A stretch of 64,000 nucleotides of DNA from contig CAZLWN010000001.1 in assembly GCA_964563195.1 (NCBI GenBank), positions 21,834 to 85,833 on the forward strand. The letters are read 5' to 3'. The notes under the pieces were generated by a model. The model saw only the letters and a program-made list of their open reading frames with translations, had not been told where the DNA came from and searched no databases. Origin of the DNA: an uncultured Undibacter sp. GTDB lineage: Bacteria > Pseudomonadota > Alphaproteobacteria > Rhizobiales > Xanthobacteraceae. Made by a program: the position numbers and the translations under genes. Positions 1 through 64,000 of the stretch are shown one piece after another; within the stretch, counting starts at the first letter, position 1, and each line of letters opens with the position of its first letter.

Positions 1-602
1 TTGTTCGAATCGGGGAGATCGTAGAACATCGCGTTGCAGCCGACCGCCCTCGCCTTCGCGCCTTTGAAACGGTCATGAAACGGCTTGGCCGAGAAATAAT
101 CATTGATGATGGTGATCGAAGGATGGACGCCAGACCAGTCAATATTACGTGCCGGTTCATAGCCGATGCGCCGCAGATAGGATGGATAAAATAAAAGCGT
201 GGTACAATCATTGGCACCGATGTCGATGACGATGTCGTCCGGCTTGAGGTCGACGCGGCCGCAGATGTCGCTGATGACGTCCTTGAGGTCCTTTCGCATC
301 ATGTCGCTGGTGGCCGAGCGGTAGAAATAGCGGCGGTAGAGCAGGTCAGCCTCGACCTCCTCGCGCAGCTGCAACAGCCCGCAGCCGTCCGGATTGTGCG
401 CACGATCGCACAGCGTCATCGTGAGCGGCACTTGGATCCTAGCAAGCTCCCCCTCCTCCGCGTTGTCGCGCGTGAAGGTCGGGGACAGGAACTGCGGCGC
501 GATCGAAATCACGTCGGTGAGCGCCTCAGATCCGCAGAGTTTGCAGCGTTTTAGCAGCTTGTAAGGCTTGCGACCCGCTTTCAATGCTTCCGCAACGACC
601 AT
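1..602 (-). CDS. C-methyltransferase-type class I SAM methyltransferase, N-terminal part only (gene runs off the left edge)
   Basis: Own minus-strand translation from ATG at 602-600: MVVAEALKAGRKPYKLLKRCKLCGSEALTDV... It has a CxxC zinc-ribbon start, then YRRYFYRSATSDMM and IVIDIGANDCT (SAM motif I). The architecture matches the 33102-34328 product. The frame stays open to position 1, so it is absent from the ORF track. Confidence 0.6.
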   Translation of the reverse strand, partial: MVVAEALKAGRKPYKLLKRCKLCGSEALTDVISIAPQFLSPTFTRDNAEEGELARIQVPLTMTLCDRAHNPDGCGLLQLREEVEADLLYRRYFYRSATSDMMRKDLKDVISDICGRVDLKPDDIVIDIGANDCTTLLFYPSYLRRIGYEPARNIDWSGVHPSITIINDYFSAKPFHDRFKGAKARAVGCNAMFYDLPDSN

Positions 603-613
603 GGCCTCTTCTT

Positions 614-1300
614 TCAACCCGGCGAAAATGTCAGGAAATCTCTAACGATCAGGGCCGTGATCTCCATGCCCGTCTTGAACGGACGCATTTTTCGCGTCCC
701 CCCGATGCGCGCCGGCTCGCGCGCCGGAATTTCCGCAACTCGCATCTTGGCGCGGGCAAAGCGGATGGAGCTTTGGCAAGGCCAGCTCAGGCCGCGCGCG
801 TCGAATGCGAGCCGTAGCGCCTTGTCGCGCCGGAACGCCCTGAATCCGACCAACACGTCCGTGTAGCGCGACCGGAACAGCACATTCACAATGGCCGTGA
901 ACAGCTTGTTGCCGAAAGCGGTCAGCCAGTCGTCGTCGTCACTTTGCGTCCCGCCGAGATAGCGCGACGCGATGACGAGGTCGTAGCCTTCACGCGCCTT
1001 TGCAATAATGCGCGGAATGTCTGCCGGAACCGCATTCCCATCGGGCGTAAACTCAACCACAATATCGCCGCGCGCAACCTGCAGGCCCTGCAACATCCCC
1101 TGGCCATAGCCGCGGCCGGATTGTGAATGCACGCGGATATCGTGGCCCTGCATGAATTCGACGGTGCCGTCGGTCGATCCGCCGTCAATGGCGATGATTT
1201 CATCGACCCATTCGCGCCGAATTTGCGGTATGATGACCCTAACTGCTTCAATCTCATTTAACATCGGGAGCAGTAAGGTACTCGTGAGCCGGTCCGTCAC
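614..1300 (-). CDS. Glycosyltransferase family 2 (small DPM1/GtrB/ArnC-like polyprenyl-phosphate sugar synthase type)
   Basis: 228 aa with LLLPMLNEIEAV, AIDGGSTDGT and VEFTPDGN (DxD-like). The GTG start at 1300 overlaps the upstream stop (GTGA). The ATG at 1264 would cut off the conserved N-terminal strand. Confidence 0.8.
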   Translation of the reverse strand: MTDRLTSTLLLPMLNEIEAVRVIIPQIRREWVDEIIAIDGGSTDGTVEFMQGHDIRVHSQSGRGYGQGMLQGLQVARGDIVVEFTPDGNAVPADIPRIIAKAREGYDLVIASRYLGGTQSDDDDWLTAFGNKLFTAIVNVLFRSRYTDVLVGFRAFRRDKALRLAFDARGLSWPCQSSIRFARAKMRVAEIPAREPARIGGTRKMRPFKTGMEITALIVRDFLTFSPG

Positions 1301-2253
1301 GCCGCACTTCCCTGCGCTGCGCTGTTCTTGAGGTACCAGTCGTAGGTCAACCGCAACCCTTCCGGAATCTTGATCTTGGCGCTCCAGCCGAGCCGCGCGG
1401 CGCGACTGACATCCATCAGCTTGCGCGGCATCCCGTCGGGCTTGGAAGAATCAAAGACGATTTTTCCAGGATAGCCGACGATGTCCCTGATGAGCCCGGC
1501 GAGATCGCGGATGGCGATGTCTTCGCCCAAACCCACATTGACGAAGCCGCCAATATCCTTGGCCTGCACGTTGAGCATGAAATGCAACATGGCGTCGACC
1601 AAATCGGTCACGAAAAGCAGCTCGCGCCGCGTCGCGCCGGTGCCCCAGACATTGACTGACGGCGTGCCGGCCAGCTTGGCGCGATGAAATTTATAAATGA
1701 GAGCCGAGACGACGTGCGAACGCTCCGGCTCAAAGTGATCGCCATAGCCGTAAAGATTGCACGGCATCAGATTGAGGAAATTGGTGCCGTATTGCGCATT
1801 AGAGTATTCGCACAGCTTCATCGCCGCCACTTTGGCAATGGCGTACCCTTCGTTGGTCGGCTCGAACGGCCCGGTAAGAATCAAGTCCTCGCGCATCGGC
1901 TGCGGACAATCGCGCGGATAGACACACGAGCTGCTGAGGAAGACGAGCTTGCGCACGCCCGCGGCGCGCGCCGCATGCACGCCGTTTACGGCTATCATCA
2001 GGTTTTCGTACAGAAACTCGACGGGATAGCTCACGCTGGCGCCAATGCCGCCGATATGTCCGGCAAGGTGAAAAACGTAATCGATGCGGTGCTCGGCGAA
2101 ATAGCGTTGCGTCGCCGCCTGGTCGCGCAAATCTAACTGCTTCGAGCTCGGCGCCAGCACCGAGGCGTAGCCGTCGGCACGAAGCCGCGCCAGCAGCGCG
2201 CGTCCGACCATGCCGCTTCCGCCGGTGACGAGGATATGAGAGGTTTTTTCCAT
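1297..2253 (-). CDS. fcl: GDP-L-fucose synthase family (GDP-4-keto-6-deoxymannose 3,5-epimerase/4-reductase)
   Basis: 318 aa that aligns end to end with E. coli Fcl as I remember it: ILVTGGSGMVG, SSSCVYP, EPTNEGYAIAKVA, NLYGYGDHF, KPDGMPRKLMDVSR. Confidence 0.8.
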   Translation of the reverse strand: MEKTSHILVTGGSGMVGRALLARLRADGYASVLAPSSKQLDLRDQAATQRYFAEHRIDYVFHLAGHIGGIGASVSYPVEFLYENLMIAVNGVHAARAAGVRKLVFLSSSCVYPRDCPQPMREDLILTGPFEPTNEGYAIAKVAAMKLCEYSNAQYGTNFLNLMPCNLYGYGDHFEPERSHVVSALIYKFHRAKLAGTPSVNVWGTGATRRELLFVTDLVDAMLHFMLNVQAKDIGGFVNVGLGEDIAIRDLAGLIRDIVGYPGKIVFDSSKPDGMPRKLMDVSRAARLGWSAKIKIPEGLRLTYDWYLKNSAAQGSAA

Positions 2254-2322
2254 GCAGATTTAGTTAGTTATCATCGGCGCCGGAGTCGGTCAACGCAGGC
2301 CAAAGTGTGCGTGGCCGTCCGC

Positions 2323-3504
2323 CTAACGGCCGACGGCCGCATCGGGCAACGGCTGGCGCTCCTCTCCCGAGAGCTGTTCGTAGATCGCCACCATTTCGCT
2401 GCCGATCCGATCACTGGAGAACTCCCGCTCAACAAGGGCCCGCCCCTGCGTCGCAAAGCGGCGGCGCAAATCCGCGTCATGCGCCAGTCGGCCGATCGCT
2501 GCCGCCAAAGCGGCGGCGTCGTCGGCCGGCACCAGCAAGGCGTTGACATTGTCACGCGCGATCTCGCGGCAGCCGGGAACGTCGGTCGCCACGATCGGGC
2601 GGCCAAAAGCGGCCGCCTCGATCAGGCTCTTGGGCAGGCCTTCGCGCCGCGACGGCAGCACCGCGATATGCGCCCTGCTCCAGACGTCGCGGATGTCGGC
2701 AACCTGGCCGAGGAACGTCACGCCCGGTCGCTGCCGCCAGCGTTCGATCTGACTTTCCGTGAATGATGCCGGGTTTGCCGGATCGCGCTCGCCGGCGACA
2801 AGAAGGTGGATATCTTCGCCGCGTCGCGCGAGCAAATCGTGCGCCTGCATCAAAACGCCCAAGCCTTTGTCGTCGAGCAGCCGGCCGACGAAGGCGGCGG
2901 TCACTGGCGCGGCCGGTTCCGGTAAAGGCGTAAGCCGATCGAGGTCAACGCCGGAGCCGGGAACGAGAAAAATGCGATCGCTGGAAATCCCGAGCGCCTC
3001 TATCATGGCCCAGTCGTCCGGATTTTGCACCAGCACCGCCGACCATGCATGGCCAAGCAGGAAACGAACGACCGGCGCAAGGACCAGACGTAGGAAACGG
3101 CCCTTGAGCGTGCCGGAGGTGAATCCATAGCCGAGCCCAGCCAGCGCATTGATACGAACGACCGGCAAGCCCATCGCTGCCAACGACCCGATCAGCGCGG
3201 GTTGCAACGCCACGTGGTGCACGAGATCGGGCTTAAGCGTCCGGTATAGGCGACGTACATCCCGCACGATTGAATACAGAGCGGCCGGCTTGAAGCTGCC
3301 GCGCCGCCAGGCCAGGGGATGCAGCGTAAATCCATACCCGCGAATAGCGGCGGCGTCCTTGTCCGTATTGACGCGCGTTGCGATATGAACGTCATAGCCC
3401 GCACGCTGGGCCGCCAGCGCCATCGGCAGGCGGTGGGAGAGGAAGTACCAATCTTCGGTGACGAGGTAGAGGAGGATTGGACGAATGGACTGTTGGCCGT
3501 TCAT
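2323..3504 (-). CDS. Glycosyltransferase family 4 (GT-B)
   Basis: ILLYLVTEDWYFLSHR at the N-terminus and VLPSRREGLPKSLIEAAAFGRPIVATD (EX7E region). I placed the start at the ATG at 3504 (MNGQQSIRP...). The track ORF extends to 3615. Confidence 0.8.
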   Translation of the reverse strand: MNGQQSIRPILLYLVTEDWYFLSHRLPMALAAQRAGYDVHIATRVNTDKDAAAIRGYGFTLHPLAWRRGSFKPAALYSIVRDVRRLYRTLKPDLVHHVALQPALIGSLAAMGLPVVRINALAGLGYGFTSGTLKGRFLRLVLAPVVRFLLGHAWSAVLVQNPDDWAMIEALGISSDRIFLVPGSGVDLDRLTPLPEPAAPVTAAFVGRLLDDKGLGVLMQAHDLLARRGEDIHLLVAGERDPANPASFTESQIERWRQRPGVTFLGQVADIRDVWSRAHIAVLPSRREGLPKSLIEAAAFGRPIVATDVPGCREIARDNVNALLVPADDAAALAAAIGRLAHDADLRRRFATQGRALVEREFSSDRIGSEMVAIYEQLSGEERQPLPDAAVGR

Positions 3505-3672
3505 GCCGACGAAATGCACGTTCCGCTGACTTTCATGGGTCAGACCATCACAATTACAAGGCTTTACGTTCATGCCAATAAACGATACCTGATCCTCTCT
3601 TGGCCAGGCTTGCAATAGGCAAGAATCAGATTGTAGTCGACCCAGCCACGGCGCGTTAGATTAGGATCGGCC

Positions 3673-4725
3673 ATGGAAATCGTTATCACTGGCTCCAGCG
3701 GACTGATCGGCTCAGAAGCCGTCGAGGCTTTCGCTCGGCAGCGTCATAAAATCCACGGCATCGACAACAATATGCGGGCTGTTTTTTTTGGCCCGCAGGG
3801 CGACACGACCTGGCGTCTCAAACAGCTTGTCGCCCAGTTTCCGAATTTCACGCCGCATGCCATCGATATTCGCAATAGGCCGGCCGTCCTCGACTTCTTT
3901 TCCGGATTGGCCCCATCCGCAGTGATCCACTGTGCGGCACAGCCTTCTCATGACCTCGCCAAGGGCAGACCTTTCGACGATTTCGACGTCAACGCAGTGG
4001 GCACTATCAATCTACTCGAGGCTGCCCGGCAATTTTCGCCCGAGGCGCCCTTTATTTTCATGAGCACGAACAAGGTTTACGGCGACGCGCCTAATGATTT
4101 GCCGCTGGCCGAGCTAGCAACCCGCTGGGATTATGCAGACCCGAAAGACTATGAGGGGATCGACGAGACGATGCGGATCGATCGATCCAAACATAGCCTG
4201 TTCGGCGCCTCCAAGGTCGCCGCCGACGTCATGGTGCAGGAATACGGCCGCTACTTTGGCATGCCGACCGTGTGCTTTCGCGGCGGCTGCTTGACCGGCC
4301 CCAACCATAGCGGTGTCGAGCTGCACGGCTTCCTGAATTATCTCGTCAAGGCCGCGCTACAGGGAAAGACCTATACGATCTTCGGCTACAAGGGAAAACA
4401 AGTCCGCGACCAGGTCCATAGCCTCGACGTCGTGCGCGCTTTCGAGGCGTTCATAATGGCGCCGCGCATCGGCGAAGTCTATAATCTCGGCGGCGGCCGT
4501 GAAAGCAACGTATCTATCCTCGAATGCTTCACGATGATCGAGAACATCAGCGGCCGGAAGGTCTCGTGGCGCTATGATGAGCGCAACCGCGAGGGCGACC
4601 ATATCTGTTATATCTCGGACATGAGCAAGTTCCGCTCGCATTATCCTAGCTGGTCGCTGACGCGCCGGGTTGAAGACATCATCGAGGAGATGATCCGTTC
4701 GGACGCAGCGACACTTGCAACCTGA
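3673..4725 (+). CDS. NAD-dependent epimerase/dehydratase (extended SDR), CDP-paratose 2-epimerase-like
   Basis: [11 protein letters not shown] Rossmann motif and FGASKVAAD (YxxxK region). The long C-terminal half ([14 protein letters not shown]...YNLGGG) resembles Tyv/RfbE-type epimerases. Confidence 0.65.
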
Positions 4726-4757
4726 AACGCGATGCGCTTGTCGAAGTCAACCAACAA

Positions 4758-5492
4758 ATGAACCTGGCCGCTGGCGACTATCGCGCGCTCTGGAACAGCA
4801 AGCCCGGCTTGCGCGCGGTTTATTCCGACATTTACCGGCGCATGCTCGCCCAAGCGGTGCCCGGCCCCATTCTCGAGATCGGCGGCGGATCGGGTAATTT
4901 CAAGTCGTTCGTGCCGTCGGCGATCAGCACCGACATCACGCCGGCCGCCTGGCTCGACGTGGTTTGCGACGCACAGCACCTGCCATTCGCGAATGAGTCC
5001 TTCGCCAATGTCGTGATGGTCGATGTCCTGCATCACGTGGAATTTCCCATGCAGGCCTTGCGTGAATTGGAGCGGGTCTTGGTCCCCGGCGGCCGGGCGA
5101 TCCTTTGCGAGCCAGCGATAACCGTGCTAAGCAAACCGTTCTACCGCCGTTTCCATCCCGAAGCGGTCGACGTGTCGGCCGACCCGCTCAAAACCGGCGC
5201 GATTAACGCCGAAAAGGATCCGTGGGATTCCAATCAGGCGATCCCAACCCTGCTGGTCGGCCGTTTCCGCGACCAGCTGGCGGGCGTGCTGCCTTCATTG
5301 CAATTGCGCAGCGTCGATTGGTTTTCATTCGTCGCCTATCCGCTGTCTGGGGGTTTTCGTCCGTGGTCCGCCCTGCCAGCCTTCATGGCGCGGCCTTTGC
5401 TGGCCGTGGAGTGGCATATGCGCAAATTGATCGGCCGATTTGCCGCCTTCCGTTTGCTCGCCGTCTACCAAAAGGCCCGCCCTGAGGCATAG
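4758..5492 (+). CDS. Class I SAM-dependent methyltransferase
   Basis: ILEIGGGSGNF (motif I), CDAQHLPFANESFANVVMVDVLHH and LVPGGRAIL. Confidence 0.75.
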   Translation: MNLAAGDYRALWNSKPGLRAVYSDIYRRMLAQAVPGPILEIGGGSGNFKSFVPSAISTDITPAAWLDVVCDAQHLPFANESFANVVMVDVLHHVEFPMQALRELERVLVPGGRAILCEPAITVLSKPFYRRFHPEAVDVSADPLKTGAINAEKDPWDSNQAIPTLLVGRFRDQLAGVLPSLQLRSVDWFSFVAYPLSGGFRPWSALPAFMARPLLAVEWHMRKLIGRFAAFRLLAVYQKARPEA

Positions 5493-5510
5493 CCAGTTCC
5501 AAAAATCATC

Positions 5511-6866
5511 ATGTCCACGCTTCTAAAGATTTTTATTGCCGCCCTAGCGATTCGTTGGACCTACAGCGTGTCGATGTTCCTCGCCATGGGCGACGGCGGA
5601 TTGATGGGCGTCGATTCCAGCAATTATATCGGCGCCGGAAACGTGATTGCAGCCAGCATTAAGACCGGCTCTCTGCAGGGGTGGGGCTGGTTCGGACCAA
5701 ATCCCTTTATGATGCCGCTGTATGCCTGGTTCGTCGGCTTTGGCGCACTGATCGCGGACGGATACGCGGCGCTTCTTGATGTACTCATACAAGGCCTGTT
5801 CGACGCCGGAACGTGTCTACTCATCTATGGCATGGCGCGAGCGATCGAGCCGCGTTACGCGCTTGGCGCAGCCGTGGCCACCGCGATAAATCCGACGCAG
5901 ATCGTGATCGCTGGGATGGTCTACCCGGACTCGATGTTCGTGTTCTTCGTGGCGCTGTCCCTGTTCGGCGCGTTGCGCTGGCTGCAACTTCTGTCCTGGA
6001 CGTCAACCTTTGTCGTCATCGCGGGTTTGGTCGGCGCGGCATGGTCTCGAATATTGGTGGCGCCCTTCGCAATTATGCTGCCATTTGGTCTAGCGACGGC
6101 GGTGATAATTATCGGCCGTTTCCAGCGCCGCCAGCTCATGCAGCTGGCCAGCGCACTTGTGATCTTTTTGCTGTCGCTCGCACCAATCTCGGTTCGCAAC
6201 AAAGTGGATTACGGTTCCTGGGCCTTGACGCCGCAAACCGGCATGCATCTCGCCCGCTGGATCGTGCCCCTCATTTGGGAAGCGCGTGACGGCACGCCGT
6301 GGGCGAAAGGCTATGCGGAGATGGAGCGACGCGCTGCCGCGCTGCCCCGTCCCCCTGACGAGAACGCCTTCCAGCAGTCACGGCGCTACACCAAGGTCTC
6401 GCTCGATGCGCTTCGCCACGTCGGGGCGCTCGCGATCATGAAGGCCTGGACGATCGGGGCCGCCCTCAATCTCGGCACGCCGGCGATCATCCTGTCCCCG
6501 CCGGTGGCTCAGTTGCCGCGAACGGGGTTCTACGCGACACCAGGGAAGACCATTTTTGAGAAAGTCGCCAACTTTCTGTTTCACTCGGACAACGCGCTGT
6601 ACGCGTGGATTCTTCTTGTCGGGGTCGCCGGGCTGCAAATCGTCAGGCTTTTGCAGCTTGCCGGCTTTTCCGCGATGGTCATTCAGCAACATTTGATACC
6701 GGTGGCGCTTTTGGGGTTGTGGTGCCTGTTTGTCCTTGCGGTCAATGGACCAGTCGCATCGCCCAAGTATCGCTTGCCGATGGAGCCCGCGCTCATGGTC
6801 GTGACCGGCGCCGGATGGTCGCTGTTGCGCCGAACAAAGCCGCGACAGCAGGAGCTTTCGTCATAG
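5511..6866 (+). CDS. Polytopic membrane protein, GT-C/ArnT/PMT_2-like glycosyltransferase candidate
   Basis: 451 aa with many hydrophobic spans. The size and topology are typical of GT39/GT83-like enzymes. It ends in KYRLPMEPALMV, as the 10423-11832 paralog does (PRYRIPAEPPLIL). Confidence 0.55.
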   Translation: MSTLLKIFIAALAIRWTYSVSMFLAMGDGGLMGVDSSNYIGAGNVIAASIKTGSLQGWGWFGPNPFMMPLYAWFVGFGALIADGYAALLDVLIQGLFDAGTCLLIYGMARAIEPRYALGAAVATAINPTQIVIAGMVYPDSMFVFFVALSLFGALRWLQLLSWTSTFVVIAGLVGAAWSRILVAPFAIMLPFGLATAVIIIGRFQRRQLMQLASALVIFLLSLAPISVRNKVDYGSWALTPQTGMHLARWIVPLIWEARDGTPWAKGYAEMERRAAALPRPPDENAFQQSRRYTKVSLDALRHVGALAIMKAWTIGAALNLGTPAIILSPPVAQLPRTGFYATPGKTIFEKVANFLFHSDNALYAWILLVGVAGLQIVRLLQLAGFSAMVIQQHLIPVALLGLWCLFVLAVNGPVASPKYRLPMEPALMVVTGAGWSLLRRTKPRQQELSS

Positions 6867-8780
6867 ATTGGCGGCTCGCCAAGCCTGGAACTGCAACACG
6901 TTCCACAGGGCGTGTTGCCAATTGCGGCGGCCTGAACAATGCTCGTCCCAGCGCTGACGCAGAAGGCCGACGTCGAACACTCCGCCTTCGCGCAGCGCGC
7001 GCGGATCGAGCAGCTCTTCCGCCCATTGGCGTAGCGGCCCGCTCAGCCATTCGCCGATCGGCACGCCGAAACCCATTTTAGGTCGATCGAATAGGTACTC
7101 CGGCAGGTATCGCTTCAGCACGGTGCGTAAGGCCCGCTTTCCCACCCCGTTGGCGAACAGGTAATCATTGGGCAAGCCCCAACTATATTCGACCACGCGA
7201 TGGTCGAGCAGCGGGACGCGCGCTTCCAAACTCACCGCCATCGACGCGCGATCGACCTTGGTGAGGATATCGTCGGGCAGGTAGCTCATCATATCGAGCA
7301 AGCGCAGACGGCTTTGCAGCTCGAAGCCCTCGGTGCACGTGGAAAGCCGCTCGACCCAGCCATAGCCTTCGGCGTATTCGGACAGCAAACGCTCCGGATC
7401 CGGCCATTGCGAAATCAGCCGCCGATACATTTCGAGCGGACTGTCGGCATCGAGCAACCTAGCACCTTTGAGTACCTTGTCTCCGAAATGGGTCGGGCGG
7501 ATGCGCCGCGGCAATGCCGGCGCGAGCGCATCCCAGGCGTCCGGCGAGATCCATTGGATCGCATGGGCCCCCAGCCGGCGGAAACCGCGCGGCACGTGGC
7601 GCAGCGCAGTCCAAAGCCCGTTGATGCCACGGTAACGGACATAGCCGCCGAATGCTTCGTCCCCACCGTCCCCCGACAGCGCGACCGTGACATGCGTGCG
7701 TGCGAGCCGCGAGACTAAACAGGTTGGGATTTGCGATGAATCGGCAAATGGCTCGTCGTAGATTGCCGGTAGCTTCGGGACGACGGCTTGCGCCTCCGCC
7801 GCCGACAGGATGAGCTCGGTATGCTCGCTGCCCAGCTGTTCGGCGACGCGTCGTGCATGATCGGCCTCGTTGTAGGCTTCTTCGCGAAAGCCGATCGAAA
7901 ACGTTTTGACCCGGCTGTTGGATGTCTTGCACATCAACGCAACGACCAACGAGGAATCGATGCCGCCCGACAGGAATGCACCGAGCGGCACGTCCGAGAC
8001 CATCTGCCTTTTGACCGCGTCGGCCAGCAAGATATCGAGTTCATTGACGACGTCGTCAAAACTCGCCGATGTCAAATCGGCTTGGCGACTTCCAGCAATG
8101 GCCGGCAGATCCCAGTAGACGTGGTGGCGAACGTCTTGTGGCGTGACTTCGATCCGTTCGCCGGGCAAGAGCTTGTTGACTTCACGGAAAATTGCCCGCG
8201 GCGCCGGCACGCAGGAATGCCTGAGATAAGAACCAAGCGCGCCCGGATCGAGCGTAAACGAAAATCTCGATACCGCCCGCAACGGCTTGAGCTCGGAGGC
8301 AAAGGCAAAGGCGTTTTGCTGGCGGCTCCAATACAGCGGCTTGATGCCCAGACGATCGCGCACCAAATGCAGAATCTGCGTTGCGCGATCGAATACGGCA
8401 AATGCGAAAAGGCCGTTCGCACGTTGTAGTGCGCCGTCAACCCCGAAACGGCTGATCGCCTCGACCAGAACCTCGGTGTCCGAGGTTCCGCGAAACGTCA
8501 TGTCGAGCTCGGTTGCGATCTCTTGCCTGTTATAAAGCTCGCCGTTATAGGTAATGACGAAGCGTTGGTCGGCGCTGTTCATCGGTTGGATACCAGTCGG
8601 AGACAGATCGATAATGGCAAGCCGCCGATGGCCGAGCGCCACTCCTGCTTGCAAATCCAACCACTCGCCGTAACCGTCAGGCCCGCGATGTTGCATCCTG
8701 TCGCACATCGCGCGTACATCAGCACGTAGCCGCGCTTCCTGTGACCCGCCGAAAACCCAAAGGCCGGCAATACCGCACAT
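6861..8780 (-). CDS. asnB: Asparagine synthase (glutamine-hydrolysing) family amidotransferase
   Basis: MCGIAG with N-terminal Cys2 nucleophile, a GAFLSGGIDSS PP-loop, 639 aa. Confidence 0.9.
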   Translation of the reverse strand: MCGIAGLWVFGGSQEARLRADVRAMCDRMQHRGPDGYGEWLDLQAGVALGHRRLAIIDLSPTGIQPMNSADQRFVITYNGELYNRQEIATELDMTFRGTSDTEVLVEAISRFGVDGALQRANGLFAFAVFDRATQILHLVRDRLGIKPLYWSRQQNAFAFASELKPLRAVSRFSFTLDPGALGSYLRHSCVPAPRAIFREVNKLLPGERIEVTPQDVRHHVYWDLPAIAGSRQADLTSASFDDVVNELDILLADAVKRQMVSDVPLGAFLSGGIDSSLVVALMCKTSNSRVKTFSIGFREEAYNEADHARRVAEQLGSEHTELILSAAEAQAVVPKLPAIYDEPFADSSQIPTCLVSRLARTHVTVALSGDGGDEAFGGYVRYRGINGLWTALRHVPRGFRRLGAHAIQWISPDAWDALAPALPRRIRPTHFGDKVLKGARLLDADSPLEMYRRLISQWPDPERLLSEYAEGYGWVERLSTCTEGFELQSRLRLLDMMSYLPDDILTKVDRASMAVSLEARVPLLDHRVVEYSWGLPNDYLFANGVGKRALRTVLKRYLPEYLFDRPKMGFGVPIGEWLSGPLRQWAEELLDPRALREGGVFDVGLLRQRWDEHCSGRRNWQHALWNVLQFQAWRAANL

Positions 8781-8897
8781 GGGCTATATTTCCGACGCCG
8801 GAAAAGCCCGCGCGCCCGGGCTGATTGCGATTGATTGGGATTTCATCTATTCACTGCTTCTTCAACACAACTCAAAGCTTTCGACTACGCCGCTTTC

Positions 8898-10388
8898 ATG
8901 ACCGAGACCCTCGCCCTCGCAGAACATCAGACGGTCGCCGCAGCGATGGCGGCCGGACGATTTGGGCCATCTGCCTTGAAGCGGCGCGCCGAGGAAACGC
9001 GCGCTCATTACGATCGGCTCAGCGGCACGCGCACAGACTACATCCGCAAAAACAGCTATTATTACGAACAGATATTTCGCCTGCTGCGTCTCGTCATTCC
9101 GCCGGGAAAGCGGGTCTTGCAAGTCGGCTGTCTTACGCCCGATTTTCTAAATGCCGTGAAACCCACTTTAGGCGTTGGAATCGACAGCAGCTCGCGACTC
9201 ATCGAGGTCTGCCGGAAGCGATTTCCTCATCTCGAGTTTCGGGTGCACGACGACTATCAGCTCTCCGGCAACGAGATATTCGATTACGTCCATATTTGCG
9301 ATCTCAACGACCAAGTCGACCCGATCGCCACTTTAAGGGCATTGCGCCGGGCGATGAATGAGCAGACGCGACTGGTCATCCAGAATTATAACCATTTGTG
9401 GGAGCCTATCATCAGCGTGACCGAGCGGCTGGGCACCAAATTTCCCCTGCCCCTGCAAAACTGGTTGTCGCGAGCCGATATCGCGAGCATTTTAACGCTC
9501 TGCGATTTTGAGCTGCTCGACATGCACGACACCGTGCTGATGCCGAAGAAGATTCCATTCCTTTCGCGCCTAGCCAATGCTTTTTTTGCCCGACTGCCGG
9601 GCATCCACCACCTCAATATGACCAACCTTGTGGTGGCACGGCCGAGGCCAGCACGGAATCCGGTCGCTCATAGCGTGTCGGTGATCGTGCCGTGTCGCAA
9701 CGAGGTTGGAAACGTCGCGGCGGCGGTCGAACGGATCCCAGAACTCGGCGCGCATACCGAAATCATTTTTTGCGACGACAAGTCGACGGATGGAACGGCC
9801 GACGAAGTCCGCCGCCTGCAGAAGCTGCGCCCCGAGCGGGACATCAAGCTTTATGAGGGTCCGGCGGTCAGCAAGGCGCTCAACGTGCGGGCCGGTTTCG
9901 ACCGCGCCGAGGGCGATATTTTGATGATCCTCGATGCCGACCTGACGACCATGCCCGAGGAGCTGACGTATTTCTACGATACCATTGCTAGCGGCAAGGC
10001 GGAGTTTGTGAACGGCAGCCGCATGATCTTTCCGATGGAGGGGACGGCCATGCGCCCGCTGAACATCTTGGGGAACCGTTTTTTCAGCGCTGCCTTTTCT
10101 TTTCTGCTCGGCCAGCGCATCAGCGACACGCTTTGCGGCACAAAAGTGCTGTGGCGCCGAGATTGGCCGGCCATCCGCGCGCTCGCAGGGACCTGGGGCG
10201 TTAATGACCGATGGGGCGATTATGATTTGCTGTTCGGTGCAGCGAAGCTTCACCTTAAGATTCTGGACCTTCCGGTTCATTATCAAGAGCGATTTAGCGG
10301 CGAGACCAAGATGACCGGACGGTTCCGCAATGGGCTGATTATGCTGCGCATGTGCTGGGCGGCTTTTTTGAAGTTCAAGCTGAACTGA
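8898..10388 (+). CDS. Fusion protein: class I SAM methyltransferase (N) plus family 2 glycosyltransferase (C)
   Basis: N half: VLQVGCLTPDF and a methyltransferase core. C half: SVIVPCRNEVGNV, FCDDKSTDGT, LDADLT (DxD). I used the ATG at 8898. The track ORF begins at a TTG at 8835. Confidence 0.75.
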   Translation: MTETLALAEHQTVAAAMAAGRFGPSALKRRAEETRAHYDRLSGTRTDYIRKNSYYYEQIFRLLRLVIPPGKRVLQVGCLTPDFLNAVKPTLGVGIDSSSRLIEVCRKRFPHLEFRVHDDYQLSGNEIFDYVHICDLNDQVDPIATLRALRRAMNEQTRLVIQNYNHLWEPIISVTERLGTKFPLPLQNWLSRADIASILTLCDFELLDMHDTVLMPKKIPFLSRLANAFFARLPGIHHLNMTNLVVARPRPARNPVAHSVSVIVPCRNEVGNVAAAVERIPELGAHTEIIFCDDKSTDGTADEVRRLQKLRPERDIKLYEGPAVSKALNVRAGFDRAEGDILMILDADLTTMPEELTYFYDTIASGKAEFVNGSRMIFPMEGTAMRPLNILGNRFFSAAFSFLLGQRISDTLCGTKVLWRRDWPAIRALAGTWGVNDRWGDYDLLFGAAKLHLKILDLPVHYQERFSGETKMTGRFRNGLIMLRMCWAAFLKFKLN

Positions 10389-10422
10389 ATGCTACCCATT
10401 TAAGGCGCAACGGGAAAAGCTT

Positions 10423-11832
10423 ATGACGCGTTCGCTGTTGTGGAAACTTATTCTGATCGCGGTACTGGCCGTCGGAATCCGTCTAGCCTACCAAGCCGGC
10501 ATGTCAGCTTTTGACGGTGACTTCAACAATGGCAGCGATTCGAACAAGTATCTCAACGTTGCGCGCAATATTACGCAAAGCGGTGTGTTCGGAACCACCA
10601 CTACGAACGGCAAAATCGAACCGGCAACCAACCGACTCCCCGTCTATCCGTATTTCTTGGCGGGAATATTTGAGGTGTCGCAGTCGGAAAATCTCCGCCT
10701 AGTCGTAACCATTCAGGCATTTCTGGAGTTTTTCACAGTCGTCGCGATTGGCTTTGCGGCCCAAGCCATCTCGAGCCGCATCGTCTTGCCCGCAGCGCTC
10801 ATGGCGACGTTGATTCCGAACTTCATCGTGCAAAGTTCATACATTCTGGAGGAAAGTCTTTTCCTCGTGTTCTTCACGTGGGGTCTATGCGCAACGCTTT
10901 GGGCGGTTCGCGTGAAGCAGCCGATTTGGCTGCTTATTTCCTCCGGCTTCTTGTTCGGCCTGGCGTTGATCACGCGTTTGGCGCTCGTTTATTACGGATT
11001 TTTCTTCGTGCCGGCACTGTTCTACGCGTTGATTTATGGGGGGCGGCACTCATGGCTGAAGAGCGCGGCGCTGGCGGTGGTGCCAATCCTGGGCATGTAC
11101 GCAGTGGCCACCCCACTCATTATCCACAATTACATTGCTTACGGATATGCCGCAATTTCTTCGCAGTCTGGATCGCATATCCTCAACTGGTTTTACGGTT
11201 GTCTGGCCACGCCGCAGCCTTGCGTTGGGCGGGCACAGGTGGTGGAGCAACTGAAGGAAATTACACGCGCGGAACTCCAGCGCGTGAGCGCAGAGGGACA
11301 GGAAAACCCCTTTGCATTTTCCGCATTCCAGACCCGCCTCGCCATCGAAAAGACCTTGCAACTGCCCTTTTGGCAGATCGTGTGGGGCATGAGCTTCGGG
11401 ATGTTCAAGACGCTGGTTCAGACCGGATTTTACGAAGTCCTTACCCAGTTCAACCAACCGACGACCTTTTTCTCCACCGCCAAGGGCGGAAACCTGGTTG
11501 CCCGTATTGTCAACTTCGCCGCCACCAACCGCGACAACTATTTCATGATGATGTGGTTCGTGGCGCAGGCCTGCCTGCTTTTGTCTAGGGTATTTCAGTT
11601 CTATGGATTATTCCAAGGAATTCGTTCGCCGGAAAAGCGGCCCTACGCCATCCTCCTCTTTGCCAACACCGTCTATTTCTTTTTGATCACCGGACCTGTT
11701 TCCAGTCCGCGGTATCGCATTCCCGCCGAGCCGCCACTCATCCTACTATTCGCGCTTGGAGCCGTGTGCGCGTACGACCAGTTTTGCAAAAACCGCAAGA
11801 AAGTTGAGCCGCTGGCGGCGCGGCCTGAGTGA
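10423..11832 (+). CDS. Polytopic membrane protein, GT-C/ArnT/PMT_2-like glycosyltransferase candidate (paralog of 5511-6866)
   Basis: 469 aa and strongly hydrophobic. It lies immediately downstream of the methyltransferase-GT2 fusion. It shares the C-terminal SSPRYRIPAEPPL motif with 5511-6866. Confidence 0.55.
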   Translation: MTRSLLWKLILIAVLAVGIRLAYQAGMSAFDGDFNNGSDSNKYLNVARNITQSGVFGTTTTNGKIEPATNRLPVYPYFLAGIFEVSQSENLRLVVTIQAFLEFFTVVAIGFAAQAISSRIVLPAALMATLIPNFIVQSSYILEESLFLVFFTWGLCATLWAVRVKQPIWLLISSGFLFGLALITRLALVYYGFFFVPALFYALIYGGRHSWLKSAALAVVPILGMYAVATPLIIHNYIAYGYAAISSQSGSHILNWFYGCLATPQPCVGRAQVVEQLKEITRAELQRVSAEGQENPFAFSAFQTRLAIEKTLQLPFWQIVWGMSFGMFKTLVQTGFYEVLTQFNQPTTFFSTAKGGNLVARIVNFAATNRDNYFMMMWFVAQACLLLSRVFQFYGLFQGIRSPEKRPYAILLFANTVYFFLITGPVSSPRYRIPAEPPLILLFALGAVCAYDQFCKNRKKVEPLAARPE

Positions 11833-11846
11833 TGCAGTCTCTGAAA

Positions 11847-12710
11847 TCAGATAACGCGATCTGAAAGAAAGACGACGTCCGCGTATCGTTGCGCAACTTG
11901 AACCAATAACTTTTCTCGTTCCTCGGGTTTTTTGCCGATACCGCGCCGGGTGAGAGAAAACGGCCGGTAGCCAAGTCCGCTCAGGTGGTCGATAAGTTCG
12001 GCGGCCGACGAGCCGTAGCTGCGCAGTTGCGCGTCGCCAACTTCGATCACCAGCGCAGGGCGGAACTTCGCCAGTGTCGCGGCTGCCCCCGAAAGGACGC
12101 GCATCTCCGCGCCCTGAACGTCAATTTTGATCAGGCTCAGCGGCGAATATTTCTCCGCGCCGAGCAGCGAATCGATCGTCACAGCGGCGACCTCGATTCC
12201 GCTTTCACTGATCATGTGATCGCCTGGATGGTTTGGATTGAGTTTCAGGCGAGCCGATCCGCTCGACCGATCCGCGACGGCGGCGATAATCCTCACCCGT
12301 TGCTGAATATCGCCCCTTTGTACCCGATGACGCAGGGCCGCGAGATTCTCCGTATCCGGCTCGATCGCCAGCACGCAGCCGTCCGGCCCGACCCAATCGG
12401 CGAACCACACCGTAAAGTACCCAATGTTGGCGCCGACATCGACGACGGTCGTGCCGGCCGGCACGAGCTCTTGCAAGTGGCCCACGCCCGGCGCTTCCAA
12501 CAGGGTCTTGTAAATTACATAGGTGGCGTGAAAAAGTTTTCGGCCTGTCGCGGTGCGAAGCAGCCCACGTTCGGCCACCCATTCGTACAGCCGAAGCAGG
12601 AACTCTTGCAATGCCTGCACCACTCTTTTTGCGATGCTACCGGGTATTCTAGTCCGATGAACAAACTGAGGCAGCAAGTTCAAGTTTGGCCGTCCATGCG
12701 GTGACGGCAT
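11847..12710 (-). CDS. FkbM family methyltransferase
   Basis: VVDVGANIGYFT, IKIDVQGAEMRVL. The start is uncertain because the ATG at 12710 overlaps the upstream gene by 62 nt. Confidence 0.8.
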   Translation of the reverse strand: MPSPHGRPNLNLLPQFVHRTRIPGSIAKRVVQALQEFLLRLYEWVAERGLLRTATGRKLFHATYVIYKTLLEAPGVGHLQELVPAGTTVVDVGANIGYFTVWFADWVGPDGCVLAIEPDTENLAALRHRVQRGDIQQRVRIIAAVADRSSGSARLKLNPNHPGDHMISESGIEVAAVTIDSLLGAEKYSPLSLIKIDVQGAEMRVLSGAAATLAKFRPALVIEVGDAQLRSYGSSAAELIDHLSGLGYRPFSLTRRGIGKKPEEREKLLVQVAQRYADVVFLSDRVI

Positions 12711-13764
12711 TATCGGCCCGACACAATTCGACTGCGGAATGAGCCGCAGCCCCCAGGTGTTGGCGCAGATTCGGATCTTTTGCGAGCTCCACCATCGCCG
12801 CAGCCAGCGCGTCCGCGGAACCCACAGGGACGACCAGGCCGCTCACACGATCGACGACGAAGTCACGCAAGCCTTCCTGAGCATCCGTCACCACGACGGG
12901 CAACCTTTCGTTCATCGCTTCCAACACCGCGTTCGGCAGTCCCTCGAAACGCGCTGGATGAATGAAGATCTGCGCGGCCCGATACCAAGGAAAGGGATTT
13001 TCCGCAAAACCCGCAAAATACACCCGGTCGGAAATGCTTAAGTTCGCGGCCATTCCCTGAAGGTTATCGCGTAAGGGTCCATCGCCGAGAACCACCATTC
13101 GCCAATCCGGTAAATCCGTTTTGAGCATTGCGAAGGCCTCAAGCAAAATATCATGCCCCTTTTGCCGATCGAGCCGTCCGACCGCTAGGAAATATGGGCT
13201 TGCGACGGCGACACTTTCCGCCGAACCGGCAGGAGCAACACGCAAGGGATTCGGAAGCCAACACAAATGTTCCGCCGGAACATAGGCAGACATCGTAGTG
13301 ATGGCTGACTTCGAGTTTGCGACAACCAAGTATGCGTGCCGGTAAACGAGCTTGCGTAACAAATTCCACGGACGACCGAGCGATTGGCGCACCGGATCGT
13401 TTCGCTCGGAAATTATGACGCGCCGGTTGAGTCCGGTCGATGCCAAAAGCGTAAGTATGTTGGTCGAACCGATGAAGGCAAGAACGGTCGGAGCGCGGCA
13501 CGCTTTGAGCGCAGCCCGGAGGCGGCCTATCCGGCGTAAGTTGCCGATGAGGGCCGCGGCGAGGTTGCCCGACGGCTTGCTGCCGGCGATGACGACGCGG
13601 CTGATCGGGGCGTGGAGCTTGAAGACATCGGTCTCGGGCGCTTGAAATGTAATGACCGTGACGTCTATCCTGTTGCCGGCCCAAGCATTCGCGAGCGTTG
13701 CAGCCACGTGTTGCGCGCCTCCCCCGCCGAGACTCTCGATCACGATCGCAATTTTTTCGCTCAT
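12649..13764 (-). CDS. Glycosyltransferase family 4
   Basis: KIAIVIESLGGGGAQ at the N-terminus and HPARFEGLPNAVLEAMNERLPVVVTD. The ATG at 13764 overlaps the upstream stop (ATGA). Confidence 0.85.
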   Translation of the reverse strand: MSEKIAIVIESLGGGGAQHVAATLANAWAGNRIDVTVITFQAPETDVFKLHAPISRVVIAGSKPSGNLAAALIGNLRRIGRLRAALKACRAPTVLAFIGSTNILTLLASTGLNRRVIISERNDPVRQSLGRPWNLLRKLVYRHAYLVVANSKSAITTMSAYVPAEHLCWLPNPLRVAPAGSAESVAVASPYFLAVGRLDRQKGHDILLEAFAMLKTDLPDWRMVVLGDGPLRDNLQGMAANLSISDRVYFAGFAENPFPWYRAAQIFIHPARFEGLPNAVLEAMNERLPVVVTDAQEGLRDFVVDRVSGLVVPVGSADALAAAMVELAKDPNLRQHLGAAAHSAVELCRADNAVTAWTAKLELAASVCSSD

Positions 13765-14879
13765 GCCTTTAGCAAGGCGCAATAAACCGACGCGACCACC
13801 GCGGCGTGTTTGGCCGGGGAGAATTTCTGGCGCGCCCACTGCCGAGCCGCTGCGGCTATCGATTGCGATTTGGCTGGGTGGTTTAAGATGTCCAACGCCG
13901 CATCGGCGAAGGCCTGCGTATCGTCGGCCCGAACCAGGACGCCGGTTTCGCCCTGCTTTATCGCCTCGAGATGTCCGCCCGATGCCGACGCAACGACCGA
14001 CACGTCGCTGAGCATAGCTTCGATCAGGCTACGGCCGTGCCCTTCGTTCACGGCTGGCGCCAGCAAGAGGTCCGAGCCCGCCAACAGCATCGCAACATCA
14101 TCCCGAAATCCTGTAAAAATCAGCCGGTGCGACAGACCAAGCTCATCCACCAGCAAACGTACAGACGCACTCTGATCTCCATCGCGTCCAATCAGCAGGA
14201 ACCTAACATCGGGCCGCTGGCGGTGAATAATCTGCGCAGCTTGCAGGAAGGTGGCCGGCCGCTTTTGCTCCTGCAGGGTCCCAACAAAAACAATAACAGG
14301 AACATCATCTCCAGCATTCACCAGCTGAAGGACCGTACGGCGCGCTACTGCGCGAGACGGGCAATCATCCTTGAACGGATTTTCGATGACAATCGACCGA
14401 CGTTGCAGGTCCCCCGGTAGGCTATCGCGAACAAACGCTGAAATGGCGATAATTCTGTGCGCCAGCCGCAAGGCTAAATGAGCGAGGCGCGACCGGCTCC
14501 AGACCGTGCGCCGGTGCGCGACCGCAGCCGCTCCGGCAATTCTTGTCGCCGGCATCCATGTCGCAATCATTCGGCCGTCATTGGCATGAACGATTGAAAT
14601 TTGCTCGCGCCGCAAAAACCTCACAAGATGCGGCGCCATGGTGCCCAAGCGAGCGAGGGTGGCAATGCGTGCCGAAGCTCCCGATAGCAGCGGCAAGTCG
14701 GCTCGTTTAACTTCTATGCCTTGCGACGTGAGCCACGACACCAGCGGACCATCGCGATGAACGACGGCGAGCGGCGAGAAGCCGAACGCGCCGAGTTCTC
14801 CCATCAAGAGCGCAGCAGAGATGTGACTGCCCCCAATCGTATCCCCGACGAACGGAAACATGACGCGGCGCGTCATCAT
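13761..14879 (-). CDS. Glycosyltransferase family 4
   Basis: MFPFVGDTIGGSHIS and LLAPAVNEGHGRSLIEAMLSDVSVVASASGG. ATGA overlap with the upstream stop. Confidence 0.85.
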   Translation of the reverse strand: MMTRRVMFPFVGDTIGGSHISAALLMGELGAFGFSPLAVVHRDGPLVSWLTSQGIEVKRADLPLLSGASARIATLARLGTMAPHLVRFLRREQISIVHANDGRMIATWMPATRIAGAAAVAHRRTVWSRSRLAHLALRLAHRIIAISAFVRDSLPGDLQRRSIVIENPFKDDCPSRAVARRTVLQLVNAGDDVPVIVFVGTLQEQKRPATFLQAAQIIHRQRPDVRFLLIGRDGDQSASVRLLVDELGLSHRLIFTGFRDDVAMLLAGSDLLLAPAVNEGHGRSLIEAMLSDVSVVASASGGHLEAIKQGETGVLVRADDTQAFADAALDILNHPAKSQSIAAAARQWARQKFSPAKHAAVVASVYCALLKA

Positions 14880-16000
14880 GCATCCGACAACGCAATGAGA
14901 GTTTGTCGGCGAAGCTGTTCAAGATCGAAGTTCTCGATAATCCGCCGACGCGCTAACTCTGCCAGAGACGATCGCGTGGTCGGATCAAGGAGGCGGCCCC
15001 ACGCTTCCATCAACGCTGCGGGGTCACCTTTGGGTACGACGTAACCACTGTCACCCGCCAGGTAAGCTGCATCGCCGACATCGGTAACCACGCACGGCAC
15101 CCCGCACGCCATCGCTTCGCCGACCACGTTTGGAAAGCTTTCCGACACCGAACAGAGCGTCGCAATATCCAGCGCGTTCAGGGCGGTCGCCATATCGTCT
15201 CGATCACCCGCCCAAACTATATGGTCGGCAATGCCAAGCGCCTTGGCCAATTCGCGCAATGTATCCGCGTAACCGGGCGGCCCTGCGCCGCCAAGACACA
15301 CAAACCAGACATCGGGCCGGTTTTTGCTTAGCAGAGCGGCGGCTCGCAGAAAGGTCGGATGGTCTTTGACCGGATCCATACGCGCCGGCAAGCCGATTAC
15401 TATGTGATCAGGGGGAATGCCAAATTCGGCTCGTATCCGCTGCCGCGCGTCGCCATCGGGCCGAAACAGTTCGGTATCGAAGCCATTGTGGACGATGGTT
15501 AGTCGTTGCTCGGAAAAACCTTTGCGTTTGCACGCTTCATACCCCGCTCTCGAGTTCACAATGATTCGACCGGGCAAACCCGCGAGCAGACGTTCGAGCC
15601 CATAGGCGAGACGCGTTTTCAAGCTATACCCAGCAAGCGGCATGTCCGCAGAGCGCACACTCCAGACAACGCGGCACTTCGGAAGGAGTAATCCCGAAAG
15701 CGAGGCCAGAACATTGGCCGGCGGCAGAAAAGAATAAAGCACCTCGATCCGTTGTTGCCGCAGCAACCGCACAAGATTTGCCACAACGAGGATCGGCCCC
15801 TTCGTTGCTCCCAACGAGAAAACTGGGATTGCGGCTTTCTCGAGGACTACCTCGAATGGCCCTCCCTTATGGAAGGTCGCAACGGCGATCTGATGCCCCT
15901 TGCGCTGCGACGCCAATGCCAATAACACCGCCTGGCGCTCGCTGCCGCCATGCTCGAGATTTGGAACGAGCAGCATGATACGTGGTTTTTCGGTGTTCAT
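14876..16000 (-). CDS. Glycosyltransferase family 4
   Basis: RIMLLVPNLEHGGSERQ and CSVSESFPNVVGEAMACGVPCVVTDVGD. The ATG at 16000 overlaps the AsnB stop (ATGA). Confidence 0.85.
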   Translation of the reverse strand: MNTEKPRIMLLVPNLEHGGSERQAVLLALASQRKGHQIAVATFHKGGPFEVVLEKAAIPVFSLGATKGPILVVANLVRLLRQQRIEVLYSFLPPANVLASLSGLLLPKCRVVWSVRSADMPLAGYSLKTRLAYGLERLLAGLPGRIIVNSRAGYEACKRKGFSEQRLTIVHNGFDTELFRPDGDARQRIRAEFGIPPDHIVIGLPARMDPVKDHPTFLRAAALLSKNRPDVWFVCLGGAGPPGYADTLRELAKALGIADHIVWAGDRDDMATALNALDIATLCSVSESFPNVVGEAMACGVPCVVTDVGDAAYLAGDSGYVVPKGDPAALMEAWGRLLDPTTRSSLAELARRRIIENFDLEQLRRQTLIALSDA

Positions 16001-17838
16001 GCGGCGGCCACGCACTGCATTCGTAGCGGCTCAAGGCTACGCAGCCACAATTCAAGACCGACCAAATGGTCGAGCGGTGGAAGCCTATTTCTAACGCCCT
16101 TCCGGAACGATTCCACCGCCCGGCGCAGACGAGCGCGATCGCCAAATGCGGCTAGCCGACTGTCGGCATCAGTCAGGAGAGGAAGGTAACGGCCGAGCGC
16201 GGTATCGTCGGTCAGCCAATCGTTCGAAGGAATTGTTAGGCCGATCTTGCGTCGATAAACCAAATCGTGCGGCAGTTCATGGGCAGCAATCTTCTTTAGC
16301 AGCGGCTTGGTTTCGCCGCCGGGCGCGCGCAAATCGTGTGGAATACGATTAAGGACGCGGCCAAGCGGGAGATGGACGAAAGGCACGCGCGCCTCGAGCG
16401 AGCTCGCCATCGCTAGCTTATCTTGCCTCAGCAGCAGCGAATCCAGATAGCAATTCTGGTCAACAGCAAAGAGCCGGCTACGAAAATCATGAAATTCATT
16501 TACCACCTGTCCGCGCGCACCCGCAGCCGGAATAAGGCCGGCAAAGCTTTCTTGCGTGGCAAGATAGTCGCCCTGCACCGTCGAATAGATTGCCGCATCG
16601 CGCCCAGCAAATCGCCGATAGTCGCGCCATCGATCGAGCAAAGGCCATAGTGGCGCCGGCACCAGGGAGGCGAGCAGACCCTTGCGCATGAGCTCGCGCC
16701 ATTGCCCGTAGCGCTTGTAGCCGCCGAAGAACTCGTCAGCCCCCTCGCCCGTCAACACAACCTTATTATGCTTCGCAATCTCCCGGCAAAGCAGCATCAG
16801 CAAAACGCAGCCCGTGTGTGCGGTAGGACCTTCCATATGCTTGATGGCATCCGGCAAAGCGTCGGCATAGTCCCGGCCGGTCAGATGGACCTCATGATGA
16901 TCGAGGCTAAATTTGTCCACCACCATCCGGCGCCAGGGACTCTCATCGTTTCGGGACGGAGCCAGATTGATTCCGAAGCTGCGGACTGGCTTGTTTAGTT
17001 CTCGGCTGCTCCACGCCGAGACCAAGCTTGAATCGACGCCACCGGAGAGCTGGACGCAAAATCCGACGTCGCTTTGCAAATGATCGATAATAGAGCCGCG
17101 CAGCGCTGTTGCGGCGTGTTTTTCCGCCTCCGCGTCATCTAGCTTGGAATCCGGAACATGTAGCTCGGCACATGGGTCGCAGAACCGGCGCTCAGTTAAC
17201 CGGCCGTCACGGAGCGAAAGCCGCACCACGTGGCCGCCAGGAACGCGTTCGATGCGTTTGAGGTTAGACAACCGGCCGGCTGCGAACCGGAACACCAGCA
17301 ATTCGGCCAGCGCGGCTGGATCTGGTTCGGCACCGACTAGACGAGTCAGCGGGCGCATTTCGCTCGCAAAAGCTACGAGATCGCCCTGGCGAGCGAGATA
17401 GAGCGGCTTGATCCCGAATGGATCACGCGCGGCAAGAACGGTGCCCACCACAGTGTCGACCAGGACGAACGCAAACATTCCTTCGAGGCGATCGAGCGCC
17501 TCGTCGCCCCAAGTGATCAATGACTGAAGCAAGACCTCGGTGTCACCGCCGGTGTGAAAAGAAACGCCGCGGCTTTCCAGCATGGCCCGCAGGCGGCGGA
17601 AGTTGTAAATCTCACCGTTGAATATCAAGATGTACCGGCCGCTCGGGTCGCGCATAGGCTGATCCGACACGGGGCGCGGGTCCAGGATCGACAGTCGACG
17701 GAAGACGAGCGCGAGGCCAGGCTCGACCAGCCGGCCGCCGGAATCAGGCCCGCGATGAAGGAGGTCCCGCGCCATCTCGTCGAGCAACGCGCCTGGGAAT
17801 AGCCTTCTGGCCTGAAACAGGGCTGCAAAACCGCACAT
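15997..17838 (-). CDS. asnB: Asparagine synthase family amidotransferase (second copy)
   Basis: MCGFAALF (Cys2), QLSGGVDSS PP-loop, 613 aa. Confidence 0.9.
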   Translation of the reverse strand: MCGFAALFQARRLFPGALLDEMARDLLHRGPDSGGRLVEPGLALVFRRLSILDPRPVSDQPMRDPSGRYILIFNGEIYNFRRLRAMLESRGVSFHTGGDTEVLLQSLITWGDEALDRLEGMFAFVLVDTVVGTVLAARDPFGIKPLYLARQGDLVAFASEMRPLTRLVGAEPDPAALAELLVFRFAAGRLSNLKRIERVPGGHVVRLSLRDGRLTERRFCDPCAELHVPDSKLDDAEAEKHAATALRGSIIDHLQSDVGFCVQLSGGVDSSLVSAWSSRELNKPVRSFGINLAPSRNDESPWRRMVVDKFSLDHHEVHLTGRDYADALPDAIKHMEGPTAHTGCVLLMLLCREIAKHNKVVLTGEGADEFFGGYKRYGQWRELMRKGLLASLVPAPLWPLLDRWRDYRRFAGRDAAIYSTVQGDYLATQESFAGLIPAAGARGQVVNEFHDFRSRLFAVDQNCYLDSLLLRQDKLAMASSLEARVPFVHLPLGRVLNRIPHDLRAPGGETKPLLKKIAAHELPHDLVYRRKIGLTIPSNDWLTDDTALGRYLPLLTDADSRLAAFGDRARLRRAVESFRKGVRNRLPPLDHLVGLELWLRSLEPLRMQCVAAA

Positions 17839-17844
17839 GGCTGC

Positions 17845-19590
17845 TTACCGAACGTGCCGGGCAAACTCGTCGAGCGTGACAAGCAAAAGCAGAAGCGTGC
17901 TCTCGTTCCTGCGGCCAGCTAGGTGAGCGGCGACCGCGTCGCGTACACGATCAAGATCAATGATACCGAGCGCTTCAAGCTGCTCGGACTGCGGCAAGGC
18001 CCGCAGGGCAGACATCAAGGCTGGGCTTGCCCTGAGTGTGTCAGCGAGTGATGGCCATGAACGTTCCGACACAGGCGGGCTCGTCAAGAAATTTCCCCCG
18101 TACTTGTTTGCAATAATACGCGCGGCACGTTGCACGCTCTGCCTCGCAAATGGCATACCGGCCGATATGTTGGTATTGGCATTACGAATGCGCATCAAGG
18201 CCGGCGATATTTGGTTCAGCGCCTTCAGATAAGCCGATGAATTGGCCTTCAATTCGGCGGGCAGCGCGATGGCTGCATCGAACAGGTCGTTGCAAAGCGC
18301 GGGTACCCGGCATTCTCCCCAGTGCCGTATCGAATTAATCATCAGGAAGGAGTAGTGGCGCGAGAAATTATGCAAATGCAGATATTCCCAAAGGTCATAC
18401 CCATCGGCCCCAAGATTACGGCCTCGCACGACGATTTCGTCAATCGAACAACGTATCGCTTCCTGCAGACGTACGCGCGCGCCAGCTTTGATCACACTCC
18501 ACGGATCACTCGTCTGCAGGCGATATTTGACGCCCGCAATAAAGGTCCCCGTCAAGTCACGCGTGATCTCATCGAGTTTGAAGTGAAGCGCGTCGCGCCG
18601 TAACCAGCGGACGGGGTGCTTCGGCAAATACAAACCACCGAAAAAAACATCGAGGCCGAGGCCGAGAAAGAAACAATCCGCGCGCGATTCCAGGCGTGGA
18701 CCGTAATCGATGAAGTGCGCTTCCGCGAGGAGATGTTGGCCGCCGCCGTAAAAAACCGCATCGGCGATATGGGCATCGTAGCCGGCCAAGGGCTGCGGGA
18801 TAAACAAGAAATCGGCCCCTGCCTTTTTGGCAACCTCCTGGGCAACCACAGCCTCATTGTTGAAAGTCACGCAGGTCGTGATGCAGAGCGGTTTTGGCGC
18901 CGCCGCCATCAAAAGCGCGCGAGAATCGAGCCCTCCGCTCATAAACAGCGCGTAGCGCCGGGCGTCACCGGCGTCGGCCAAATTGACTTGCATGGTGCGA
19001 CGCAAGCCATCGGCGATGGCATCGGCGCCTGACCGCAAGTCCAATCTGGACTGACGGTAGTTCGGCTGCCAATATTTCGAAAGTCGAATTCCGGTTGGTG
19101 AATGCTCCAGCACCGACGCCGCGCCCAGAAAAGAGCAACGCTTATCGTAGGTTTTTTCGCCGAAAATCCGGCGAAAATGCAAGAATTCAACCAGCGCTGT
19201 CTCGTTGACATCAAAGCGCCCGAGCCGGCTCACCAGCTCCGAGAGAGACAGGCTGCCGATGAGCCGACGATCGGTAAGCTGTGAATAATAAAACGCATGC
19301 GATGCGAAGCGGTCCGATACGATTTGCAGCGTCTTGTTCTTTTCAACGTTAATGAGAATCAGGAAATTGCCATCGAGCGATCTGGAAAATTCGCCGATAT
19401 CAGATGCCTCCGCGAGCTGTCGGACGACGGTATCGTCGTCACCACGCCCTCGGCATATCGGCGTTCCGATCAGGCAGATTTGGCATCCAGCCTGTTCGTA
19501 TCGGCGCAGCGGCGGCCGGAGCCGGTGCGCGCTAATGTCGAGCACGCCCGATCCGGGATCGTGCTGCACAACAAGACTGTAGCGTGACAT
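17845..19590 (-). CDS. Asparagine-synthase-like ATP-pyrophosphatase protein lacking the N-terminal Cys nucleophile
   Basis: Begins MSRYSLVV at the ATG at 19590. The track ORF's first 75 aa overlap the upstream gene and are Arg-rich noise. An Ntn-like region is kept (LDGNFLILI...VSDRFASHAFYY) and the PP-loop FMSGGLDSRA is present. Confidence 0.7.
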   Translation of the reverse strand: MSRYSLVVQHDPGSGVLDISAHRLRPPLRRYEQAGCQICLIGTPICRGRGDDDTVVRQLAEASDIGEFSRSLDGNFLILINVEKNKTLQIVSDRFASHAFYYSQLTDRRLIGSLSLSELVSRLGRFDVNETALVEFLHFRRIFGEKTYDKRCSFLGAASVLEHSPTGIRLSKYWQPNYRQSRLDLRSGADAIADGLRRTMQVNLADAGDARRYALFMSGGLDSRALLMAAAPKPLCITTCVTFNNEAVVAQEVAKKAGADFLFIPQPLAGYDAHIADAVFYGGGQHLLAEAHFIDYGPRLESRADCFFLGLGLDVFFGGLYLPKHPVRWLRRDALHFKLDEITRDLTGTFIAGVKYRLQTSDPWSVIKAGARVRLQEAIRCSIDEIVVRGRNLGADGYDLWEYLHLHNFSRHYSFLMINSIRHWGECRVPALCNDLFDAAIALPAELKANSSAYLKALNQISPALMRIRNANTNISAGMPFARQSVQRAARIIANKYGGNFLTSPPVSERSWPSLADTLRASPALMSALRALPQSEQLEALGIIDLDRVRDAVAAHLAGRRNESTLLLLLVTLDEFARHVR

Positions 19591-19607
19591 CCCAGCGAAC
19601 ACGTTCG

Positions 19608-20744
19608 TCAGGCGATAACGCAGCGGAACTGCTCGATGAAATGGAATGCCGCCTGCCGGTCGGCGATATGTTTCCGGTACCGATCCTGGCCCGCAGCAGC
19701 GATAGCGCGATACTTTCCGTAATTTGCGATGGCGTCTTCGAGGCGTTGCGCGAAGTCGGAAAGGTCCCAGGAATGCGCCAGCATCGTTTCTCCGGCCGAG
19801 AATAAATCTGGCCACGTTTCCATGTGGCTCATGTCCGGCTTGAACAGCACGCCGCCGGTAAGGAAGACCTCAAAGTCCTTCAATGTGATCTCGCCGTAAC
19901 CAAACGGGGAAACGATCACCCTGCTCGTCTTCAGCTCTTTGAAATAGCCGCGGCGCTTGAGCTTGCGCGTATCGGCGCGGTACCCGACTATTTCGCGGAT
20001 CTTGCGGCGCTGGTACGAAACGGATGCGCGCGGGTATGTCGCGCCGAAGCGACAAGAAAGCGCTCGCACGCGCGGGGCATACGGAGGCGTGAAGCTTTGC
20101 GGAAATTTCAGCAAGGGAGCGAACGGAATGCGCTGATATATCTTTCCGAGCAGCGGCCCACACAGCGAATGATCTGCAAGGCCCGAATTCCAGGAGACGC
20201 GAAGTTTGCGCAGCAGTTCCGCATCTTTGACCGGAGCGGACCATTCCGGGCTTTCGTCGCAGACTGCAAATTCGCGGTGGTAATAATCGGCATGGGGCCG
20301 GTGCGCGTAAATCGGTTTTAGGTATCGCGCGCGGTCCTTGAGCAGCTGGGCCTTGGCATAACCATGCACGACGGAGAGCAGATTGGACTGCAGCCAGCCC
20401 GAGGAATCGGTGGTGTCGCAGTAAATGACCCGGCAACGCCCCGCCCACGCCGCGAATTGCTCAACGACCTCGCCAGCACGATCTTGCCAGTCGTCGCGGT
20501 GAAATTTGCTGTCGACGAGGAGAACGTCGCAATCGTCCAGGCCGGGCGAAACAGTATTGTAAATTCGACAAGCGAAACCCGTGTCACGCAGCGCGTCGCG
20601 CCACACGATCAACGGGTAAAGGAAAGCCCGGGCGTTTGGCGTTTCGAAGCCGGGCGATAGAACGTGAATTTTTGCCAAATGAACGCCGAGTGCCTTAAGC
20701 GGCTGCGCCCGCGCGCGGCGACAGAAGCACCGTGCGGACGCCAC
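19608..20744 (-). CDS. Hypothetical protein, possible GT-B type glycosyltransferase (CgeB/Glyco_trans_1_2-like C-terminus)
   Basis: Long ORF in operon context. The C-terminal SRVIVSPFGYGEITLKDFEVFLTGGVLF resembles acceptor/donor-domain motifs. No firm family match by eye. The start may be the TTG at 20678 rather than 20744. Confidence 0.45.
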   Translation of the reverse strand: MASARCFCRRARAQPLKALGVHLAKIHVLSPGFETPNARAFLYPLIVWRDALRDTGFACRIYNTVSPGLDDCDVLLVDSKFHRDDWQDRAGEVVEQFAAWAGRCRVIYCDTTDSSGWLQSNLLSVVHGYAKAQLLKDRARYLKPIYAHRPHADYYHREFAVCDESPEWSAPVKDAELLRKLRVSWNSGLADHSLCGPLLGKIYQRIPFAPLLKFPQSFTPPYAPRVRALSCRFGATYPRASVSYQRRKIREIVGYRADTRKLKRRGYFKELKTSRVIVSPFGYGEITLKDFEVFLTGGVLFKPDMSHMETWPDLFSAGETMLAHSWDLSDFAQRLEDAIANYGKYRAIAAAGQDRYRKHIADRQAAFHFIEQFRCVIA

Positions 20745-21654
20745 CGGTGCGGCAAATCAGTTCGATGGAATCGTCGTTGCGCAGGTCTTCAAAGATTACG
20801 CGCTCGACATCGTCGGTCTTGATCGGAGGCAAACCGGTATATCCTAGTGCTTCGATGATCTTCGTGCCCCTCTGAGACGAGGAGCCAGCCACCGCAGTCT
20901 GATAACCTTTCGCGAAAAGTCGCCGCAAAACAGGTTCCAGGTCATGATCGGAGGTATAGCGCGACAAATGCGTCTCGAAAATGATCATCGGCGCCATATC
21001 GCCGCGCTCCACTGCTGGAAGAAGGCCGGTCAGTACTTCAACCTCGTGGCCCTCGACGTCCATTCGGATGAGATCGAGCGGACGGCCCGCGATTATTTCA
21101 GGCACCGTTTTTGTCTCCACGTCGATCGTCTCGCTTTTGAGATGCAACGAGCCTGTCCTCGTGTTATGGAACGTGTTCAGGTTCGACATTTCTGACATGA
21201 AAAATGGCCGCCTCGCGGCCCGGTCGGAGACGGCCGCCTGATGCACTTCGATCCCATCATAACCGTTCAGCGCGAGGTTGCGCTTGAGAAGGCCCACATT
21301 CGAAGGCGAAGGCTCGACCGCGATCAGCGTGCCGCCAGGCATGATTAGGGCGAGCTCCATCAGCGCGTAGTAGCCGATATTGGCGCCGATATCGAGAACG
21401 CTCATGCCCGGACGCAAAATGCGCTCGAGCATGACCTTGTGTTCCAGTTCGCGCTCACCGAACAAAAGAAGCGTTCGTGAAATGCCGCGGTCTTCAAGAT
21501 CAAGTAACATGCGGTAAGAAAAGATACGTCGCTCTACAAATCGACATCCAAGCCACCGCTGTAGTTCGGCAATCATAGCGCAGCCAGCCGCTCGCGCCGT
21601 CGTAGCGACGCCGCGCATGCCAAACGAACTCAGGATATTGGAGATTCTTGGCAT
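20695..21654 (-). CDS. FkbM family methyltransferase
   Basis: VLDIGANIGYYAL, IRMDVEGHEVEVL. Confidence 0.8.
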   Translation of the reverse strand: MPRISNILSSFGMRGVATTARAAGCAMIAELQRWLGCRFVERRIFSYRMLLDLEDRGISRTLLLFGERELEHKVMLERILRPGMSVLDIGANIGYYALMELALIMPGGTLIAVEPSPSNVGLLKRNLALNGYDGIEVHQAAVSDRAARRPFFMSEMSNLNTFHNTRTGSLHLKSETIDVETKTVPEIIAGRPLDLIRMDVEGHEVEVLTGLLPAVERGDMAPMIIFETHLSRYTSDHDLEPVLRRLFAKGYQTAVAGSSSQRGTKIIEALGYTGLPPIKTDDVERVIFEDLRNDDSIELICRTGGVRTVLLSPRAGAAA

Positions 21655-21788
21655 GGTCGTGCCTCATGAGCGGTTATCCTAAGGCCGCATCGACTTTTAT
21701 TGGCCGTTTTCTCAATTAGCATCTGCAAATAAGTACCGAGCAGTTTCTGCTGCGCCCTCTTTACGCATCGTCGATCGCCAAGGCATCC

Positions 21789-22139
21789 GTGGCCAGCAGC
21801 AAAAAGCCCAACGCTGGAAAAGTTCACATCAGCATCAACGAAAAAGTAGCGAAGTCAATTTGCGCCATCGGCTACTGGGACACGTGGAATGGGCACAAGT
21901 CCATCCCCAACACGTCGGATAAGCTCGCAGATGTTATCCCGCTCAACTCGAATGAGGCCGCCCGATGCCTTAAATACGCCTATTCCTCGGCTCGCCCACT
22001 GATGACGATCAGAGAGCAGGTCGATTGGCTTGATTCGAGATACAACTTTTCATGCCGCGACTGCTGGCGAGACAACAATCATTCCCAGATTTTTGCGCGA
22101 CAGCGCGTGGTGTCGCCTATGTTCAGACGGCCTTTTTGA
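21789..22139 (+). CDS. Hypothetical protein (coding status uncertain)
   Basis: 116-aa ORF with a GTG start in an AT-richer gap. No recognisable motif. Confidence 0.2.
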   Translation: MASSKKPNAGKVHISINEKVAKSICAIGYWDTWNGHKSIPNTSDKLADVIPLNSNEAARCLKYAYSSARPLMTIREQVDWLDSRYNFSCRDCWRDNNHSQIFARQRVVSPMFRRPF

Positions 22140-22491
22140 CCGGACAATTTAAGCCTACGTAAACGCATTTGACGCCGCCAACTTTCTGATTACGCGGTTT
22201 TAAGATACCGGCCGGTCGCCGCAACTATTCATGTCGCAGCTTTTTGCCTATCTCGGAATAACCGAGCAACCATTGCCCAATAGCCGCGCCAACGAAGGCG
22301 GCGCAGCGCTAGTTTCGAGAATACGACGGTTTTTCCGTTCATCGATCGGTTGCCTGGAGGCGCCAAAATAGCCGCCAAGGTATCGCTGAATTTTTGCTAA
22401 TGAACAATGACATCCTGCCATCAAAGAGGGAGATCAGAACGCTTCGCGAGCAATATGTTGGCAGCAATGAACGGACCAACCGACTTCCGGC

Positions 22492-23388
22492 TCAAATGGG
22501 TTGTCGAAAATGGCCGTTTTCGACCACGTTTTTCGCGGTTTTTTCGCGCGCGCCTCCATTTCCGCCCGCGCGCGGCGTGAGCACATACTCGCGTAACGCA
22601 AATCGCTCGGGCTTTTGGCCTTGCGCGTCACGTAAGTCGTAGCCGAGTTGGCCGATCAAGGCACTCAGCTTGTCCACAGTTCCACCCAGGGCAACGATCT
22701 CACGCGGATGTACGCTCAGAAAAATAACCGGGCAATGTCGGGACAGCAGTGCTCGGGCACCGCACAAAACACCGATTTCGGCCCCCTCGACATCGATCTT
22801 GATGACGTCTGGGACGATGCCGTACTCCGCGCAGTACGAATCCAGCGACACTTGCCGACAACTTGTTTCGTGATACCCCTGCGCATCTTTTGGGGTTGCA
22901 ATTGTATTCATTCCAGTCGGCTGATTCATCTCAAAGAAACGCACCGCCTCAAGTGGCTCGGCTCCCACAAGAAATGGAACAACCTCTATATTTGCGAAAC
23001 CATTGAGAGTTGCATGTTTCAATAACAGTTCCCGGTTGGCCAGCGCTGGCTCGAAGCAGATAACACGGCCCACCGCGCTCACGACCGATGCAACCGGAAT
23101 CGCCACGAGGCCGATATGCGCGCCGACATCGAGCACACATGTTTTTCCACGACACGCCTCGACGCATTTTTTAAATGCGCCGTTGTGGCCACCGCCCCAA
23201 TTCTCGAAATTACTAAAAGCAAAAAAGCCATCAAGACGAAAGGGGCCATATGGACCAATTCGCGTCGTGACGGTTCGGCTAAGGCCGAACGCCCGATATA
23301 ACCACCGGTACAACCGCCCTAAAGCGAGCCACATGGGCTTGAGCGACTGAAGTGGGCCATGACGCAACCAGCGTAAAAGTGCAATCAT
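22492..23388 (-). CDS. FkbM family methyltransferase (third copy)
   Basis: VLDVGAHIGLVAIP, IKIDVEGAEIGVL. Confidence 0.8.
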   Translation of the reverse strand: MIALLRWLRHGPLQSLKPMWLALGRLYRWLYRAFGLSRTVTTRIGPYGPFRLDGFFAFSNFENWGGGHNGAFKKCVEACRGKTCVLDVGAHIGLVAIPVASVVSAVGRVICFEPALANRELLLKHATLNGFANIEVVPFLVGAEPLEAVRFFEMNQPTGMNTIATPKDAQGYHETSCRQVSLDSYCAEYGIVPDVIKIDVEGAEIGVLCGARALLSRHCPVIFLSVHPREIVALGGTVDKLSALIGQLGYDLRDAQGQKPERFALREYVLTPRAGGNGGAREKTAKNVVENGHFRQPI

Positions 23389-23551
23389 AATTGTAGCTCG
23401 CTTTTGAACTTTGTCGGTCCTCGCCCCGCAACTGGCGGGTCAAAGCAGCCGCACAAATGGTTTCTGTGATAGCAGCAAACGGACCAGCCAAGCCGCTGGA
23501 GCCGCCCGTATTAAACGCCATAAGAGCATTTGCGGCAGCGTCACAGTTTGT

Positions 23552-23809
23552 TCAATCAATTTCGTCGCGCTCCAGGCGCGCACTGACATCATAATAGAAA
23601 ACCACGAGAGCGATCCCGCCGAATTGCACGGTCTTGAAAGCATAGACGCCCCCGCCCGGGGTTGATTCAGAAAAATCGAGATTGCGGATCTTGCCCCCGA
23701 TAAGATATCGCATCGCTTCCCGCATCAGTAGATGATTGATATCAAGCGGCATTGTCTCGGAGTAAGCCCCATTGAACTGGTATGCGACCACATCACTTCT
23801 CATAACCAA
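23552..23809 (-). CDS. Hypothetical small protein (coding status uncertain)
   Basis: 85-aa ORF in an AT-rich gap. No motif recognised. Confidence 0.2.
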   Translation of the reverse strand: MVMRSDVVAYQFNGAYSETMPLDINHLLMREAMRYLIGGKIRNLDFSESTPGGGVYAFKTVQFGGIALVVFYYDVSARLERDEID

Positions 23810-23881
23810 AAGTCATGCTACTCAAATACGCGCTCATTTTTTATCGCAATAATGAACACATTTTTTTCGGCCAGCGCAAAC

Positions 23882-23920
23882 ATGTGCAATCAAAAAACAA
23901 AATGCTGTGTAATTGCACAT
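23882..23920. repeat. Perfect 9-bp inverted repeat ATGTGCAAT-N21-ATTGCACAT just downstream of the 23940 stop
   Basis: Read directly from the sequence. A T-run follows on the plus strand only. Confidence 0.3.
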
Positions 23921-23939
23921 TTTTTCAGGCGGAAACTGG

Positions 23940-25448
23940 CTAGGTGGTGGAGGATTGAGTGTCAGGGGGCATCCTTAGCAATTTTGCGAGAGCATCAAGA
24001 TGGCCGTCGATATCTTCGTCCGGTGAGGTCGTTTCAATTTCAGCATCCACGAGCGCACCCAACCGGCGATCGTATTCGGCAGCGTCTGCGAATATCGGTT
24101 GATCGAGCGCTTGCAAGATAATTTCACCAAGCTTTCCTGGCGCCTCAACAACAGGAGAAAGGCCAGCGACGGAATAGTAATTTTCGCCTAACAAAAGTAA
24201 AGGTCGCCCAAAGACGAGGGCTTCAAATCCCGTGGTGCCGTTGTCGGTAATGACCAATGCGGCATGTTGAATATATTGGAACGGGGAATCCAAGGGATCA
24301 ATCAACGTGACACCGGGATAACGACTAATATCTTTGTAAAACCGTGTCGGACGCCGGCCCTGGTTATTTCTGTGTTCGCGAACGAGCAGACGATAGCCGG
24401 CGGGAATGTTGGCACTAAGCCACGCAATAAGGTTTTTCTGCGAATGCCATTCCGGATGCTGAACGTTAATGGCGAGCTCAGGCTCTTTGTGCAGCGCTAT
24501 ATAAATGTATAGCTTAGTCGAAAGAGCGACCTCTTCAAGCTTAGAAAAGAATTGCTTCTGTCGCCATGCGAGGTAGTTCATGCGATAGACTTCCCACAGT
24601 CTGTTTAAAACCGGCTTGGGCGCTATTTCACGGATGCCACGCAGGTTACGCGATAGTTTCGAGGCACCCTGAAGCGCAAGATTGGCATGCCTCTTTAAAA
24701 ACCTCGCTTTATTCTCCCAATTTCGCTGGATATAAGCGACCGTTCGTGGCCGTATTCGAAATTCCGTCAGAAAGTGCCTGGCCTTGTCGCTCGGCACCTC
24801 TCCGGAAGCGATCTTTCGCTGGCAAATTTCCCGCGCCGCTACATTCATCATCAATCGATCGTCGGTCCAAAATCCGTGATCCGAAAGGATCTTGGACGGA
24901 CGGTTCGCAAAATATGGAATTTTTCTTGCCCTACAGACCAAAAAGAGAACAATCGCTTCCATCGACGCGGTGTGGCCGCCGAGGATGAGATCGGGTTTAA
25001 ACCGATCTAGTAGCTGATCCGAAAAATGAAAAAGTCGCTCGACATAGCGCGCCGGCTCCTCATTATCAGTAAGCACTTTGCGCGACAGACCTATTTCCGG
25101 CCAGTAGTAGAATTCGCGTCCATAACCTCGGCCGACCACGCGCTCGCCAGCCAGGACGATTCGATTGATTGGCAAACGTGAAATTTTTTCGCATTCGCGG
25201 ACTAAATTGCGGACACGGGCCGACGCGACAGGGTCCGCCTCCCAGACGCCGGGCCGACCCATGTCAGGCTGGCAAAAAAAGTCGGCTTGATCGTCGAGCA
25301 ATTCTGCATTCAAACCGGGGCCCGAGGGCGGAACCATTATACCGACGCGCCACCCGAAGCGTTCTTTGCCGCGCGTAATCAGTGGACCCAAAATGTGTTG
25401 GCGGCGCACGTGCGGGAGAAAGAGGACTCTCAGGTTTTCGAGTGTCAT
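23940..25448 (-). CDS. Capsule polysaccharide biosynthesis family protein (KpsS/KpsC-like, Capsule_synth-type), candidate CMP-ulosonate transferase
   Basis: LHKEPELAINVQHPEW...LLVREHRNN...HAALVITDNGTTGFEALVFGRPLLLLG matches the layout of KpsS/KpsC/LpsZ-type proteins as I recall it. The ATG at 25448 overlaps the transketolase stop (ATGA). Confidence 0.5.
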   Translation of the reverse strand: MTLENLRVLFLPHVRRQHILGPLITRGKERFGWRVGIMVPPSGPGLNAELLDDQADFFCQPDMGRPGVWEADPVASARVRNLVRECEKISRLPINRIVLAGERVVGRGYGREFYYWPEIGLSRKVLTDNEEPARYVERLFHFSDQLLDRFKPDLILGGHTASMEAIVLFLVCRARKIPYFANRPSKILSDHGFWTDDRLMMNVAAREICQRKIASGEVPSDKARHFLTEFRIRPRTVAYIQRNWENKARFLKRHANLALQGASKLSRNLRGIREIAPKPVLNRLWEVYRMNYLAWRQKQFFSKLEEVALSTKLYIYIALHKEPELAINVQHPEWHSQKNLIAWLSANIPAGYRLLVREHRNNQGRRPTRFYKDISRYPGVTLIDPLDSPFQYIQHAALVITDNGTTGFEALVFGRPLLLLGENYYSVAGLSPVVEAPGKLGEIILQALDQPIFADAAEYDRRLGALVDAEIETTSPDEDIDGHLDALAKLLRMPPDTQSSTT

Positions 25449-27361
25449 GCGTGTTGCCCGTTGAGCAACTTCTCCGCAGCGCCAAGTATGCCGTCGGCGT
25501 CTAGACCGTGATGGTGAAGCACCTCGTCGTTTCGACCGCATGCCGGAATTTCAGTGAGGCCGAGCAAACGTACCGGCAGCCGGTGGTCCGTAACCGCGAG
25601 CCGAGCCGCAACGCGTTCGCCCTGCCCACCCCACACAAAGTGATTGTCGAGACAAAGCGCAGCCTTGCATCCCGCCACAGATGAAGCGAGCCATGTGTCG
25701 TCAAAACGGGCCAGCCACGGCAAATTGACGATGCGTAAACTTAGGCCCTGAGCAGCCGCATTCTTTCCGGCTTTCCACGCCTCCGCTAGTAGAATGGGCC
25801 CCGACGCAATTATGACGACATCGTCTCCGTCCGCGAGAACTACTCCTCTGCCCTGCTCAAGTCGATAATCAGTCGGTAACGTGAACGGAACATCGACCGG
25901 GATCGAGACCAGACGCAAATAAGTGCTGCCAGAATTATCGCGGACAGCCCATTGTACCGCCATGTTCACTTCCGCCTCACAACAAGGCTCAATCATCGTG
26001 GTGTTCGGTAATGTACCCATGAGTGCAATATCACGTACCGACTGGTGCGAATGCCCTGGCCCTCCCGGCAGCACTCCGGCGAGTGAGCCAACATAAATAA
26101 TCTTTGTCTTCTCAGAATCCGCATTGTAAATCTGTTCATTGGCGCGCGGCGTCAGAAAACACGCAAACGAGTGGACGACGGGAAGGAATCCTGACAATGC
26201 AAGCCCGCTGGCCTGGGAAACCATGTCCTGCTCGGCAATGCCGCATTCGATGAAGCGATCCGGGAAACGTTCTGAAAACGGAATCAGGCCGGTATCGAGC
26301 ACAAGATCGGCGTCAAGCGCGACAAGATTTGGCGTACGATTCGCCTCGGCAAGCAGCGCCTCGCCATAGGCCCGAACCAGGCGCTGCGGGTTGGACGGAG
26401 CGATAACGCCAATCGGCCGACTCTCGGTGACAAGCTGTGGGTCATTGACGCCGAGCTCGGCACATTGCGCACGCGCGGAATCAAGCAATTCGGATATGCC
26501 ACGGCGATAGTCATCGTCACTTGGTGCGCCGGAGTGATACTTGTACCAGCGGCCGTCCATCGCAGGATGTTCCATGAAGGAAATGCCGCGCCCCTTGATG
26601 GTGTCGGCGAGAATGATACTTGGTAGCGCACGCTCGAGCCGAGCATGCTTAACGGCCTCGGCCACGGCGCGCATATCGTGGCCATCGCAATGGAAAACAT
26701 TCCAGCCGAACGCAGCGAATTTTGCTTCAAGATCACCCAAGTCGGCGGTGGCGCTGACCAAGGTGTCCGACTGCACTTTGTTGTGGTCGACAATAACCGT
26801 GATCTCGGAAAGCCCGAGCCGCACCGCGGATCCAAGCGATTCCCAGAATTGTCCCTCCTGCAACTCGCCGTCGCCGGTCATCACGAAAATCTGTTGGCGC
26901 CGGCCCCTCAGACGATTGGCCTTTGCCATGCCCTTGGCCTTGGAAATGCCCATGCCGAGCGAGCCGGTATTGGCTTCGATATAGGGCGTGTGAATGTCCG
27001 GATGGCCGGGCAGACCGCCCAGCCGGCGCAGCTGCATCACCTGATCTTCCGGCAGCAGGCCAAGCGCGATCATGACCGCGTAAAGTCCAGGCGCATCATG
27101 CCCCTTGGAGGAGAAGAAAATGTCCCTCTCCTCGTCGCGGCTCGGTCCGGCCGGTAATCGCATTTCATTAAGGAAAAGCCAGCTCACGATGTCGAGGCTG
27201 GAAAAACTCGAACCGATATGCCCCGAGCCGGCCGCCATGATCATCGATAGCGTGTTGATGCGTGCAAGGGTCGCAAACAATGCGGCGCGCGCGGTTAACG
27301 CCGCGTTGAGTTTGCGCGCGCGATCGAATTCGGCGCGCGGAACGAAGGTCAAAGTCGACAT
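25445..27361 (-). CDS. Transketolase-family ThDP enzyme (N- and C-terminal halves fused in one polypeptide)
   Basis: AAGSGHIGSSFSSLDIV, GSLGMGISKAKG and VMTGDGELQEGQ (ThDP motif GDG...E), followed by pyrimidine-binding and C-terminal domains. I used the ATG at 27361. The track start at 27394 is a TTG. Confidence 0.85.
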   Translation of the reverse strand: MSTLTFVPRAEFDRARKLNAALTARAALFATLARINTLSMIMAAGSGHIGSSFSSLDIVSWLFLNEMRLPAGPSRDEERDIFFSSKGHDAPGLYAVMIALGLLPEDQVMQLRRLGGLPGHPDIHTPYIEANTGSLGMGISKAKGMAKANRLRGRRQQIFVMTGDGELQEGQFWESLGSAVRLGLSEITVIVDHNKVQSDTLVSATADLGDLEAKFAAFGWNVFHCDGHDMRAVAEAVKHARLERALPSIILADTIKGRGISFMEHPAMDGRWYKYHSGAPSDDDYRRGISELLDSARAQCAELGVNDPQLVTESRPIGVIAPSNPQRLVRAYGEALLAEANRTPNLVALDADLVLDTGLIPFSERFPDRFIECGIAEQDMVSQASGLALSGFLPVVHSFACFLTPRANEQIYNADSEKTKIIYVGSLAGVLPGGPGHSHQSVRDIALMGTLPNTTMIEPCCEAEVNMAVQWAVRDNSGSTYLRLVSIPVDVPFTLPTDYRLEQGRGVVLADGDDVVIIASGPILLAEAWKAGKNAAAQGLSLRIVNLPWLARFDDTWLASSVAGCKAALCLDNHFVWGGQGERVAARLAVTDHRLPVRLLGLTEIPACGRNDEVLHHHGLDADGILGAAEKLLNGQHA

Positions 27362-27430
27362 GCGTATTTGGCCGGCGCCTGTGGTGATAATCAAATAGGC
27401 AAAGCTTCAGGACATTTTTTTGCTTCAATA

Positions 27431-28375
27431 CTACTCAGCGGCGACATGCGCCTTCGCATCTGAGGCGATGTATTTCATATAGTCGCATTCTTTCAGCGCT
27501 TTGATCATCTGCTCCTGTTCCGCCTTGTCCAGAGGCCGATAATATCCGGTCATGTGGGGCTCACAGATTCCGCGCAGCGACAACAGGTATTTTTCCTCGG
27601 CGCCGGTGAGGAAATTGTCCTTCTTCGAGGTCTTCGGCATCATGCCGAGGAATTTCATCAAATTGCGATGGCGCGCCAGCGCCTGCTTGTGATCGCCAGC
27701 TTGATAGAGATTGTAGATTTCCTGGAGCGGCTCCGGCAGCGCGCTTGCTATGCTCGACGTCGTTGCCGGCGTGCCCATGGCGAGCGTCGCATAGAACTGG
27801 TTGGCGACCGCCGTCACAACTTGGAAATCCGGCTCCATCAGACCCAGAACTTTGAGCTGATCGACCGTATGCGAGCTTGAGAATTTGACCCCAGTCACAT
27901 TCGGATGCCCTTTTAGACCGGCAACCAGTTCCGGCGTGATATGCTGGCACCAATTCGCGCTTGTATAGAGCCAGAGCGGCTTCGAGGCGTGGTCGGCCAG
28001 ATGCCGATACATCCAGTCGATCCGGTCGAGGCTCATCACGGGCTGATAGGGCATGACGTGGTAGGCGTCGAACTGCAACTCGCGAGTCGCATCCATGAAG
28101 TTCTTCATGTCTTCGAGCGCGAAAAAACCGGACCCCAGCACCAATGGCTTGCGCCCGGCATTTGTCGCACAGATCGTGTGCGCAACCGTCAAGCGCTTCT
28201 TGAACGTAAGGTCCATGTCCTCGCTACCGGTGCCCAGCGCCCAGAAGCCTCCAACATTTTTGGCGGTTAAATAGTTGATCAGCCGTTTGAGGCCTTCAAC
28301 ATCGATGGAGCCGTCGGCATTGACGGGCGTCACGACGACGGGGACGACCCCTTTTAGTGCGCGTGTCTCGATCAT
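27431..28375 (-). CDS. DapA/N-acetylneuraminate-lyase family class I (Schiff-base) pyruvate aldolase
   Basis: GVVPVVVTPVNADGSIDVEGL, ALGTGSEDMDL, and VTGVKFSS (Lys position). 314 aa. ATGA overlap upstream. Confidence 0.8.
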   Translation of the reverse strand: MIETRALKGVVPVVVTPVNADGSIDVEGLKRLINYLTAKNVGGFWALGTGSEDMDLTFKKRLTVAHTICATNAGRKPLVLGSGFFALEDMKNFMDATRELQFDAYHVMPYQPVMSLDRIDWMYRHLADHASKPLWLYTSANWCQHITPELVAGLKGHPNVTGVKFSSSHTVDQLKVLGLMEPDFQVVTAVANQFYATLAMGTPATTSSIASALPEPLQEIYNLYQAGDHKQALARHRNLMKFLGMMPKTSKKDNFLTGAEEKYLLSLRGICEPHMTGYYRPLDKAEQEQMIKALKECDYMKYIASDAKAHVAAE

Positions 28376-29109
28376 GCCTTTGCTTCCTTGCTTCGGCTTC
28401 GGGCGAGATGCTGAAAATAGGCCTCCACCAACACCACATCGGCTGCTTCGTCTATATCTGAAGAATGGTAGCGATCCATTACCAGCGGAATTTGGCGGCG
28501 CGATATCAGTTTACCGGCACGTAGGAAGTAGTCCCGGCGCGCCGCATAGATTGAGGCATTATAGAGATAGAACGGCTCGACAGCCGCGCTTTCCGGCTCA
28601 TCCCGCACATAGGGTTCAAGCACCCCGCCGCGAATGGCTTTTAGGATCGGATCGCGCTTCTTGAACGGTCCCTTCACGCTGGCAAGCGTGTCCAGGTCGG
28701 AATCCCATAAGCGCTGGATTGCTTCGTCTATATGCGCAGAATCGCGAATGGGACAAGTCGGCTGCAACAATACGACAATATCATAACGTTGCGCCCTCGC
28801 CTCTTCCATGTACAACAATGCGTGACGCACCGTGTCGATATTACGAACTTCGTCGCCGCTGAGTTCGGCCGGTCGCTTGAAGGGCACCGGGGCGCCGTAA
28901 CGCTTGGCGATAGCGATGATCTCGTCATCATCTGAGGTTACCAGCCAATCGGTCAGCGCCCGGGAGCCAGCCGCGGCCATGATTGTATGCGCAATGAGCG
29001 GATGGCCTCCGACCGGCAGGATGTTTTTCCGAGGCAGGCGCTTGGAACCGCCACGGGCGGGAATGACCCCGAGGGAACGGGGCAGCCTGTGGGAACGCTC
29101 AGCGGGCAT
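28372..29109 (-). CDS. Acylneuraminate-type cytidylyltransferase (NeuA/LegF/PseF/KdsB-like CMP-sugar synthetase)
   Basis: GVIPARGGSKRLPRKNILPVGGHPLIAHTI, 245 aa. Confidence 0.85.
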   Translation of the reverse strand: MPAERSHRLPRSLGVIPARGGSKRLPRKNILPVGGHPLIAHTIMAAAGSRALTDWLVTSDDDEIIAIAKRYGAPVPFKRPAELSGDEVRNIDTVRHALLYMEEARAQRYDIVVLLQPTCPIRDSAHIDEAIQRLWDSDLDTLASVKGPFKKRDPILKAIRGGVLEPYVRDEPESAAVEPFYLYNASIYAARRDYFLRAGKLISRRQIPLVMDRYHSSDIDEAADVVLVEAYFQHLARSRSKEAKA

Positions 29110-30052
29110 CTTCAGTCGTCATCGAATTGGCGCGCGCGAGAAGCGAAATGGTGTCGGAGATTCCGCTGGCCATGTTGCCCGTGAACGTAAAGCCCGCTTT
29201 GTCTATGCGTGTGTTTTTGACGTCGTAGGACAGTTGATTCATGATTTTGGTGTCGACAAATTCGACTTGAAGGTCGCGGACATGCACGCGAATGTGATCG
29301 ACGACTGTGCGCACGCTCGCGTTGCAGGTCACGACGTTGTAGATGCGGCCATCGAAGAGCCCCCGTTCGATGAAGAATGCGATCGCACGCACGGCGTCCG
29401 AAAGGTTGAGATACGGGCGCCGCTGTTCGTAGGCGGTGCGCCAAACTGTCAGCGGCTGACGCATCACCGCCTGCCAGCAAAACTTGTTAACCGCCGTGTG
29501 GAAACGCATTCCCGGCGACGTGCCGAATATCGTTCCGAACCGGCAGCTTACGGCCCGCAGGCCATTACGGGCGGCGGTGAGCACTACCTCCTCCTCCCGT
29601 AGTTTTGTCTCAGCGTAGGGGCTTTGCGGCTTCAGGTCGCCTGGGGGACATTCTTCGTCTACGATTTCGGCCTGCGAGCCATAGACGCTGGTCGAGGACA
29701 GATGGATCAGCGGCGAGCCCGCTTCAGCGCAGGCCGCGACCACACAGCGTGTGGCCTCGAGATTATTTCGCTCGACCGCTTCCTTGTTTTCGAAACTCGA
29801 TGTCGCGTCGGTAATCGCAGCAAGATGAATAACCGCTGCCGCCCCGTCGACCAGTGAGCGCAGGCTCATGCGCGTGACGTCGTCTTCGACGAAACGATAA
29901 CTCGCGTTTTTCGGCAACGCGAACAACGACGGATAGCGTTGCGATGACATGTTGTCGATCATCACGATGTCGAGGCCACGAAATTTATCCGGTAACGTGC
30001 GGATCAAACGCGACCCAATGTGACCAAGCGCGCCGGTGATGACGATTTTCAT
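29099..30052 (-). CDS. NAD-dependent epimerase/dehydratase/reductase (extended SDR)
   Basis: MKIVITGALGHIGS, SPYAETK (YxxxK). The ATG at 30052 overlaps the upstream stop (ATGA). Confidence 0.8.
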   Translation of the reverse strand: MKIVITGALGHIGSRLIRTLPDKFRGLDIVMIDNMSSQRYPSLFALPKNASYRFVEDDVTRMSLRSLVDGAAAVIHLAAITDATSSFENKEAVERNNLEATRCVVAACAEAGSPLIHLSSTSVYGSQAEIVDEECPPGDLKPQSPYAETKLREEEVVLTAARNGLRAVSCRFGTIFGTSPGMRFHTAVNKFCWQAVMRQPLTVWRTAYEQRRPYLNLSDAVRAIAFFIERGLFDGRIYNVVTCNASVRTVVDHIRVHVRDLQVEFVDTKIMNQLSYDVKNTRIDKAGFTFTGNMASGISDTISLLARANSMTTEDAR

Positions 30053-30513
30053 CGCGAGGCGGCCGGCTGCTTCCGAAAAGCCAGGAATTCCCGGTAGTCG
30101 CGGATATAGTCGTGCTCTTCGTAAGGTCGATCGCACAGCACCATGAGCACGTTATCGCTATCGAGGTAGCGCTGCTCGGCCCAAATGCCGTTCGGCACCA
30201 AAAGACCGCGATCTATCGCATCCAGCATGTATGTCTGCCTCGAAAGGCCGTCCGAGCACGTCACCTCGCAGCGCCCGTGCGTACAGACCATGAATTGATT
30301 GCAGCGCTTGTGCGCATGCCGGCCGCGCTGGACGTTTGAGGCCGCGCGCACCGTGAACACCCGCGCGATCGGAAATGGCACGGCGCCATCCAGGGCCTGC
30401 AGGACGACAAGTTCTCCATTGGCACTTGTCTGTCGCGGCAGATCTATAGATTTAGCGACGGAATTATCCACGACAGGAATTATTGCCGCAGGATGCGCCG
30501 AATGCCATTGCAC
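30049..30513 (-). CDS. fdtA: FdtA/QdtA/WxcM-like cupin: dTDP-4-keto-6-deoxyhexose 3,4-ketoisomerase
   Basis: ANGELVVLQALDGAVPFPIARVF...RGRHAHKRCNQFMVCTHGRCEV. An alternative GTG start lies at 30471. Confidence 0.75.
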   Translation of the reverse strand: MQWHSAHPAAIIPVVDNSVAKSIDLPRQTSANGELVVLQALDGAVPFPIARVFTVRAASNVQRGRHAHKRCNQFMVCTHGRCEVTCSDGLSRQTYMLDAIDRGLLVPNGIWAEQRYLDSDNVLMVLCDRPYEEHDYIRDYREFLAFRKQPAASR

Positions 30514-31595
30514 ATCATGTCCATCTGTGCATCGTCGACGGAAAAAGCGGACGGCAGATTGATCCCTCGCTCCGATACATCGTACGCAGCCGGATGACGT
30601 GGGCGCATCTCGGCCTCACGCGAACCGTAAGCCGGCAAGAAGCTCAATGGATAGAAGAACGGCCGGCTCGGCAGGCTTAGTTCGGCGAGTCCAGCCATCG
30701 CTTTATCTTTCGTCATCTTGTGGGACCGACCAAACACGAGTGCCGTGTTCCACGCACCATTCAACCCATTTCGCGGCTCGGGGTTAAGCGAAAGGTCGGC
30801 AATGTCAAACAAACGTTGCTTGTATCCGTTAAGAATCTTCCGCTTGTATGCAACAAGTTCGTCAAGCCGCTGAAACTGCGCGTAGCCAAGCGCGGCTTGC
30901 AGGTTGAAGGGCATGTATTTGAACGTCACCTCGGTATTGAAATACGTCCCCGGCGCACGGCCGTGATCCCGCAGAAACTTGCAGCGCTCAAAAAGCGCGT
31001 CGTCGTCGATGAGCAACATTCCGCCCTCACCGGTCGTCAAAGTCTTAGTGCGGTGGAAGCTGAAGGTCGATGCGATGCCGAAACTGCCGGCTCTTTTGCT
31101 GTTTGCAACGGACCCCAACGCTTCGGCCGCGTCCTCGATCAGTGCGATGTTGCGACGCTCACAAAGCTCTGCGATTTCGTCCCAATCCGGCATATTGCCA
31201 TAGAGATCAACGACGATCACCGCCTTGGTGCGGTTCGTGATCTCGCGCTCGATGGTTTCGGCGGTCAAGCACCAATGGACAGGATCAATATCCGCGAACA
31301 CAGGGTTCGCTCGCTGATAGGTAATACAGGCGGCGGAACCGATCCACGTGCATTCCGGGGCGATAACTTCGTCGCCCTCGCCGATTTCCAGGCCGCCCAG
31401 GAGAAGATGCAGCGCCGTCGTACAATTCGGCGTCATCAATCCGTGTTTTCGATTATGATAACTGGCAAATTCCGCTTCGAACTTTTCCACATAGTAATAT
31501 GCCTGCTTGCCATACCATCCGTTCCGCAAGGCATCGAGCACGATCTTTTCCTCGTGCTCGGTGATCGAGGGGCCGGCCATATAAATTTCGGTCAT
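30480..31595 (-). CDS. DegT/DnrJ/EryC1/StrS family PLP sugar aminotransferase
   Basis: 371 aa: TPNCTTALHLLL, FSFHRTKTLTTGEGG (Lys). Confidence 0.9.
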   Translation of the reverse strand: MTEIYMAGPSITEHEEKIVLDALRNGWYGKQAYYYVEKFEAEFASYHNRKHGLMTPNCTTALHLLLGGLEIGEGDEVIAPECTWIGSAACITYQRANPVFADIDPVHWCLTAETIEREITNRTKAVIVVDLYGNMPDWDEIAELCERRNIALIEDAAEALGSVANSKRAGSFGIASTFSFHRTKTLTTGEGGMLLIDDDALFERCKFLRDHGRAPGTYFNTEVTFKYMPFNLQAALGYAQFQRLDELVAYKRKILNGYKQRLFDIADLSLNPEPRNGLNGAWNTALVFGRSHKMTKDKAMAGLAELSLPSRPFFYPLSFLPAYGSREAEMRPRHPAAYDVSERGINLPSAFSVDDAQMDMMCNGIRRILRQ

Positions 31596-31655
31596 TCTTT
31601 CACACTGACGCTTCGGACTGCTAGTTTTGCGGCCTAGATTGTCACGCTTGTCCGT

Positions 31656-32336
31656 TCATCGCATCGGTTTTGCGGGCACGCCGACGGCTATTGTGTTGTC
31701 GGGGATATCGGAGACGACAACTGATCCTGCACCTATGATGACATCGCGCCCGATTTTTATGCGCTGACGAACGGTAGCTCCAGCTCCAATCCACGAGTTC
31801 GCACCAACATGAACGCGGCCGCACAATATCGCGCCGGGACCAATCTCCACTCCTTCGCCGAGTACACAATCATGCTCTACAAGACTGCGCGTGTTTATAA
31901 GGCACTGACGCCCAATGCTGACGTCGTTGTGGACGAGCGCTTGTGCCATTACTTGTAATCCGGCGCCCAATTGCGCGCTTGCACAGATATAGGCGCTGGA
32001 ATCAGCAAACGACACGGGAAAAAGCCCTGCTCTAACAAAGACGTCATGCAGGCGGCATCGGGTATCGCCCGTGGGGTTGCCGATTGCAACTATGAAACCA
32101 AGCGTCGAGTTATTCTCATTTTTTAACCACTCTTCGAGAGCTCCAAAACCGTCCAACAGCGGCACCTCCGGAAAAGGCGATTTCAGACCCGGCGTGTCAT
32201 CGACGAATGCAACAATTTTGCAGCCGAACTCGGATAGGATAAAGTGATTTACCCGAGCCTGATCGGCTGCCCCCCACATCACAATTCGTTGGCGTTCTGG
32301 CACAACGTTTCGCCAGCGCTCAAAATTGACGGTCAT
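31656..32336 (-). CDS. NeuD/PglD family left-handed beta-helix sugar N/O-acetyltransferase
   Basis: Rossmann-like N-terminal half (IVMWGAADQARV) followed by hexapeptide repeats and a C-terminal VGVPAKPM. Confidence 0.8.
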   Translation of the reverse strand: MTVNFERWRNVVPERQRIVMWGAADQARVNHFILSEFGCKIVAFVDDTPGLKSPFPEVPLLDGFGALEEWLKNENNSTLGFIVAIGNPTGDTRCRLHDVFVRAGLFPVSFADSSAYICASAQLGAGLQVMAQALVHNDVSIGRQCLINTRSLVEHDCVLGEGVEIGPGAILCGRVHVGANSWIGAGATVRQRIKIGRDVIIGAGSVVVSDIPDNTIAVGVPAKPMR

Positions 32337-33091
32337 TCTATTTCACTCGAATTGATTTGGTTTATAGCTCGAAAAATAAGATTTGAAAAATAAGACAAGC
32401 GCATTCGCTCTGGCAACGCATCCATTGGTGGCTGCATTTCACGCCCGAAAACTTTTGATAGAAATGCGGCTTCGTAAACGAGCGTGTAATCCATACTCTG
32501 CATCGCTGCGACAAACTCGATGCGGTTAAAAAACCAAACAGGAATCGAATCCTCGTAATATTGCTGTGCAGTTACGAAAGATTCCATATCTCCAATTGGC
32601 AATTCCGACATGACGAGGGATTTTGGACGATCGCTCGTAACCTGGACGAGCAATTCTTTCCAATCTTCGATGTAATGAAGGGTGCTACCAAAATGCACAA
32701 TATCTATGTCGGCAAGATGTGGAACCCGATTATGAAACGACAGCCAATTTTGGCTGCGTAGCCGCTTCCGCCCTTCCCCACAAATCTCATCTCTTTCGAC
32801 AATATGGCCCTCAATCTCCACGTTCGGCAGCGCCGCAGCGACAGCAAGCATAACCGCACCAAGCCCTCCGCCCACATCTACAATACGCAACGGACGCCTA
32901 GGATTTGCTAGCATTGAAGCAGCAACGGCCAGGGGATAGTCTCTTGCAGGCGGCGCTCCTTGGGCAAGTTGTCTATCGAGTTGTTCTCTAAGCCGATTAA
33001 GCCATCGGGCACCGTCGAACACATCGGAAGAGCCGACGACCTCGCTGAAGCTCCGAAAGACTCCGCTCCATATCGACGTCGGCATGGCCAT
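32333..33091 (-). CDS. SAM methyltransferase, LIC12133/TIGR04325-like family (family name from memory)
   Basis: N-terminal IWSGVFRSFSEV signature, then IVDVGGGLGAV (motif I). AT-richer than its neighbours. Confidence 0.55.
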   Translation of the reverse strand: MAMPTSIWSGVFRSFSEVVGSSDVFDGARWLNRLREQLDRQLAQGAPPARDYPLAVAASMLANPRRPLRIVDVGGGLGAVMLAVAAALPNVEIEGHIVERDEICGEGRKRLRSQNWLSFHNRVPHLADIDIVHFGSTLHYIEDWKELLVQVTSDRPKSLVMSELPIGDMESFVTAQQYYEDSIPVWFFNRIEFVAAMQSMDYTLVYEAAFLSKVFGREMQPPMDALPERMRLSYFSNLIFRAINQINSSEIE

Positions 33092-33101
33092 CTACCGCGC
33101 C

Positions 33102-34328
33102 TTATATCAATGCCACGCGTGGCACGTAGGTAAGCCAATGGCCTCCGGCAGAAACAAAGGAGCCCTCTTTGGCCATGATTTCGGAACTATGGTTCCAAGC
33201 AAATAGCACGGCAACATCGGGGTATCGAGCGACGAACTCTGCGTACGGTCGAACCATTATGTGTGCGCCTGGGCTGAATTTTCCTTGTTTGATCGGCGTC
33301 GTATCAGAAATGAATTCGATCAATTCCGAGCCGATGCTGCAGTAGTTCAGAACAGTCGTACTTTTCGAAGTGGCTCCGTAACCAACAACCCGCTTACCTT
33401 CGCGTCGCAAGATTTCAAGCTGGGCACCCAGTTGGTCACGACTTTTTTCGCAATTCACGCGGAAGCGCTGATAAGCTTCCGGATTGCCGAGACCCAGTGC
33501 TGTTTCCGTTACGGCCAGCGCGCTGACCGCTCTCGCCACGGGCCGCTCGCCTTTGCGCGCGAGAGCGTAACGCATCGATCCGCCATGGGTTGGCTGCGAT
33601 ACGACATCGATAACTTCCAAGCCGTGCGGTTCAAATGCGGACCTCACCGCCTGCAGCGAGAAAATAAACACGTGCTCATCGTAAATTTGGTCGTAGGACG
33701 TTTTCTGGATCATGTCGCCCAGGTAAGGCTCCTCGAATACCAGCACGCCGCGGGGTTTAAGAAGGAGCGCGACGCCTTCGGCCACGTCGTGCAGATCAGG
33801 GATGTGGCACATGACGTTCGCCGCTAGAATAGCATCGGCCGGGCCATTGCTTGCGGCGAGTGCGTTGGCAGTCTGCTCCCCGAAGAACCCGACGAAGCTT
33901 TTGACCCCGTATCGTTCAGCTTCCGCTGCGACATTCGCAGAAGGCTCGACCCCAATGTGTCGAATTCCGTTCTTTGCAAAATGTTCCAGCATCGCCCCAT
34001 CGTTGCTGCCGATTTCCACCACGAATGGATCTGGCCCATCCAGATAGTTCGAACGGACCCATTGAGCGTAGCGCTCGAAATGTTCGACCATACGTTTCGA
34101 TGTCCGCGTGAAAAAAGCATAGTTTTCATGAAACATGCGCTGCGGTTCGGGCTGCTCCACGATTTGAAAAGTGCCGCAGGTCTCGCAGAATGCCGGCGCA
34201 AGTTCGAAAAAATACTCATTTGGGAATTGTTCAGGACAAAGAAAACCGTTCGCAATCGGCATGCGGCCAAAAGACATAAAGGCATGGATCGAACGCTTGC
34301 AATTGCGGCATTTAGCCATCGTAACCAT
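33102..34328 (-). CDS. NDP-hexose C-methyltransferase-type enzyme (TylCIII-like; zinc-ribbon plus class I MTase plus C-terminal domain)
   Basis: KCRNCKRSIHAFMSFGRMPIANGF...CETCGTFQ (4-Cys), VVEIGSNDGAML. The start is the ATG at 34328 or 34319, just past the upstream stop. Confidence 0.75.
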   Translation of the reverse strand: MVTMAKCRNCKRSIHAFMSFGRMPIANGFLCPEQFPNEYFFELAPAFCETCGTFQIVEQPEPQRMFHENYAFFTRTSKRMVEHFERYAQWVRSNYLDGPDPFVVEIGSNDGAMLEHFAKNGIRHIGVEPSANVAAEAERYGVKSFVGFFGEQTANALAASNGPADAILAANVMCHIPDLHDVAEGVALLLKPRGVLVFEEPYLGDMIQKTSYDQIYDEHVFIFSLQAVRSAFEPHGLEVIDVVSQPTHGGSMRYALARKGERPVARAVSALAVTETALGLGNPEAYQRFRVNCEKSRDQLGAQLEILRREGKRVVGYGATSKSTTVLNYCSIGSELIEFISDTTPIKQGKFSPGAHIMVRPYAEFVARYPDVAVLFAWNHSSEIMAKEGSFVSAGGHWLTYVPRVALI

Positions 34329-35301
34329 CGCTTTCTTTTCTAATTTCCGAAGCGGTGGTCCGCCCGCGCCCACGTTGAATGGCCTCAACTACCGTCGAGG
34401 GCAGCACGTCGCGCAAGAAGCTTAAAGTATCCGTATATAGCTTCAGCCCCCACATTTCCCACAAGTACGCAATGCAGATTGGAACGAAATAGGGTTTCCT
34501 CCAGGCCGGAACAATTCGAGAATGCAAGATCGCCAAAGAAAGCGTCGCGACATATTCGAGATTTCCAAATCGCATCATTTGTCTCTTCAATACAAGCGGG
34601 TCATGAGGGCGGCGCTCAACAAGCGACTGACGCGCCTTCTGTTTTGCGAACAATATCTCATCTACTTGAACAAGGCGCCCGCTCAGCATCATCAAGCAAA
34701 CAAATTGGCGCTCGTTGACAAAAACTTCCGGAAGCGATCGCAGGCAGTCTCGAAAGACATCGGTACGAATCAGCCCGTGAATAAAATTGTTTGTCTTTAG
34801 GGGCCGCATGCGGCGGCCACGCTTGGTAACAACGGCAATTGCATTTTTAAGGGGATCACGTCGCTGCGGCCAATCTTCCGGTGGAATGCGAACCGTCTTG
34901 GCTTCGTCGCCATCGGGGTAAATTGTGCGGTAAGCACACATGGCAGCAACAGCACTTGGCGGACGGCGCAAAGCGTCAACCATGCAGCTAAGAAAACGAT
35001 CGACCCAAATATCGTCCTGACTGGCGTAAAGAAAATATTTTCCACGCGCTAAATCGACTACGCGGTGCAAATTCGCGTGCGCCCCAAGATTTCTGGCATT
35101 ACGTGAGAAGTGAATACGTGAATCGCGGGCAGCGTATCTCTCGCACAGCTCAGGCGTTTGATCCGAGGAGCAATCATCGGAGATGACCAGCTCGAAATCC
35201 TTAAAATCCTGCGCCAAAAGACTATCGATCGCACGCTCGACCGTCGAAGCGCCATTGTAAACAGGCAATCCAATAGTCACCAAAGGTGCTTGATCAATCA
35301 T
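34312..35301 (-). CDS. Glycosyltransferase family 2
   Basis: VTIGLPVYNGASTVERAIDSLLAQ, VISDDCSSD, ASQDD. Confidence 0.8.
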   Translation of the reverse strand: MIDQAPLVTIGLPVYNGASTVERAIDSLLAQDFKDFELVISDDCSSDQTPELCERYAARDSRIHFSRNARNLGAHANLHRVVDLARGKYFLYASQDDIWVDRFLSCMVDALRRPPSAVAAMCAYRTIYPDGDEAKTVRIPPEDWPQRRDPLKNAIAVVTKRGRRMRPLKTNNFIHGLIRTDVFRDCLRSLPEVFVNERQFVCLMMLSGRLVQVDEILFAKQKARQSLVERRPHDPLVLKRQMMRFGNLEYVATLSLAILHSRIVPAWRKPYFVPICIAYLWEMWGLKLYTDTLSFLRDVLPSTVVEAIQRGRGRTTASEIRKESDGYDG

Positions 35302-35381
35302 TGCAACCTCATTTAGATGCGTATCGACTTTTTCATTACTCAGCGGGCGATGCTGTCGGGGTCAATTTGGAAGTCAATGAA

Positions 35382-36293
35382 ATGAGCGAAAAGTCGGAAA
35401 CGATAAGGAAAGGAATTTTGCTTGCGGGCGGAAGTGGAACGCGGCTCTTCCCGGTCACTTCAACTGTCAATAAGCACCTGTTCCCGGTCTATGATAAGCC
35501 GCTTATTTATTATCCGCTGACGACATTGATGCTTGCTGGCATCAGGGAAATCCTGGTGATCAGTGGGCCGCGTCATGTCGACGCGTTGCGCGCGTTTCTG
35601 GGCGATGGCCGCCGCTGGGGCATTCGATTTGAATACGCCGAGCAGCCGATTCCCAACGGCATCGCTGAGGCACTTCTGATCGGCGCCGACTTCATCGGCA
35701 ATGATCCCTTCGCGCTCATTCTCGGCGACAATATCTTTTACGGGCATCCGCTGAGCGAAATGTTGGAAATTGCCGGCCGGCATGCCGTCGCCGGATCGGC
35801 TTCGATCTTTACTTTTCAAGTCGCCGACCCGCGCGAATATGGCGTCCTCGAATGCACACCGGACGGCTCGCCGATCGCAATTCTCGAGAAACCGACTGCG
35901 CCCAGGACCGACCGCGCCGTGACGGGGCTTTATTTTTACGACGGGCAAGCGGTTGAGCAGGCGCGCAGACTCAAACCATCCACGCGTGGTGAACTTGAAA
36001 TTACCGATTTGAATCGGCTCTATCTGCAAAGTGGAAAGTTGCGTGCTATTCATCTTGGACGTGGTTTCGTATGGTTCGACGCCGGCACTAGCCTATCGCT
36101 GAATCAGGCGAGCCTGTTCGTCGAAATCATGCAGACTCGTCAACGGACCGGCCTCGCATTTCCCGAGGAAGTCGCATACCGGATGAATTTCATCGATCTT
36201 AACCAATTCACGAAATGCGTTGCGGTCATGCCGCAATGTGCTTATCGCGGCTATCTTGATCGGCTGGTCGAAGAATTTCGAGACCAGCGATGA
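35382..36293 (+). CDS. rfbA: Glucose-1-phosphate thymidylyltransferase
   Basis: KGILLAGGSGTRLFPVT, YDKPLIYYPL, GELEITDLN. I used the ATG at 35382. Confidence 0.95.
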   Translation: MSEKSETIRKGILLAGGSGTRLFPVTSTVNKHLFPVYDKPLIYYPLTTLMLAGIREILVISGPRHVDALRAFLGDGRRWGIRFEYAEQPIPNGIAEALLIGADFIGNDPFALILGDNIFYGHPLSEMLEIAGRHAVAGSASIFTFQVADPREYGVLECTPDGSPIAILEKPTAPRTDRAVTGLYFYDGQAVEQARRLKPSTRGELEITDLNRLYLQSGKLRAIHLGRGFVWFDAGTSLSLNQASLFVEIMQTRQRTGLAFPEEVAYRMNFIDLNQFTKCVAVMPQCAYRGYLDRLVEEFRDQR

Positions 36294-36847
36294 AAATTAC
36301 GGCCACTAACGTTGTCGGCGCCGTCACTATTGAGCCGGACACATTCAAAGACAACCGCGGCAGCTTTTTCGAATCCTTCCGGATTGAGCAATACGCTGAT
36401 GCCGGCATTCGAGGTCCATTTGTGCAGGACAATTGCTCAATTTCCCGTCAAGGCGTCCTGCGCGGCTTGCACTACCAAGTCAACCACCCGCAAGGCCACC
36501 TGATCACGCTCACGCAGGGTTCGATCTTTGATGTTGGCGTGGATCTTCGACGTCATTCGCCGACTTTTGGCCGCGTCGTCACGACAACACTTACGTCCGA
36601 TCCGCCAAAACAGATCTTTCTGCCTGCGGGCGTGGCGCACGGCTTCTGTGTCCTGACAGATGCTGCAACGATCTGGTACAAGTGCACTGAAACCTATCAC
36701 GCCGGCGATGAAACTGGATTGCTATGGTCGGATCCTGATCTTGGGATTGAATGGCCTTTGCGAGATCCCATTATCAGTCCACGTGACGCTTCCTATCCGT
36801 GCCTAAAGGACATAGCCGCTGGCCGGCTACCACGAGTCGGACCTTAA
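36290..36847 (+). CDS. rfbC: dTDP-4-dehydrorhamnose 3,5-epimerase
   Basis: FKDNRGSFFESF, RGLHYQ, GVAHGF. ATGA coupling to rfbA. Confidence 0.95.
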   Translation: MKITATNVVGAVTIEPDTFKDNRGSFFESFRIEQYADAGIRGPFVQDNCSISRQGVLRGLHYQVNHPQGHLITLTQGSIFDVGVDLRRHSPTFGRVVTTTLTSDPPKQIFLPAGVAHGFCVLTDAATIWYKCTETYHAGDETGLLWSDPDLGIEWPLRDPIISPRDASYPCLKDIAAGRLPRVGP

Positions 36848-37911
36848 GCGCTGACGATTTCTCGCTGCCGGCGGTAAGAGCCGTCGAGTATGCTTTCCCA
36901 CCAGGACGCGTTGTCCAGGTACCATTCGATTGTCCGGCGCAGCCCCTCGTTGAACGAATATGATGGACGCCAGCCAAGTTCCTTTCCGAGTTTGCTGGCG
37001 TCTACCGCATAGCGCCAATCGTGACCGGGGCGGTCCTCAACAAAGGTGATTAGATTTGCGTGCGGTCGATGCGAGGATTCGGGCCGCAATTCGTCGAGAA
37101 TTGCACAAATCCTGCGGACGACATCGATATTTCGCCGCTCACAATGAGCGCTGACATTGTAGCTTTCGCCGACCCTGCCGCGTGAAAAGATCGTCCATAA
37201 CGCGCGCGCATGATCCTCGACGTACAGCCAGTCGCGGACATTTTGGCCCTTGGCATAGACGGGTAATTTCAACCCCTGTAAGCCGTTGACAATCATCAAT
37301 GGAATGAGCTTTTCGGGGAACTGGTACGGTCCGTAGTTGTTCGAGCAATTGCTGAGCACCGTGGGCAAGCCGTAGGTGCGATTCCAAGCGCGCACGAAGT
37401 GATCCGACGATGCCTTGCTGGCGGAATATGGCGAGCTCGGTGCGTAACGACTATCTTCACGAAAGCTGCCGTCCTCGCCAAGCTCGCCGAAGACTTCATC
37501 AGTCGATACGTGGTGAAACCGAAATTGCTCGCGGGCCGGACCTGAAAGCTGCTTCCAGTAGGTGGTGGCACATTCCAATAATGTCCACGTGCCGACGACA
37601 TTGGTCATCACGAAATTTTCAGCGTTGTCTATCGAGCGGTCGACATGAGATTCAGCTGCCAGATGAATGATCCCGCTTGGCCGATGTTTCTCCAGCAACC
37701 CTTTAATCGCCGCGGCATGGCAAATATTTTCCTGCACAAATGTATGCCTCGGATGCTTTCGAGCTGCCGCAAGCGTTGCTGGATGCGCGGCGTAAGTCAT
37801 CAAGTCGAGCGTGACCACCCGAACGTCGGTTTCGGCAAGCAGATAACGCACGAGTGCGGAGCCGATAAATCCCGCCCCACCCGTCACAATTATAGTTTTT
37901 GGTTCAGGCAT
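36844..37911 (-). CDS. rfbB: dTDP-glucose 4,6-dehydratase
   Basis: [32 protein letters not shown] used the ATG at 37911. Confidence 0.95.
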
Positions 37912-39001
37912 CGAAAAACGAACGGATCGATGCGATGACTTTCGCGACCTCGTCCGACCCAAGCTCAGGATAAATCGGCAACGAAATGATGCGAGGTATC
38001 AGCTGTTCGGTAACGTCCAGCCGCGACCGGTGAACGAGCTGCCGATAAGCCGGTTGCTGATGAACCGCGAGCGGATAGTGAAGTCCAGCATTGATGCCAT
38101 TTCTGCGTAAATGCGCAAGAAGATCATCGCGCCGCTCAACGCGGACTACAAACTGGTGGTAAACGTGCTGCGTGCCGGCTGCCGGCGACGGCGAGAGAAT
38201 CGGAAGATTTCGCAACTCGCGCCGATAAGTTTCCGCGATCCGTATTCGCGCCGCGTTTTCTTTGTCGAGGTCTGGAAGCTTGACTCGCAGAATGGCCGCT
38301 TGCAGCTCGTCTAGACGCGAATTGATTCCCGCGATCGAGCTGATGAATCGCTCTTTCCAGCCGTACTCCCGCAGCTGATGCAGGCGCTCGGCAAGGTCAT
38401 GATCTGAGGTAACAATTGCGCCGCCATCGCCGACAGCGCCGAGATTTTTGGTCGGAAAGAAGCTGAAGCAGCCCAAATCGCCAATTGATCCGACGCGCGA
38501 TTTGCCGTGCAGTGCCCCATGCGCCTGCGCACAGTCCTCGATGACACGCAGGCCCCGCTCCTGCGCAACCGCCATGATCGTGTCCATGTCGGCGGGCTGC
38601 CCATAAAGATGCACTGCAACGATAGCTTTCACCGCGGGTGACATGGCGCCAGCCAGTTTCGACGGATCGAGCGTGTAACGGTCAGGCTCGACGTCGACCA
38701 GAACCGGGACAGCCCCGGCTTGCTCGATCGCTGCAACGGTGGCAACGGAAGTGTGCGACACGGTGGCGACTTCATCGCCTCTCCCGATCCCCAGCGCCAT
38801 GAGAGCGAGCGCAAGCGCTTCTGTTCCGTTGGCGACACCAATTCCATGACGAGCGCCACAAAACTGCGCAAATTCGGCTTCAAATGATGCAACCTCGGAA
38901 CCGAGGATATACCACCCACTCTCCAGCACACGCTTGATCCCCGCATCGATTGCGTCTTTGTGCGAACGGTACTGTTCGCCTGGATTGCTACAATTGATCA
39001 T
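37904..39001 (-). CDS. DegT/DnrJ/EryC1/StrS family PLP sugar aminotransferase
   Basis: [29 protein letters not shown]. The ATG at 39001 gives the family-typical N-terminus. Confidence 0.9.
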
Positions 39002-39026
39002 AAAAACATTTGACGAGCTAGCGGGT

Positions 39027-39851
39027 TCACAAAGCCGTCCATCCGCCATCAAGCCGTAATTCAGCGCCGGTCATGTAAGAAGACGCATCAGATAGCAAAA
39101 AAACAACCGCCCCATCGTATTCATCTGCGTTTGCCATACGTCCTATTGGTATCCGACGCTGATAAGCATCGATGAAATCTTTGTCCTGATGATTAAAAAC
39201 GCCAGCGAGCGTGAGAATATTAACGCGCACGCGTGGCGCCCAGTATGTCGCGAGATAGCGCGTTAGATTATAAAGCGCCGATTTCGATGCCGAATATGCG
39301 ACTGGTTTAAAAAACTCTTCGCCCCGTTTCCTCCTATATTTATACAGACTCTGATCCGGCGAAACGACCCCGTAGATCGATCCGATATTGACGATCGACC
39401 CGCGTCCTGCCTCCGCCATGGCGCCGCCGAAAACCTGGCAACACAGCATGACCCCTTTGACGTTCACGTCCATCACTTTATTCCAGGACGATTCCGAAAA
39501 ATCTTCGAACCGGCCGTTCTCGGAAGCCGGCGCGTCGGGCGGGCTGTCGATGGCGGCGTTATTGATGAGTCCGTAAGGCGCGCCCCACTTTTTCTGTAAT
39601 TGATCGAGCGCACGTTCCAACTCATCGCGCTTCGTCACATCGGCGGAAAGAAACAGAGAATTGTCGAGATCAGCCGCAGGAAAGGACGGCTTCAACGCTG
39701 CGTCGCTGGCGCGATTGTCCAGAATCGCCACGCGGGCGCCGCGCGCAAGCAAAGCGTTCGCATAGCTGCGGCCAAGCTGGCCAAGTCCGCCAGTAATGAC
39801 AACCGGCCGGTCCGCGAGATTAAAAATGGGATCGGCGGACATGAGTATCAT
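39027..39851 (-). CDS. Short-chain dehydrogenase/reductase (classical SDR)
   Basis: [26 protein letters not shown] overlap with the neuB-like stop. Confidence 0.85.
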
Positions 39852-40939
39852 TTAATCTCGGTAGAGCCTTGTGCCTCGAGCTCGGGCGCCGGTGGCACCG
39901 CGTCCCAGCCGATCGTTTCATCCTCGGCCAGCGGCTTTTTCAGGGTACGTCCGATGACGCTGTCGAGGTAATAAGGCAACAGGCCATCGCCCGGCGACTT
40001 GATCGAAATGTCGGCCTTGGTCAGCGTGTGGCCGGCTGGAAGATTTCGCGCCGCCACCAGTTTCTTCGCCATCTTCTTGATTGGTGCGACCTCATCCGGC
40101 AGCGGCTTCTTTTTCCCATCTCCCAGCGCCTGATGCGCGCGATGCAGGTCGCGCACAAGCCGGCGCATTCCGTCCGGAGCGAGCGAAAGTGCGTGGTCCG
40201 TGCCTTTCCAGGCGCGGTTTAGGGTGAAATGCTTTTCTACGATCCGCGCGCCCAGTGCGTAGGCAATCAGCGGCATGGCGATGCCGTTATCGTGCGCCGA
40301 AAAGCCGACGACGACACCAGGAAACTCCTGGCGGAAGCTCTCGATAACGCGCAGATTCAAATTTTCGGCTTCGCAGGGATAGCTGGCCGTGCATTGCAAT
40401 ATTGCAAGTTCGCTGTTTATAGGCATGATCGCGTCGTAAGCACGGCGGACATCTGACATAGCCGCACCACCAGTGCTGATGATCATCGGCTTTCCGATCG
40501 CCGCAACGTGCTTGAGCAAGGGAATATTGGTCAAATCGCCTGATGCCAGTTTGTAGGCCGGCATGCCGAGTTCGGCAAGAAAATCAGCGCTGGGAATATC
40601 AAACGCGGTCGAGAAGAACGCGAGGCCAAGCTCCTTTGCGAGCTTTTTAAGTTCCACGTATTCGTCGCGGCCGAATTCAAGAAATTCGCGGTGCTCGCCA
40701 TAGGTTTGGCCAAACGCGTTTTCGCTATTATACGGCTGCGCATACATCGTTTTGGTGAATAGCGAGCGATTATCCCGCTTCTGCAACTTGACGGCGTTCG
40801 CACCGCACTCCTTAGCAACCTTGAATAGTTCGCGACATTTCGAGATCTCGCCTTGGTGATTATGCCCGATCTCGGCTATTACATAACACGGCCGGTCGTC
40901 GCTGATGCGTGTTCCATTGATCGAAAAACTTCGGTCCAC
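39848..40939 (-). CDS. neuB: NeuB-family nonulosonic (sialic-acid-like) acid synthase with C-terminal SAF domain, copy 2
   Basis: CYVIAEIGHNHQG, ANAVKLQKR, SAHDNG, and a SAF-like C-terminus (ISIKSPGDGL). Confidence 0.9.
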   Translation of the reverse strand: MDRSFSINGTRISDDRPCYVIAEIGHNHQGEISKCRELFKVAKECGANAVKLQKRDNRSLFTKTMYAQPYNSENAFGQTYGEHREFLEFGRDEYVELKKLAKELGLAFFSTAFDIPSADFLAELGMPAYKLASGDLTNIPLLKHVAAIGKPMIISTGGAAMSDVRRAYDAIMPINSELAILQCTASYPCEAENLNLRVIESFRQEFPGVVVGFSAHDNGIAMPLIAYALGARIVEKHFTLNRAWKGTDHALSLAPDGMRRLVRDLHRAHQALGDGKKKPLPDEVAPIKKMAKKLVAARNLPAGHTLTKADISIKSPGDGLLPYYLDSVIGRTLKKPLAEDETIGWDAVPPAPELEAQGSTEIK

Positions 40940-40979
40940 GTGGTTCTCCGGCTTACGAAATTACAGATGTTTCTGGCTT

Positions 40980-42758
40980 TTACGAAACAGCCGTTACAGA
41001 TTCGACATCAAGAACGCGAACTGTGCCAAAATCCACGCACAGGGTCAGATCGGCGTATTTTGCTAATTCCTGTTGATGAGAAATTGCCACGATTGTTAGC
41101 GTACTAGCCAATTTGCGAAGATTTCCGCAAATGGCTCGTTCCATTTCTGGGTCGAGCGCCGCCGTCGCTTCGTCCAAAATCAGCAGATCAGGCTTTTGAA
41201 TGAGAGCACGCGCAATCGCTATGCGCTGGCGTTGCCCGCCTGATATCGCCGCGCCGCGTTCGCCGACGGGAGTGTCCATACCCTGCGGGAGTGCCGAAAC
41301 GAATTCCCATATTCCCGCGCTTTCGAGCGCTTTTTGAACTTCGTCACGTCCGATTTTCTCGTCCATCAGCGTCAAATTCGAAAAAATCGTACCATTGAGG
41401 AGTTGGAGTTCCTGCGGAACATAGCCAATTCTCTTCCGCCAATTGCTAATGTTGTCCGAATTGATTGGCACACCGTCAACAGTGATCTTGCCAGACTGCG
41501 GCCACTGCAGCCCAATCATCATGTCGACCAATGTCGTCTTGCCTGCTCCCGATGGACCAACGATGACAATCATGCGACCGGCCGGTAGCGACAAATCCAA
41601 ATCGCGAAGGACGTCGCGGCCATTCTCGTAGGAAAAGGAAACTCCACTAAAGCGAATAGAGCGCTTTAAGCGGATCTCTTGGCCGGCGTACTTTTTTCCG
41701 CTCGCTTCTGCGACCGACCGCGCTAATGCGATTTCTGAGACCAAATGCAGATACGGCGCCTCGGCCGTCACCATATTTTGTAGATGATTTTGAAATACCA
41801 CAACGCGAGATACCAACCGATGAAATAGAACCAGCATAAAACCTATTTCGGCAAAGTTAAGCTTCAAATTCTTTAGCGCGAAATAGAGACCGAGGCAGAC
41901 GATCACGGCAACAAGCGGTTCCTGTACGACCGCATGCAAGCTCTTACTGAAGTTTTGTTTACGCTCGGCAATGGAGAGTTGGACGATTTCATCGTTGATG
42001 TAAGGCAAGATACGGTTTTGTAGCCCCATCGCCTTTAGCGGCTTCATTGAAATGACGCTATCGACCAGGCGCGACACCAGTGAGCGAGACAAAAGCACCA
42101 GCTCCCTTGTATGGCGGCGGGTTTTAGCAAGGGTTCCTCGAAGCAGTAGCATGATCAATCCACTCACGGCAAACGCGCCAAGAGTTAGCTGCCAAGATAC
42201 TCCGAATGCGAAGACAACATACGGAATTGCGGTCAATACGGCCGCGGTTAGATTCACAGTGCTGGAAAAGACACCGCTGGCGCGAATCGCGTCGTTGCTG
42301 ATTGCGTTGGCGATCGCTCCCGTGCGCTGACCGACCATGTAACTCCAGCGCGCGCCCATCAGACTTCGGATCAAATCCGTACGAAAATCAGCGGCAATTT
42401 GCGTCGTGCCGCGAACGATCAACTGTTGACCGATGACAGTTATTGCAGATTTTATAAAGATTCCGGCCATCACAAAGCCAAGCAAAACTTCGATTGGCGG
42501 CTGTCCGCCGATCACATGAAAGACTTTTTGTAGCTTTGCGGAAAAGCCGTGATCCACGCTTTCGGATCCAGTCGCCAGCATAAGAACTGGCAAGATAGCT
42601 GCAATTCCAAATATTTCGGCAATACCCGCCATCTGCATCGTCGCAACCGCGGCGGCGAAACGCCAACGATACCGGGCCGACAAGATATCTTTAACGAGCC
42701 ATATAGTTGAGCGGAAATCACCGCCCTTTGGGATGTCTTTCAAAATAAAAGACGTCAT
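40980..42758 (-). CDS. ABC exporter, fused transmembrane and ATP-binding domains (MsbA/PglK-like half transporter)
   Basis: Six-helix N-terminal half. GPSGAGKTT (Walker A), ISGGQRQRIAIARAL (signature), LLILDEATAALD (Walker B). Confidence 0.9.
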   Translation of the reverse strand: MTSFILKDIPKGGDFRSTIWLVKDILSARYRWRFAAAVATMQMAGIAEIFGIAAILPVLMLATGSESVDHGFSAKLQKVFHVIGGQPPIEVLLGFVMAGIFIKSAITVIGQQLIVRGTTQIAADFRTDLIRSLMGARWSYMVGQRTGAIANAISNDAIRASGVFSSTVNLTAAVLTAIPYVVFAFGVSWQLTLGAFAVSGLIMLLLRGTLAKTRRHTRELVLLSRSLVSRLVDSVISMKPLKAMGLQNRILPYINDEIVQLSIAERKQNFSKSLHAVVQEPLVAVIVCLGLYFALKNLKLNFAEIGFMLVLFHRLVSRVVVFQNHLQNMVTAEAPYLHLVSEIALARSVAEASGKKYAGQEIRLKRSIRFSGVSFSYENGRDVLRDLDLSLPAGRMIVIVGPSGAGKTTLVDMMIGLQWPQSGKITVDGVPINSDNISNWRKRIGYVPQELQLLNGTIFSNLTLMDEKIGRDEVQKALESAGIWEFVSALPQGMDTPVGERGAAISGGQRQRIAIARALIQKPDLLILDEATAALDPEMERAICGNLRKLASTLTIVAISHQQELAKYADLTLCVDFGTVRVLDVESVTAVS

Positions 42759-43910
42759 CAGTTGCGGCTTTCAGTCAATTTACGCAAAATCATTCGGAAC
42801 GATCCGCCTCGGAAGGCGAGCAATTCAGATAGCCGCCATTTGGCTTCTTCTGGCAGTCCGGCATAGGTGGCGCCCCAGCTATCCGGAACAAGCTGGGTAT
42901 ATTCCCGCCCCTGCCCCATCATTCGGTAGACCTCAAACCCGGCCGACCGCACAAGCGCGACCACTTCAGGCACTTCATACGCACGCTCACAAGGATGGCA
43001 GAAATGGTCGATCCATGGTGCGGTCGGAGTGTCGAAGCGCGCCGTAAATGCGGGTGACCAGACGATCCCTCGGGACCATCGCAGCAGATTGCGCAACCAA
43101 GTCTTCCCGCTCATAAAAATGTCGATCAACGGCATTTGCAATACCTGTCGCAACCAATGTTGTCGCCGATGATGCATGAGCGCATCGTAGAAAAAGAACC
43201 GGCGTTCAACATTGGTGAGGTCCGGTTCCAAAATATTGAGAATTTCCTTGATGTCGAATTTCTCACGATCAAGCCGCAAACCGTACAGATGGACTAGGAC
43301 GTGGACTCATAAACGGCGGGCCATATACTGCCTTTGACGCGCCACTCAATGTCCGCTTTTGGGTGCTAGCTCAACCGGTCGATGCAACGCAGGCGTTCGA
43401 AAGCGGACGTGCGGCCTGTTTTATGGGTACACGCCCTAGGAGATACCCGTCATCCCGCAACGCCGCGTGCAAAGTACGCAGCGCGACTACGGGCTCGGCC
43501 GCATGGTGTATCGTGCCAAGTGCGGCAATCACGTCGAATTGGCCCTCGAAAGGTAACGGTTTGAGATAGCTTCCTTTCCGCAGCGATACATTGGCCTTGT
43601 GTAACTTCGCCAAATCGGAAGCCACCTGGAGCGATGCTGCCGACAGGTCAATCCCGAAACAGTCCCAATTCGGGTATTTCTTCGCTACGCCGACGAGATA
43701 ATGACCGGTGCCACACCCTGCATCCAAGAAGCGTACGAGCTTGCGCTTCGCTAAATCCGCTGCAATCGGATCAGTAAAAAAGCTTATATCTTTCAGGCCT
43801 GCACCGAGACCTGGGTAAGGATCACGCTCATACATCGCGCGCACCGCCGACTCGTCACTCACGGCGGAAAGAGTGTCGCGGTCGATGTCGTTTTTCGAGT
43901 TGCTATACAT
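42758..43910 (-). pseudogene. Class I SAM methyltransferase apparently split by frameshift(s) into 43371-43910 and 42758-43279
   Basis: The N-terminal ORF has FLDAGCGTGHY and FDVIAALGTIHH and then stops. The next ORF is in another frame and carries the usual C-terminal part (IDHFCHPCERAYEVPEVVALVRSAGFEV). About 60 nt (43310-43370) is closed in both frames. Confidence 0.5.
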
Positions 43911-43944
43911 TTGTCAGTCGGACAGAAGCGATAGCATGAACCGG

Positions 43945-44145
43945 CTAATTCGTGTGAATAAACGGTCGGTATATTTTGCAAAGATCAGTGAAAAACATCC
44001 GGCAAAGATCGAGATAGTCATTCAGCGGAAATACATTCGCGGATAACCCAAGACCGTTTAGCTTTGACCAGTCGCGGACAACAACTTTATAAGCGCGGCG
44101 TGCAAAGATAATCCATTCCGTACGTCGCGCCAACGTACTCACCAT
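43945..44145 (-). CDS. Hypothetical 66-aa ORF (doubtful)
   Basis: It fills the gap between the deacetylase and the methyltransferase. No motif recognised. Confidence 0.15.
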   Translation of the reverse strand: MVSTLARRTEWIIFARRAYKVVVRDWSKLNGLGLSANVFPLNDYLDLCRMFFTDLCKIYRPFIHTN

Positions 44146-44166
44146 ACGAATTACGTCCCTATATTC

Positions 44167-44868
44167 TCATTTACGCTGCGCACGCAATTCACGAACCACC
44201 ACGAAGGCTTCTGCCATGCGGACTCCTACTGAGGCGCCACGCCATTTCGCTAAAGCCTCGACAGCTTCAATGGAGCGGACGTGCGGGAATGGCCTCATTT
44301 CCATAGGATAGGCCTCAAGTGCGGCCCTCTTTGCTATCCACTGCGCTTCGATGTCGACAAAGTGTGTCGGGTCGAAGACTGGCCCACTGCCAATGGTTCC
44401 ATACTCGGTGCTCGACGGCGTCTCGAACGCATATATTGCCTGCACGCCGCTGCCCGGCAAAGGTCTGCATGCCGTACACGTAGCCTGGTGCAAAACGCGA
44501 TGGTCGATATTAAGATCACGCGGATGGTGAACATAGACGATTTTCGGGTCGATGCGCTGCGCCACCCCTTCAATGATCTTTACGATATCGAGTAGCGGCA
44601 CACTGTCGAGTCGGTTGTCAGGCCACCCCGCGAGTACCAAATCGCTAACTCCTAGCGCCTTTGCTGCAATTTCTGCAGCGTTGTTCAGGTTGGCGAGATC
44701 ACTACCGCGAGCCGTGATGTTCCGTTTATCGTCGCGGGACGTTGCACCTTCTGCTACAATTAATATAGTGACCGTGGCACCGTCCTCGACGTGCCGTCTT
44801 ATTGTCCCGCCGCATCCCAAAACCTCGTCATCAGGGTGCGCGGCCACCACCAAAATGTGTTCAGACAT
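44167..44868 (-). CDS. PIG-L/LmbE family N-acetylsugar deacetylase
   Basis: ILVVAAHPDDEVLGCGGT, HPRDLNIDH. Confidence 0.85.
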   Translation of the reverse strand: MSEHILVVAAHPDDEVLGCGGTIRRHVEDGATVTILIVAEGATSRDDKRNITARGSDLANLNNAAEIAAKALGVSDLVLAGWPDNRLDSVPLLDIVKIIEGVAQRIDPKIVYVHHPRDLNIDHRVLHQATCTACRPLPGSGVQAIYAFETPSSTEYGTIGSGPVFDPTHFVDIEAQWIAKRAALEAYPMEMRPFPHVRSIEAVEALAKWRGASVGVRMAEAFVVVRELRAQRK

Positions 44869-44891
44869 CAGAGCTTTTCATTAACGTGAAA

Positions 44892-45572
44892 TCATCCGAT
44901 ATTCCAGTGCACATTTTCGAAACACCAATGTTGCTCCTTGAAACGCACCCGCCGCGGTACTACCGAATGGCTATCGAGAGAGACGCAAAATGCCAAGTCT
45001 GCGTCCTGGCCCAATTTTCGAAGACGTCTTGCACCATCGCATTCCAGTAGTTTTTTATGGATCGATGAAAAGTCTTGCGCTTTGCCAAGCCAAATGGCTT
45101 CAAGAAATTGAGCACACAGAATATCTTCTTCAGCCGGCCGCTCGCCGGCAAGCCCGGCAGCCCAAAAACCGACGTCGTTCGCTCCCATATTGCGCAAGGC
45201 ATTTGAGAGCGCGGCCGCATTGGCAAAACTTCCGATGATGACTGTTTGGTCCGGCCCACACGCAGCTATGCACCGGGTCCCGCCGGAGCTTGTGAGCACC
45301 ACACTGTTCCCGACTACGCTTTTCAGTCTGCCCGCGGGCGAGTTATCGCCGTCGCAGCCTGGAAGTTGCATGCCACCGCGTTCACCTAGCAGAATCCAGT
45401 CTTCATTACAGCGTTTTATTTCGCGCGCCTCGTCGATTGTTTCGACGGTAACGACACGGTAGGCATCTCGCGCAAGCAGCGAGATAATCGTGTTACTAGC
45501 ACGAAACACGTCGATAATCACGACCACTTTTGACAAACGCGGCGCTTCTGCCAACGTGCTGAAGACGGGCAT
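44892..45572 (-). CDS. comB: 2-phosphosulfolactate phosphatase family (ComB)
   Basis: VVIIDVFRASNTI, LLGERGG, GDNSP, VLTSSGGTR, GSFANAAA, AEEDILCAQFL. Together these are the motif set I associate with ComB/YitC. Confidence 0.8.
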   Translation of the reverse strand: MPVFSTLAEAPRLSKVVVIIDVFRASNTIISLLARDAYRVVTVETIDEAREIKRCNEDWILLGERGGMQLPGCDGDNSPAGRLKSVVGNSVVLTSSGGTRCIAACGPDQTVIIGSFANAAALSNALRNMGANDVGFWAAGLAGERPAEEDILCAQFLEAIWLGKAQDFSSIHKKLLECDGARRLRKLGQDADLAFCVSLDSHSVVPRRVRFKEQHWCFENVHWNIG

Positions 45573-45584
45573 ATCAAGTTTCGT

Positions 45585-46388
45585 TTAAGTACCGTGGAAA
45601 TGACGAACAGTATCGCCGCGTAGCCCAAGCCTCAATGTTTCCAAATTCAATACCTCTTCAAGCGGTATATTGCCGATATTGACGTTACTCCCAACCCGCT
45701 GAATGAACCAAGTCATCTGGGACTTATGAGGCGCTTCAAACACCAATTTTTCCATCGGGATCGCGTCAAGCACAGCCTCGACAATTGCATTTTGAAGCGA
45801 GCCATCTTTTCGATAAACGCCCGCCGTCGCGTCAGCGCGGCCCTCCAGAATAACTTTCCAAGCACCGGCTTCGAGGTCGGCCTTGCTGAATGCAGCCCAT
45901 TCCGATGGACTATTTTGATGAGCGATATCTTTGCTGCCTACTTCTGCAAAAACCGTGAACCCCCGACCAGCGAAAAACTCAATCATTTTTCGTTTGTCAG
46001 CCTCGGAGATATCGAGCGAGCCGTTTGATATCTCGACCAAATCGATATCGAGATCCGCTAACCACGCAGCATAATCATCAACTTTGTTTTGACTCCAACA
46101 TACTTCAAATAACGTCCCCCCAAGACAAACCTTAACTTCATAGTGACGAAATAGTTTGACCTTTTGCTGCAGTGTTGATGTCACGTACGCTGAACCCCAT
46201 CCCAGTTTTACGACATCGATAAATTGATGACAAAACGACAGGGTGTCGTCGAGAACAGAAAGCCCATACCCACTATCGAGAAGGCTCGACATCCCGACGT
46301 TGCGCGGCTTGATCGAGCGCATGGGAACATCAAGGTTTAGTTTCGGCTGACTTGAGTTTCTAGAATGTGCTGTATCAAACTTTATCAA
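45585..46388 (-). CDS. comA: (2R)-phospho-3-sulfolactate synthase family (ComA)
   Basis: LNLDVPMRSIKPRNVGMSSLLDSGYG and FIDVVKLGWGSAYV resemble ComA/YitD (L.LP.R..KPR..G; YIDFVKFGWGTS). A TTG start at 46388 keeps the conserved N-terminus. The first ATG is at 46322. Confidence 0.8.
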   Translation of the reverse strand: MIKFDTAHSRNSSQPKLNLDVPMRSIKPRNVGMSSLLDSGYGLSVLDDTLSFCHQFIDVVKLGWGSAYVTSTLQQKVKLFRHYEVKVCLGGTLFEVCWSQNKVDDYAAWLADLDIDLVEISNGSLDISEADKRKMIEFFAGRGFTVFAEVGSKDIAHQNSPSEWAAFSKADLEAGAWKVILEGRADATAGVYRKDGSLQNAIVEAVLDAIPMEKLVFEAPHKSQMTWFIQRVGSNVNIGNIPLEEVLNLETLRLGLRGDTVRHFHGT

Positions 46389-46436
46389 ATGTAGTTCCTC
46401 CGCCGCAACTGATGCTAATCCGTAAATATTTTAAAC

Positions 46437-46565
46437 TTATAGAGACTTTGTAAGCCTGCCCGCATGCCGGCATGCCACCGGCAAACATCTTCCTTGTGCA
46501 ATTAACACTACATTCTGGCGAAGCAGCATCACGATCTGCTCCGCGCTAAACCTCTTTTTCGGCAT
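46437..46565 (-). mobile_element. IS3-family transposase OrfA N-terminal fragment (remnant)
   Basis: Own translation: MPKKRFSAEQIVMLLRQNVVLIAQGRCLPVACRHAG..., the typical IS3 OrfA helix-turn-helix start. It is truncated after about 40 codons and has no OrfB. Confidence 0.6.
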
Positions 46566-46647
46566 AACATAGGCTCCTTTCCAAGCTTATTTTTTAACAT
46601 CGCTTCGTCCAAAAAAAGCCTGGTCAGGTCACTCTTTTAGTTTAGAC

Positions 46648-48273
46648 CTAATAAGCCAAATAGGCTTCGAAGAACGCTGGATCGGAAAGCTTGGGCGCAG
46701 TCGTAAATGCTTCGGATAACGCACTCCAATCAACTTGCCGACGACCATTTTCATCCTTGTATCCTTCGACGATCGCGCAACGCAGCGAGAGAAGATCGAG
46801 TGCTACTCGGTCGAATGAATTAAGTTGAAAGCCTACGAATACAATTGGCCGATCGTGAAAAAGACCTTCGCCAAAGCTCGTACTCAGAGGATAATCATAT
46901 AGGAGAATATCTGCTTTTTCCCAAATCTTACCAAAAGGTTCATGCAAGACACAGTCATCTGCAAGCGATCGAAGCGCTTGTGGAATTCCGTAAACACACT
47001 CCGGATGTGGTTTGAGTAGCACTTCGAATCCCTTTGACCTAAGCCAAACGATGAGTCGAGCATACCAATCAAGTCTTACGTAGTCGCTTTCACCAGGATA
47101 AATGGCAACACCAGAGCCGCTAAAATAACTCGTTACGATCATCACCTTCTTACCGATAGGCGGTCCCTGCCTCGATTTAGCAGGCGGAAAAGAAAGCAAC
47201 CTAGCTCCAGGGGCCACTCCAATGCGTGGCCGATCAGGTCGCACGACAATATCGTCGCGATAAGTCCGCTCGATGCCTTTGACTTGCATGTCTGTAAACG
47301 TGAGAAATTGGTTGACCACCTCAAAATCATTGATGGCTTTCACGTTGGCCCTGAGAAAGCCGATTCCGGCCCCGTGATCATGACCGGTGATCTCGCCTTC
47401 TGCCGACCGGACTGCGTGCGCGAGAATTCGACTCCATATTTGACCGGATGAACCTATCCAGAGTCGGCGGGGTAATTTAATTGTTTTGCTTTCTAATTTA
47501 ATCAGATGCGCCTGCGCGGCTGCTGGAACAATCTCTGCCCAGCGGAATATCATCTTTTCTGAGGCAATATCGAAATTTGCACCGACCAAAGCGTAAGCTT
47601 GACGAGCGCTTTCAACGAGCCCGTTACGGATTGAAGCAAGCCCCATTGACGTCAATGGCGATAACCGTCCAAACCATCGAGAGGGGTGGCAATAAACGAC
47701 GGTGTCATCTATAGCGCTAGCATGCTTTTGTATAAGTTGGGAAATTGAGGTTACGGCGATCGCATTTTCCAAGTCAACAGATCGAAATTCGCCATCCCTA
47801 ATTATGCTACGCCTGAGCAAATTACGAATAAATCGAGCGGGCGCCTTCCAAGCCTGCCGCGGAGGAGGCCCCTGCAGTAGTCGCTTCGCAAACGCTTCTG
47901 GAGGTGCAAGATCTGATCGCATGAAGGCGGCCAGGAAATCCTGCTCTGGTAAAATAATTTCAACATGCGACGCATCACAACGCTTTACAAGTTGCGCTGC
48001 CCTGAAGCACCGTAGGACAAAAAGAGCAAAGTGGCCAGCGCAACATGCCACTGTGTCGCGATCAATACGGCGTTCCAATGTGCGCCCAAAGGCCGCGGTG
48101 CAGGGCAACAGAGCATTGCGAAATTCTTCAAGCTCTTCACGCGGGACCGGGTCAAAGAAATCCTTAAGCCCCTTTCCATCAATAACAAACTTATGCGGAT
48201 CGACAGCTAATCGATTTAGAGGCATATGCATAATAAATCCTTCTTTTAAATTTGATAGTGCGAACAACAACAA
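46648..48273 (-). CDS. Hypothetical 541-aa protein, possible GT-B/Capsule_synth-like transferase
   Basis: AT-richer ORF. FEVLLKPHPE...ADILLYDYPLSTSFGEGLFHDRPIVFVG has the same layout as the C-terminal half of the 23940-25448 protein. Confidence 0.45.
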   Translation of the reverse strand: MLLFALSNLKEGFIMHMPLNRLAVDPHKFVIDGKGLKDFFDPVPREELEEFRNALLPCTAAFGRTLERRIDRDTVACCAGHFALFVLRCFRAAQLVKRCDASHVEIILPEQDFLAAFMRSDLAPPEAFAKRLLQGPPPRQAWKAPARFIRNLLRRSIIRDGEFRSVDLENAIAVTSISQLIQKHASAIDDTVVYCHPSRWFGRLSPLTSMGLASIRNGLVESARQAYALVGANFDIASEKMIFRWAEIVPAAAQAHLIKLESKTIKLPRRLWIGSSGQIWSRILAHAVRSAEGEITGHDHGAGIGFLRANVKAINDFEVVNQFLTFTDMQVKGIERTYRDDIVVRPDRPRIGVAPGARLLSFPPAKSRQGPPIGKKVMIVTSYFSGSGVAIYPGESDYVRLDWYARLIVWLRSKGFEVLLKPHPECVYGIPQALRSLADDCVLHEPFGKIWEKADILLYDYPLSTSFGEGLFHDRPIVFVGFQLNSFDRVALDLLSLRCAIVEGYKDENGRRQVDWSALSEAFTTAPKLSDPAFFEAYLAY

Positions 48274-48677
48274 TTGCTGATCGAGAGGAACAATGAATTT
48301 GACTTAATCAGATAGAACACCGGTCTAACGACGGCGGCCTTTGTCAGAACACTTTTCGTCAAACAGAAATCGACGGCCCGACCACAATCATTTCGGAAAT
48401 AGAAATCTTCTAGCATTTTCTCATTTCATTCTGTCTTGCTGCTTCATCGCCCACGCAGACCGTCGGCAGTTTGCTGTTCAAGTCAATATATGTGATATTT
48501 TCGAAATGAATTAAATTCTTAAAGAAGCGATCACTCACACTCCTAATTTTGCAAAGAAACAATTAACTTGCGAGGCAAGATTAAATCGCGAGCAGCTCTT
48601 TATCGCCCTTCAATGTACCGAGCCCGCACCATTGCTGCTATTTTTCAATGAGCGAATTCGGTAAACGTCATTGAAAT

Positions 48678-49436
48678 TCATGTCATTGAGCGGCGCGCAA
48701 GGGCCAAGATAGATCCACTTCGGCCCTTAACGCAATTCGGTAAAATACTCATAGTATCGGCACGAAACGGAATAAGCCAGCGCGACACAAAAAACGCATA
48801 AGGCAAGTCCCACATCCACGATGGTTTCTTAACAATCCATGGCACGACATAGGCGTCAACAAAATCATGAAATTCGAGCGTCTTTCTTAAGGATGTGGGA
48901 GTGTAGGGGTGAATATGGGTAGGATCGTCATAGAATTCGCGCGCGCTGTAAAACCAGTTAGGCGTAACGATAATTATCGCCCCGCCGGGTCGCAAGATAC
49001 GTTTTACCTCATGCAGCAGGTTTGTCGTAGACTGCATATGCTCAATAATTGACACAGCAGTAACAACATCGACGGACGAATCTTCAATGGGCAAACGATC
49101 TGTCTCAAAATCAAGCCCGTCTGACACGTCTAGGCCATAAGCAATTAACCCGCGAGCCTCACATATCCGAACCAGCGCACCGTCTGCCGAACCGAGATCC
49201 ACAACTTTTGTACCGGAAACGAACCCAGGCAACCCTCGGTGGCGCAACAACTGATCGAAAGTATCGAATACACGCTGCTTCAGCCTAATCTGTCGTTCGG
49301 GAAAACGCTCACGTTCGCGAATAATCCCACGCTGGTAGGCTTCCAATGATTTAAGTCTGCGCGACATTTGCATGAGTAACTGACGTTTTTCTATATTCTG
49401 ATTTCCATCTAATGCCGATCCAATTCGACGTCTCAA
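48678..49436 (-). CDS. Class I SAM-dependent methyltransferase
   Basis: VVDLGSADGALV, VDVVTAVSIIEHM, LRPGGAIIIVTPN. The track start is a TTG. An ATG alternative lies at 49373. Confidence 0.75.
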   Translation of the reverse strand: MRRRIGSALDGNQNIEKRQLLMQMSRRLKSLEAYQRGIIRERERFPERQIRLKQRVFDTFDQLLRHRGLPGFVSGTKVVDLGSADGALVRICEARGLIAYGLDVSDGLDFETDRLPIEDSSVDVVTAVSIIEHMQSTTNLLHEVKRILRPGGAIIIVTPNWFYSAREFYDDPTHIHPYTPTSLRKTLEFHDFVDAYVVPWIVKKPSWMWDLPYAFFVSRWLIPFRADTMSILPNCVKGRSGSILALARRSMT

Positions 49437-49519
49437 AGATGGTCTTAGCCCCGAGCATCAAAGAGGCGGTGAAGGTGCGCGCTTAACGTGCGGTTTCGCT
49501 GGAATTATCACTAACGACG

Positions 49520-50551
49520 CTAACAGTTCTCTTTGGGCATAATTTCCGATAACTCAACGTCAAGCATTTCCCATACAACTGGCGTATTGGCGGAAACATT
49601 CTTCAGCAGCCGAAGTCCTATGACGCGATTAAGTTCCCTTGGGAGTAATCCATCTTCGGGCCGAATGACCTTAATGTCCTTTTCCGCTACGATCTCGCCA
49701 GCTTTCATCGCCCGCACAAAATGTAGGGAGCGGCGCATGTCGTGAATCTCCCGAGGATTCGGCTCAAAGTGCGCCGCGATTGATAATTCGGTCTTGCGGA
49801 TGGCGACGCACATCTCGGAAAATTCGCTCGGACGCAACGCCACAACATGATCGGGGCTTAAGCCATTTCCGGTGAGCGAAAAATGCTTCTCTATAATCTT
49901 TGCGCCAAGTGCAACTGCCGCGATCGGCGCTTCTATGCCGAGCGAATGGTCAGAAAATCCTACGGGACAATCTAGTCGGCCAGCTAGCATCGGAATATTT
50001 CCGAGACATAACGCTTCCGGCGGAGTCGGATAGCGACTAACGCAATGCAGTACCGCGAAGTTTCTAAATTCACGATCTGCAAGCGATTGCGTCAAATGCT
50101 TTACTTCATCAAATGTTGCAAGGCCGAGTGAAAATATTACCGGCTTGCCTATTTCTACGAGTCGTTCGATCATCGGCTCATGCGTAATGTTGGCCGATGC
50201 AACTTTGTACCCCCAAGCGCCGTACTCTTCCATCCAGCTCAAAGTGGTGAAATTGGTCGCAGTTGATAAAAAACGTACGCGTCGTTTAGCGCATCGCTTT
50301 ATAAGAACGGGATACCAGCGGCGCGGCATTTCAAATCGTTTTAGCATTGAGTAGTTGGAATCTTCCGTCGACACTAAATCGTCGGCAAGGAAGCTCTGGA
50401 ATTTGACAACGTCGGCCCCCGCCTCCGCCGCCGCATCGATGTGCGCCAGCGCGCGATTGAGATCGCCATCGTGATTGGAACCGACCTCAGCGATGATTGT
50501 CACTTTTGCGCGCTTGCTGTCGAATGCGCCAGGAGAGCCGACGTGCTGCAT
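49520..50551 (-). CDS. pseI: Pseudaminic acid synthase (NeuB family, copy 1)
   Basis: VTIIAEVGSNHDGD, ADVVKFQSF, FSDHS, SAF-like C-terminus. It lies in the pse operon. I used the ATG at 50551. Confidence 0.8.
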   Translation of the reverse strand: MQHVGSPGAFDSKRAKVTIIAEVGSNHDGDLNRALAHIDAAAEAGADVVKFQSFLADDLVSTEDSNYSMLKRFEMPRRWYPVLIKRCAKRRVRFLSTATNFTTLSWMEEYGAWGYKVASANITHEPMIERLVEIGKPVIFSLGLATFDEVKHLTQSLADREFRNFAVLHCVSRYPTPPEALCLGNIPMLAGRLDCPVGFSDHSLGIEAPIAAVALGAKIIEKHFSLTGNGLSPDHVVALRPSEFSEMCVAIRKTELSIAAHFEPNPREIHDMRRSLHFVRAMKAGEIVAEKDIKVIRPEDGLLPRELNRVIGLRLLKNVSANTPVVWEMLDVELSEIMPKENC

Positions 50552-50578
50552 TGATGCCAATTGAGAAATAGATCCCGC

Positions 50579-51637
50579 CTATGGGACTAGCACTCTTGCC
50601 TCGATTTCAGCATAGTCAACAACAACATCCTTACGGATTTTCAGGATGGCCTTTCCGTCGGGCGGATGAGAAATCGGATCCACTCGAATACCATGCACCA
50701 GATCTATGAGCAAATCCGTAAGATTAATCCCGGATGCCAAGATGTTCATGTCCTGCGCTGCGGTTCGCCCGCCATTCACTTCGATCAGGTAAGGGAGCCC
50801 ATCGCGTTGCGATGCAATCAATTCGACATTATTAAATCCAGGCATGAGACCGAGGGTCTCGACCGCGGTCACAGCCAATGCGATCATTGCATCGTTACGC
50901 TCAATTACAGCGGCGGTCGTCGTACTCTTGTTCCTACGTTTCTCGAATTTACGGCGGCTAACTGCGTAAACTAGCTGTCCGTCGCATGAATGCAGTGTGC
51001 TGACATTAAATTCATCCCCTTCAATCAGCTCTTGTACGAGAAACCGCATCGTGCCACCCGCCGAAAGACGCGCCACCCGTCGCAGAATGAAATCGTACTC
51101 GTCGCGATTTTCCGGCATGTAGACATGCCGACCGCCACGTGAAGCCAATACCTTAATAACAACGCGCCCTTCGAGTTCAGCCCACACTCGATCAGCGGCA
51201 AAGTCGTTGTCGAGAAACCAAGTGCGCGGCATGCGTATTCTGTTGCGTAAGCACTCGTCCATAAGCTGCTTGTCCAAGGCACGCTGCAACGCTTCCTCTG
51301 GCGGCAGCAGTATCCTACAACCAAGCGCCTCAATGACATCGCGATAATGGGCCAGTATGGGTAGCTCCTCATCAAGCCCCGAATAAAGTACGCCTATTCG
51401 TTCGCGCTCAATCAAACGCCGCAGTGCCGGGATATAGGATTTATCGTCGCAAGGCGGCAACTGATAGGCGGCATCCACTTCAGGCAAGAATAGATTTCCA
51501 GACGCCGGATTTGAATCCGCCAACAATGCACGGCAGCGATATTTACCCGAGCATTTCAGCGCCTGCAATTGCGCCAATATTCCAGGTCCACCACCGGGAG
51601 TAAGTAGCACTGTGACGTCAAATGAGCTGAGCTTCAT
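50579..51637 (-). CDS. ATP-grasp domain protein
   Basis: 352 aa. It has a pre-ATP-grasp region plus VIKVLASRGGRHVY, FLVQELIEGDEFNVS and YLIEVNGG-type motifs. Confidence 0.65.
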   Translation of the reverse strand: MKLSSFDVTVLLTPGGGPGILAQLQALKCSGKYRCRALLADSNPASGNLFLPEVDAAYQLPPCDDKSYIPALRRLIERERIGVLYSGLDEELPILAHYRDVIEALGCRILLPPEEALQRALDKQLMDECLRNRIRMPRTWFLDNDFAADRVWAELEGRVVIKVLASRGGRHVYMPENRDEYDFILRRVARLSAGGTMRFLVQELIEGDEFNVSTLHSCDGQLVYAVSRRKFEKRRNKSTTTAAVIERNDAMIALAVTAVETLGLMPGFNNVELIASQRDGLPYLIEVNGGRTAAQDMNILASGINLTDLLIDLVHGIRVDPISHPPDGKAILKIRKDVVVDYAEIEARVLVP

Positions 51638-51764
51638 ATTATCTGACTGAAATGTATATTTACTGGCCTTTATCGACGAATAAAAAAAGCGAGCAATAGT
51701 GGATCGTTACCATCTTTGAATCTCCCGCGATCGCGGCGCCCGACCCGAAGCCGACATTTTATGT

Positions 51765-53240
51765 TTATGCATGAGCGAGCCTCATCGGCTTGGATATATA
51801 GACATCCCCCGACCGCCTGTAACCGCAGCCCGAAAAGAGCCGCGCCGAGGCCTCATTCTCATCGAGCACATCGGCACGCAATTCAGCAGCTGGGCATAGA
51901 CGCCGCGCCAATCGTAAGGCGGCAGAGGCAACACCGCGTCGCTTCTGCTTCGGCGCCGTCAAAATCGAAATTTCGTAAGACGAATCACCGATCCGATCCA
52001 GTCGGAGCACGCCAGCCTCCCGGTCGTTCAACGTCACGACGTTAAAAATGCAGTTATTATCGGTCAATTTTGATTTCAACCAGCGGCAATGTTCATCATG
52101 TGATGGCGCCAATGGATTTCGAAAATAGCGGCGAGTGGACGGGTCACGTTGCCATTCAAACATCGTATCGGCGTCGTCCGTGGTGACCGGGCGCAAACGG
52201 ATTTCATCGACGCCGCGGATGACCTCTGGCGAGACACCGATAGCGACTCGCTGCGGCCCAAGACCATCACAAAGCGCCGCCGAACGCCCACTCATCTCCC
52301 AATATTTGATTGGATTTTCGGTAAGATTCTTTACGCCCTGCTCGAGCACTCTTTCATCAATCGCAATCCCGTCACCTATAATAATCGCGGCTCCGGCTTC
52401 GCGAAGAATAGCCGCATTCGGAAGTTGATTGGTAGCAGTTACTACGACGAGCGCTGGAATTCCGAGGCAGCAGCGCTCCCAGCTTGTCATCCCACCTGCA
52501 CCAAGCGCGATATCGGCAGCGGCCATGATCTCCGGGACATCGGATGCGTCGACATGAACCTCAACATCGAGCGCGCTTTCCGCCGCTCTATTACGTACAA
52601 AATGAAACCCTGACGCGTGCGTGCCGATCAGAATATCGATACGACATCCGCGCGGTAGGAGACGATTCAAAATTGGGAGGATTGCACCAGTTCGATCGCT
52701 CGCATCGATCATTCCAAAACTTACTACGATCCTTTCGCAGCCACGATTAGTCTTGCGGCGCGAAAGACTTTGATACCGCAGACGATGAAAGTCCGACCGA
52801 AGCAGCGCATATACCGGCCCCAAAAACTGGCGAGTTCCCGTAGCGAGACGATCGGGACCTCGGGTCGCTGCATCGAGTAGAAAATCGCAGTCATGCCTGC
52901 GACCGGTCGCGTCATCGATTACCAGAATCATCTTAGCCGAGCCTCGGCAAGCCCGCTCGAAATCTTCACCGCGCTCGTAGTGATCGACGACCATGAGGTC
53001 AGCAGCACCACCGGTAGCGGCCGCAATCTGCAAAGGTTCATCTTGAGCGGGTCCTTCCAAGACGATGACCTGCATTCTCGAATTCGCGAGTGCTGGAACA
53101 CTCTTGAGTGATGTCGCGCGGGTCACGAACGCACATTCCCAGCCAACGGCGTAAAGCGCATCGGCGAGCACCATCGAACGGATCACATGACCAGCGCCGA
53201 TTCGTGTCGAGGCATCACAGCGAAAAAGAGCCAAAGGCAT
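51765..53240 (-). CDS. pseG: Fused PseG (UDP-2,4-diacetamido-2,4,6-trideoxy-beta-L-altropyranose hydrolase) and PseH-like GNAT acetyltransferase
   Basis: N half: ALFRCDASTRIGAGHVIRSMVLADAL (PseG signature). C half: IRLRPVTTDDADTMFEWQRDPSTRRYF...RRGVASAAL (GNAT). The ATG at 53240 is the start. The track ORF's first 38 aa run into the IS remnant. Confidence 0.8.
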   Translation of the reverse strand: MPLALFRCDASTRIGAGHVIRSMVLADALYAVGWECAFVTRATSLKSVPALANSRMQVIVLEGPAQDEPLQIAAATGGAADLMVVDHYERGEDFERACRGSAKMILVIDDATGRRHDCDFLLDAATRGPDRLATGTRQFLGPVYALLRSDFHRLRYQSLSRRKTNRGCERIVVSFGMIDASDRTGAILPILNRLLPRGCRIDILIGTHASGFHFVRNRAAESALDVEVHVDASDVPEIMAAADIALGAGGMTSWERCCLGIPALVVVTATNQLPNAAILREAGAAIIIGDGIAIDERVLEQGVKNLTENPIKYWEMSGRSAALCDGLGPQRVAIGVSPEVIRGVDEIRLRPVTTDDADTMFEWQRDPSTRRYFRNPLAPSHDEHCRWLKSKLTDNNCIFNVVTLNDREAGVLRLDRIGDSSYEISILTAPKQKRRGVASAALRLARRLCPAAELRADVLDENEASARLFSGCGYRRSGDVYISKPMRLAHA

Positions 53241-53248
53241 TAGCAGTC

Positions 53249-54350
53249 TGCTGAAAAAGTTGGGAATTTCATCTTTGTCTCTACCGAGGGCCCGTGATTC
53301 TGGTGAAGTCTTCGATCGTTTGAGGCGTATTGTGTGGTCTGAACAGCCACTCACCTACGCCGCAACCAGTTTGGGAATACGGACTAGACTATAGGCGATC
53401 AGGTTGAGCATGAAGTCGGCGGCGACGCCGCAGATGGCGCAATGTTTGGTCTTGCACATCTCGCCGTGCCGCTTGCCCCAATCAAAGATGCATTTGATCG
53501 CCGCGCGGCGCGATTGCGACATTTCATAACCTTCGTGTCTCGCGGTGCGTTCATCGATGGCGCTGCGGCGGCTCGTGCCGATCTTGGTCGGGCCATTATT
53601 CTGCGTCACATGCGGTGTGATATTGCTGCCGCGAAGATTTGCCACATAATCGGCCGCGTCATAGGCCTTCTCCTCACCGGCCGTAATGCGGCGGCCGGCC
53701 TTCTTGGTCTTGGTTTTGAGCATCCACTCCGCGGCGCGGCGCTCGGCGGTGCAATTGGCGTGCGTGACCATGCCAGCCACCGCAAGCCCATGCCAGTTCT
53801 CCATGATGACGTGGCCCACATAGGATAGTTTAGCCTTCCGTCCGGCGGCCTTTTGGCGAAGCCCACTATCGGGATCGCTGGTCCTCGCATGCGTGTCGTT
53901 CTTGCGCTGCTGGCCATGAAAGTTTGTACCGTCATCGCCACCGCTGCCGTCCTTGAGGCGAAAGCTCTTCTGTGAAGCCCAGGCCTCGATCAGTGTTCCG
54001 TCCACCGAAAAATGAGCGTCCGGCAATAGCGGTTTGACCTGCGGATGGCTGCGAAGCCCAGCCATAAACTTCGTAAATACCTCGCTGTTCTGCAGCCGCT
54101 CTCGGTTCTTCGTAAAGCTGGTCGCGTGCCAGACCGGATCGTCGGGCGCAAGCCCCACGAACCAGCGGTATAAAAAATTGGAGTCACTCCCGTATCTTCC
54201 TCAGCGGATGGCCGCCGGAACCCGCGCCTCTGGCGAGATGTAAGAAAACATCGCGCCCTGGTCCTCAAATGCTCCCCGCATGCAAGCCTCTCGATTCGCG
54301 ATAAAAAACTGAATTATCAAATGATCGATGTGGTGATTGGTTTTTCAGCA
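53249..54350. mobile_element. Degenerate IS5-superfamily element (boundaries tentative)
   Basis: It encloses the transposase pseudogene. A perfect 10-bp inverted repeat, TGCTGAAAAA (53249-53258) and TTTTTCAGCA (54341-54350), may mark the ends. Confidence 0.35.
53355..54281 (-). pseudogene. IS5/IS1182-like DDE transposase, disrupted
   Basis: The 267-aa ORF has NFLYRWFVGLAPDDPVWHATSFTKNRERL and HFSVDGTLIEAWAS. Upstream, my own translation gives MRGAFEDQGAMFSYISPEARVPAA(H)PLRKIRE in another frame. The roughly 75 aa normally between these two blocks are missing. Confidence 0.8.
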
Positions 54351-54472
54351 AACTACAAGAATGCTTTGCCAGAACTCGGCTTCGCCTGCCGACTCCCGCA
54401 CGTAACCTGCTTGAAGCGCGCTGAAAACACCTTCGAACAAATGAAATTGGGTCGAACCGACTTCATGGCTGA

Positions 54473-55246
54473 TCAGTTCCGAGGCATTGCTAGACTCGCC
54501 GCGCGCGAACCGCGCCACAAGTATGCTGGAGGTTTCACGTAACGCTGGACGAGAACCTTCAAATCCGGACGGCCGTCCAGAAATTTCACAATCTCCTTGA
54601 GCGGAATCAATGGCGCCTTGTCGATCAACGTCCGATAGACCTCACGACATACCACCAGATCCTCGGGATAGTCCACGGTCAGACGCAAATCCGGTCGCCG
54701 CAAGCTGAATTCGGGTTCAAGCACCTCGATGAGAAATTCGTCGGCGTGCTGCTTTGCGTACCGTGAACACATCTCACGGCTCTCGTCGTTGCCATGGCGG
54801 TGGGATCGCACAAGCGCTTCCAATGTGTAAATTTCAAAAGCCGTACCAAGCGGCAGCGTTCCCGTCACAGTAATGTCATTGCCGTTCATCACATGACGAT
54901 ACCAAGCTTCGACGAGAGGTTCGTAATACAAGAACGGGCATTCGGTTGTTATTCGGAACACATCGCTACCCTGGCTGGCCCGAGCGCATTCGATCAAGCG
55001 AGACAGAACGTCTTGCTGATCGCCGACAATGAACGGAATTCCCCTGGCTTTGGCGATCTCGACAAAAATTTCATTCTCAACTCCCACGGAAATACCGAGA
55101 ACGCATTCACCAATCGCCGGCAATGCTTCCAAGGTTCGCAGGATCTGGTCAAGAATTGTCACGCCCGCTACGAGATTCTGCATTGGTTTGCCGAAAAGTC
55201 TGCTACCACCGTTGCGGCATGCTAACGCGGCGACGAGCCGTCTCAT
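54473..55246 (-). CDS. SpsF/FlmC-type cytidylyltransferase, candidate CMP-pseudaminic acid synthetase
   Basis: MRRLVAALACRNGGSRLFGKPMQNL (SpsF-like start) in the pse operon position of pseF. The ATG at 55246 is preceded by AAGGA. Confidence 0.65.
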   Translation of the reverse strand: MRRLVAALACRNGGSRLFGKPMQNLVAGVTILDQILRTLEALPAIGECVLGISVGVENEIFVEIAKARGIPFIVGDQQDVLSRLIECARASQGSDVFRITTECPFLYYEPLVEAWYRHVMNGNDITVTGTLPLGTAFEIYTLEALVRSHRHGNDESREMCSRYAKQHADEFLIEVLEPEFSLRRPDLRLTVDYPEDLVVCREVYRTLIDKAPLIPLKEIVKFLDGRPDLKVLVQRYVKPPAYLWRGSRAASLAMPRN

Positions 55247-55448
55247 TCCAGGTCCTTTCCCATCAACAGCGCGCCGACTGGTAGTACCCGCTTTAATTTT
55301 TGCCCGACCATCTTGGGCCGTGTAACTAGCGACCGTAAAGGCTTCAACCAATTGCGTAGCTTCTCAATTTCATTGCTATGAATATAACCGATTTACTATT
55401 CTGTGGACCAAGGTAACCGAACAATCGGTCAACATCGAAAACTTTAGA

Positions 55449-56672
55449 TTACAATCCGATCGCCGAACGTAAGGACTCGACGACGTAATTCGCATCGCTT
55501 TCGTTCATTCCGGGGAACAGCGGAAGCGACAGGCAACGGCTGTAATAGGTCTCCGCGCCGGGAAGTGTAATTTTTCCATAGCGTGCGTGATAATATGGTT
55601 GCCGATAAAGTGGAGCGTAATGCACCTGACTTCCGATTCCCAATTTTTCAAGCGCTCGCATAACCTGTCCACGTGACCGACCGATTTCGGGAAAATCAAT
55701 CAAAACGACAAACAAGTGCCACGTCGCCGTGCAGTTTGGTAACACCGAAATTGGCCGAACCGCCGGCGCAAGATCTCCAAACGCGGCACGGTAATGCGCA
55801 ACCAGCTTTTTCCGGCATTCAATGATGCCATCGAGTCGCGAAAGCTGGCTCAAGCCGAGCGCGCACTGAAAATCTGTGACACGATAATTGTATCCGATTT
55901 CGGACATTTCGTAGTACCACGGGTTCGGTTCTCCGCTCTCAAATGCCATTTCCGTTTGTGAGAAGGTGTCAGGCTCGCGGGCGATGCCGTGACTGCGAAG
56001 TCTGCGGATACGATCGATGAGCTGCTGATCGCTACCGGTAACCATCCCCCCCTCACCGGTCGTGATCGTCTTAACCGGATGAAACGAAAACGCCGCCAAG
56101 TCGGAATGCACGCACGCCCCGACTGAAATTTGCTGGCTGCCGACCCAATAGTCAGTGCCGAGCGCATGGCAGGCGTCTTCGACGATCTTAAGGCCATGGC
56201 TTTGCGCGAGTGAGTGCAAACCGGCCGGGTCGCCGCATTGACCATTGAGATGAACAGGAAAGATCGCCTTCAGGCGCGAGCGATCGGCACGGGCCATGGC
56301 CGCTTCAGCATGCTCGGGCAACATGAGTCCGCTGTCGGGATCGACGTCAGCAAAGACCACTTCGGCCCGGACAAATCGGGCCGCGTTCGCCGTCGCAAGA
56401 AACGTGATGGCAGGAACGATGACCTGATCGTTCTCACCTAGGCCGATCGCCATGGCCGCAAGATGAAGAGCGGCCGTCCCGTTGGCGCAAGCTGCGCCAT
56501 GTTTCGCATCGACGCGTTGGGCGAAGGCACTCTCGAATGCGGCGACGGATGGACCGGTGGTCAGCCAATCTCCTTGTAATACTTTTACGACCGCATCGAT
56601 ATCGGCCTGATCGATGCATTGACGTCCGTATGGTAAATACCGACGATTTAAACTCAAAGGCGCGCTAGCCAC
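55449..56672 (-). CDS. pseC: UDP-4-amino-4,6-dideoxy-N-acetyl-beta-L-altrosamine transaminase
   Basis: YLPYGRQCIDQADIDAV, FSFHPVKTITTGEGG. Adjacent to pseB. Confidence 0.85.
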   Translation of the reverse strand: MASAPLSLNRRYLPYGRQCIDQADIDAVVKVLQGDWLTTGPSVAAFESAFAQRVDAKHGAACANGTAALHLAAMAIGLGENDQVIVPAITFLATANAARFVRAEVVFADVDPDSGLMLPEHAEAAMARADRSRLKAIFPVHLNGQCGDPAGLHSLAQSHGLKIVEDACHALGTDYWVGSQQISVGACVHSDLAAFSFHPVKTITTGEGGMVTGSDQQLIDRIRRLRSHGIAREPDTFSQTEMAFESGEPNPWYYEMSEIGYNYRVTDFQCALGLSQLSRLDGIIECRKKLVAHYRAAFGDLAPAVRPISVLPNCTATWHLFVVLIDFPEIGRSRGQVMRALEKLGIGSQVHYAPLYRQPYYHARYGKITLPGAETYYSRCLSLPLFPGMNESDANYVVESLRSAIGL

Positions 56673-57751
56673 TTCCGAATATCCTCAACCGACAACCGTT
56701 CCTCATTCTCGTCGGACGAATACCGGAAAGATTCACGGACCGGTTTCCTCCCGCTCCACTGAAATTTTTTCGCAGGGGCAAAATCAAATTCCGGCGGGCA
56801 AACGACATAGCGGTCCTCGAGTTCGATGGTCGTGCGCGCGTCGGCCTCGGTAATCATCGTTTCGTGCAATTTCTCTCCCGGACGAATACCAGTCACTTCA
56901 TGCGGGCTACCCGGCTGCATGGCTTCGGCTAGATCGGTAATCTTTATACTTGGTATTTTTGGCACAAACAGTTCGCCGCCCGCCATCAAAGGCAAGCACG
57001 ACAGCACAAAGGATACACCTTGATCGATCGTGATCCAAAACCGCGTCATGCGCGGATCGGTAATCGGTAATCGTTCGACGCCTTCGTCGATAAGCCTACG
57101 AAAGAACGGCACTACGCTGCCGCGCGAGCCCATTACGTTGCCGTAGCGCACCACCGAAAATCGACAGCCATTAGTTCCGCTCAAATTGTTCGCTGCGATA
57201 AAAATCTTGTCTGACGCGAGCTTGCTGGCGCCGTAGAGATTAATCGGCGCTGATGCCTTGTCAGTAGAAATCGCGATGACTTTTTGTACTCCTACCCGGA
57301 TGGCCGAGCGGACAACATTTTCCGCGCCGAGCACATTAGTGTGGATGCACTCGAACGGATTGTATTCGGCCGCCGGCACGTGCTTGAGTGCGGCAGCGTG
57401 GATCACGGTATCAACGCCACTCATGGCCATTTCCAGACGCTCGCGATCGCGCACGTCGCCGAGAAAGAAACGCAGACGCTTCAAGTCGTCGGGCTGTCGG
57501 CGGAAGCTTGATTCCATCTCGTATTGCTTCAATTCGTCGCGCGAGAAGACGACGATACGTCGCACCGAGCTGCCTTTGAGCACGGCGCGTATAAACGCTG
57601 TTCCGAACGAACCAGATGCTCCAGTGACGAGTATTGACTGGCCGTTCAGCGAAGCGGGATCGCCGCCGAAATCTCGTTGCAACGATTGCACGATCAAATC
57701 CTTGGTGAATTTGAGCGAGATGGGTAGAGGCAAAGGTAGTAGGGTTGGCAC
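56654..57751 (-). CDS. pseB: UDP-N-acetylglucosamine 4,6-dehydratase (inverting), CapD/FlaA1 type
   Basis: SILVTGASGSFG, YGASKLASDK, 5-epimerase-type C-terminus. No in-frame ATG near the 5' end. The GTG at 57691, preceded by AAGGA, is a likelier start than the GTG at 57751. Confidence 0.85.
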   Translation of the reverse strand: MPTLLPLPLPISLKFTKDLIVQSLQRDFGGDPASLNGQSILVTGASGSFGTAFIRAVLKGSSVRRIVVFSRDELKQYEMESSFRRQPDDLKRLRFFLGDVRDRERLEMAMSGVDTVIHAAALKHVPAAEYNPFECIHTNVLGAENVVRSAIRVGVQKVIAISTDKASAPINLYGASKLASDKIFIAANNLSGTNGCRFSVVRYGNVMGSRGSVVPFFRRLIDEGVERLPITDPRMTRFWITIDQGVSFVLSCLPLMAGGELFVPKIPSIKITDLAEAMQPGSPHEVTGIRPGEKLHETMITEADARTTIELEDRYVVCPPEFDFAPAKKFQWSGRKPVRESFRYSSDENEERLSVEDIRKWLARL

Positions 57752-57756
57752 ATCCC

Positions 57757-57768
57757 CATGCTACCGCA
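57757..57768 (-). promoter_or_regulatory. ops-like element TGCGGTAGCATG (compare E. coli ops GGCGGTAGnnTG)
   Basis: Read on the coding (minus) strand. It lies in the 82-nt gap between the NusG-paralog stop and pseB. Confidence 0.4.
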
Positions 57769-57833
57769 CTCCGGGTGAATCAGCGTCAATTAGACGCCCC
57801 AGGGACATGACCAGTTAGTACGGCAACACGACG

Positions 57834-58349
57834 CTAGGCGGCGGCGATGCTGTCCGTCTCGAGAAACACGCGGACTTTTCGTCCTAGAAGATCCAGGAGG
57901 ATCGATACGCGCTCCTCGCTCGTTGCGCCTTCAAACAGACCGAAGCAATCTGAGAGTGCGCCGTCTAGAACTCTAACTTTGTCGCCGCGAGAGAAACGCG
58001 GACTCTGGTCGACGCGAACAAAGCCCTTTTCATCTTCATTCCGCCGGATCTGCCCGATGATTCGGTCGGATACGATGGCCGGATGTTCGCCATTGCAAAC
58101 AAGCCTCGCGACGCCGATCGTCGAATTTACCGACCGCCAGCGCTGACTGGCGACGTCAACGGCGACAAAGAGATAGCGCGGAAAAAACGGCGAAGCCACT
58201 ATTTCGACACGTCTGGCGTGACGCCGACGTTTCAAATAGCGCGGTAGGTAAACTTGGTATCCCTGACGCTCGAGGTGAAAGCGCGACTTTTCCTCAGCAT
58301 GGGTTTGGGTGTGGATCACATACCAGTGTGCCGCGGGTTCTGCCGTCAT
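57834..58349 (-). CDS. NusG-paralog transcription antiterminator (RfaH-like)
   Basis: WYVIHTQTHAEEKSRFHLERQGYQVYLP (NGN domain), GDKVRVLDGALSDCFGLFEG (KOW), 171 aa. Confidence 0.8.
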   Translation of the reverse strand: MTAEPAAHWYVIHTQTHAEEKSRFHLERQGYQVYLPRYLKRRRHARRVEIVASPFFPRYLFVAVDVASQRWRSVNSTIGVARLVCNGEHPAIVSDRIIGQIRRNEDEKGFVRVDQSPRFSRGDKVRVLDGALSDCFGLFEGATSEERVSILLDLLGRKVRVFLETDSIAAA

Positions 58350-58355
58350 TGTTTT

Positions 58356-59003
58356 CTACTCCCGGCGCTTAGTAATCCGCACCCGCAGCAACTCGGGTAT
58401 CAATACACGATTGGCGCCAAATTTTTCGATCAGCGCGGTTGTCGTTTCACGCGAGGCGATGAGATCCGTGACTACAACGCCGTCAAAGTCCCGACTGACG
58501 TTCTGGAATGATTGAACGACAGGCAGATCCATGAAGCGCCCCTCGTCCACATTCGGGTCGACCACGGCGACAATCTCGACTTCGCTTTCAAGCACGCAAA
58601 TAGCGGCAATTTCCGCGAGATCGGATTTACCTACCAATACGATACGATTGAGACCCATATCGGCAGCTGAACGAAACAGGGCATTACAATCTGCCTTGGC
58701 TTGCCGGAAAAATCCGAACGAATAGGACAGATACTCGACTGTCAGTCGAGATTTTTCGGCAAATCCCTGTGGCGTCAGGTAGTAGGCGTAGCGCCGCGGC
58801 GGTATCTCGCTGACCTTGACCAATCCCTTTTTGATGCAACTCTTGAGGTAGGCATTAACGAGACCCAGAGCGATTCCGAGTTCGGACGCTAGACGCCGTT
58901 GCGATTGGTTGCCATCACGTTCCACAGAATCCAACAGCCCAAGGATAATACGGCTGTTGTCCAACTCTTCACCGTGCAGCATATTTGGCGCACCACCCTT
59001 CAC
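58356..59003 (-). CDS. Winged-helix (MarR-like) EPS-associated transcriptional regulator with a C-terminal Rossmann-like domain
   Basis: QRRLASELGIALGLVNAYLKSCIKKGLVKV...YYLTPQGFAEK, then NRIVLVGKSDLAEIAAI. Confidence 0.7.
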   Translation of the reverse strand: MKGGAPNMLHGEELDNSRIILGLLDSVERDGNQSQRRLASELGIALGLVNAYLKSCIKKGLVKVSEIPPRRYAYYLTPQGFAEKSRLTVEYLSYSFGFFRQAKADCNALFRSAADMGLNRIVLVGKSDLAEIAAICVLESEVEIVAVVDPNVDEGRFMDLPVVQSFQNVSRDFDGVVVTDLIASRETTTALIEKFGANRVLIPELLRVRITKRRE

Positions 59004-59018
59004 CTAAGCCGCTTGTAC

Positions 59019-59039
59019 GACGTTCATAGAGTGAACGTC
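59019..59039. promoter_or_regulatory. Palindrome GACGTTCA-N5-TGAACGTC upstream of the regulator gene (operator candidate)
   Basis: Perfect 8-bp arms read from the sequence, 16 nt upstream of the MarR-like start. Confidence 0.35.
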
Positions 59040-59048
59040 AAGAAGTTT

Positions 59049-59067
59049 GTTCACCGTTTGAACGGTG
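59049..59067. promoter_or_regulatory. Second GTTCA-N5-TGAAC half-site pair, overlapping CACCGTT-TG-AACGGTG
   Basis: Read from the sequence. Its centre is 27 bp from the first palindrome. Confidence 0.3.
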
Positions 59068-59092
59068 TTAACCCCTTAGAATAACGGTATTA

Positions 59093-59197
59093 TTAACTCT
59101 GGCCTATGTCGCTAGAGCATGATGCGCCGAGAAGCTCACCAATTGCGGTCCAGATGGTTTCGACGGTTCGCATTGCGGCCTTGCGCAACAGGCGCTT
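59093..59197 (-). mobile_element. IS630-family transposase C-terminal fragment (remnant)
   Basis: Own translation: KRLLRKAAMRTVETIWTAIGELLGAS..., which matches the conserved IS630 C-terminus (LRKAAeRTve.LW.AIG.LL). Confidence 0.5.
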
Positions 59198-59202
59198 GGG
59201 TT

Positions 59203-59294
59203 ATGCCAAGAATAGCTTCAGTGCGTAGCAGATTGTGACGTTGCTTCGTCAGATTGAAGCGTCGATGGCACAGGGAAAATCGGCGCCGGTGGCC
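59203..59294 (+). mobile_element. IS3-family OrfA N-terminal fragment with frameshift and premature stop (remnant)
   Basis: ATGCCAAGAATAGCTTCAGTGCGTAGCAGATTGTG... After a 1-nt correction it reads MPKNSFSA*QIVTLLRQIEASMAQGKSAPVA, parallel to the fragment at 46437-46565. Confidence 0.6.
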
Positions 59295-59502
59295 TCCACA
59301 TCACCCGTCGTGATGACGCATCCGGCGCCTTCAGTCCCCACGCGGGAGCCACGCTTGGTCGCAGTCCCTCGATCAGTCGCAGAATCTCCTCGAACAATTC
59401 CTTCGGTGCCTCGCGTTTGACCTCCGCGCAAGCCGGAAAAGCGCTAATATTTTCCCCGTTTGGGAATAATCTGTGGAATCCCGGCCAAAAGGAATTTGCC
59501 CT

Positions 59503-60414
59503 ATGAAGAGAACGATGATCGCTCACATTGGGCTTCCTAAAGCGGCCTCGACGACGATTCAGAAGCACTTCTTCCCCGACCATCCTGAGATCGAGTTTCT
59601 AGGTTTGCCATTTAAGAGCGCCGTTTTTGAGGAAATTCGCAATCGAATGGTTTATATGGACGGCTTGAGCTACGATATAAAGAAAGAATACGAAAAATTC
59701 ACAACTGAGTTGAATCGCATCCCATCGGAAAAAAAGATATTCGTGTGGTCCGATGAAGCACTATCGTGGACCCGCGGCGCAGATAGAATATTGATGTGCG
59801 ACAGGGTCAAAGATGTCGTCGGCGCGCAAAAAATAATAATGATAATTCGGGAGCAGATTTCATCAATCTATTCTCATCATGCGATGGATGCGTTCAAGAG
59901 CTACGAAACCCTTAAGGAAAAAGGGAATATCAATGCGTGGATTGAGGCGGCTCAACCGTTCAAGAACCGAGGCTTCCATCATCTTCTATATTTCAGCTTA
60001 ATTGATCTGTATGTCGATAAATTTGGTCGCGAAAACGTCGGCGTCTTTTTCTTTGAAGATCTGCAAACGAATCCAAGAAATTTTTATTCGGCAATTTCAA
60101 AGTTCATGGGCCTCACGCATAGCGTCAAGGACCTCGGGTCTCGGAACCCTTCAGAAAATGTACGCCGGGCATCGAGGCGAATCCAGCAATGGGCTAAACT
60201 TAAAAATCGGTACTTTCCATCCTTGAAGCTCACCAGGGTAATGCCCGGACCAATGCGTGAAGTGGCACTGCGTTTCATGGAATCCGGTCAGCGTGCGAAC
60301 ATCGTAATTGACGAAGAGCGAATGGAGATCTTACGAGAATTTTTTGCAGAAAATAATAGGAAGTTGCAGGATAAATTTGGGCTCCCGCTAAGTGAAAAGG
60401 GATATGTAGTCTGA
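59503..60414 (+). CDS. Sulfotransferase family protein
   Basis: MIAHIGLPKAASTTIQKHFF (PAPS 5'-phosphosulfate-binding loop, compare hIGlpKTGTT). AT-richer. The ATG at 59503 is preceded by AAGGA. Confidence 0.7.
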   Translation: MKRTMIAHIGLPKAASTTIQKHFFPDHPEIEFLGLPFKSAVFEEIRNRMVYMDGLSYDIKKEYEKFTTELNRIPSEKKIFVWSDEALSWTRGADRILMCDRVKDVVGAQKIIMIIREQISSIYSHHAMDAFKSYETLKEKGNINAWIEAAQPFKNRGFHHLLYFSLIDLYVDKFGRENVGVFFFEDLQTNPRNFYSAISKFMGLTHSVKDLGSRNPSENVRRASRRIQQWAKLKNRYFPSLKLTRVMPGPMREVALRFMESGQRANIVIDEERMEILREFFAENNRKLQDKFGLPLSEKGYVV

Positions 60415-60706
60415 GTTTGCTGACATGCTGACCTGATCGAGTCAGTCAGTTCGGTGGGCGGGGGGTCATCACTGGCAACATGCCAGTTTCATTTAAGGAT
60501 ACACTGTTAGCCATTAACTCACGTTGCTTCGTACCACTCGATATTCTGACGCATCTAGCTTGCGAAGGCACTACGTTTTTTAAGATCAGGCCGTTGCTGC
60601 CATCGCCGCAAAGCCGGCGGCCGAGCCGGAAAAGAAGGTCGCTTCTCTTTAAGCTATTATTATTGCCAAATTTATCATATCAGTCGGGCGTGATTGAGTT
60701 GGCGTT

Positions 60707-61069
60707 TTGGGGAGCGGAACGATGCCGTCGCTGCTTGGACAGTGGATATCGGAGATGCGCCGCCGCCTCCGTCAGATGCACGGCGAAACTGAGGCGGAGT
60801 GGCCCGCAGTACCACCAAGTGTACTCCTCAACCCGAGTGACGCGGATTTCGTCGCATATAGGCATGCCGCCCTTGCTTTGACTTGGCGGCGCGCTGGCGA
60901 TGACGACACCACCGGATGGCAAACAAAGGTGCGGACCAAACTGCGTGAACTCTTGGGAATCGCTTCCGGCCACTCACCGACTGATCGGGCACCGATTACT
61001 GGCGCGCGACTTGATCGAGAAATTCGAACCCTCGCAAGCGCGCGCAACGTGACCATGAGGGCAACTTGA
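60707..61069 (+). CDS. Hypothetical protein (doubtful)
   Basis: GC-rich 120-aa ORF. Its TGA overlaps the TTG start of the next gene. No motif recognised. Confidence 0.25.
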   Translation: MGSGTMPSLLGQWISEMRRRLRQMHGETEAEWPAVPPSVLLNPSDADFVAYRHAALALTWRRAGDDDTTGWQTKVRTKLRELLGIASGHSPTDRAPITGARLDREIRTLASARNVTMRAT

Positions 61070-62097
61070 TTGCTATTTCGGAATGGCTGCCCCTATGGGC
61101 TCAGTTCAGCGCGATCGTCGTTGCCAGCGGCGCCCTGGCATACCTGCTCATCATTGCATTGCAGCCGGTATTGAAACGCTACGCGCTGGCGCAGCCAAAC
61201 GCCCGTTCGTCGCATACCGTGCCGACGCCCCAAGGGGGCGGAATCGCCGTCATCGCCTCCACGATCGTCGTCGCCGTATTGGCCGCCATCTTGCTGCCGT
61301 CCTTGAACGTCGACCTCATTCGTCTGGGGCCGTTGCTTGCCATGACTGCCCTTCTCGCGGTCGTCGGCAGCTCCGACGACGTCCGCCCGATGGAAGTATT
61401 GCCGCGACTATTGCTGCAAACCGCGGCCGTGAGCGTCTTGATCTACACCATGCCCGCCGATCTCCGCATCATTCCCGTAATGCCGTGGTGGATCGAGCGC
61501 GTGCTGCTGATCGTCGCAAGCTTGTGGTTCGTGAACCTCGTCAACTTCATGGACGGTGTCGATTGGATGACAGTTGCCGAGGTAGTGCCGCTCACGGCCG
61601 GACTCGCTCTGTTCGGTTTGTGGGGTGCCCTGCCCCCAGGCGCGACACTTGTTGCGCTTGCCCTGTGCGGCGCTACGATCGGCTTCGCCCCGTTTAATCG
61701 TCCTGTCGCGCGCCTTTTCCTCGGCGACGTCGGCAGTCTGCCGATCGGCTTGCTGCTGGGCTGGCTGCTCGCCGCGTTCGCCGGCGCCGGGCATGTCACG
61801 GCGGCTTTGCTGCTGCCGCTCTACTACCTGGCCGATGCGACCGTGACACTCATACGCCGACTCGTGAATAACGAGACTATCTTACAGGCACATCGCAGCC
61901 ACTACTATCAGCGGGCGATTGACAATGGCTTCGGAGTCCCACAGGTGGTTACTCGTGTCTTTTCGTTGAATGTCGCATTGATAGTGCTCGCGACAACGAC
62001 GTTACTGGTTCCATCACATATATTCCACGCCGCGGTTCTTATGGTCGGCTGCGCGTTAGTGGCCTCGTTGCTGCGCAGTTTCGCGCGCCCGCCGTGA
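61066..62097 (+). CDS. Polyprenyl-phosphate N-acetylhexosamine-1-phosphate transferase (MraY/WecA/WbpL family)
   Basis: About 10 TM spans, FVNLVNFMDGVDWM (NxxNxxDGxDG) and FLGDVGSLPIG. TTG start. Confidence 0.85.
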   Translation: MIAISEWLPLWAQFSAIVVASGALAYLLIIALQPVLKRYALAQPNARSSHTVPTPQGGGIAVIASTIVVAVLAAILLPSLNVDLIRLGPLLAMTALLAVVGSSDDVRPMEVLPRLLLQTAAVSVLIYTMPADLRIIPVMPWWIERVLLIVASLWFVNLVNFMDGVDWMTVAEVVPLTAGLALFGLWGALPPGATLVALALCGATIGFAPFNRPVARLFLGDVGSLPIGLLLGWLLAAFAGAGHVTAALLLPLYYLADATVTLIRRLVNNETILQAHRSHYYQRAIDNGFGVPQVVTRVFSLNVALIVLATTTLLVPSHIFHAAVLMVGCALVASLLRSFARPP

Positions 62098-62511
62098 CGG
62101 CCGTTAGCGAAATACAAAATACAAATTCGAGGAGAACGGCCTGAGCAGCTCGGTATAGCCGACAGATGCATTTCTATCCATGACGGGGGCGGCAGGCCGG
62201 CAAAGTCGTTTGCACGTCAATTTTATTGAGCACCGCTCAACCAGTGCAAAGGGGAATTTTCAGCCGGAAATCAATAGAAACGTCCAAGAAAATGTAATTA
62301 TTAGTTAAGAAACCGCTATTTAATACTTCGCTGCAATATTCAACGTCGTGATGTGGGTCTCCTTTCCGGAAGCCGTCTCCTTGATCGACGCAGACCACGA
62401 ATTCGAACGCGCGACGACTGATATCTTCGATGATTTCCGAGATGTCCGTGCACATCGCGCTAACGGCGATGATTTGTACCCCCAAGCGAATCCTCTGATG
62501 GGCGGGATGCA

Positions 62512-64000
62512 ATGACCAAACCAGTCGGGACAATCGCGCAACTTGCCGATTACCTGATAAACGGGTTCTGGCAATACGAAGGCACAATTGCCCATCACTG
62601 GGCCACCAACACAATCACATACAATATTAGTGGGCTGACCGCGGCGGAACAGTTTCTTGCGCAATCCGCCCTCAATGCGTGGCACGAAGTCGCCAATATA
62701 AATTTCGTTCAGACGACCGGCTCGGCGAACATCACGTTTAATCATAACGGGTCAATGACCGCCTATGAGACCGACAGCTATAACGGGTCAGGGGCCCTGA
62801 GTTCCGCAACCATCGACATCAGTTCGGATTGGGTTACGACGGACGGCGGTGCATACGACGGCAAGACGGGAATCGATAGTTACGCATACCAGACTTACAT
62901 CCATGAGATCGGTCACGCACTCGGGCTCGGGCACCAGGGACCGTATAATGGCAGCGCCAGCTACGTGAGCAGCGCGCTTTATGCTGATGACACTTGGCAA
63001 TATTCGATTATGTCGTACTTCGCCCAGCCGAATTACGACGGCGGGTCCTATCGCTATGCCATCACGCCGCAGATGGCAGATATCTATGCAGTGGCCGAGA
63101 TCTACGGTGCGCAGACCACGACCCGAACAGGCGATACGACATATGGTTTCAATAATAACGCCGGCTCGATATTTGACTTTACCGCTTACACGAAGGCTCC
63201 TGCTCTTACCATTTATGACAGTGGCGGCAACGACACGATCGACTGCTCTGGCTACAGCAACGCTCAGGCCATCGATCTCCACTCGGGCGCATTTTCCTCG
63301 GTCGGCGGCCTAGTCCACAATATCGGCATCGCGACCAACACGACGATTGAAAACGCAATCGGAGGCAGCGGCAACGATACGCTGATCGCAAACGATTCCG
63401 GCTGTACGCTTGACGGCCGCGGCGGCAGAGACGTGTTGACAGGAGGCGCGGGCGGCGACCGCCTCATTGGCGGAACCGGCGTCGACACGATAACCGGCAA
63501 TGGCGGCGCCGATACCTTTGCGTTTTCGACCGGCGATAGTTCGGCCGCGGCCGGCGCGCACGACCTGATTACCGACTTCACGCCTGGCACCGATCAAATC
63601 GATCTGAGCGGCATCGACGCCGATACCAGCACTTCGGGCATTATTGACGCCTTTTGGTTCCTCGCTACCGCGGCATTCAACGGAATTGCCGGAGCGCTCG
63701 ACTATTTCTTTGATGCGATCCGCGGCGTCACCGTTCTGCAGGGTGACGTCAATGGCGACATGGTTGCTGATTTTTCCATCGATTTGACCGGCAACGAAAG
63801 CCTGACGTCGGTCGATTTTACTTCGGGAAGCCTGCAAACGGTTATGCCGCTGACTTTGACCGGCACCGGGGGTGACGACACGCTCACCGGCGGCAAGCTG
63901 GACGACACGCTGTCAGGGCTTGGCGGCAACGACACGCTGACCGGGGATGCCGGCGACGACTATCTGGACGGCGGCAGCGGCGCCGACAGCATGAGCGGGG
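62512..64000 (+). CDS. Serralysin-family (M10B) zinc metalloprotease with RTX calcium-binding repeats, C-terminus beyond the window
   Basis: Own translation: HEIGHALGLGH (HExxHxxGxxH), YSIMSYF (Met-turn), then GGSGNDTLI, GRGGRDVLT, GGAGGDRLI... and a second block GTGGDDTLTGGKLDDTLSGLGGNDTLTG. The frame stays open to the right edge, so it is absent from the ORF track. Confidence 0.9.
   Translation, partial: MTKPVGTIAQLADYLINGFWQYEGTIAHHWATNTITYNISGLTAAEQFLAQSALNAWHEVANINFVQTTGSANITFNHNGSMTAYETDSYNGSGALSSATIDISSDWVTTDGGAYDGKTGIDSYAYQTYIHEIGHALGLGHQGPYNGSASYVSSALYADDTWQYSIMSYFAQPNYDGGSYRYAITPQMADIYAVAEIYGAQTTTRTGDTTYGFNNNAGSIFDFTAYTKAPALTIYDSGGNDTIDCSGYSNAQAIDLHSGAFSSVGGLVHNIGIATNTTIENAIGGSGNDTLIANDSGCTLDGRGGRDVLTGGAGGDRLIGGTGVDTITGNGGADTFAFSTGDSSAAAGAHDLITDFTPGTDQIDLSGIDADTSTSGIIDAFWFLATAAFNGIAGALDYFFDAIRGVTVLQGDVNGDMVADFSIDLTGNESLTSVDFTSGSLQTVMPLTLTGTGGDDTLTGGKLDDTLSGLGGNDTLTGDAGDDYLDGGSGADSMSG

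Follow-up and report, generated by a model that had tools for sequence, protein, structure and literature searches.

A widespread bacterial gene set for a candidate CMP-activated ulosonic acid pathway with a NeuB-family synthase, an unusual class I aldolase and a transketolase

In the locus studied here, a class I aldolase and a transketolase are encoded beside a putative CMP-ulosonic acid synthetase, which raised the question of what the two enzymes contribute to a glycan locus. The window, i.e., the whole stretch of DNA that was analysed, comprises 64,000 nucleotides of an uncultured Undibacter sp. (contig CAZLWN010000001.1). An earlier note had proposed a CMP-activated ulosonic acid pathway that includes both enzymes, and this proposal was supported. 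With a probability of roughly 0.5, the flagged region holds the distal half of a widespread bacterial pathway for a CMP-activated 2-keto-3-deoxy (ulosonic) acid. Full-text literature searches combining these enzyme names returned nothing relevant, and the pathway itself appears to be new to the literature.

Gene content of the locus

The ORF reading of the window showed five ORFs in a row on the minus strand at 23940-30052, and Pfam-type domain matches agreed with the gene number and domain assignments proposed earlier. The features of the locus were as follows.

23940-25448, minus strand: GT-B protein ('GT502' family), 502 aa; weak Capsule_synth match (PF05159, 27.6 bits, residues 345-462 only)
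25445-27361, minus strand: single-chain transketolase, 638 aa from ATG or 649 aa from TTG 27394; N, pyrimidine-binding and C domains (Pfam)
27431-28375, minus strand: DHDPS/NAL-family class I aldolase, 314 aa (PF00701, 5.7e-26)
28372-29109, minus strand: cytidylyltransferase of clade A (putative CMP-ulosonic acid synthetase), 245 aa (CTP_transf_3, 7.4e-19)
29099-30052, minus strand: extended SDR, 317 aa from ATG 30052 (PF01370, 2.8e-34)
30049-38000: inserted dTDP-sugar gene block (FdtA, DegT, NeuD-type acetyltransferase, two methyltransferases, GT2, RmlA/RmlC-like, RmlB)
39027-39851, minus strand: short-chain SDR (adh_short), conserved partner of NeuB1
39848-40939, minus strand: NeuB1, a NeuB-family PEP-dependent synthase of a separate subfamily (PF03102 and SAF)

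ATGA overlaps had been claimed at 25445, 28372 and 30049, and all three were read from the sequence. The ATGA at 25448-25445 joins the transketolase and the 502-aa gene, that at 28375-28372 joins the cytidylyltransferase and the aldolase, and that at 30052-30049 is the FdtA stop overlapping the start of the extended SDR, which ties the SDR to its upstream gene. The SDR and cytidylyltransferase genes overlap by 11 nt (ATG at 29109, SDR stop ending at 29099), and the aldolase and transketolase genes are separated by 36 nt (TTG start) or 69 nt (ATG start).

Conservation of the gene set

Co-occurrence was counted in 39 aldolase-related loci from at least seven phyla, with NeuB1 scored within 10 kb of the aldolase. 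The conserved set consisted of a clade A cytidylyltransferase directly upstream of the aldolase, a GT502-family protein (the family or distant members of it in most loci) and usually a transketolase. The cytidylyltransferase was upstream of the aldolase in 34 loci (33 directly, and L022 at 2.4 kb with an intervening gene), the transketolase was present in 28, a short SDR in 26 and an aldehyde dehydrogenase (ALDH) in 21, and a KdsC-type phosphatase often accompanied the set. The usual gene order was NusG ... NeuB, SDR, ALDH, cytidylyltransferase A, aldolase, GT502, transketolase, GT502. The joint recurrence of four of the five flagged genes, in dozens of loci from different phyla, goes far beyond what chance would give. 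Conservation extended well outside this genome.

The earlier cassette of five genes was reduced to these four. The extended SDR, which had been counted in the set, occurred in only 6 of the 39 loci and always with FdtA, DegT or C-methyltransferase genes; it therefore belongs to the neighbouring dTDP-sugar pathway and, being also ATGA-coupled to FdtA, was rejected as a member of the module. From comparative genomics, the predicted functional set is NeuB1, the short SDR, cytidylyltransferase A, the aldolase, the transketolase and the GT-B protein.

The aldolase

A search with the aldolase produced 253 homologues at E < 1e-10, of which the 120 listed were each at least 54% identical. The catalytic Lys and Tyr, named earlier as a point to check, were present: Lys164 (Schiff base), Tyr137 and Tyr110 were invariant in the subfamily. 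Trp142 was also invariant, at the position held by Arg138 in E. coli DapA. The aldolase scored 79 against a dapA cut-off of 206 and 64 against a nanA cut-off of 281, and it was roughly equidistant from the structures of DapA, NanA, YagE and KDG aldolase. The proposed membership of the DapA/NanA family of class I aldolases was confirmed by PF00701, within a distinct, tight subfamily that is neither DapA nor NanA.

Both enzyme families are familiar chiefly from central or catabolic metabolism, and the public annotation of the aldolase is 4-hydroxy-tetrahydrodipicolinate synthase. The aldolase could accordingly be a NanA-like catabolic or salvage lyase or a DapA paralogue, and the transketolase a housekeeping enzyme, both placed here by chance. 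This is very improbable given the arrangement kept across phyla in glycan loci, the translational coupling to the cytidylyltransferase, the scores far under both aldolase cut-offs with the DapA Arg138 position changed, and a transketolase under its equivalog cut-off and without most phosphate-site residues.

NeuB1 and the short SDR

The NeuB1 gene lies about 10 kb upstream of the flagged genes in the same locus. NeuB1, which represents a very widespread subfamily, reached neither the NeuB nor the PseI equivalog cut-off, and its best 120 homologues were all at least 65% identical and came from Alphaproteobacteria and Chloroflexota among others (65-70% identity across phyla). Of the 39 loci, 23 have it no more than 10 kb from the aldolase, and two more have it farther off on the same contig (P0206, P0214). 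Roughly one locus in three (e.g., L039, L044, L045) showed no NeuB1 at up to 10 kb from the aldolase. Most of these loci lie on short contigs, or the gene may be farther off as in the window, but the aldolase may also work there in a route independent of NeuB.

The short SDR follows NeuB1 directly or one gene later in most of the 26 loci carrying it, and likewise in L051, L055 and L056. Its nearest families were the sugar-acid dehydrogenases KduD, gluconate 5-dehydrogenase and mannonate oxidoreductase, all below cut-off, and it is presumed to be a tail oxidoreductase. A KdsC-family phosphatase adjoining or near NeuB1 in related loci gave 106-121 bits to KdsC and 80-81 bits to Kdn-9-P phosphatase. 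Neither a KdsC-type phosphatase nor an aldehyde dehydrogenase was found in the window, so its pathway product would differ from that of most relatives.

The earlier note had the flagged genes bypass the NeuB/KdsA-type synthases: the transketolase would remodel an aldose, the aldolase would join it to pyruvate, and CMP activation and transfer by the last gene would follow. The cytidylyltransferase and aldolase are indeed ATGA-coupled and almost inseparable, coupling to a CMP synthetase would draw the aldol equilibrium toward synthesis, and some loci (L039, L045) combine the pair with a GT502 relative and lack a NeuB gene within 10 kb. However, NeuB1 can stand more than 10 kb from the set, as in the window and its closest relatives, and most loci have NeuB1 with the short SDR alongside the set, in direct contact with the cytidylyltransferase-aldolase pair in loci such as L025. 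In addition, one SDR counted in the cassette is another pathway's gene, the transketolase occurs in NeuB1 loci without an aldolase, and loci with both NeuB1 and aldolase in view usually have one cytidylyltransferase only. A self-sufficient bypass is therefore improbable; NeuB1 is likely the synthase, and the genes probably serve one single NeuB1-dependent pathway.

Cytidylyltransferase clades

The NeuA/KdsB-like assignment of the cytidylyltransferase held, with a full-length match of 110 bits to the V. cholerae CMP-Neu5Ac synthetase 6ifd in addition to CTP_transf_3; clade A thus resembles CMP-sialic acid synthetases. Clades A and B are only about 30% identical. The aldolase-free NeuB1 loci L049, L051-53 and L054 carried, in this order, NeuB, KdsC and/or SDR and/or ALDH, a clade B cytidylyltransferase, a transketolase and an unrelated GT, which indicates that cytidylyltransferase A and the aldolase together replace cytidylyltransferase B. 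Both clades occurred together only in L027 and L037, a pattern equally compatible with two separate sugars. The remaining aldolase loci with NeuB1 in view had at most one cytidylyltransferase, nearly always of clade A, so one enzyme there must be common to the NeuB1 product and the aldolase.

Two sugars could also be made in general, with NeuB1, SDR, ALDH and transketolase producing one CMP-sugar, the aldolase independently joining pyruvate to an available aldose to give a second ulosonic acid, and clade A activating both in most loci. The separate blocks of L027 and L037 (NeuB-SDR-(ALDH)-cytidylyltransferase B-(TK) and c24-cytidylyltransferase A-aldolase-c23) and the two or three GT502 paralogues of many loci fit this model, which we consider unlikely: one cytidylyltransferase would have to serve two acids in more than 20 loci, the aldolase-free loci have clade B instead, and no dedicated aldose-supply gene was visible.

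The transketolase

The transketolase matched human TKT with 239 bits and scored below the equivalog cut-off. The ThDP and His residues, also named earlier for checking, were present and conserved: the ThDP/metal motif, the cofactor-activating Glu and the four catalytic His were kept. S345 was changed to Asp, H416 to Leu and D424 to Pro, R318 was not conserved and the R474 region was altered; these positions follow an alignment to a human TKT sequence that was cross-checked only against the alignment of the search tool. On this mapping, most of the sugar-phosphate-binding residue set is predicted to be lost and the substrate channel altered.

The transketolase had been thought to feed the aldolase. 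The same subfamily, however, was found in the aldolase-free NeuB1 loci L049, L051 and L054, and the transketolase therefore belongs with NeuB rather than with the aldolase. It might act before NeuB1, cutting an unusual ketose to an aldose that NeuB1 joins to PEP, in parallel to the AHBA/rifamycin pathway, in which a dedicated transketolase feeds aminoDAHP synthase. This precedent, the linkage to NeuB1 with or without aldolase and the changed substrate channel, which implies a non-standard sugar, speak for such an order. We regard it as doubtful, since the transketolase is missing in about 30% of loci still carrying NeuB1 or aldolase, the NeuB1 identity across phyla suggests a common rather than exotic substrate, and the KdsC-type phosphatase points to a NeuB1 substrate that carries a phosphate, whereas this transketolase has lost most phosphate-binding residues.

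The GT502 protein

The AlphaFold model of the 502-aa protein (pLDDT 88) showed a GT-B fold, with UDP-GlcNAc 2-epimerases and GT-B transferases as best structural matches. The KpsS/C assignment proposed earlier was weak: KpsC matched at E = 0.005 over residues 354-431 and was absent from the top 50 structural matches. The GT502 family travels with cytidylyltransferase A and the aldolase and was absent from the aldolase-free loci, where the transferases were unrelated to it; it is presumed to be the transferase for the CMP-activated acid.

Proposed pathway

We infer that the aldolase most likely modifies the NeuB product at its 2-keto-3-deoxy head and that the dedicated cytidylyltransferase traps the result. 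NeuB1 would condense PEP with a sugar phosphate of central metabolism, and the KdsC-family phosphatase gene adjoining or near NeuB1 suggests a product with a terminal phosphate. After dephosphorylation, the short SDR would remodel the distal "tail", joined where present by the aldehyde dehydrogenase (absent from the window) and the transketolase; the substrate of the latter is probably unphosphorylated, since ketol-transfer chemistry is kept and most sugar-phosphate-binding residues are lost.

The aldolase was found with every presence-absence combination of ALDH and transketolase in the 39 loci, which fits action on a constant head rather than a variable tail, and the chance that it acts on the NeuB1-derived head group is about even. 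It would bind C2 of the free acid as a Schiff base and alter the "head" (C3/C4). The likeliest change would be C4 epimerisation through retro-aldol cleavage and re-addition, although this specific reaction is proposed only tentatively. AraD epimerises in this way; an epimerase role in the biosynthesis of sugar acids is not known for any class I aldolase. The ATGA-coupled cytidylyltransferase A would then trap the edited sugar selectively and irreversibly as the CMP ester; sialic acid aldolase and CMP-sialic acid synthetase are a standard one-pot pair in which an unfavourable aldol equilibrium is pulled. Finally, the GT502-family protein would pass the sugar to the glycan.

In the window, the dTDP-sugar block stands between NeuB1 with its short SDR on one side and the cytidylyltransferase-aldolase pair on the other, and the same insertion was found at the same place in a Ferrovibrio locus (L003/L008).

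Organization of the glycan locus

The window was found to be a single, very long glycan locus with nearly all genes on the minus strand. The earlier note had picked out five of these genes as a cassette for an unusual ulosonic acid, in which a transketolase would remodel an aldose, a pyruvate aldolase would extend it and the product would be CMP-activated and transferred, bypassing NeuB/KdsA-type synthases. The features of the locus were as follows.

57834-58349, NusG-like gene at the head of the locus
49520-57751, complete-looking pseudaminic acid gene set with its own NeuB (NeuB#2)
44892-46388, homologues of ComA (phosphosulfolactate synthase) and ComB (phosphosulfolactate phosphatase)
39848-40939, NeuB1, the second NeuB-family synthase of the window
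39027-39851, short SDR, following NeuB1
dTDP-sugar block: RmlB, RmlA/RmlC-like, C-methyltransferase, methyltransferases, acetyltransferase, two DegT and FdtA genes
29099-30052, minus strand, extended SDR
28372-29109, minus strand, cytidylyltransferase
27431-28375, minus strand, DapA/NAL-type aldolase
25445-27361, minus strand, transketolase
23940-25448, minus strand, 502-aa GT-B protein (family GT502)
after these: methyltransferases, AsnB-type amidotransferases and GT4 enzymes
also in the locus: ABC exporter

The flagged genes were five consecutive ORFs on the minus strand (23940-30136). Searches with Pfam and NCBIfam bore out the domains assigned to them in the earlier note, namely those of an extended SDR, a CTP_transf_3 protein, a member of the DHDPS/NAL family and a transketolase of three domains; the match of the 502-aa protein to Capsule_synth was weak and confined to its C-terminal part. 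The three ATGA overlaps claimed were read from the sequence at 30052-30049, 28375-28372 and 25448-25445, the one at 30049 coupling the extended SDR to the FdtA gene upstream; the SDR/cytidylyltransferase overlap was 11 nt and the aldolase-transketolase spacing 36-69 nt. Scanning of 22000-41500 for promoters and terminators gave a number of sites not above the shuffled control, with no excess interrupting the region. A non-coding gap of 550 nt (23389-23939) after the 502-aa gene and before the next methyltransferase gene was the sole sizeable gap in that stretch of the locus. The FdtA ORF (30049-30513) encodes 154 aa from a GTG codon with a Pfam match over residues 21-147, and the 59 aa called in the public annotation of identical contigs is probably a gene-calling error.

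At the head of the locus, the NusG-like gene and an adjoining HTH-like gene occupied 57834-59003. The same pair also heads the related gene neighbourhoods L012, L013 and L018 (among L010-L018), which suggests antitermination-type control in common. An IS5-family transposase ORF (53355-54158; NF033581, 141 bits) lay within the pseudaminic acid set, flanked by the PseG/H fusion gene and a gene with a weak CTP_transf_3 match, and may disrupt or split that operon. The ComA and ComB homologues hint at a sulfolactate substituent on the glycan of the window.

Conservation of the genes around the aldolase

A scan of species-representative genomes gave 40 loci, 38 of them in the aldolase subfamily, and together with the metagenomic locus L006 a total of 39 related loci was compared. 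Nearly all scanned loci came from MAGs of Alphaproteobacteria, Desulfobacterota, Binatia, Nitrospinota, Myxococcota, Terriglobia and Candidatus Scalindua, and the single cultured isolate was Pseudodesulfovibrio pelocollis SB368, which carries locus L033.

Table. Genes found at the 39 loci related by the aldolase
Clade A cytidylyltransferase (~50-79% identical to that of the window) upstream of the aldolase: 34/39 (33 directly, L022 at 2.4 kb)
Transketolase: 28/39, in places split into N and C genes
Short SDR: 26/39
NeuB1 orthologue (48-69% identity) within 10 kb: 23/39, with 2 more farther off on the same contig
Aldehyde dehydrogenase: 21/39

A GT502-family protein was present in most of the 39 loci when distant members found by profile comparison were counted. 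The usual gene order was NusG ... NeuB, SDR, aldehyde dehydrogenase, cytidylyltransferase, aldolase, GT502, transketolase, GT502 and then sulfotransferases. The window followed this order except that the aldehyde dehydrogenase was missing and the dTDP-sugar block was inserted between the short SDR and the cytidylyltransferase, exactly as in the Ferrovibrio locus L003. Matches of the aldehyde dehydrogenase to solved structures were generic and uninformative. The DegT aminotransferase at 37904-39052 was considered as its stand-in in the window, by analogy with Kdo8N synthesis, and was rejected since its orthologues adjoin the C-methyltransferase in L009, L027 and L029. Insertion sequences interrupted locus L024, and in L048 a NeuB1-like gene lay beside IS elements with no other module genes found nearby; neither locus was informative.

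The extended SDR occurred in only 6 of the 39 loci, each time with FdtA, DegT or C-methyltransferase genes, and is therefore not a member of the module. Conservation of the proposed cassette outside this genome thus held for four genes and failed for the extended SDR: the five flagged genes are not a unit, and four of them belong to a conserved module that contains NeuB1.

NeuB1 and loci without the aldolase

NeuB1 matched PF03102 with 264 bits, carried a SAF domain and scored below the NeuB equivalog (301 against a cut-off of 400) and PseI (237 against 340). Its subfamily was very large, with at least 65% identity among the best 120 homologues, Alphaproteobacteria and Chloroflexota included. 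Several NeuB1 loci lacked the aldolase. L049 and L054 encoded NeuB, aldehyde dehydrogenase, cytidylyltransferase, transketolase and a GT-like gene; L051-53 encoded NeuB, KdsC-type phosphatase, SDR, cytidylyltransferase, transketolase and a Capsule_synth-like gene; L055 and L056 encoded NeuB, KdsC, SDR and, further on, aldehyde dehydrogenase. The phosphatases of these aldolase-free loci gave 106-121 bits to the KdsC model and 80-81 to the Kdn-9-P phosphatase model. For the window, the ORF at 42758-43279 was tried as the missing KdsC phosphatase and discarded, as no such similarity was found.

The transketolases of the aldolase-free loci were of the same subfamily (44-58% identity) with the same residue pattern, which places the transketolase with NeuB1. 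The co-occurrence data thus run counter to a transketolase that feeds the aldolase, and equally to a pyruvate-dependent bypass of NeuB, both of which the earlier note had proposed. The cytidylyltransferases of the aldolase-free loci (clade B) were 62-68% identical to each other and only ~30% identical to clade A, and the transferase-like proteins beside them were unrelated to GT502. On these grounds, the clade A cytidylyltransferase, the aldolase and GT502 form a variant that replaces clade B and its transferase. Both clades were present together only in L027 and L037.

Aldolase

The aldolase scored 91.3 bits against PF00701 (cut-off 22.1), which places it in the DHDPS/NAL class I superfamily. 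Within its subfamily the Schiff-base Lys164, the catalytic Tyr137 and Tyr110 were invariant, so that the catalytic Lys and Tyr are in place. Scores were far below the cut-offs for DapA (TIGR00674, 79 against 206) and NanA (NF003164, 64 against 281; TIGR00683, 46 against 382), so that it is not DapA; like the conservation of the set, this favours the view of the earlier note that something unusual is present here. It was about equidistant from all solved subfamilies (DapA, NanA, YagE and KDG aldolase). It belongs to a tight subfamily: a total of 253 homologues was found at E < 1e-10, annotated only as DapA/NanA family, of which the best 120 were at least 54% identical, and the closest came from Ferrovibrio and Kiloniellales MAGs.

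The aldolase shares with NanA and DapA the fold family, the Schiff-base Lys and the catalytic Tyr. However, it forms a separate subfamily with the motif GTGSED in place of GTTGE or GSTGE, and an invariant Trp142 at Tyr+5 takes the position of DapA Arg138, which binds aspartate semialdehyde. Unlike NanA and DapA, it is biosynthetic by context, its gene being coupled to that of the cytidylyltransferase.

Cytidylyltransferase and GT502 protein

The cytidylyltransferase matched PF02348 (CTP_transf_3) with 68.9 against a cut-off of 22.6, and aligned over its full length (residues 13-230, 110 bits) with the solved CMP-sialic acid synthetase 6ifd. It scored below PseF (123.5 against 205.7) and below the KdsB models (at most 62 against cut-offs of 155-281). 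A CDP-alditol or ketose-phosphate pathway, built from the SDR, the cytidylyltransferase and the transketolase, was rejected because the cytidylyltransferase is CMP-sialic-acid-synthetase-like throughout and the extended SDR goes with the dTDP-sugar genes.

For the 502-aa protein, the PF05159 match (27.6 against a cut-off of 20) covered only profile positions 147-272 of 310, and the KpsC match (E = 0.005) extended over 78 residues around the nucleotide-binding 'xxHP/R' strand. AlphaFold produced a confident two-Rossmann GT-B model (pLDDT 88). The top 50 Foldseek matches of this model were UDP-GlcNAc 2-epimerases and GT-B glycosyltransferases, indicating a generic GT-B fold, and KpsC was absent from them. 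The earlier description of this gene as KpsS/C-like is therefore tentative, its KpsC likeness being a weak match of ~80 residues. The protein resembles the beta-Kdo transferases KpsC/KpsS (GT107) and WbbB (GT99) in being of GT-B type and encoded beside a CMP-ulosonic acid synthetase, but only ~80-120 residues are alignable, and HKEPE and REHRxNxGRR are invariant motifs peculiar to this family. From the modelled fold and its genomic association with the clade A cytidylyltransferase and the aldolase, it is probably the transferase for the CMP-sugar.

Transketolase

The transketolase contained three domains in one chain (PF00456, 7.9e-36; PF02779, 3.7e-30; PF02780, 5.4e-16). It scored 426.9 bits against the cut-off of 488 for the transketolase equivalog NF004559 and was far below the cut-offs of the remaining TK and DXS models; the nearest solved structures were human TKT and the split-chain TK of Carboxydothermus. 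Residues were surveyed in 20 family members and three sequences from loci without the aldolase, with human TKT numbering. The ThDP/metal motif (GDG...N), the cofactor-activating Glu and the His residues H37, H77, H110 and H258 were kept in every sequence that covers them; the presence of the ThDP and His residues was a check that the earlier note had proposed. The N-terminal catalytic and cofactor residues were present in 16-18 of the 20, the remaining ORFs being cut short or without the N-terminal half, and the activating Glu, E366, was kept in all 20.

In canonical transketolases the phosphate of the substrate and the 2-hydroxyl of the acceptor are bound by R318, S345, H416, D424 and R474. 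In the present family S345 was replaced by Asp (20/20), H416 by Leu (18/20) and D424 by Pro (20/20), R318 was variable and the R474 region read 'RLVSIP'. Since catalytic residues are kept and substrate-phosphate and acceptor residues are replaced, we infer from the sequences that the enzyme retains ketol-transfer chemistry on a substrate other than an ordinary sugar phosphate. It shares with canonical transketolase (EC 2.2.1.1) the three-domain layout, ThDP/metal motif, activating Glu and four catalytic His, but is encoded in glycan loci beside NeuB1 and the cytidylyltransferase.

Two subtypes were discernible. Type I ('GSLAGV...GPGHSHQ') was found in the window and L051, and type II ('LH(Y/F)AGL...GPGKSHQ' with 'RAYG') in L049, L054, L037 and L026. 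Type II has a more basic substrate channel, with His, Lys and Arg at some substrate-binding positions, and in L049 and L054 it accompanies an aldehyde dehydrogenase without the short SDR.

Proposed pathway

NeuB1 would condense PEP with a central sugar phosphate to a phosphorylated ulosonic acid, as suggested by the phosphatase genes beside or close to it and by how highly NeuB1 itself is conserved. The short SDR, aldehyde dehydrogenase and transketolase were found in every combination, for which reason they are proposed to be optional tailoring enzymes of the distal end. The aldolase was compatible with all of these combinations and strictly tied to one clade of cytidylyltransferase and one family of transferase. 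This pattern fits an action on the 2-keto-3-deoxy head, the part that stays constant, after which the CMP-synthetase would trap the product. The most conservative proposal for this edit would be C4 epimerisation by retro-aldol cleavage and re-addition. Epimerisation of this kind has a precedent in AraD, an aldolase of another class, and the chemists' counterpart of the coupling is sialic acid aldolase used with a CMP-synthetase.

Taken jointly, the reading that the tail of the free acid is oxidised or shortened by the SDR and the aldehyde dehydrogenase together with a phosphate-independent transketolase, with the aldolase as head editor or C4 epimerase kinetically coupled to its own CMP-synthetase, is speculative and was given a probability of about 0.15. 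If it is true, ulosonic acid biosynthesis would gain its first transketolase and its first editor of the aldolase type, and the module could also represent a prokaryotic route to Dha-type sugars. More speculatively, relatives with the aldehyde dehydrogenase might form a 3-deoxy-2-ulosaric (Dha-like) acid, which would bear on the unsolved question of how Dha-type sugars arise. According to a 2012 review (PMC3355719), the activated form of Dha in plants was at that time still to be identified.

Comparison with known systems

No paper describing this combination of genes was found by full-text searches of the literature. To our knowledge there are few routes to the CMP-activated ulosonic acids (Kdo, sialic, legionaminic and pseudaminic acids), and neither a class I aldolase nor a transketolase takes part in any of them. 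The CMP-Kdn pathway of Bacteroides thetaiotaomicron consists of a NeuB-type Kdn-9-P synthase, a KdsC-family Kdn-9-P phosphatase and a CMP-Kdn synthetase. The present module resembles it in the NeuB-family synthase, the CTP_transf_3 cytidylyltransferase and, in related loci, the KdsC-family phosphatase, and neither needs nucleotide-sugar precursor enzymes. However, NeuB1 and the cytidylyltransferase each scored under all curated equivalog cut-offs, and the module adds the short SDR, the transketolase, the class I aldolase and, in relatives, the aldehyde dehydrogenase. In the Kdo8N pathway of Shewanella, KdnB oxidises C8 of Kdo and KdnA transaminates it. The likeness here is one of concept, in that a free ulosonic acid would be oxidised at its distal end and CMP-activated afterwards; the Kdo8N enzymes are an Fe-alcohol dehydrogenase and an aminotransferase, whereas the candidates here are the short SDR, aldehyde dehydrogenase and transketolase.

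The gene set spans Alphaproteobacteria, Desulfobacterota, Chloroflexota, Binatia, Nitrospinota, Myxococcota and anammox bacteria and is annotated only as "DapA", "transketolase" or "hypothetical", a systematic misannotation that work on the pathway would correct. Once worked out, it would add a new surface sugar of environmental bacteria, a transketolase whose substrates are sugar acids without phosphate, and a natural counterpart to the aldolase/CMP-synthetase couples that chemists build artificially.

Accessory genes in related loci

The glycan of the relatives probably carries sulfate, methyl or amide groups, as sulfotransferase, methyltransferase and AsnB-type genes lie near the module. 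PF13469 sulfotransferase genes occurred two or three in a row in L004/L010 (16100-20400), L025, L037 and L055, close to the module and mostly just downstream of it, and none were seen in the window; the glycan of the relatives that carry them is probably sulfated. At the usual position of the aldehyde dehydrogenase, L004/L010 (6695-9202) had genes for an acetyltransferase of the Antibiotic_NAT type and an AMP-binding ligase, together with an ORF of 80 aa that may encode a carrier protein. Among the aldolase loci, the two that diverge most, L042 (8848-9285) and L046 (12066-12494), had a small cupin (~145 aa) adjoining NeuB with a faint likeness to the mannose-6-phosphate isomerase cupin, which may hint at the NeuB substrate. 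Finally, L039 (4466-7484) had E1 alpha/beta-like ThDP genes and, after them, a gene that joins a lipoyl/biotin-type domain to a hexapeptide acyltransferase domain. These genes lay within a group of C-methyl amino-sugar genes on the upstream side of the cytidylyltransferase-aldolase pair, and could make a two-carbon branch or acyl unit.

Follow-up and report, generated by a model that had tools for sequence, protein, structure and literature searches.

Background

The first two steps of coenzyme M (CoM) biosynthesis in archaea are those of ComA and ComB, which in M. jannaschii lead from phosphoenolpyruvate (PEP) and sulfite to phosphosulfolactate and on to sulfolactate. YitD and YitC of B. subtilis likewise form a ComA/ComB pair, with sulfolactate as the end product, which accumulates free in Bacillus spores. 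A ComA homologue, XcbB, also begins the CoM pathway of Xanthobacter, XcbB-XcbE (PMC9457059). Outside CoM metabolism, the misaugamycin-B 2-sulfoacetyl cassette comprises an ACP together with an acyl-CoA ligase, a ComA homologue and a glyoxalase; the ComA homologue is the predicted source of a sulfonated N-acyl amide, and sulfite boosts production (PMC9136965), so that sulfonated acyl groups of ComA origin are not without precedent.

The N-acyl groups of bacterial surface sugars are diverse as well. Pseudaminic acid (Pse) is found with N-glyceroyl groups, whose acylating enzymes are unknown (PMC5378307); Pse5Am7Gra of Tannerella forsythia and the 2,3-di-O-methylglyceroyl Pse of Campylobacter jejuni both carry a C3 2-hydroxy-acyl amide on the Pse backbone. 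The flagellin of Clostridium difficile type B bears a taurine-capped peptidylamido glycan, in which a sulfonate is amide-linked to an amino sugar of the surface glycan (PMC5207245). Ca. Kuenenia stuttgartiensis has a deacetylase and a formyltransferase inserted in its legionaminic acid cluster (bioRxiv 10.64898/2026.04.20.719630), a precedent for a logic of deacetylation followed by reacylation within a nonulosonic acid operon.

In this paper, we have analysed a stretch of 64,000 nucleotides from an uncultured Undibacter sp. (contig CAZLWN010000001.1), hereafter the window, in which three adjacent genes may bring these two lines of chemistry together:

44167..44868 (-), PIG-L/LmbE-family de-N-acetylase (PF02585, AHPDDE motif)
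44892..45572 (-), ComB-family 2-phosphosulfolactate phosphatase (PF04029, 1VR0 match)
45585..46388 (-), ComA-family phosphosulfolactate synthase (PF02679, 1U83/1QWG matches, Pse-linked ComA clade)

The archaeal pathway shares both families and their expected chemistry with the window, but here ComC and ComDE are missing, the setting is a Pse operon, the scores fall under the equivalog cut-offs, and the proposed product is an acyl donor rather than a cofactor precursor. Unlike YitD/YitC, the window pair has no sporulation context and is tied to the genes of a sugar pathway, a deacetylase and a ligase. As for the Xcb pathway, the flagellin islands L086 and L054 pair ComA with an XcbC-like lyase; the window has ComB in place of XcbC and lacks XcbD and XcbE, and its product would not be CoM. 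The acceptor of the misaugamycin-B acyl group is a glycopeptide N-terminus and that acyl group is a C2 unit, whereas a C3 unit is proposed here; its activation by an acyl-CoA ligase and an ACP resembles that in L086, not that in the window. The sulfonate of C. difficile is a taurine ending a dipeptide on Fuc3N, and that system has neither ComA/ComB nor a nonulosonic acid nor an ATP-grasp/PIG-L module. In Ca. Kuenenia the new acyl group is a formyl added by a formyltransferase, in contrast to the sulfonated hydroxy-acid that an ATP-grasp ligase is proposed to add here. Relative to glyceroyl, sulfolactoyl is the 3-sulfo analogue: the sulfonate replaces the 3-hydroxyl and makes the group permanently anionic. 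Methyltransferases are present in the window locus, as in C. jejuni. The likeness to glyceroyl Pse is one of structure.

The ComA, ComB and PIG-L genes

The first-pass annotation of this DNA had assigned the pair to the ComA and ComB families from motifs. These motifs are present in the translations, namely KPRNVG and FIDVVKLGWGSAYV in that of 45585-46388(-), and IIDVFRASNTI, LLGERGG, GDNSP, LTSSGGTR and EEDILCAQFL in that of 44892-45572(-), and the assignment was upheld by Pfam profile searches, in which ComA matched PF02679 over model positions 3-243 of 243 with 272.2 bits (E=5e-81; gathering score 25.2), and ComB matched PF04029 with 143.4 bits (E=7.5e-42; gathering score 26.4). The deacetylase matched PF02585 with 92.4 bits (gathering score 28.2), and for all three proteins chance is ruled out by a wide margin. 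Among solved structures, B. subtilis YitD (1U83) is the best match of ComA (192 bits, 40% identity), M. jannaschii ComA (1QWG) scores 152 bits (39% identity), and ComB matches 1VR0 with 70 bits. The PIG-L protein carries the AHPDDE metal-site motif (VVAAHPDDEVLGCGGT), and its nearest solved relatives, diacetylchitobiose deacetylase and BshB1, are 2-acetamido-sugar deacetylases. The three genes are co-directional, with spacers of 12 nt between the ComA stop and the ComB start and 23 nt between the ComB stop and the PIG-L start. The start of ComA is probably at 46322 rather than 46388 (CDS 45585-46322), because in identical public contigs gene callers place it at the internal Met23 (245 aa).

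The NCBIfam equivalog cut-offs, for which archaeal and other clades served as the basis, are reached by neither protein: ComA scores 230.1 bits against a cut-off of 280 for TIGR03849, the archaeal CoM enzyme, and ComB 108 bits against 235 for its best equivalog. Judged by these scores, the window ComA is a member of the family and not an archaeal-type equivalog. ComB retains the motifs DxxRA, GER and NSP, and the TTTNGT of solved ComBs is changed to T(S/T)SGGT in all Pse-linked ComBs. The sub-threshold scores, this clade-specific motif change and the ~40% identity to characterised ComAs could be read to mean that drift within this clade has led the ComA/ComB-like proteins to another nucleophile or phospho-acid, and that the acyl group is not a sulfonate. 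We consider such a drift improbable, as ComA keeps all the family-invariant charged residues: K61, E95, E119, E149, K153, E182 and R184, and likewise E218, K222, E250, R253, R257 and D259, are invariant in a 37-sequence alignment, and all 13 have identical aligned residues in 1U83 and 1QWG. Linked genes in related loci, described below, also speak against it.

The surrounding pseudaminic acid operon

Upstream and downstream of the trio, the following features were identified:

58356..59003 (-), winged-helix (HTH_24) regulator at the operon head (Pfam HTH_24, 34.9 bits)
57834..58349 (-), RfaH-like NusG paralogue, operon antiterminator (Pfam NusG, 78 bits)
57757..57768 (-), candidate ops-like element TGCGGTAGCATG in the pseB leader, one mismatch to GGCGGTAGNNTG
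56654..57751 (-), PseB, UDP-GlcNAc 4,6-dehydratase (inverting) (NCBIfam TIGR03589, 495.5 bits; cut-off 407.75)
55449..56672 (-), PseC aminotransferase (NCBIfam TIGR03588, 469.7 bits; cut-off 423.5)
54473..55351 (-), divergent cytidylyltransferase in the PseF position (Pfam CTP_transf_3, 26.6 bits; gathering score 22.6)
53355..54158 (-), IS5-family transposase remnant between the PseF-like gene and PseG/H (NCBIfam NF033581, 140.8 bits; cut-off 140)
51765..53354 (-), PseG (UDP-sugar hydrolase) fused to a GNAT, PseH-like N-acetyltransferase (PseG TIGR03590, 191.8 bits; cut-off 153.55)
50579..51637 (-), ATP-grasp ligase, proposed sulfolactate:amino-sugar ligase (Pfam ATP-grasp_3, PylC-like_N, ATPgrasp_Ter)
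49520..50560 (-), PseI-type nonulosonic acid synthase of the NeuB family (Pfam NeuB, 221.5 bits, and SAF)
48678..49436 (-), class I SAM methyltransferase (Pfam Methyltransf_23, Methyltransf_11)
46648..48273 (-), 541-aa protein with a GT-B-like fold, candidate glycosyltransferase (AlphaFold pLDDT 80, pTM 0.83)
42758..43910 (-), methyltransferase-domain ORF 43371-43910 (Pfam Methyltransf_31, _12, _25) followed by a 173-aa ORF, 42758-43279
40980..42758 (-), fused TMD-NBD ABC exporter of the MsbA/PglK/HepA type (Pfam ABC_membrane and ABC_tran)

The operon is a genuine Pse pathway, because PseB, PseC and PseG pass their NCBIfam equivalog cut-offs. The other roles appear to be filled by divergent members of their families. 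The PseH-like domain of the fusion, which Pfam resolves into Glyco_tran_28_C and Acetyltransf_3, reaches 41 bits with TIGR03585 (cut-off 93); the gene in the PseF position has no PseF equivalog match in the NCBIfam profile search, and CTP_transf_3 genes occupy the same position in the related loci L002, L003 and L085; and the synthase falls under the cut-offs of both the PseI (241.6 bits; cut-off 340) and the NeuB (263.5 bits) models, and is 53-59% identical to the NeuB within the module of related loci. Such divergence of PseH, PseI and PseF could be expected if their substrates are modified.

At the head of the operon, the RfaH-like protein scores 129.3 bits with the NCBIfam RfaH model TIGR01955, under the cut-off of 144.5, and 75.6 bits with UpxY, and in L002, L003 and L110, too, a pair of HTH regulator and NusG paralogue stands before the Pse operon. 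The ops-like element lies between the RfaH-like gene and pseB; being one of six one-mismatch sites in the window, it is suggestive only. The IS5 remnant lacks its N-terminus (model positions 70-284 of 285 matched), and since it lies within the operon, expression of the operon in this organism is not guaranteed.

The neighbours named in the first pass were all found, i.e. the PIG-L deacetylase, the ABC exporter, a NeuB-type synthase, an ATP-grasp enzyme and AsnB-like genes; the 'methyltransferase' proved to be two ORFs. The second of these, 42758-43279, has no Pfam family, and no fused homologue of the pair was found among the related loci retrieved; the methyltransferase may be truncated or split, the two ORFs possibly being parts of one disrupted gene. 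The SAM methyltransferase at 48678..49436 has homologues in L085 and L100 (35-36% identity). The 541-aa protein has no Pfam or NCBIfam match; its best Foldseek matches are the GT-B enzymes UrdGT2, LanGT2, TarL, MurG and NeuC (E 1e-5 to 1e-3, with TM scores of only 0.3-0.5), and its homologues come after NeuB in L102, L097 and L099. The ABC exporter matches HepA_fam_ABC best in NCBIfam (272 bits, under its cut-off), with homologues in L001 and L085 (30-36% identity). Taken as a whole, the window constitutes a glycan locus of very large size, in which numerous transferases occur together with a second ulosonic-acid-like gene set; a second NeuB-type synthase lies at 39848-40939, and three AsnB-like genes are located further from the trio.

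Recurrence of the module in other lineages

The gene neighbourhood recurs widely: ComA, the ATP-grasp ligase, PseI, PIG-L and, in most cases, ComB are combined in 14 distinct bacterial lineages, usually in the order ComA, ATP-grasp, ComB, PseI, PIG-L. The window order is rearranged, the ATP-grasp gene lying 4.2 kb from ComA. Five ComA relatives (53-66% identity) used as seeds were all located in Pse operons with ATP-grasp and PIG-L. A metagenome scan seeded with the ATP-grasp protein gave 22 loci; ComA was upstream at every locus with an ATP-grasp identity of at least 50% and at least 2.7 kb of upstream flank, in most of these ComB came next downstream, and after it NeuB and PIG-L, and PIG-L was found at every related locus with sufficient downstream flank. 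The window ComB is 45-53% identical to the ComBs of related Pse operons. In a neighbour-joining tree of 104 ComAs, one clade holds all those of the Pse-plus-ATP-grasp loci; its 14 lineages, distinct at <95% identity, are 51-84% identical to one another, whereas the window ComA shares only 39-50% identity with ComAs outside the clade. This recurrent arrangement points to a sulfonated surface sugar, and we found no description of a sulfolactoyl glycan in the literature.

The first pass had suggested an ATP-grasp or an AsnB-like enzyme as the ligase. By gene context, the conserved partner of ComA is the ATP-grasp enzyme, and the AsnB-like genes are not conserved with the module in related loci, which leaves an AsnB-like ligase unsupported.

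The only experimentally established roles of ComA/ComB are in the production of free sulfolactate (PMC9457059), and the pair might act in this way here, for CoM, storage or osmoprotection, as in methanogens and Bacillus spores, its position in a glycan locus being accidental. As the first pass had noted, however, the downstream CoM genes are absent from the window: no match to ComC (Ldh_2), ComDE, XcbC, XcbD or XcbE was obtained for any of its ORFs scanned against Pfam and NCBIfam, nor were CoM downstream genes found in the 10-kb flanks of related Pse-linked loci. With these genes missing from the window, a sporulation context also absent, and with the association with Pse, ATP-grasp and PIG-L genes spanning 14 lineages whose ComAs form one clade, we regard this explanation as very improbable.

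Sulfolactate or phosphosulfolactate could also be placed on a residue other than Pse, e.g. as an ester or phosphodiester, while the ATP-grasp enzyme ligates something else to Pse. The size of the glycan locus, its many transferases, the three AsnB-like genes and the second ulosonic-acid-like set would leave room for this. Moreover, no ComB was found within 10 kb in 3 of the 14 lineages (L001/L103; L089/L110/L094), which would allow for a phosphorylated donor; in these lineages, either the phosphatase step can be dispensed with or another enzyme performs it. We nevertheless judge a non-Pse acceptor unlikely, as most lineages have ComA and ComB immediately beside ATP-grasp and PseI, within the core Pse genes, while the remaining glycan locus varies from lineage to lineage, and as an alternative sulfonate-making gene fills the same slot elsewhere (see below).

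Linked genes of probable sulfonate chemistry

Cysteate is the 2-amino analogue of sulfolactate. In L102 and L107, homologous ATP-grasp, NeuB and PIG-L genes are present and ComA/ComB are absent; a cysteate-synthase-like PLP enzyme (191 bits with TIGR03844, only 45 with ThrC) adjoins the ATP-grasp gene instead, suggesting that the ComA/ComB slot beside the ATP-grasp gene is a swappable cassette. At L110, a CysH equivalog (244.6 bits; cut-off 154) heads the ComA-bearing Pse operon and, as predicted from its family, would furnish sulfite. In the actinobacterial locus L111, ComA is flanked by CysH, CysC, CysD, CysN and TauE; no sulfite-supply gene was found in the window. Two loci of Alteromonadales, L086 and L054, are flagellin glycosylation islands, in which ComA, an XcbC-like lyase (418 bits) and an Frd-like flavoprotein are joined by Pse genes, Maf, and an acyl-AMP ligase that comes with a carrier protein. 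The CysH link, the cysteate-synthase-like swap and these islands support sulfonate chemistry as the predicted function of the module. They also weigh against a drift of ComA to another nucleophile, in that sulfite-linked genes accompany ComA in L110 and in Actinobacteria, a cysteate-synthase-like gene takes the same slot, and the XcbC-like enzyme, specific for phosphosulfolactate, is paired in L086 with a ComA that is 50% identical.

The cysteate swap bears on the linkage as well. The acids predicted beside homologous ATP-grasp enzymes are distinguished by C2 alone, which bears OH in sulfolactate but NH2 in cysteate, and this would fit a nucleophile at C2; the ATP-grasp enzyme would then activate another carboxylate, e.g. 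C1 of Pse or that of some other acid, and would form an ester in the case of sulfolactate and an amide in that of cysteate. ATP-grasp enzymes that form depsipeptide esters are established (VanA), and D-Ala-D-Lac versus D-Ala-D-Ala ligases offer a parallel. The window ATP-grasp protein (ATP-grasp_3, 48 bits; PylC-like_N, 36 bits) has an AlphaFold model of pLDDT 95, with Foldseek matches to 2PN1 (E=2e-21) and then to biotin carboxylases and L-amino-acid ligases; this result is generic, compatible with any carboxylate ligase and silent on the substrate. A linkage through the 2-hydroxyl would, however, give no role to the PIG-L deacetylase, which invariably co-occurs, and a blocked carboxylate would be unusual for a Pse that needs CMP-activation and transfer; we thus hold it to be unlikely. 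Activation of the sulfolactate carboxylate itself, proposed from the gene neighbourhood, remains our preferred reading.

Proposed mechanism

That a ComA-derived sulfonate decorates Pse is, in our assessment, quite probable. With somewhat less assurance, though still as the favoured specific mechanism, we propose that the trio supplies the acid and prepares the acceptor in a module through which Pse receives a C3 sulfonate. The first-pass suggestions that sulfolactate is an end product serving as a glycan building block, and that it may be placed on a nonulosonic acid at an amine exposed by the deacetylase, are supported by the Pse operon, the recurrence, the sulfite-linked genes and the absence of downstream CoM genes from the window. 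In accordance with the known family functions, ComA would condense PEP and sulfite to 2-phospho-3-sulfolactate, which ComB would dephosphorylate to 3-sulfolactate. The PIG-L enzyme would strip an N-acetyl group from Pse or from its 2,4-diacetamido-altrose precursor; the likeliest target would be the acetyl derived from UDP-GlcNAc, later on N5 of Pse, because PIG-L enzymes act on 2-acetamido sugars and because a separate PseH or formyl-transferase gene serves the other amine. The ATP-grasp ligase would then activate the carboxylate of sulfolactate and join it as an amide to the freed amine, giving N-(3-sulfolactoyl)-Pse, which would be CMP-activated and transferred, with the GT-B-like 541-aa protein as a candidate transferase, before export of the glycan by the ABC exporter. 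For Pse(Ac)(sulfolactoyl) a mass of 444.105 Da is calculated, with [M-H]- at 748.139 for its CMP form. The stage of acylation and the order of the steps are put forward at the same conditional level as the acceptor position.

Conclusions

N-(3-sulfolactoyl)-Pse would be an addition to the known N-acyl-diversified nonulosonic acids. It is conceivable, at slightly less than an even chance in our estimate, that it belongs to an unrecognised class of Pse N-acylated with C3 sulfonates (sulfolactoyl, cysteoyl and either sulfopropanoyl or sulfoacryloyl), made by three convergent cassettes. One would use ComA/ComB and another a cysteate-synthase-like enzyme, each coupled to an ATP-grasp ligase and a PIG-L deacetylase; the third would unite ComA, an XcbC-like lyase and a fumarate-reductase-like flavoprotein, coupled to a carrier protein and an acyl-AMP ligase. 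The three cassettes would derive from the three known toolkits for CoM precursors. If this is true, flagellins as well as capsule/LPS-type glycans would display sulfonated Pse, chiefly among marine Proteobacteria.

The ComA/ComB pair lies within a pseudaminic acid operon

Profile scans of the open reading frames (ORFs) assigned the entire 64-kb window to glycan biosynthesis. The ComA/ComB pair belongs to a single minus-strand operon that runs from 59003 down to ~40980, and is headed by an HTH regulator, an RfaH-like NusG paralog, PseB, PseC, a divergent cytidylyltransferase and an IS5 transposase remnant; these are followed by a PseG-GNAT fusion, an ATP-grasp ligase, a PseI-type NeuB, a methyltransferase and a 541-aa protein, while the tail consists of ComA, ComB, a PIG-L deacetylase, a methyltransferase region and an MsbA/PglK-type ABC exporter.

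Features of the pseudaminic acid (Pse) operon and their profile matches
PseB: TIGR03589, 495.5 bits against a cut-off of 407.75
PseC: 469.7 bits against a cut-off of 423.5
PseG part of the PseG-GNAT fusion: 191.8 bits against a cut-off of 153.55
53355-54158 (-): IS5-family transposase remnant, model positions 70-284 of 285, without the N-terminus
50579-51637 (-): ATP-grasp ligase
49520-50560 (-): PseI-type NeuB
46648-48273 (-): 541-aa protein
45585-46388 (-): ComA family, PF02679, E=5e-81, 272 bits, full model length
44892-45572 (-): 2-phosphosulfolactate phosphatase family (ComB), PF04029, E=7.5e-42, 143 bits
44167-44868 (-): PIG-L deacetylase, 92 bits in the profile search

The pair is located inside a genuine Pse operon, and is not merely close to sugar genes. 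The first-pass annotation had recognized ComA and ComB by their peptide motifs, and had described them as co-directional and tightly packed with the deacetylase gene; all the quoted motifs were found in the translations, both family assignments are borne out by the profile matches, and the three genes at 44167-46388 do share the minus strand, with spacers of 12 and 23 nt. Neither protein reached its NCBIfam equivalog cut-off. Among solved structures, B. subtilis YitD (1U83) matches ComA at 192 bits and M. jannaschii ComA (1QWG) at 152 bits, and 1VR0 matches ComB at 70 bits. The ComA coding sequence is probably 45585-46322, since the gene callers on identical public contigs place the start at Met23. 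The ComBs linked to Pse genes in the window and in three related loci (L002, L003 and L085) have T(S/T)SGGT in place of the TTTNGT of 1VR0 and 2YYV, two solved proteins of the ComB family; this Asn-to-Gly change is clade-specific.

The module recurs in related Pse operons

In look-ups seeded with ComA, all five relatives of the window protein on long contigs (53-66% identical) were found in Pse operons. Their layout runs through PseB, PseC, PseF, PseG (with PseH or a formyltransferase) and ComA, then an optional gene for a carbamoyltransferase, a radical-SAM protein or a formyltransferase, and continues with ATP-grasp, ComB, NeuB, PIG-L and a large unassigned protein. An independent metagenome scan seeded with the ATP-grasp protein returned 22 loci; wherever the ATP-grasp was at least 50% identical and the upstream flank was sufficient, ComA lay upstream, usually immediately adjacent, and most of these loci have ComB directly 3' of ATP-grasp, then NeuB and PIG-L. 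In a neighbor-joining tree of 104 ComA sequences, all the ComAs accompanied by both Pse genes and ATP-grasp form one clade, which comprises 14 lineages at <95% identity, with pairwise identities of 51-84%. The window ComA is 39-50% identical to ComAs outside this clade, including YitD (40%) and M. jannaschii ComA (39%). ComB is absent within 10 kb in three lineages, and in the window the module is rearranged, so that ATP-grasp is 4.2 kb away from ComA. The unit conserved in these Pse operons comprises ComA, ATP-grasp, (ComB), PseI and PIG-L, and the synteny that the first-pass annotation had suggested looking for is found in this form throughout the 14 lineages.

The clade is rare among the 185,579 species-representative genomes: a scan for close relatives of the window ComA gave no match, and among the 80 loci from a ComA profile scan, linkage to Pse was limited to L005/L006 (same clade) and L054, a locus from an uncultured Thalassotalea. 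The two members of the clade in this set come from a Proteobacteria MAG and a Rhodospirillales MAG. Among named organisms, the window ATP-grasp has its closest relative in a Kiloniellales MAG (73% identity).

The Pse context conserved in the 14 lineages bears on the reading that the pair makes free sulfolactate or coenzyme M (CoM). The same two families do serve in methanogen CoM synthesis, and also occur in Bacillus spores, and the bacterial CoM route combines ComA with XcbC, XcbD and XcbE (PMC9457059). However, the window contains no downstream CoM genes, and on this ground together with the conserved Pse context CoM biosynthesis was rejected.

Relatives point to sulfonate chemistry

Four independent lines of evidence argue that ComA in Pse operons probably performs sulfonate chemistry. 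The first is the protein itself, as the charged residues shared by all of 37 relatives align with identical residues in both characterised ComAs.

The second is the locus L110 (JGI Ga0056135_10000002), where a CysH equivalog (L110:2124-2849; phosphoadenylyl-sulfate reductase model NF002537, 244.6 bits against a cut-off of 154) immediately follows the NusG paralog that heads an operon with Pse, ComA and ATP-grasp genes. The product of CysH is sulfite. This operon has no ComB, and a DUF4915 protein is encoded just upstream of ComA.

Thirdly, two contigs (L102:7090-10376 and L107:2-3529+) carry Pse operons with ATP-grasp, NeuB and PIG-L but without ComA and ComB. Their ATP-grasp proteins are 35% identical to that of the window and 55% identical to each other, and the adjoining PLP enzyme has cysteate synthase (TIGR03844) as its best model, at 191 bits, below the cut-off of 325, but well above ThrC at 45 bits; L102 also encodes a serine-O-acetyltransferase-like hexapeptide protein. 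Cysteate (2-amino-3-sulfopropanoate) corresponds to sulfolactate with an amino group instead of the hydroxyl. As the cysteate-synthase-like gene replaces ComA/ComB, two non-homologous putative makers of C3 sulfonates would share a slot beside homologous ligases, and the slot for acid supply looks like an exchangeable cassette.

The fourth line comes from two flagellin glycosylation islands, in Pseudoalteromonas sp. GB56 (GCA_054923835.1; L086, JBPCHK010000001.1:1291526-1312275) and in the uncultured Thalassotalea (L054, CANLNK010000002.1), whose ComAs are 44-50% identical. Between the flagellin genes, these islands encode PseB, PseC, PseF, NeuB, Maf proteins and a DUF2172/DUF4910 protein, together with a lyase whose best model is XcbC (418 bits; ArgH, 256), an SdhA/FrdA-like (fumarate-reductase-like) flavoprotein with a ferredoxin, an acyl-AMP ligase, a carrier protein and an Antibiotic_NAT N-acyltransferase; ComB, ATP-grasp and PIG-L are absent. 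XcbC is the phosphosulfolactate phosphate-lyase of bacterial CoM synthesis. The gene content suggests a second route, in which phosphosulfolactate would pass through sulfoacrylate to a sulfopropanoyl group, giving a sulfonated Pse on flagellin.

The ComA family is further tied to sulfite outside Pse contexts, since actinobacterial ComAs are flanked by CysH, CysC, CysD, CysN and TauE. A drift of ComA/ComB to some other function is opposed both by the conserved residues and by the four links to sulfite.

Separately, ComA homologs of ~45% identity adjoin an FAD-binding (Frd/NadB-like) protein in L111 and most of L007-L084, loci from Thermoleophilia/Gaiellaceae and other Actinomycetota, and from Saprospiraceae (L007 and L051). 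The third partner is a pair of class-I fumarase-like alpha/beta subunits in Actinomycetota or a Lyase_1 protein in Saprospiraceae, and in L111 the triad is followed by CysH, CysC, CysD, CysN, TauE and a Wzy_C-PIG-L fusion. This ComA-lyase/hydratase-flavoprotein triad is widespread, uncharacterised and linked to sulfate activation.

A proposed route to a sulfonated Pse

We consider it quite probable that a ComA-derived sulfonate decorates Pse. The first-pass annotation had proposed sulfolactate as a glycan building block placed on an amino sugar or nonulosonic acid; this idea is supported, and is sharpened by the recurrent unit in Pse operons. The alternative that the sulfonate is attached elsewhere in the glycan sits poorly with the tight flanking of ATP-grasp and PseI by ComA/ComB.

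The specific form, a sulfolactate amide at N5 of Pse, is somewhat favoured. ComA would add sulfite to PEP to give phosphosulfolactate, which ComB would dephosphorylate; PIG-L would take off an N-acetyl group, and ATP-grasp would form the acyl-phosphate of sulfolactate and then link it as an amide to the freed amine. The likelier target of PIG-L is the acetyl group inherited from UDP-GlcNAc, i.e. that at N5, because its nearest solved relatives act on 2-acetamido sugars, because all the loci retain a distinct PseH-type GNAT or formyltransferase for the PseC-derived amine, and because a biosynthetically inherited acetyl group is exchangeable only after deacetylation. More speculatively, the 2-hydroxyl might be further modified by the methyltransferase in the window, or by the carbamoyltransferase in L002 and L003. 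The predicted Pse(Ac)(sulfolactoyl) has a computed mass of 444.105 Da, a shift of +109.967 Da relative to acetyl. Such a sugar would be an N-acyl-diversified nonulosonic acid built with already known sulfonate-forming enzymes.

By analogy with VanA and Ddl, the acid might instead be linked through its C2, as an ester or an amide, which would fit the difference between the hydroxyl of sulfolactate and the amino group of cysteate, but would leave PIG-L without an explanation. For the favoured N5 amide, the ligase is likely the ATP-grasp protein, whose structural match is to the generic fold. Of the two ligases that had been put forward, ATP-grasp holds as the conserved partner of ComA, whereas the AsnB-like enzymes were rejected as not conserved with ComA in relatives.

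Other features of the glycan locus

The distal glycan locus contains three AsnB-like amidotransferase genes (6861-8780, 15997-17838 and 17845-19815, all (-)) and three FkbM-family methyltransferase genes (11847-12710, 20695-21654 and 22492-23388, all (-)), none of which is conserved alongside ComA in related loci. There are two further sets of ulosonic-acid-type genes. The set at 37904-40939 (-) consists of another NeuB-family synthase, the second in the window (39848-40939), with an SDR and a DegT aminotransferase, and the set at 23940-29109 (-) comprises a PseF-like cytidylyltransferase (28372-29109; 123 bits, below the cut-off), a DHDPS/NanA-like aldolase (27431-28375), a transketolase-like TPP enzyme (25445-27394) and a Capsule_synth (KpsS/KpsC-like) protein (23940-25541). 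The locus may produce a second ulosonic acid of an unusual kind. Divergent from the operon, the ORF at 59473-60414 (+) has a weak sulfotransferase domain match (PF00685, 23.2 bits) and no NCBIfam match; it might encode a PAPS-using enzyme beside the putative sulfonate-making operon.

An ops-like element, TGCGGTAGCATG, at 57757-57768 (-) differs from GGCGGTAGNNTG at one position and is placed precisely in the interval from the RfaH-like gene to the start of pseB; when two mismatches were allowed, the count of such motifs in the window was not above chance. Promoter and terminator scans over 42500-49700 gave counts no higher than the shuffle expectation, and no Rfam family was found in the window. 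The IS5 remnant, oriented as the operon, lies between the PseF-position gene and PseG/H, and may affect expression of the downstream module. The G+C content is 0.48 over 46001-50000, a stretch that covers the 541-aa GT-B-like gene, the methyltransferase gene and part of NeuB, against 0.52-0.62 in the rest of the window, which would fit mosaic acquisition of the module.

Profile searches found no family for the 541-aa protein, whose confidently predicted model (pLDDT 80, pTM 0.83) best matches GT-B glycosyltransferases at low TM scores (0.3-0.5), and which has no similarity to the LIC12162-family (PF27859) protein that follows PIG-L in relatives. At 42758-43910 (-), a 179-aa methyltransferase domain ORF is followed after a 91-nt gap by a 173-aa ORF without a family match; a single gene may have been truncated or split here. 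A check for one frameshifted gene revealed no fused homolog in the loci retrieved, and the reading in three frames was ambiguous.

Implications

The one known form of sulfonated surface glycan is that of C. difficile type B flagellin, which is capped with taurine (PMC5207245), and for the 2-sulfoacetyl N-acyl group of misaugamycin-B, a ComA homolog has been put forward as the source (PMC9136965). Our literature search, which excluded most subscription journals, turned up no account of a nonulosonic acid with a sulfolactoyl, cysteoyl or sulfopropanoyl group, or of a Pse cluster that includes ComA/ComB. There may be a technical reason why such sugars have escaped notice, as at least one current untargeted nucleotide-sugar pipeline, SugarBase, drops every composition with both N and S (bioRxiv 10.64898/2026.04.20.719630), and would therefore miss sulfonated nonulosonic acids.

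The N-acyl groups of Pse are many, and include N-glyceroyl, the genetic basis of which has been stated to be unknown (PMC5378307); N-acyl exchange by a deacetylase and a formyltransferase has been proposed for a legionaminic acid cluster (bioRxiv 10.64898/2026.04.20.719630). ATP-grasp and PIG-L are candidate enzymes for the long-unassigned N-acyl swap on nonulosonic acids, and this candidacy extends to the chemically analogous N-glyceroyl group.

If the proposal is true, the supply of a glycan building block would be a third biological role for ComA/ComB, after CoM and spore sulfolactate. Flagellar assembly, phage recognition and immune evasion are all influenced by Pse, to whose known N-acyl repertoire a permanently charged sulfonate would be added.
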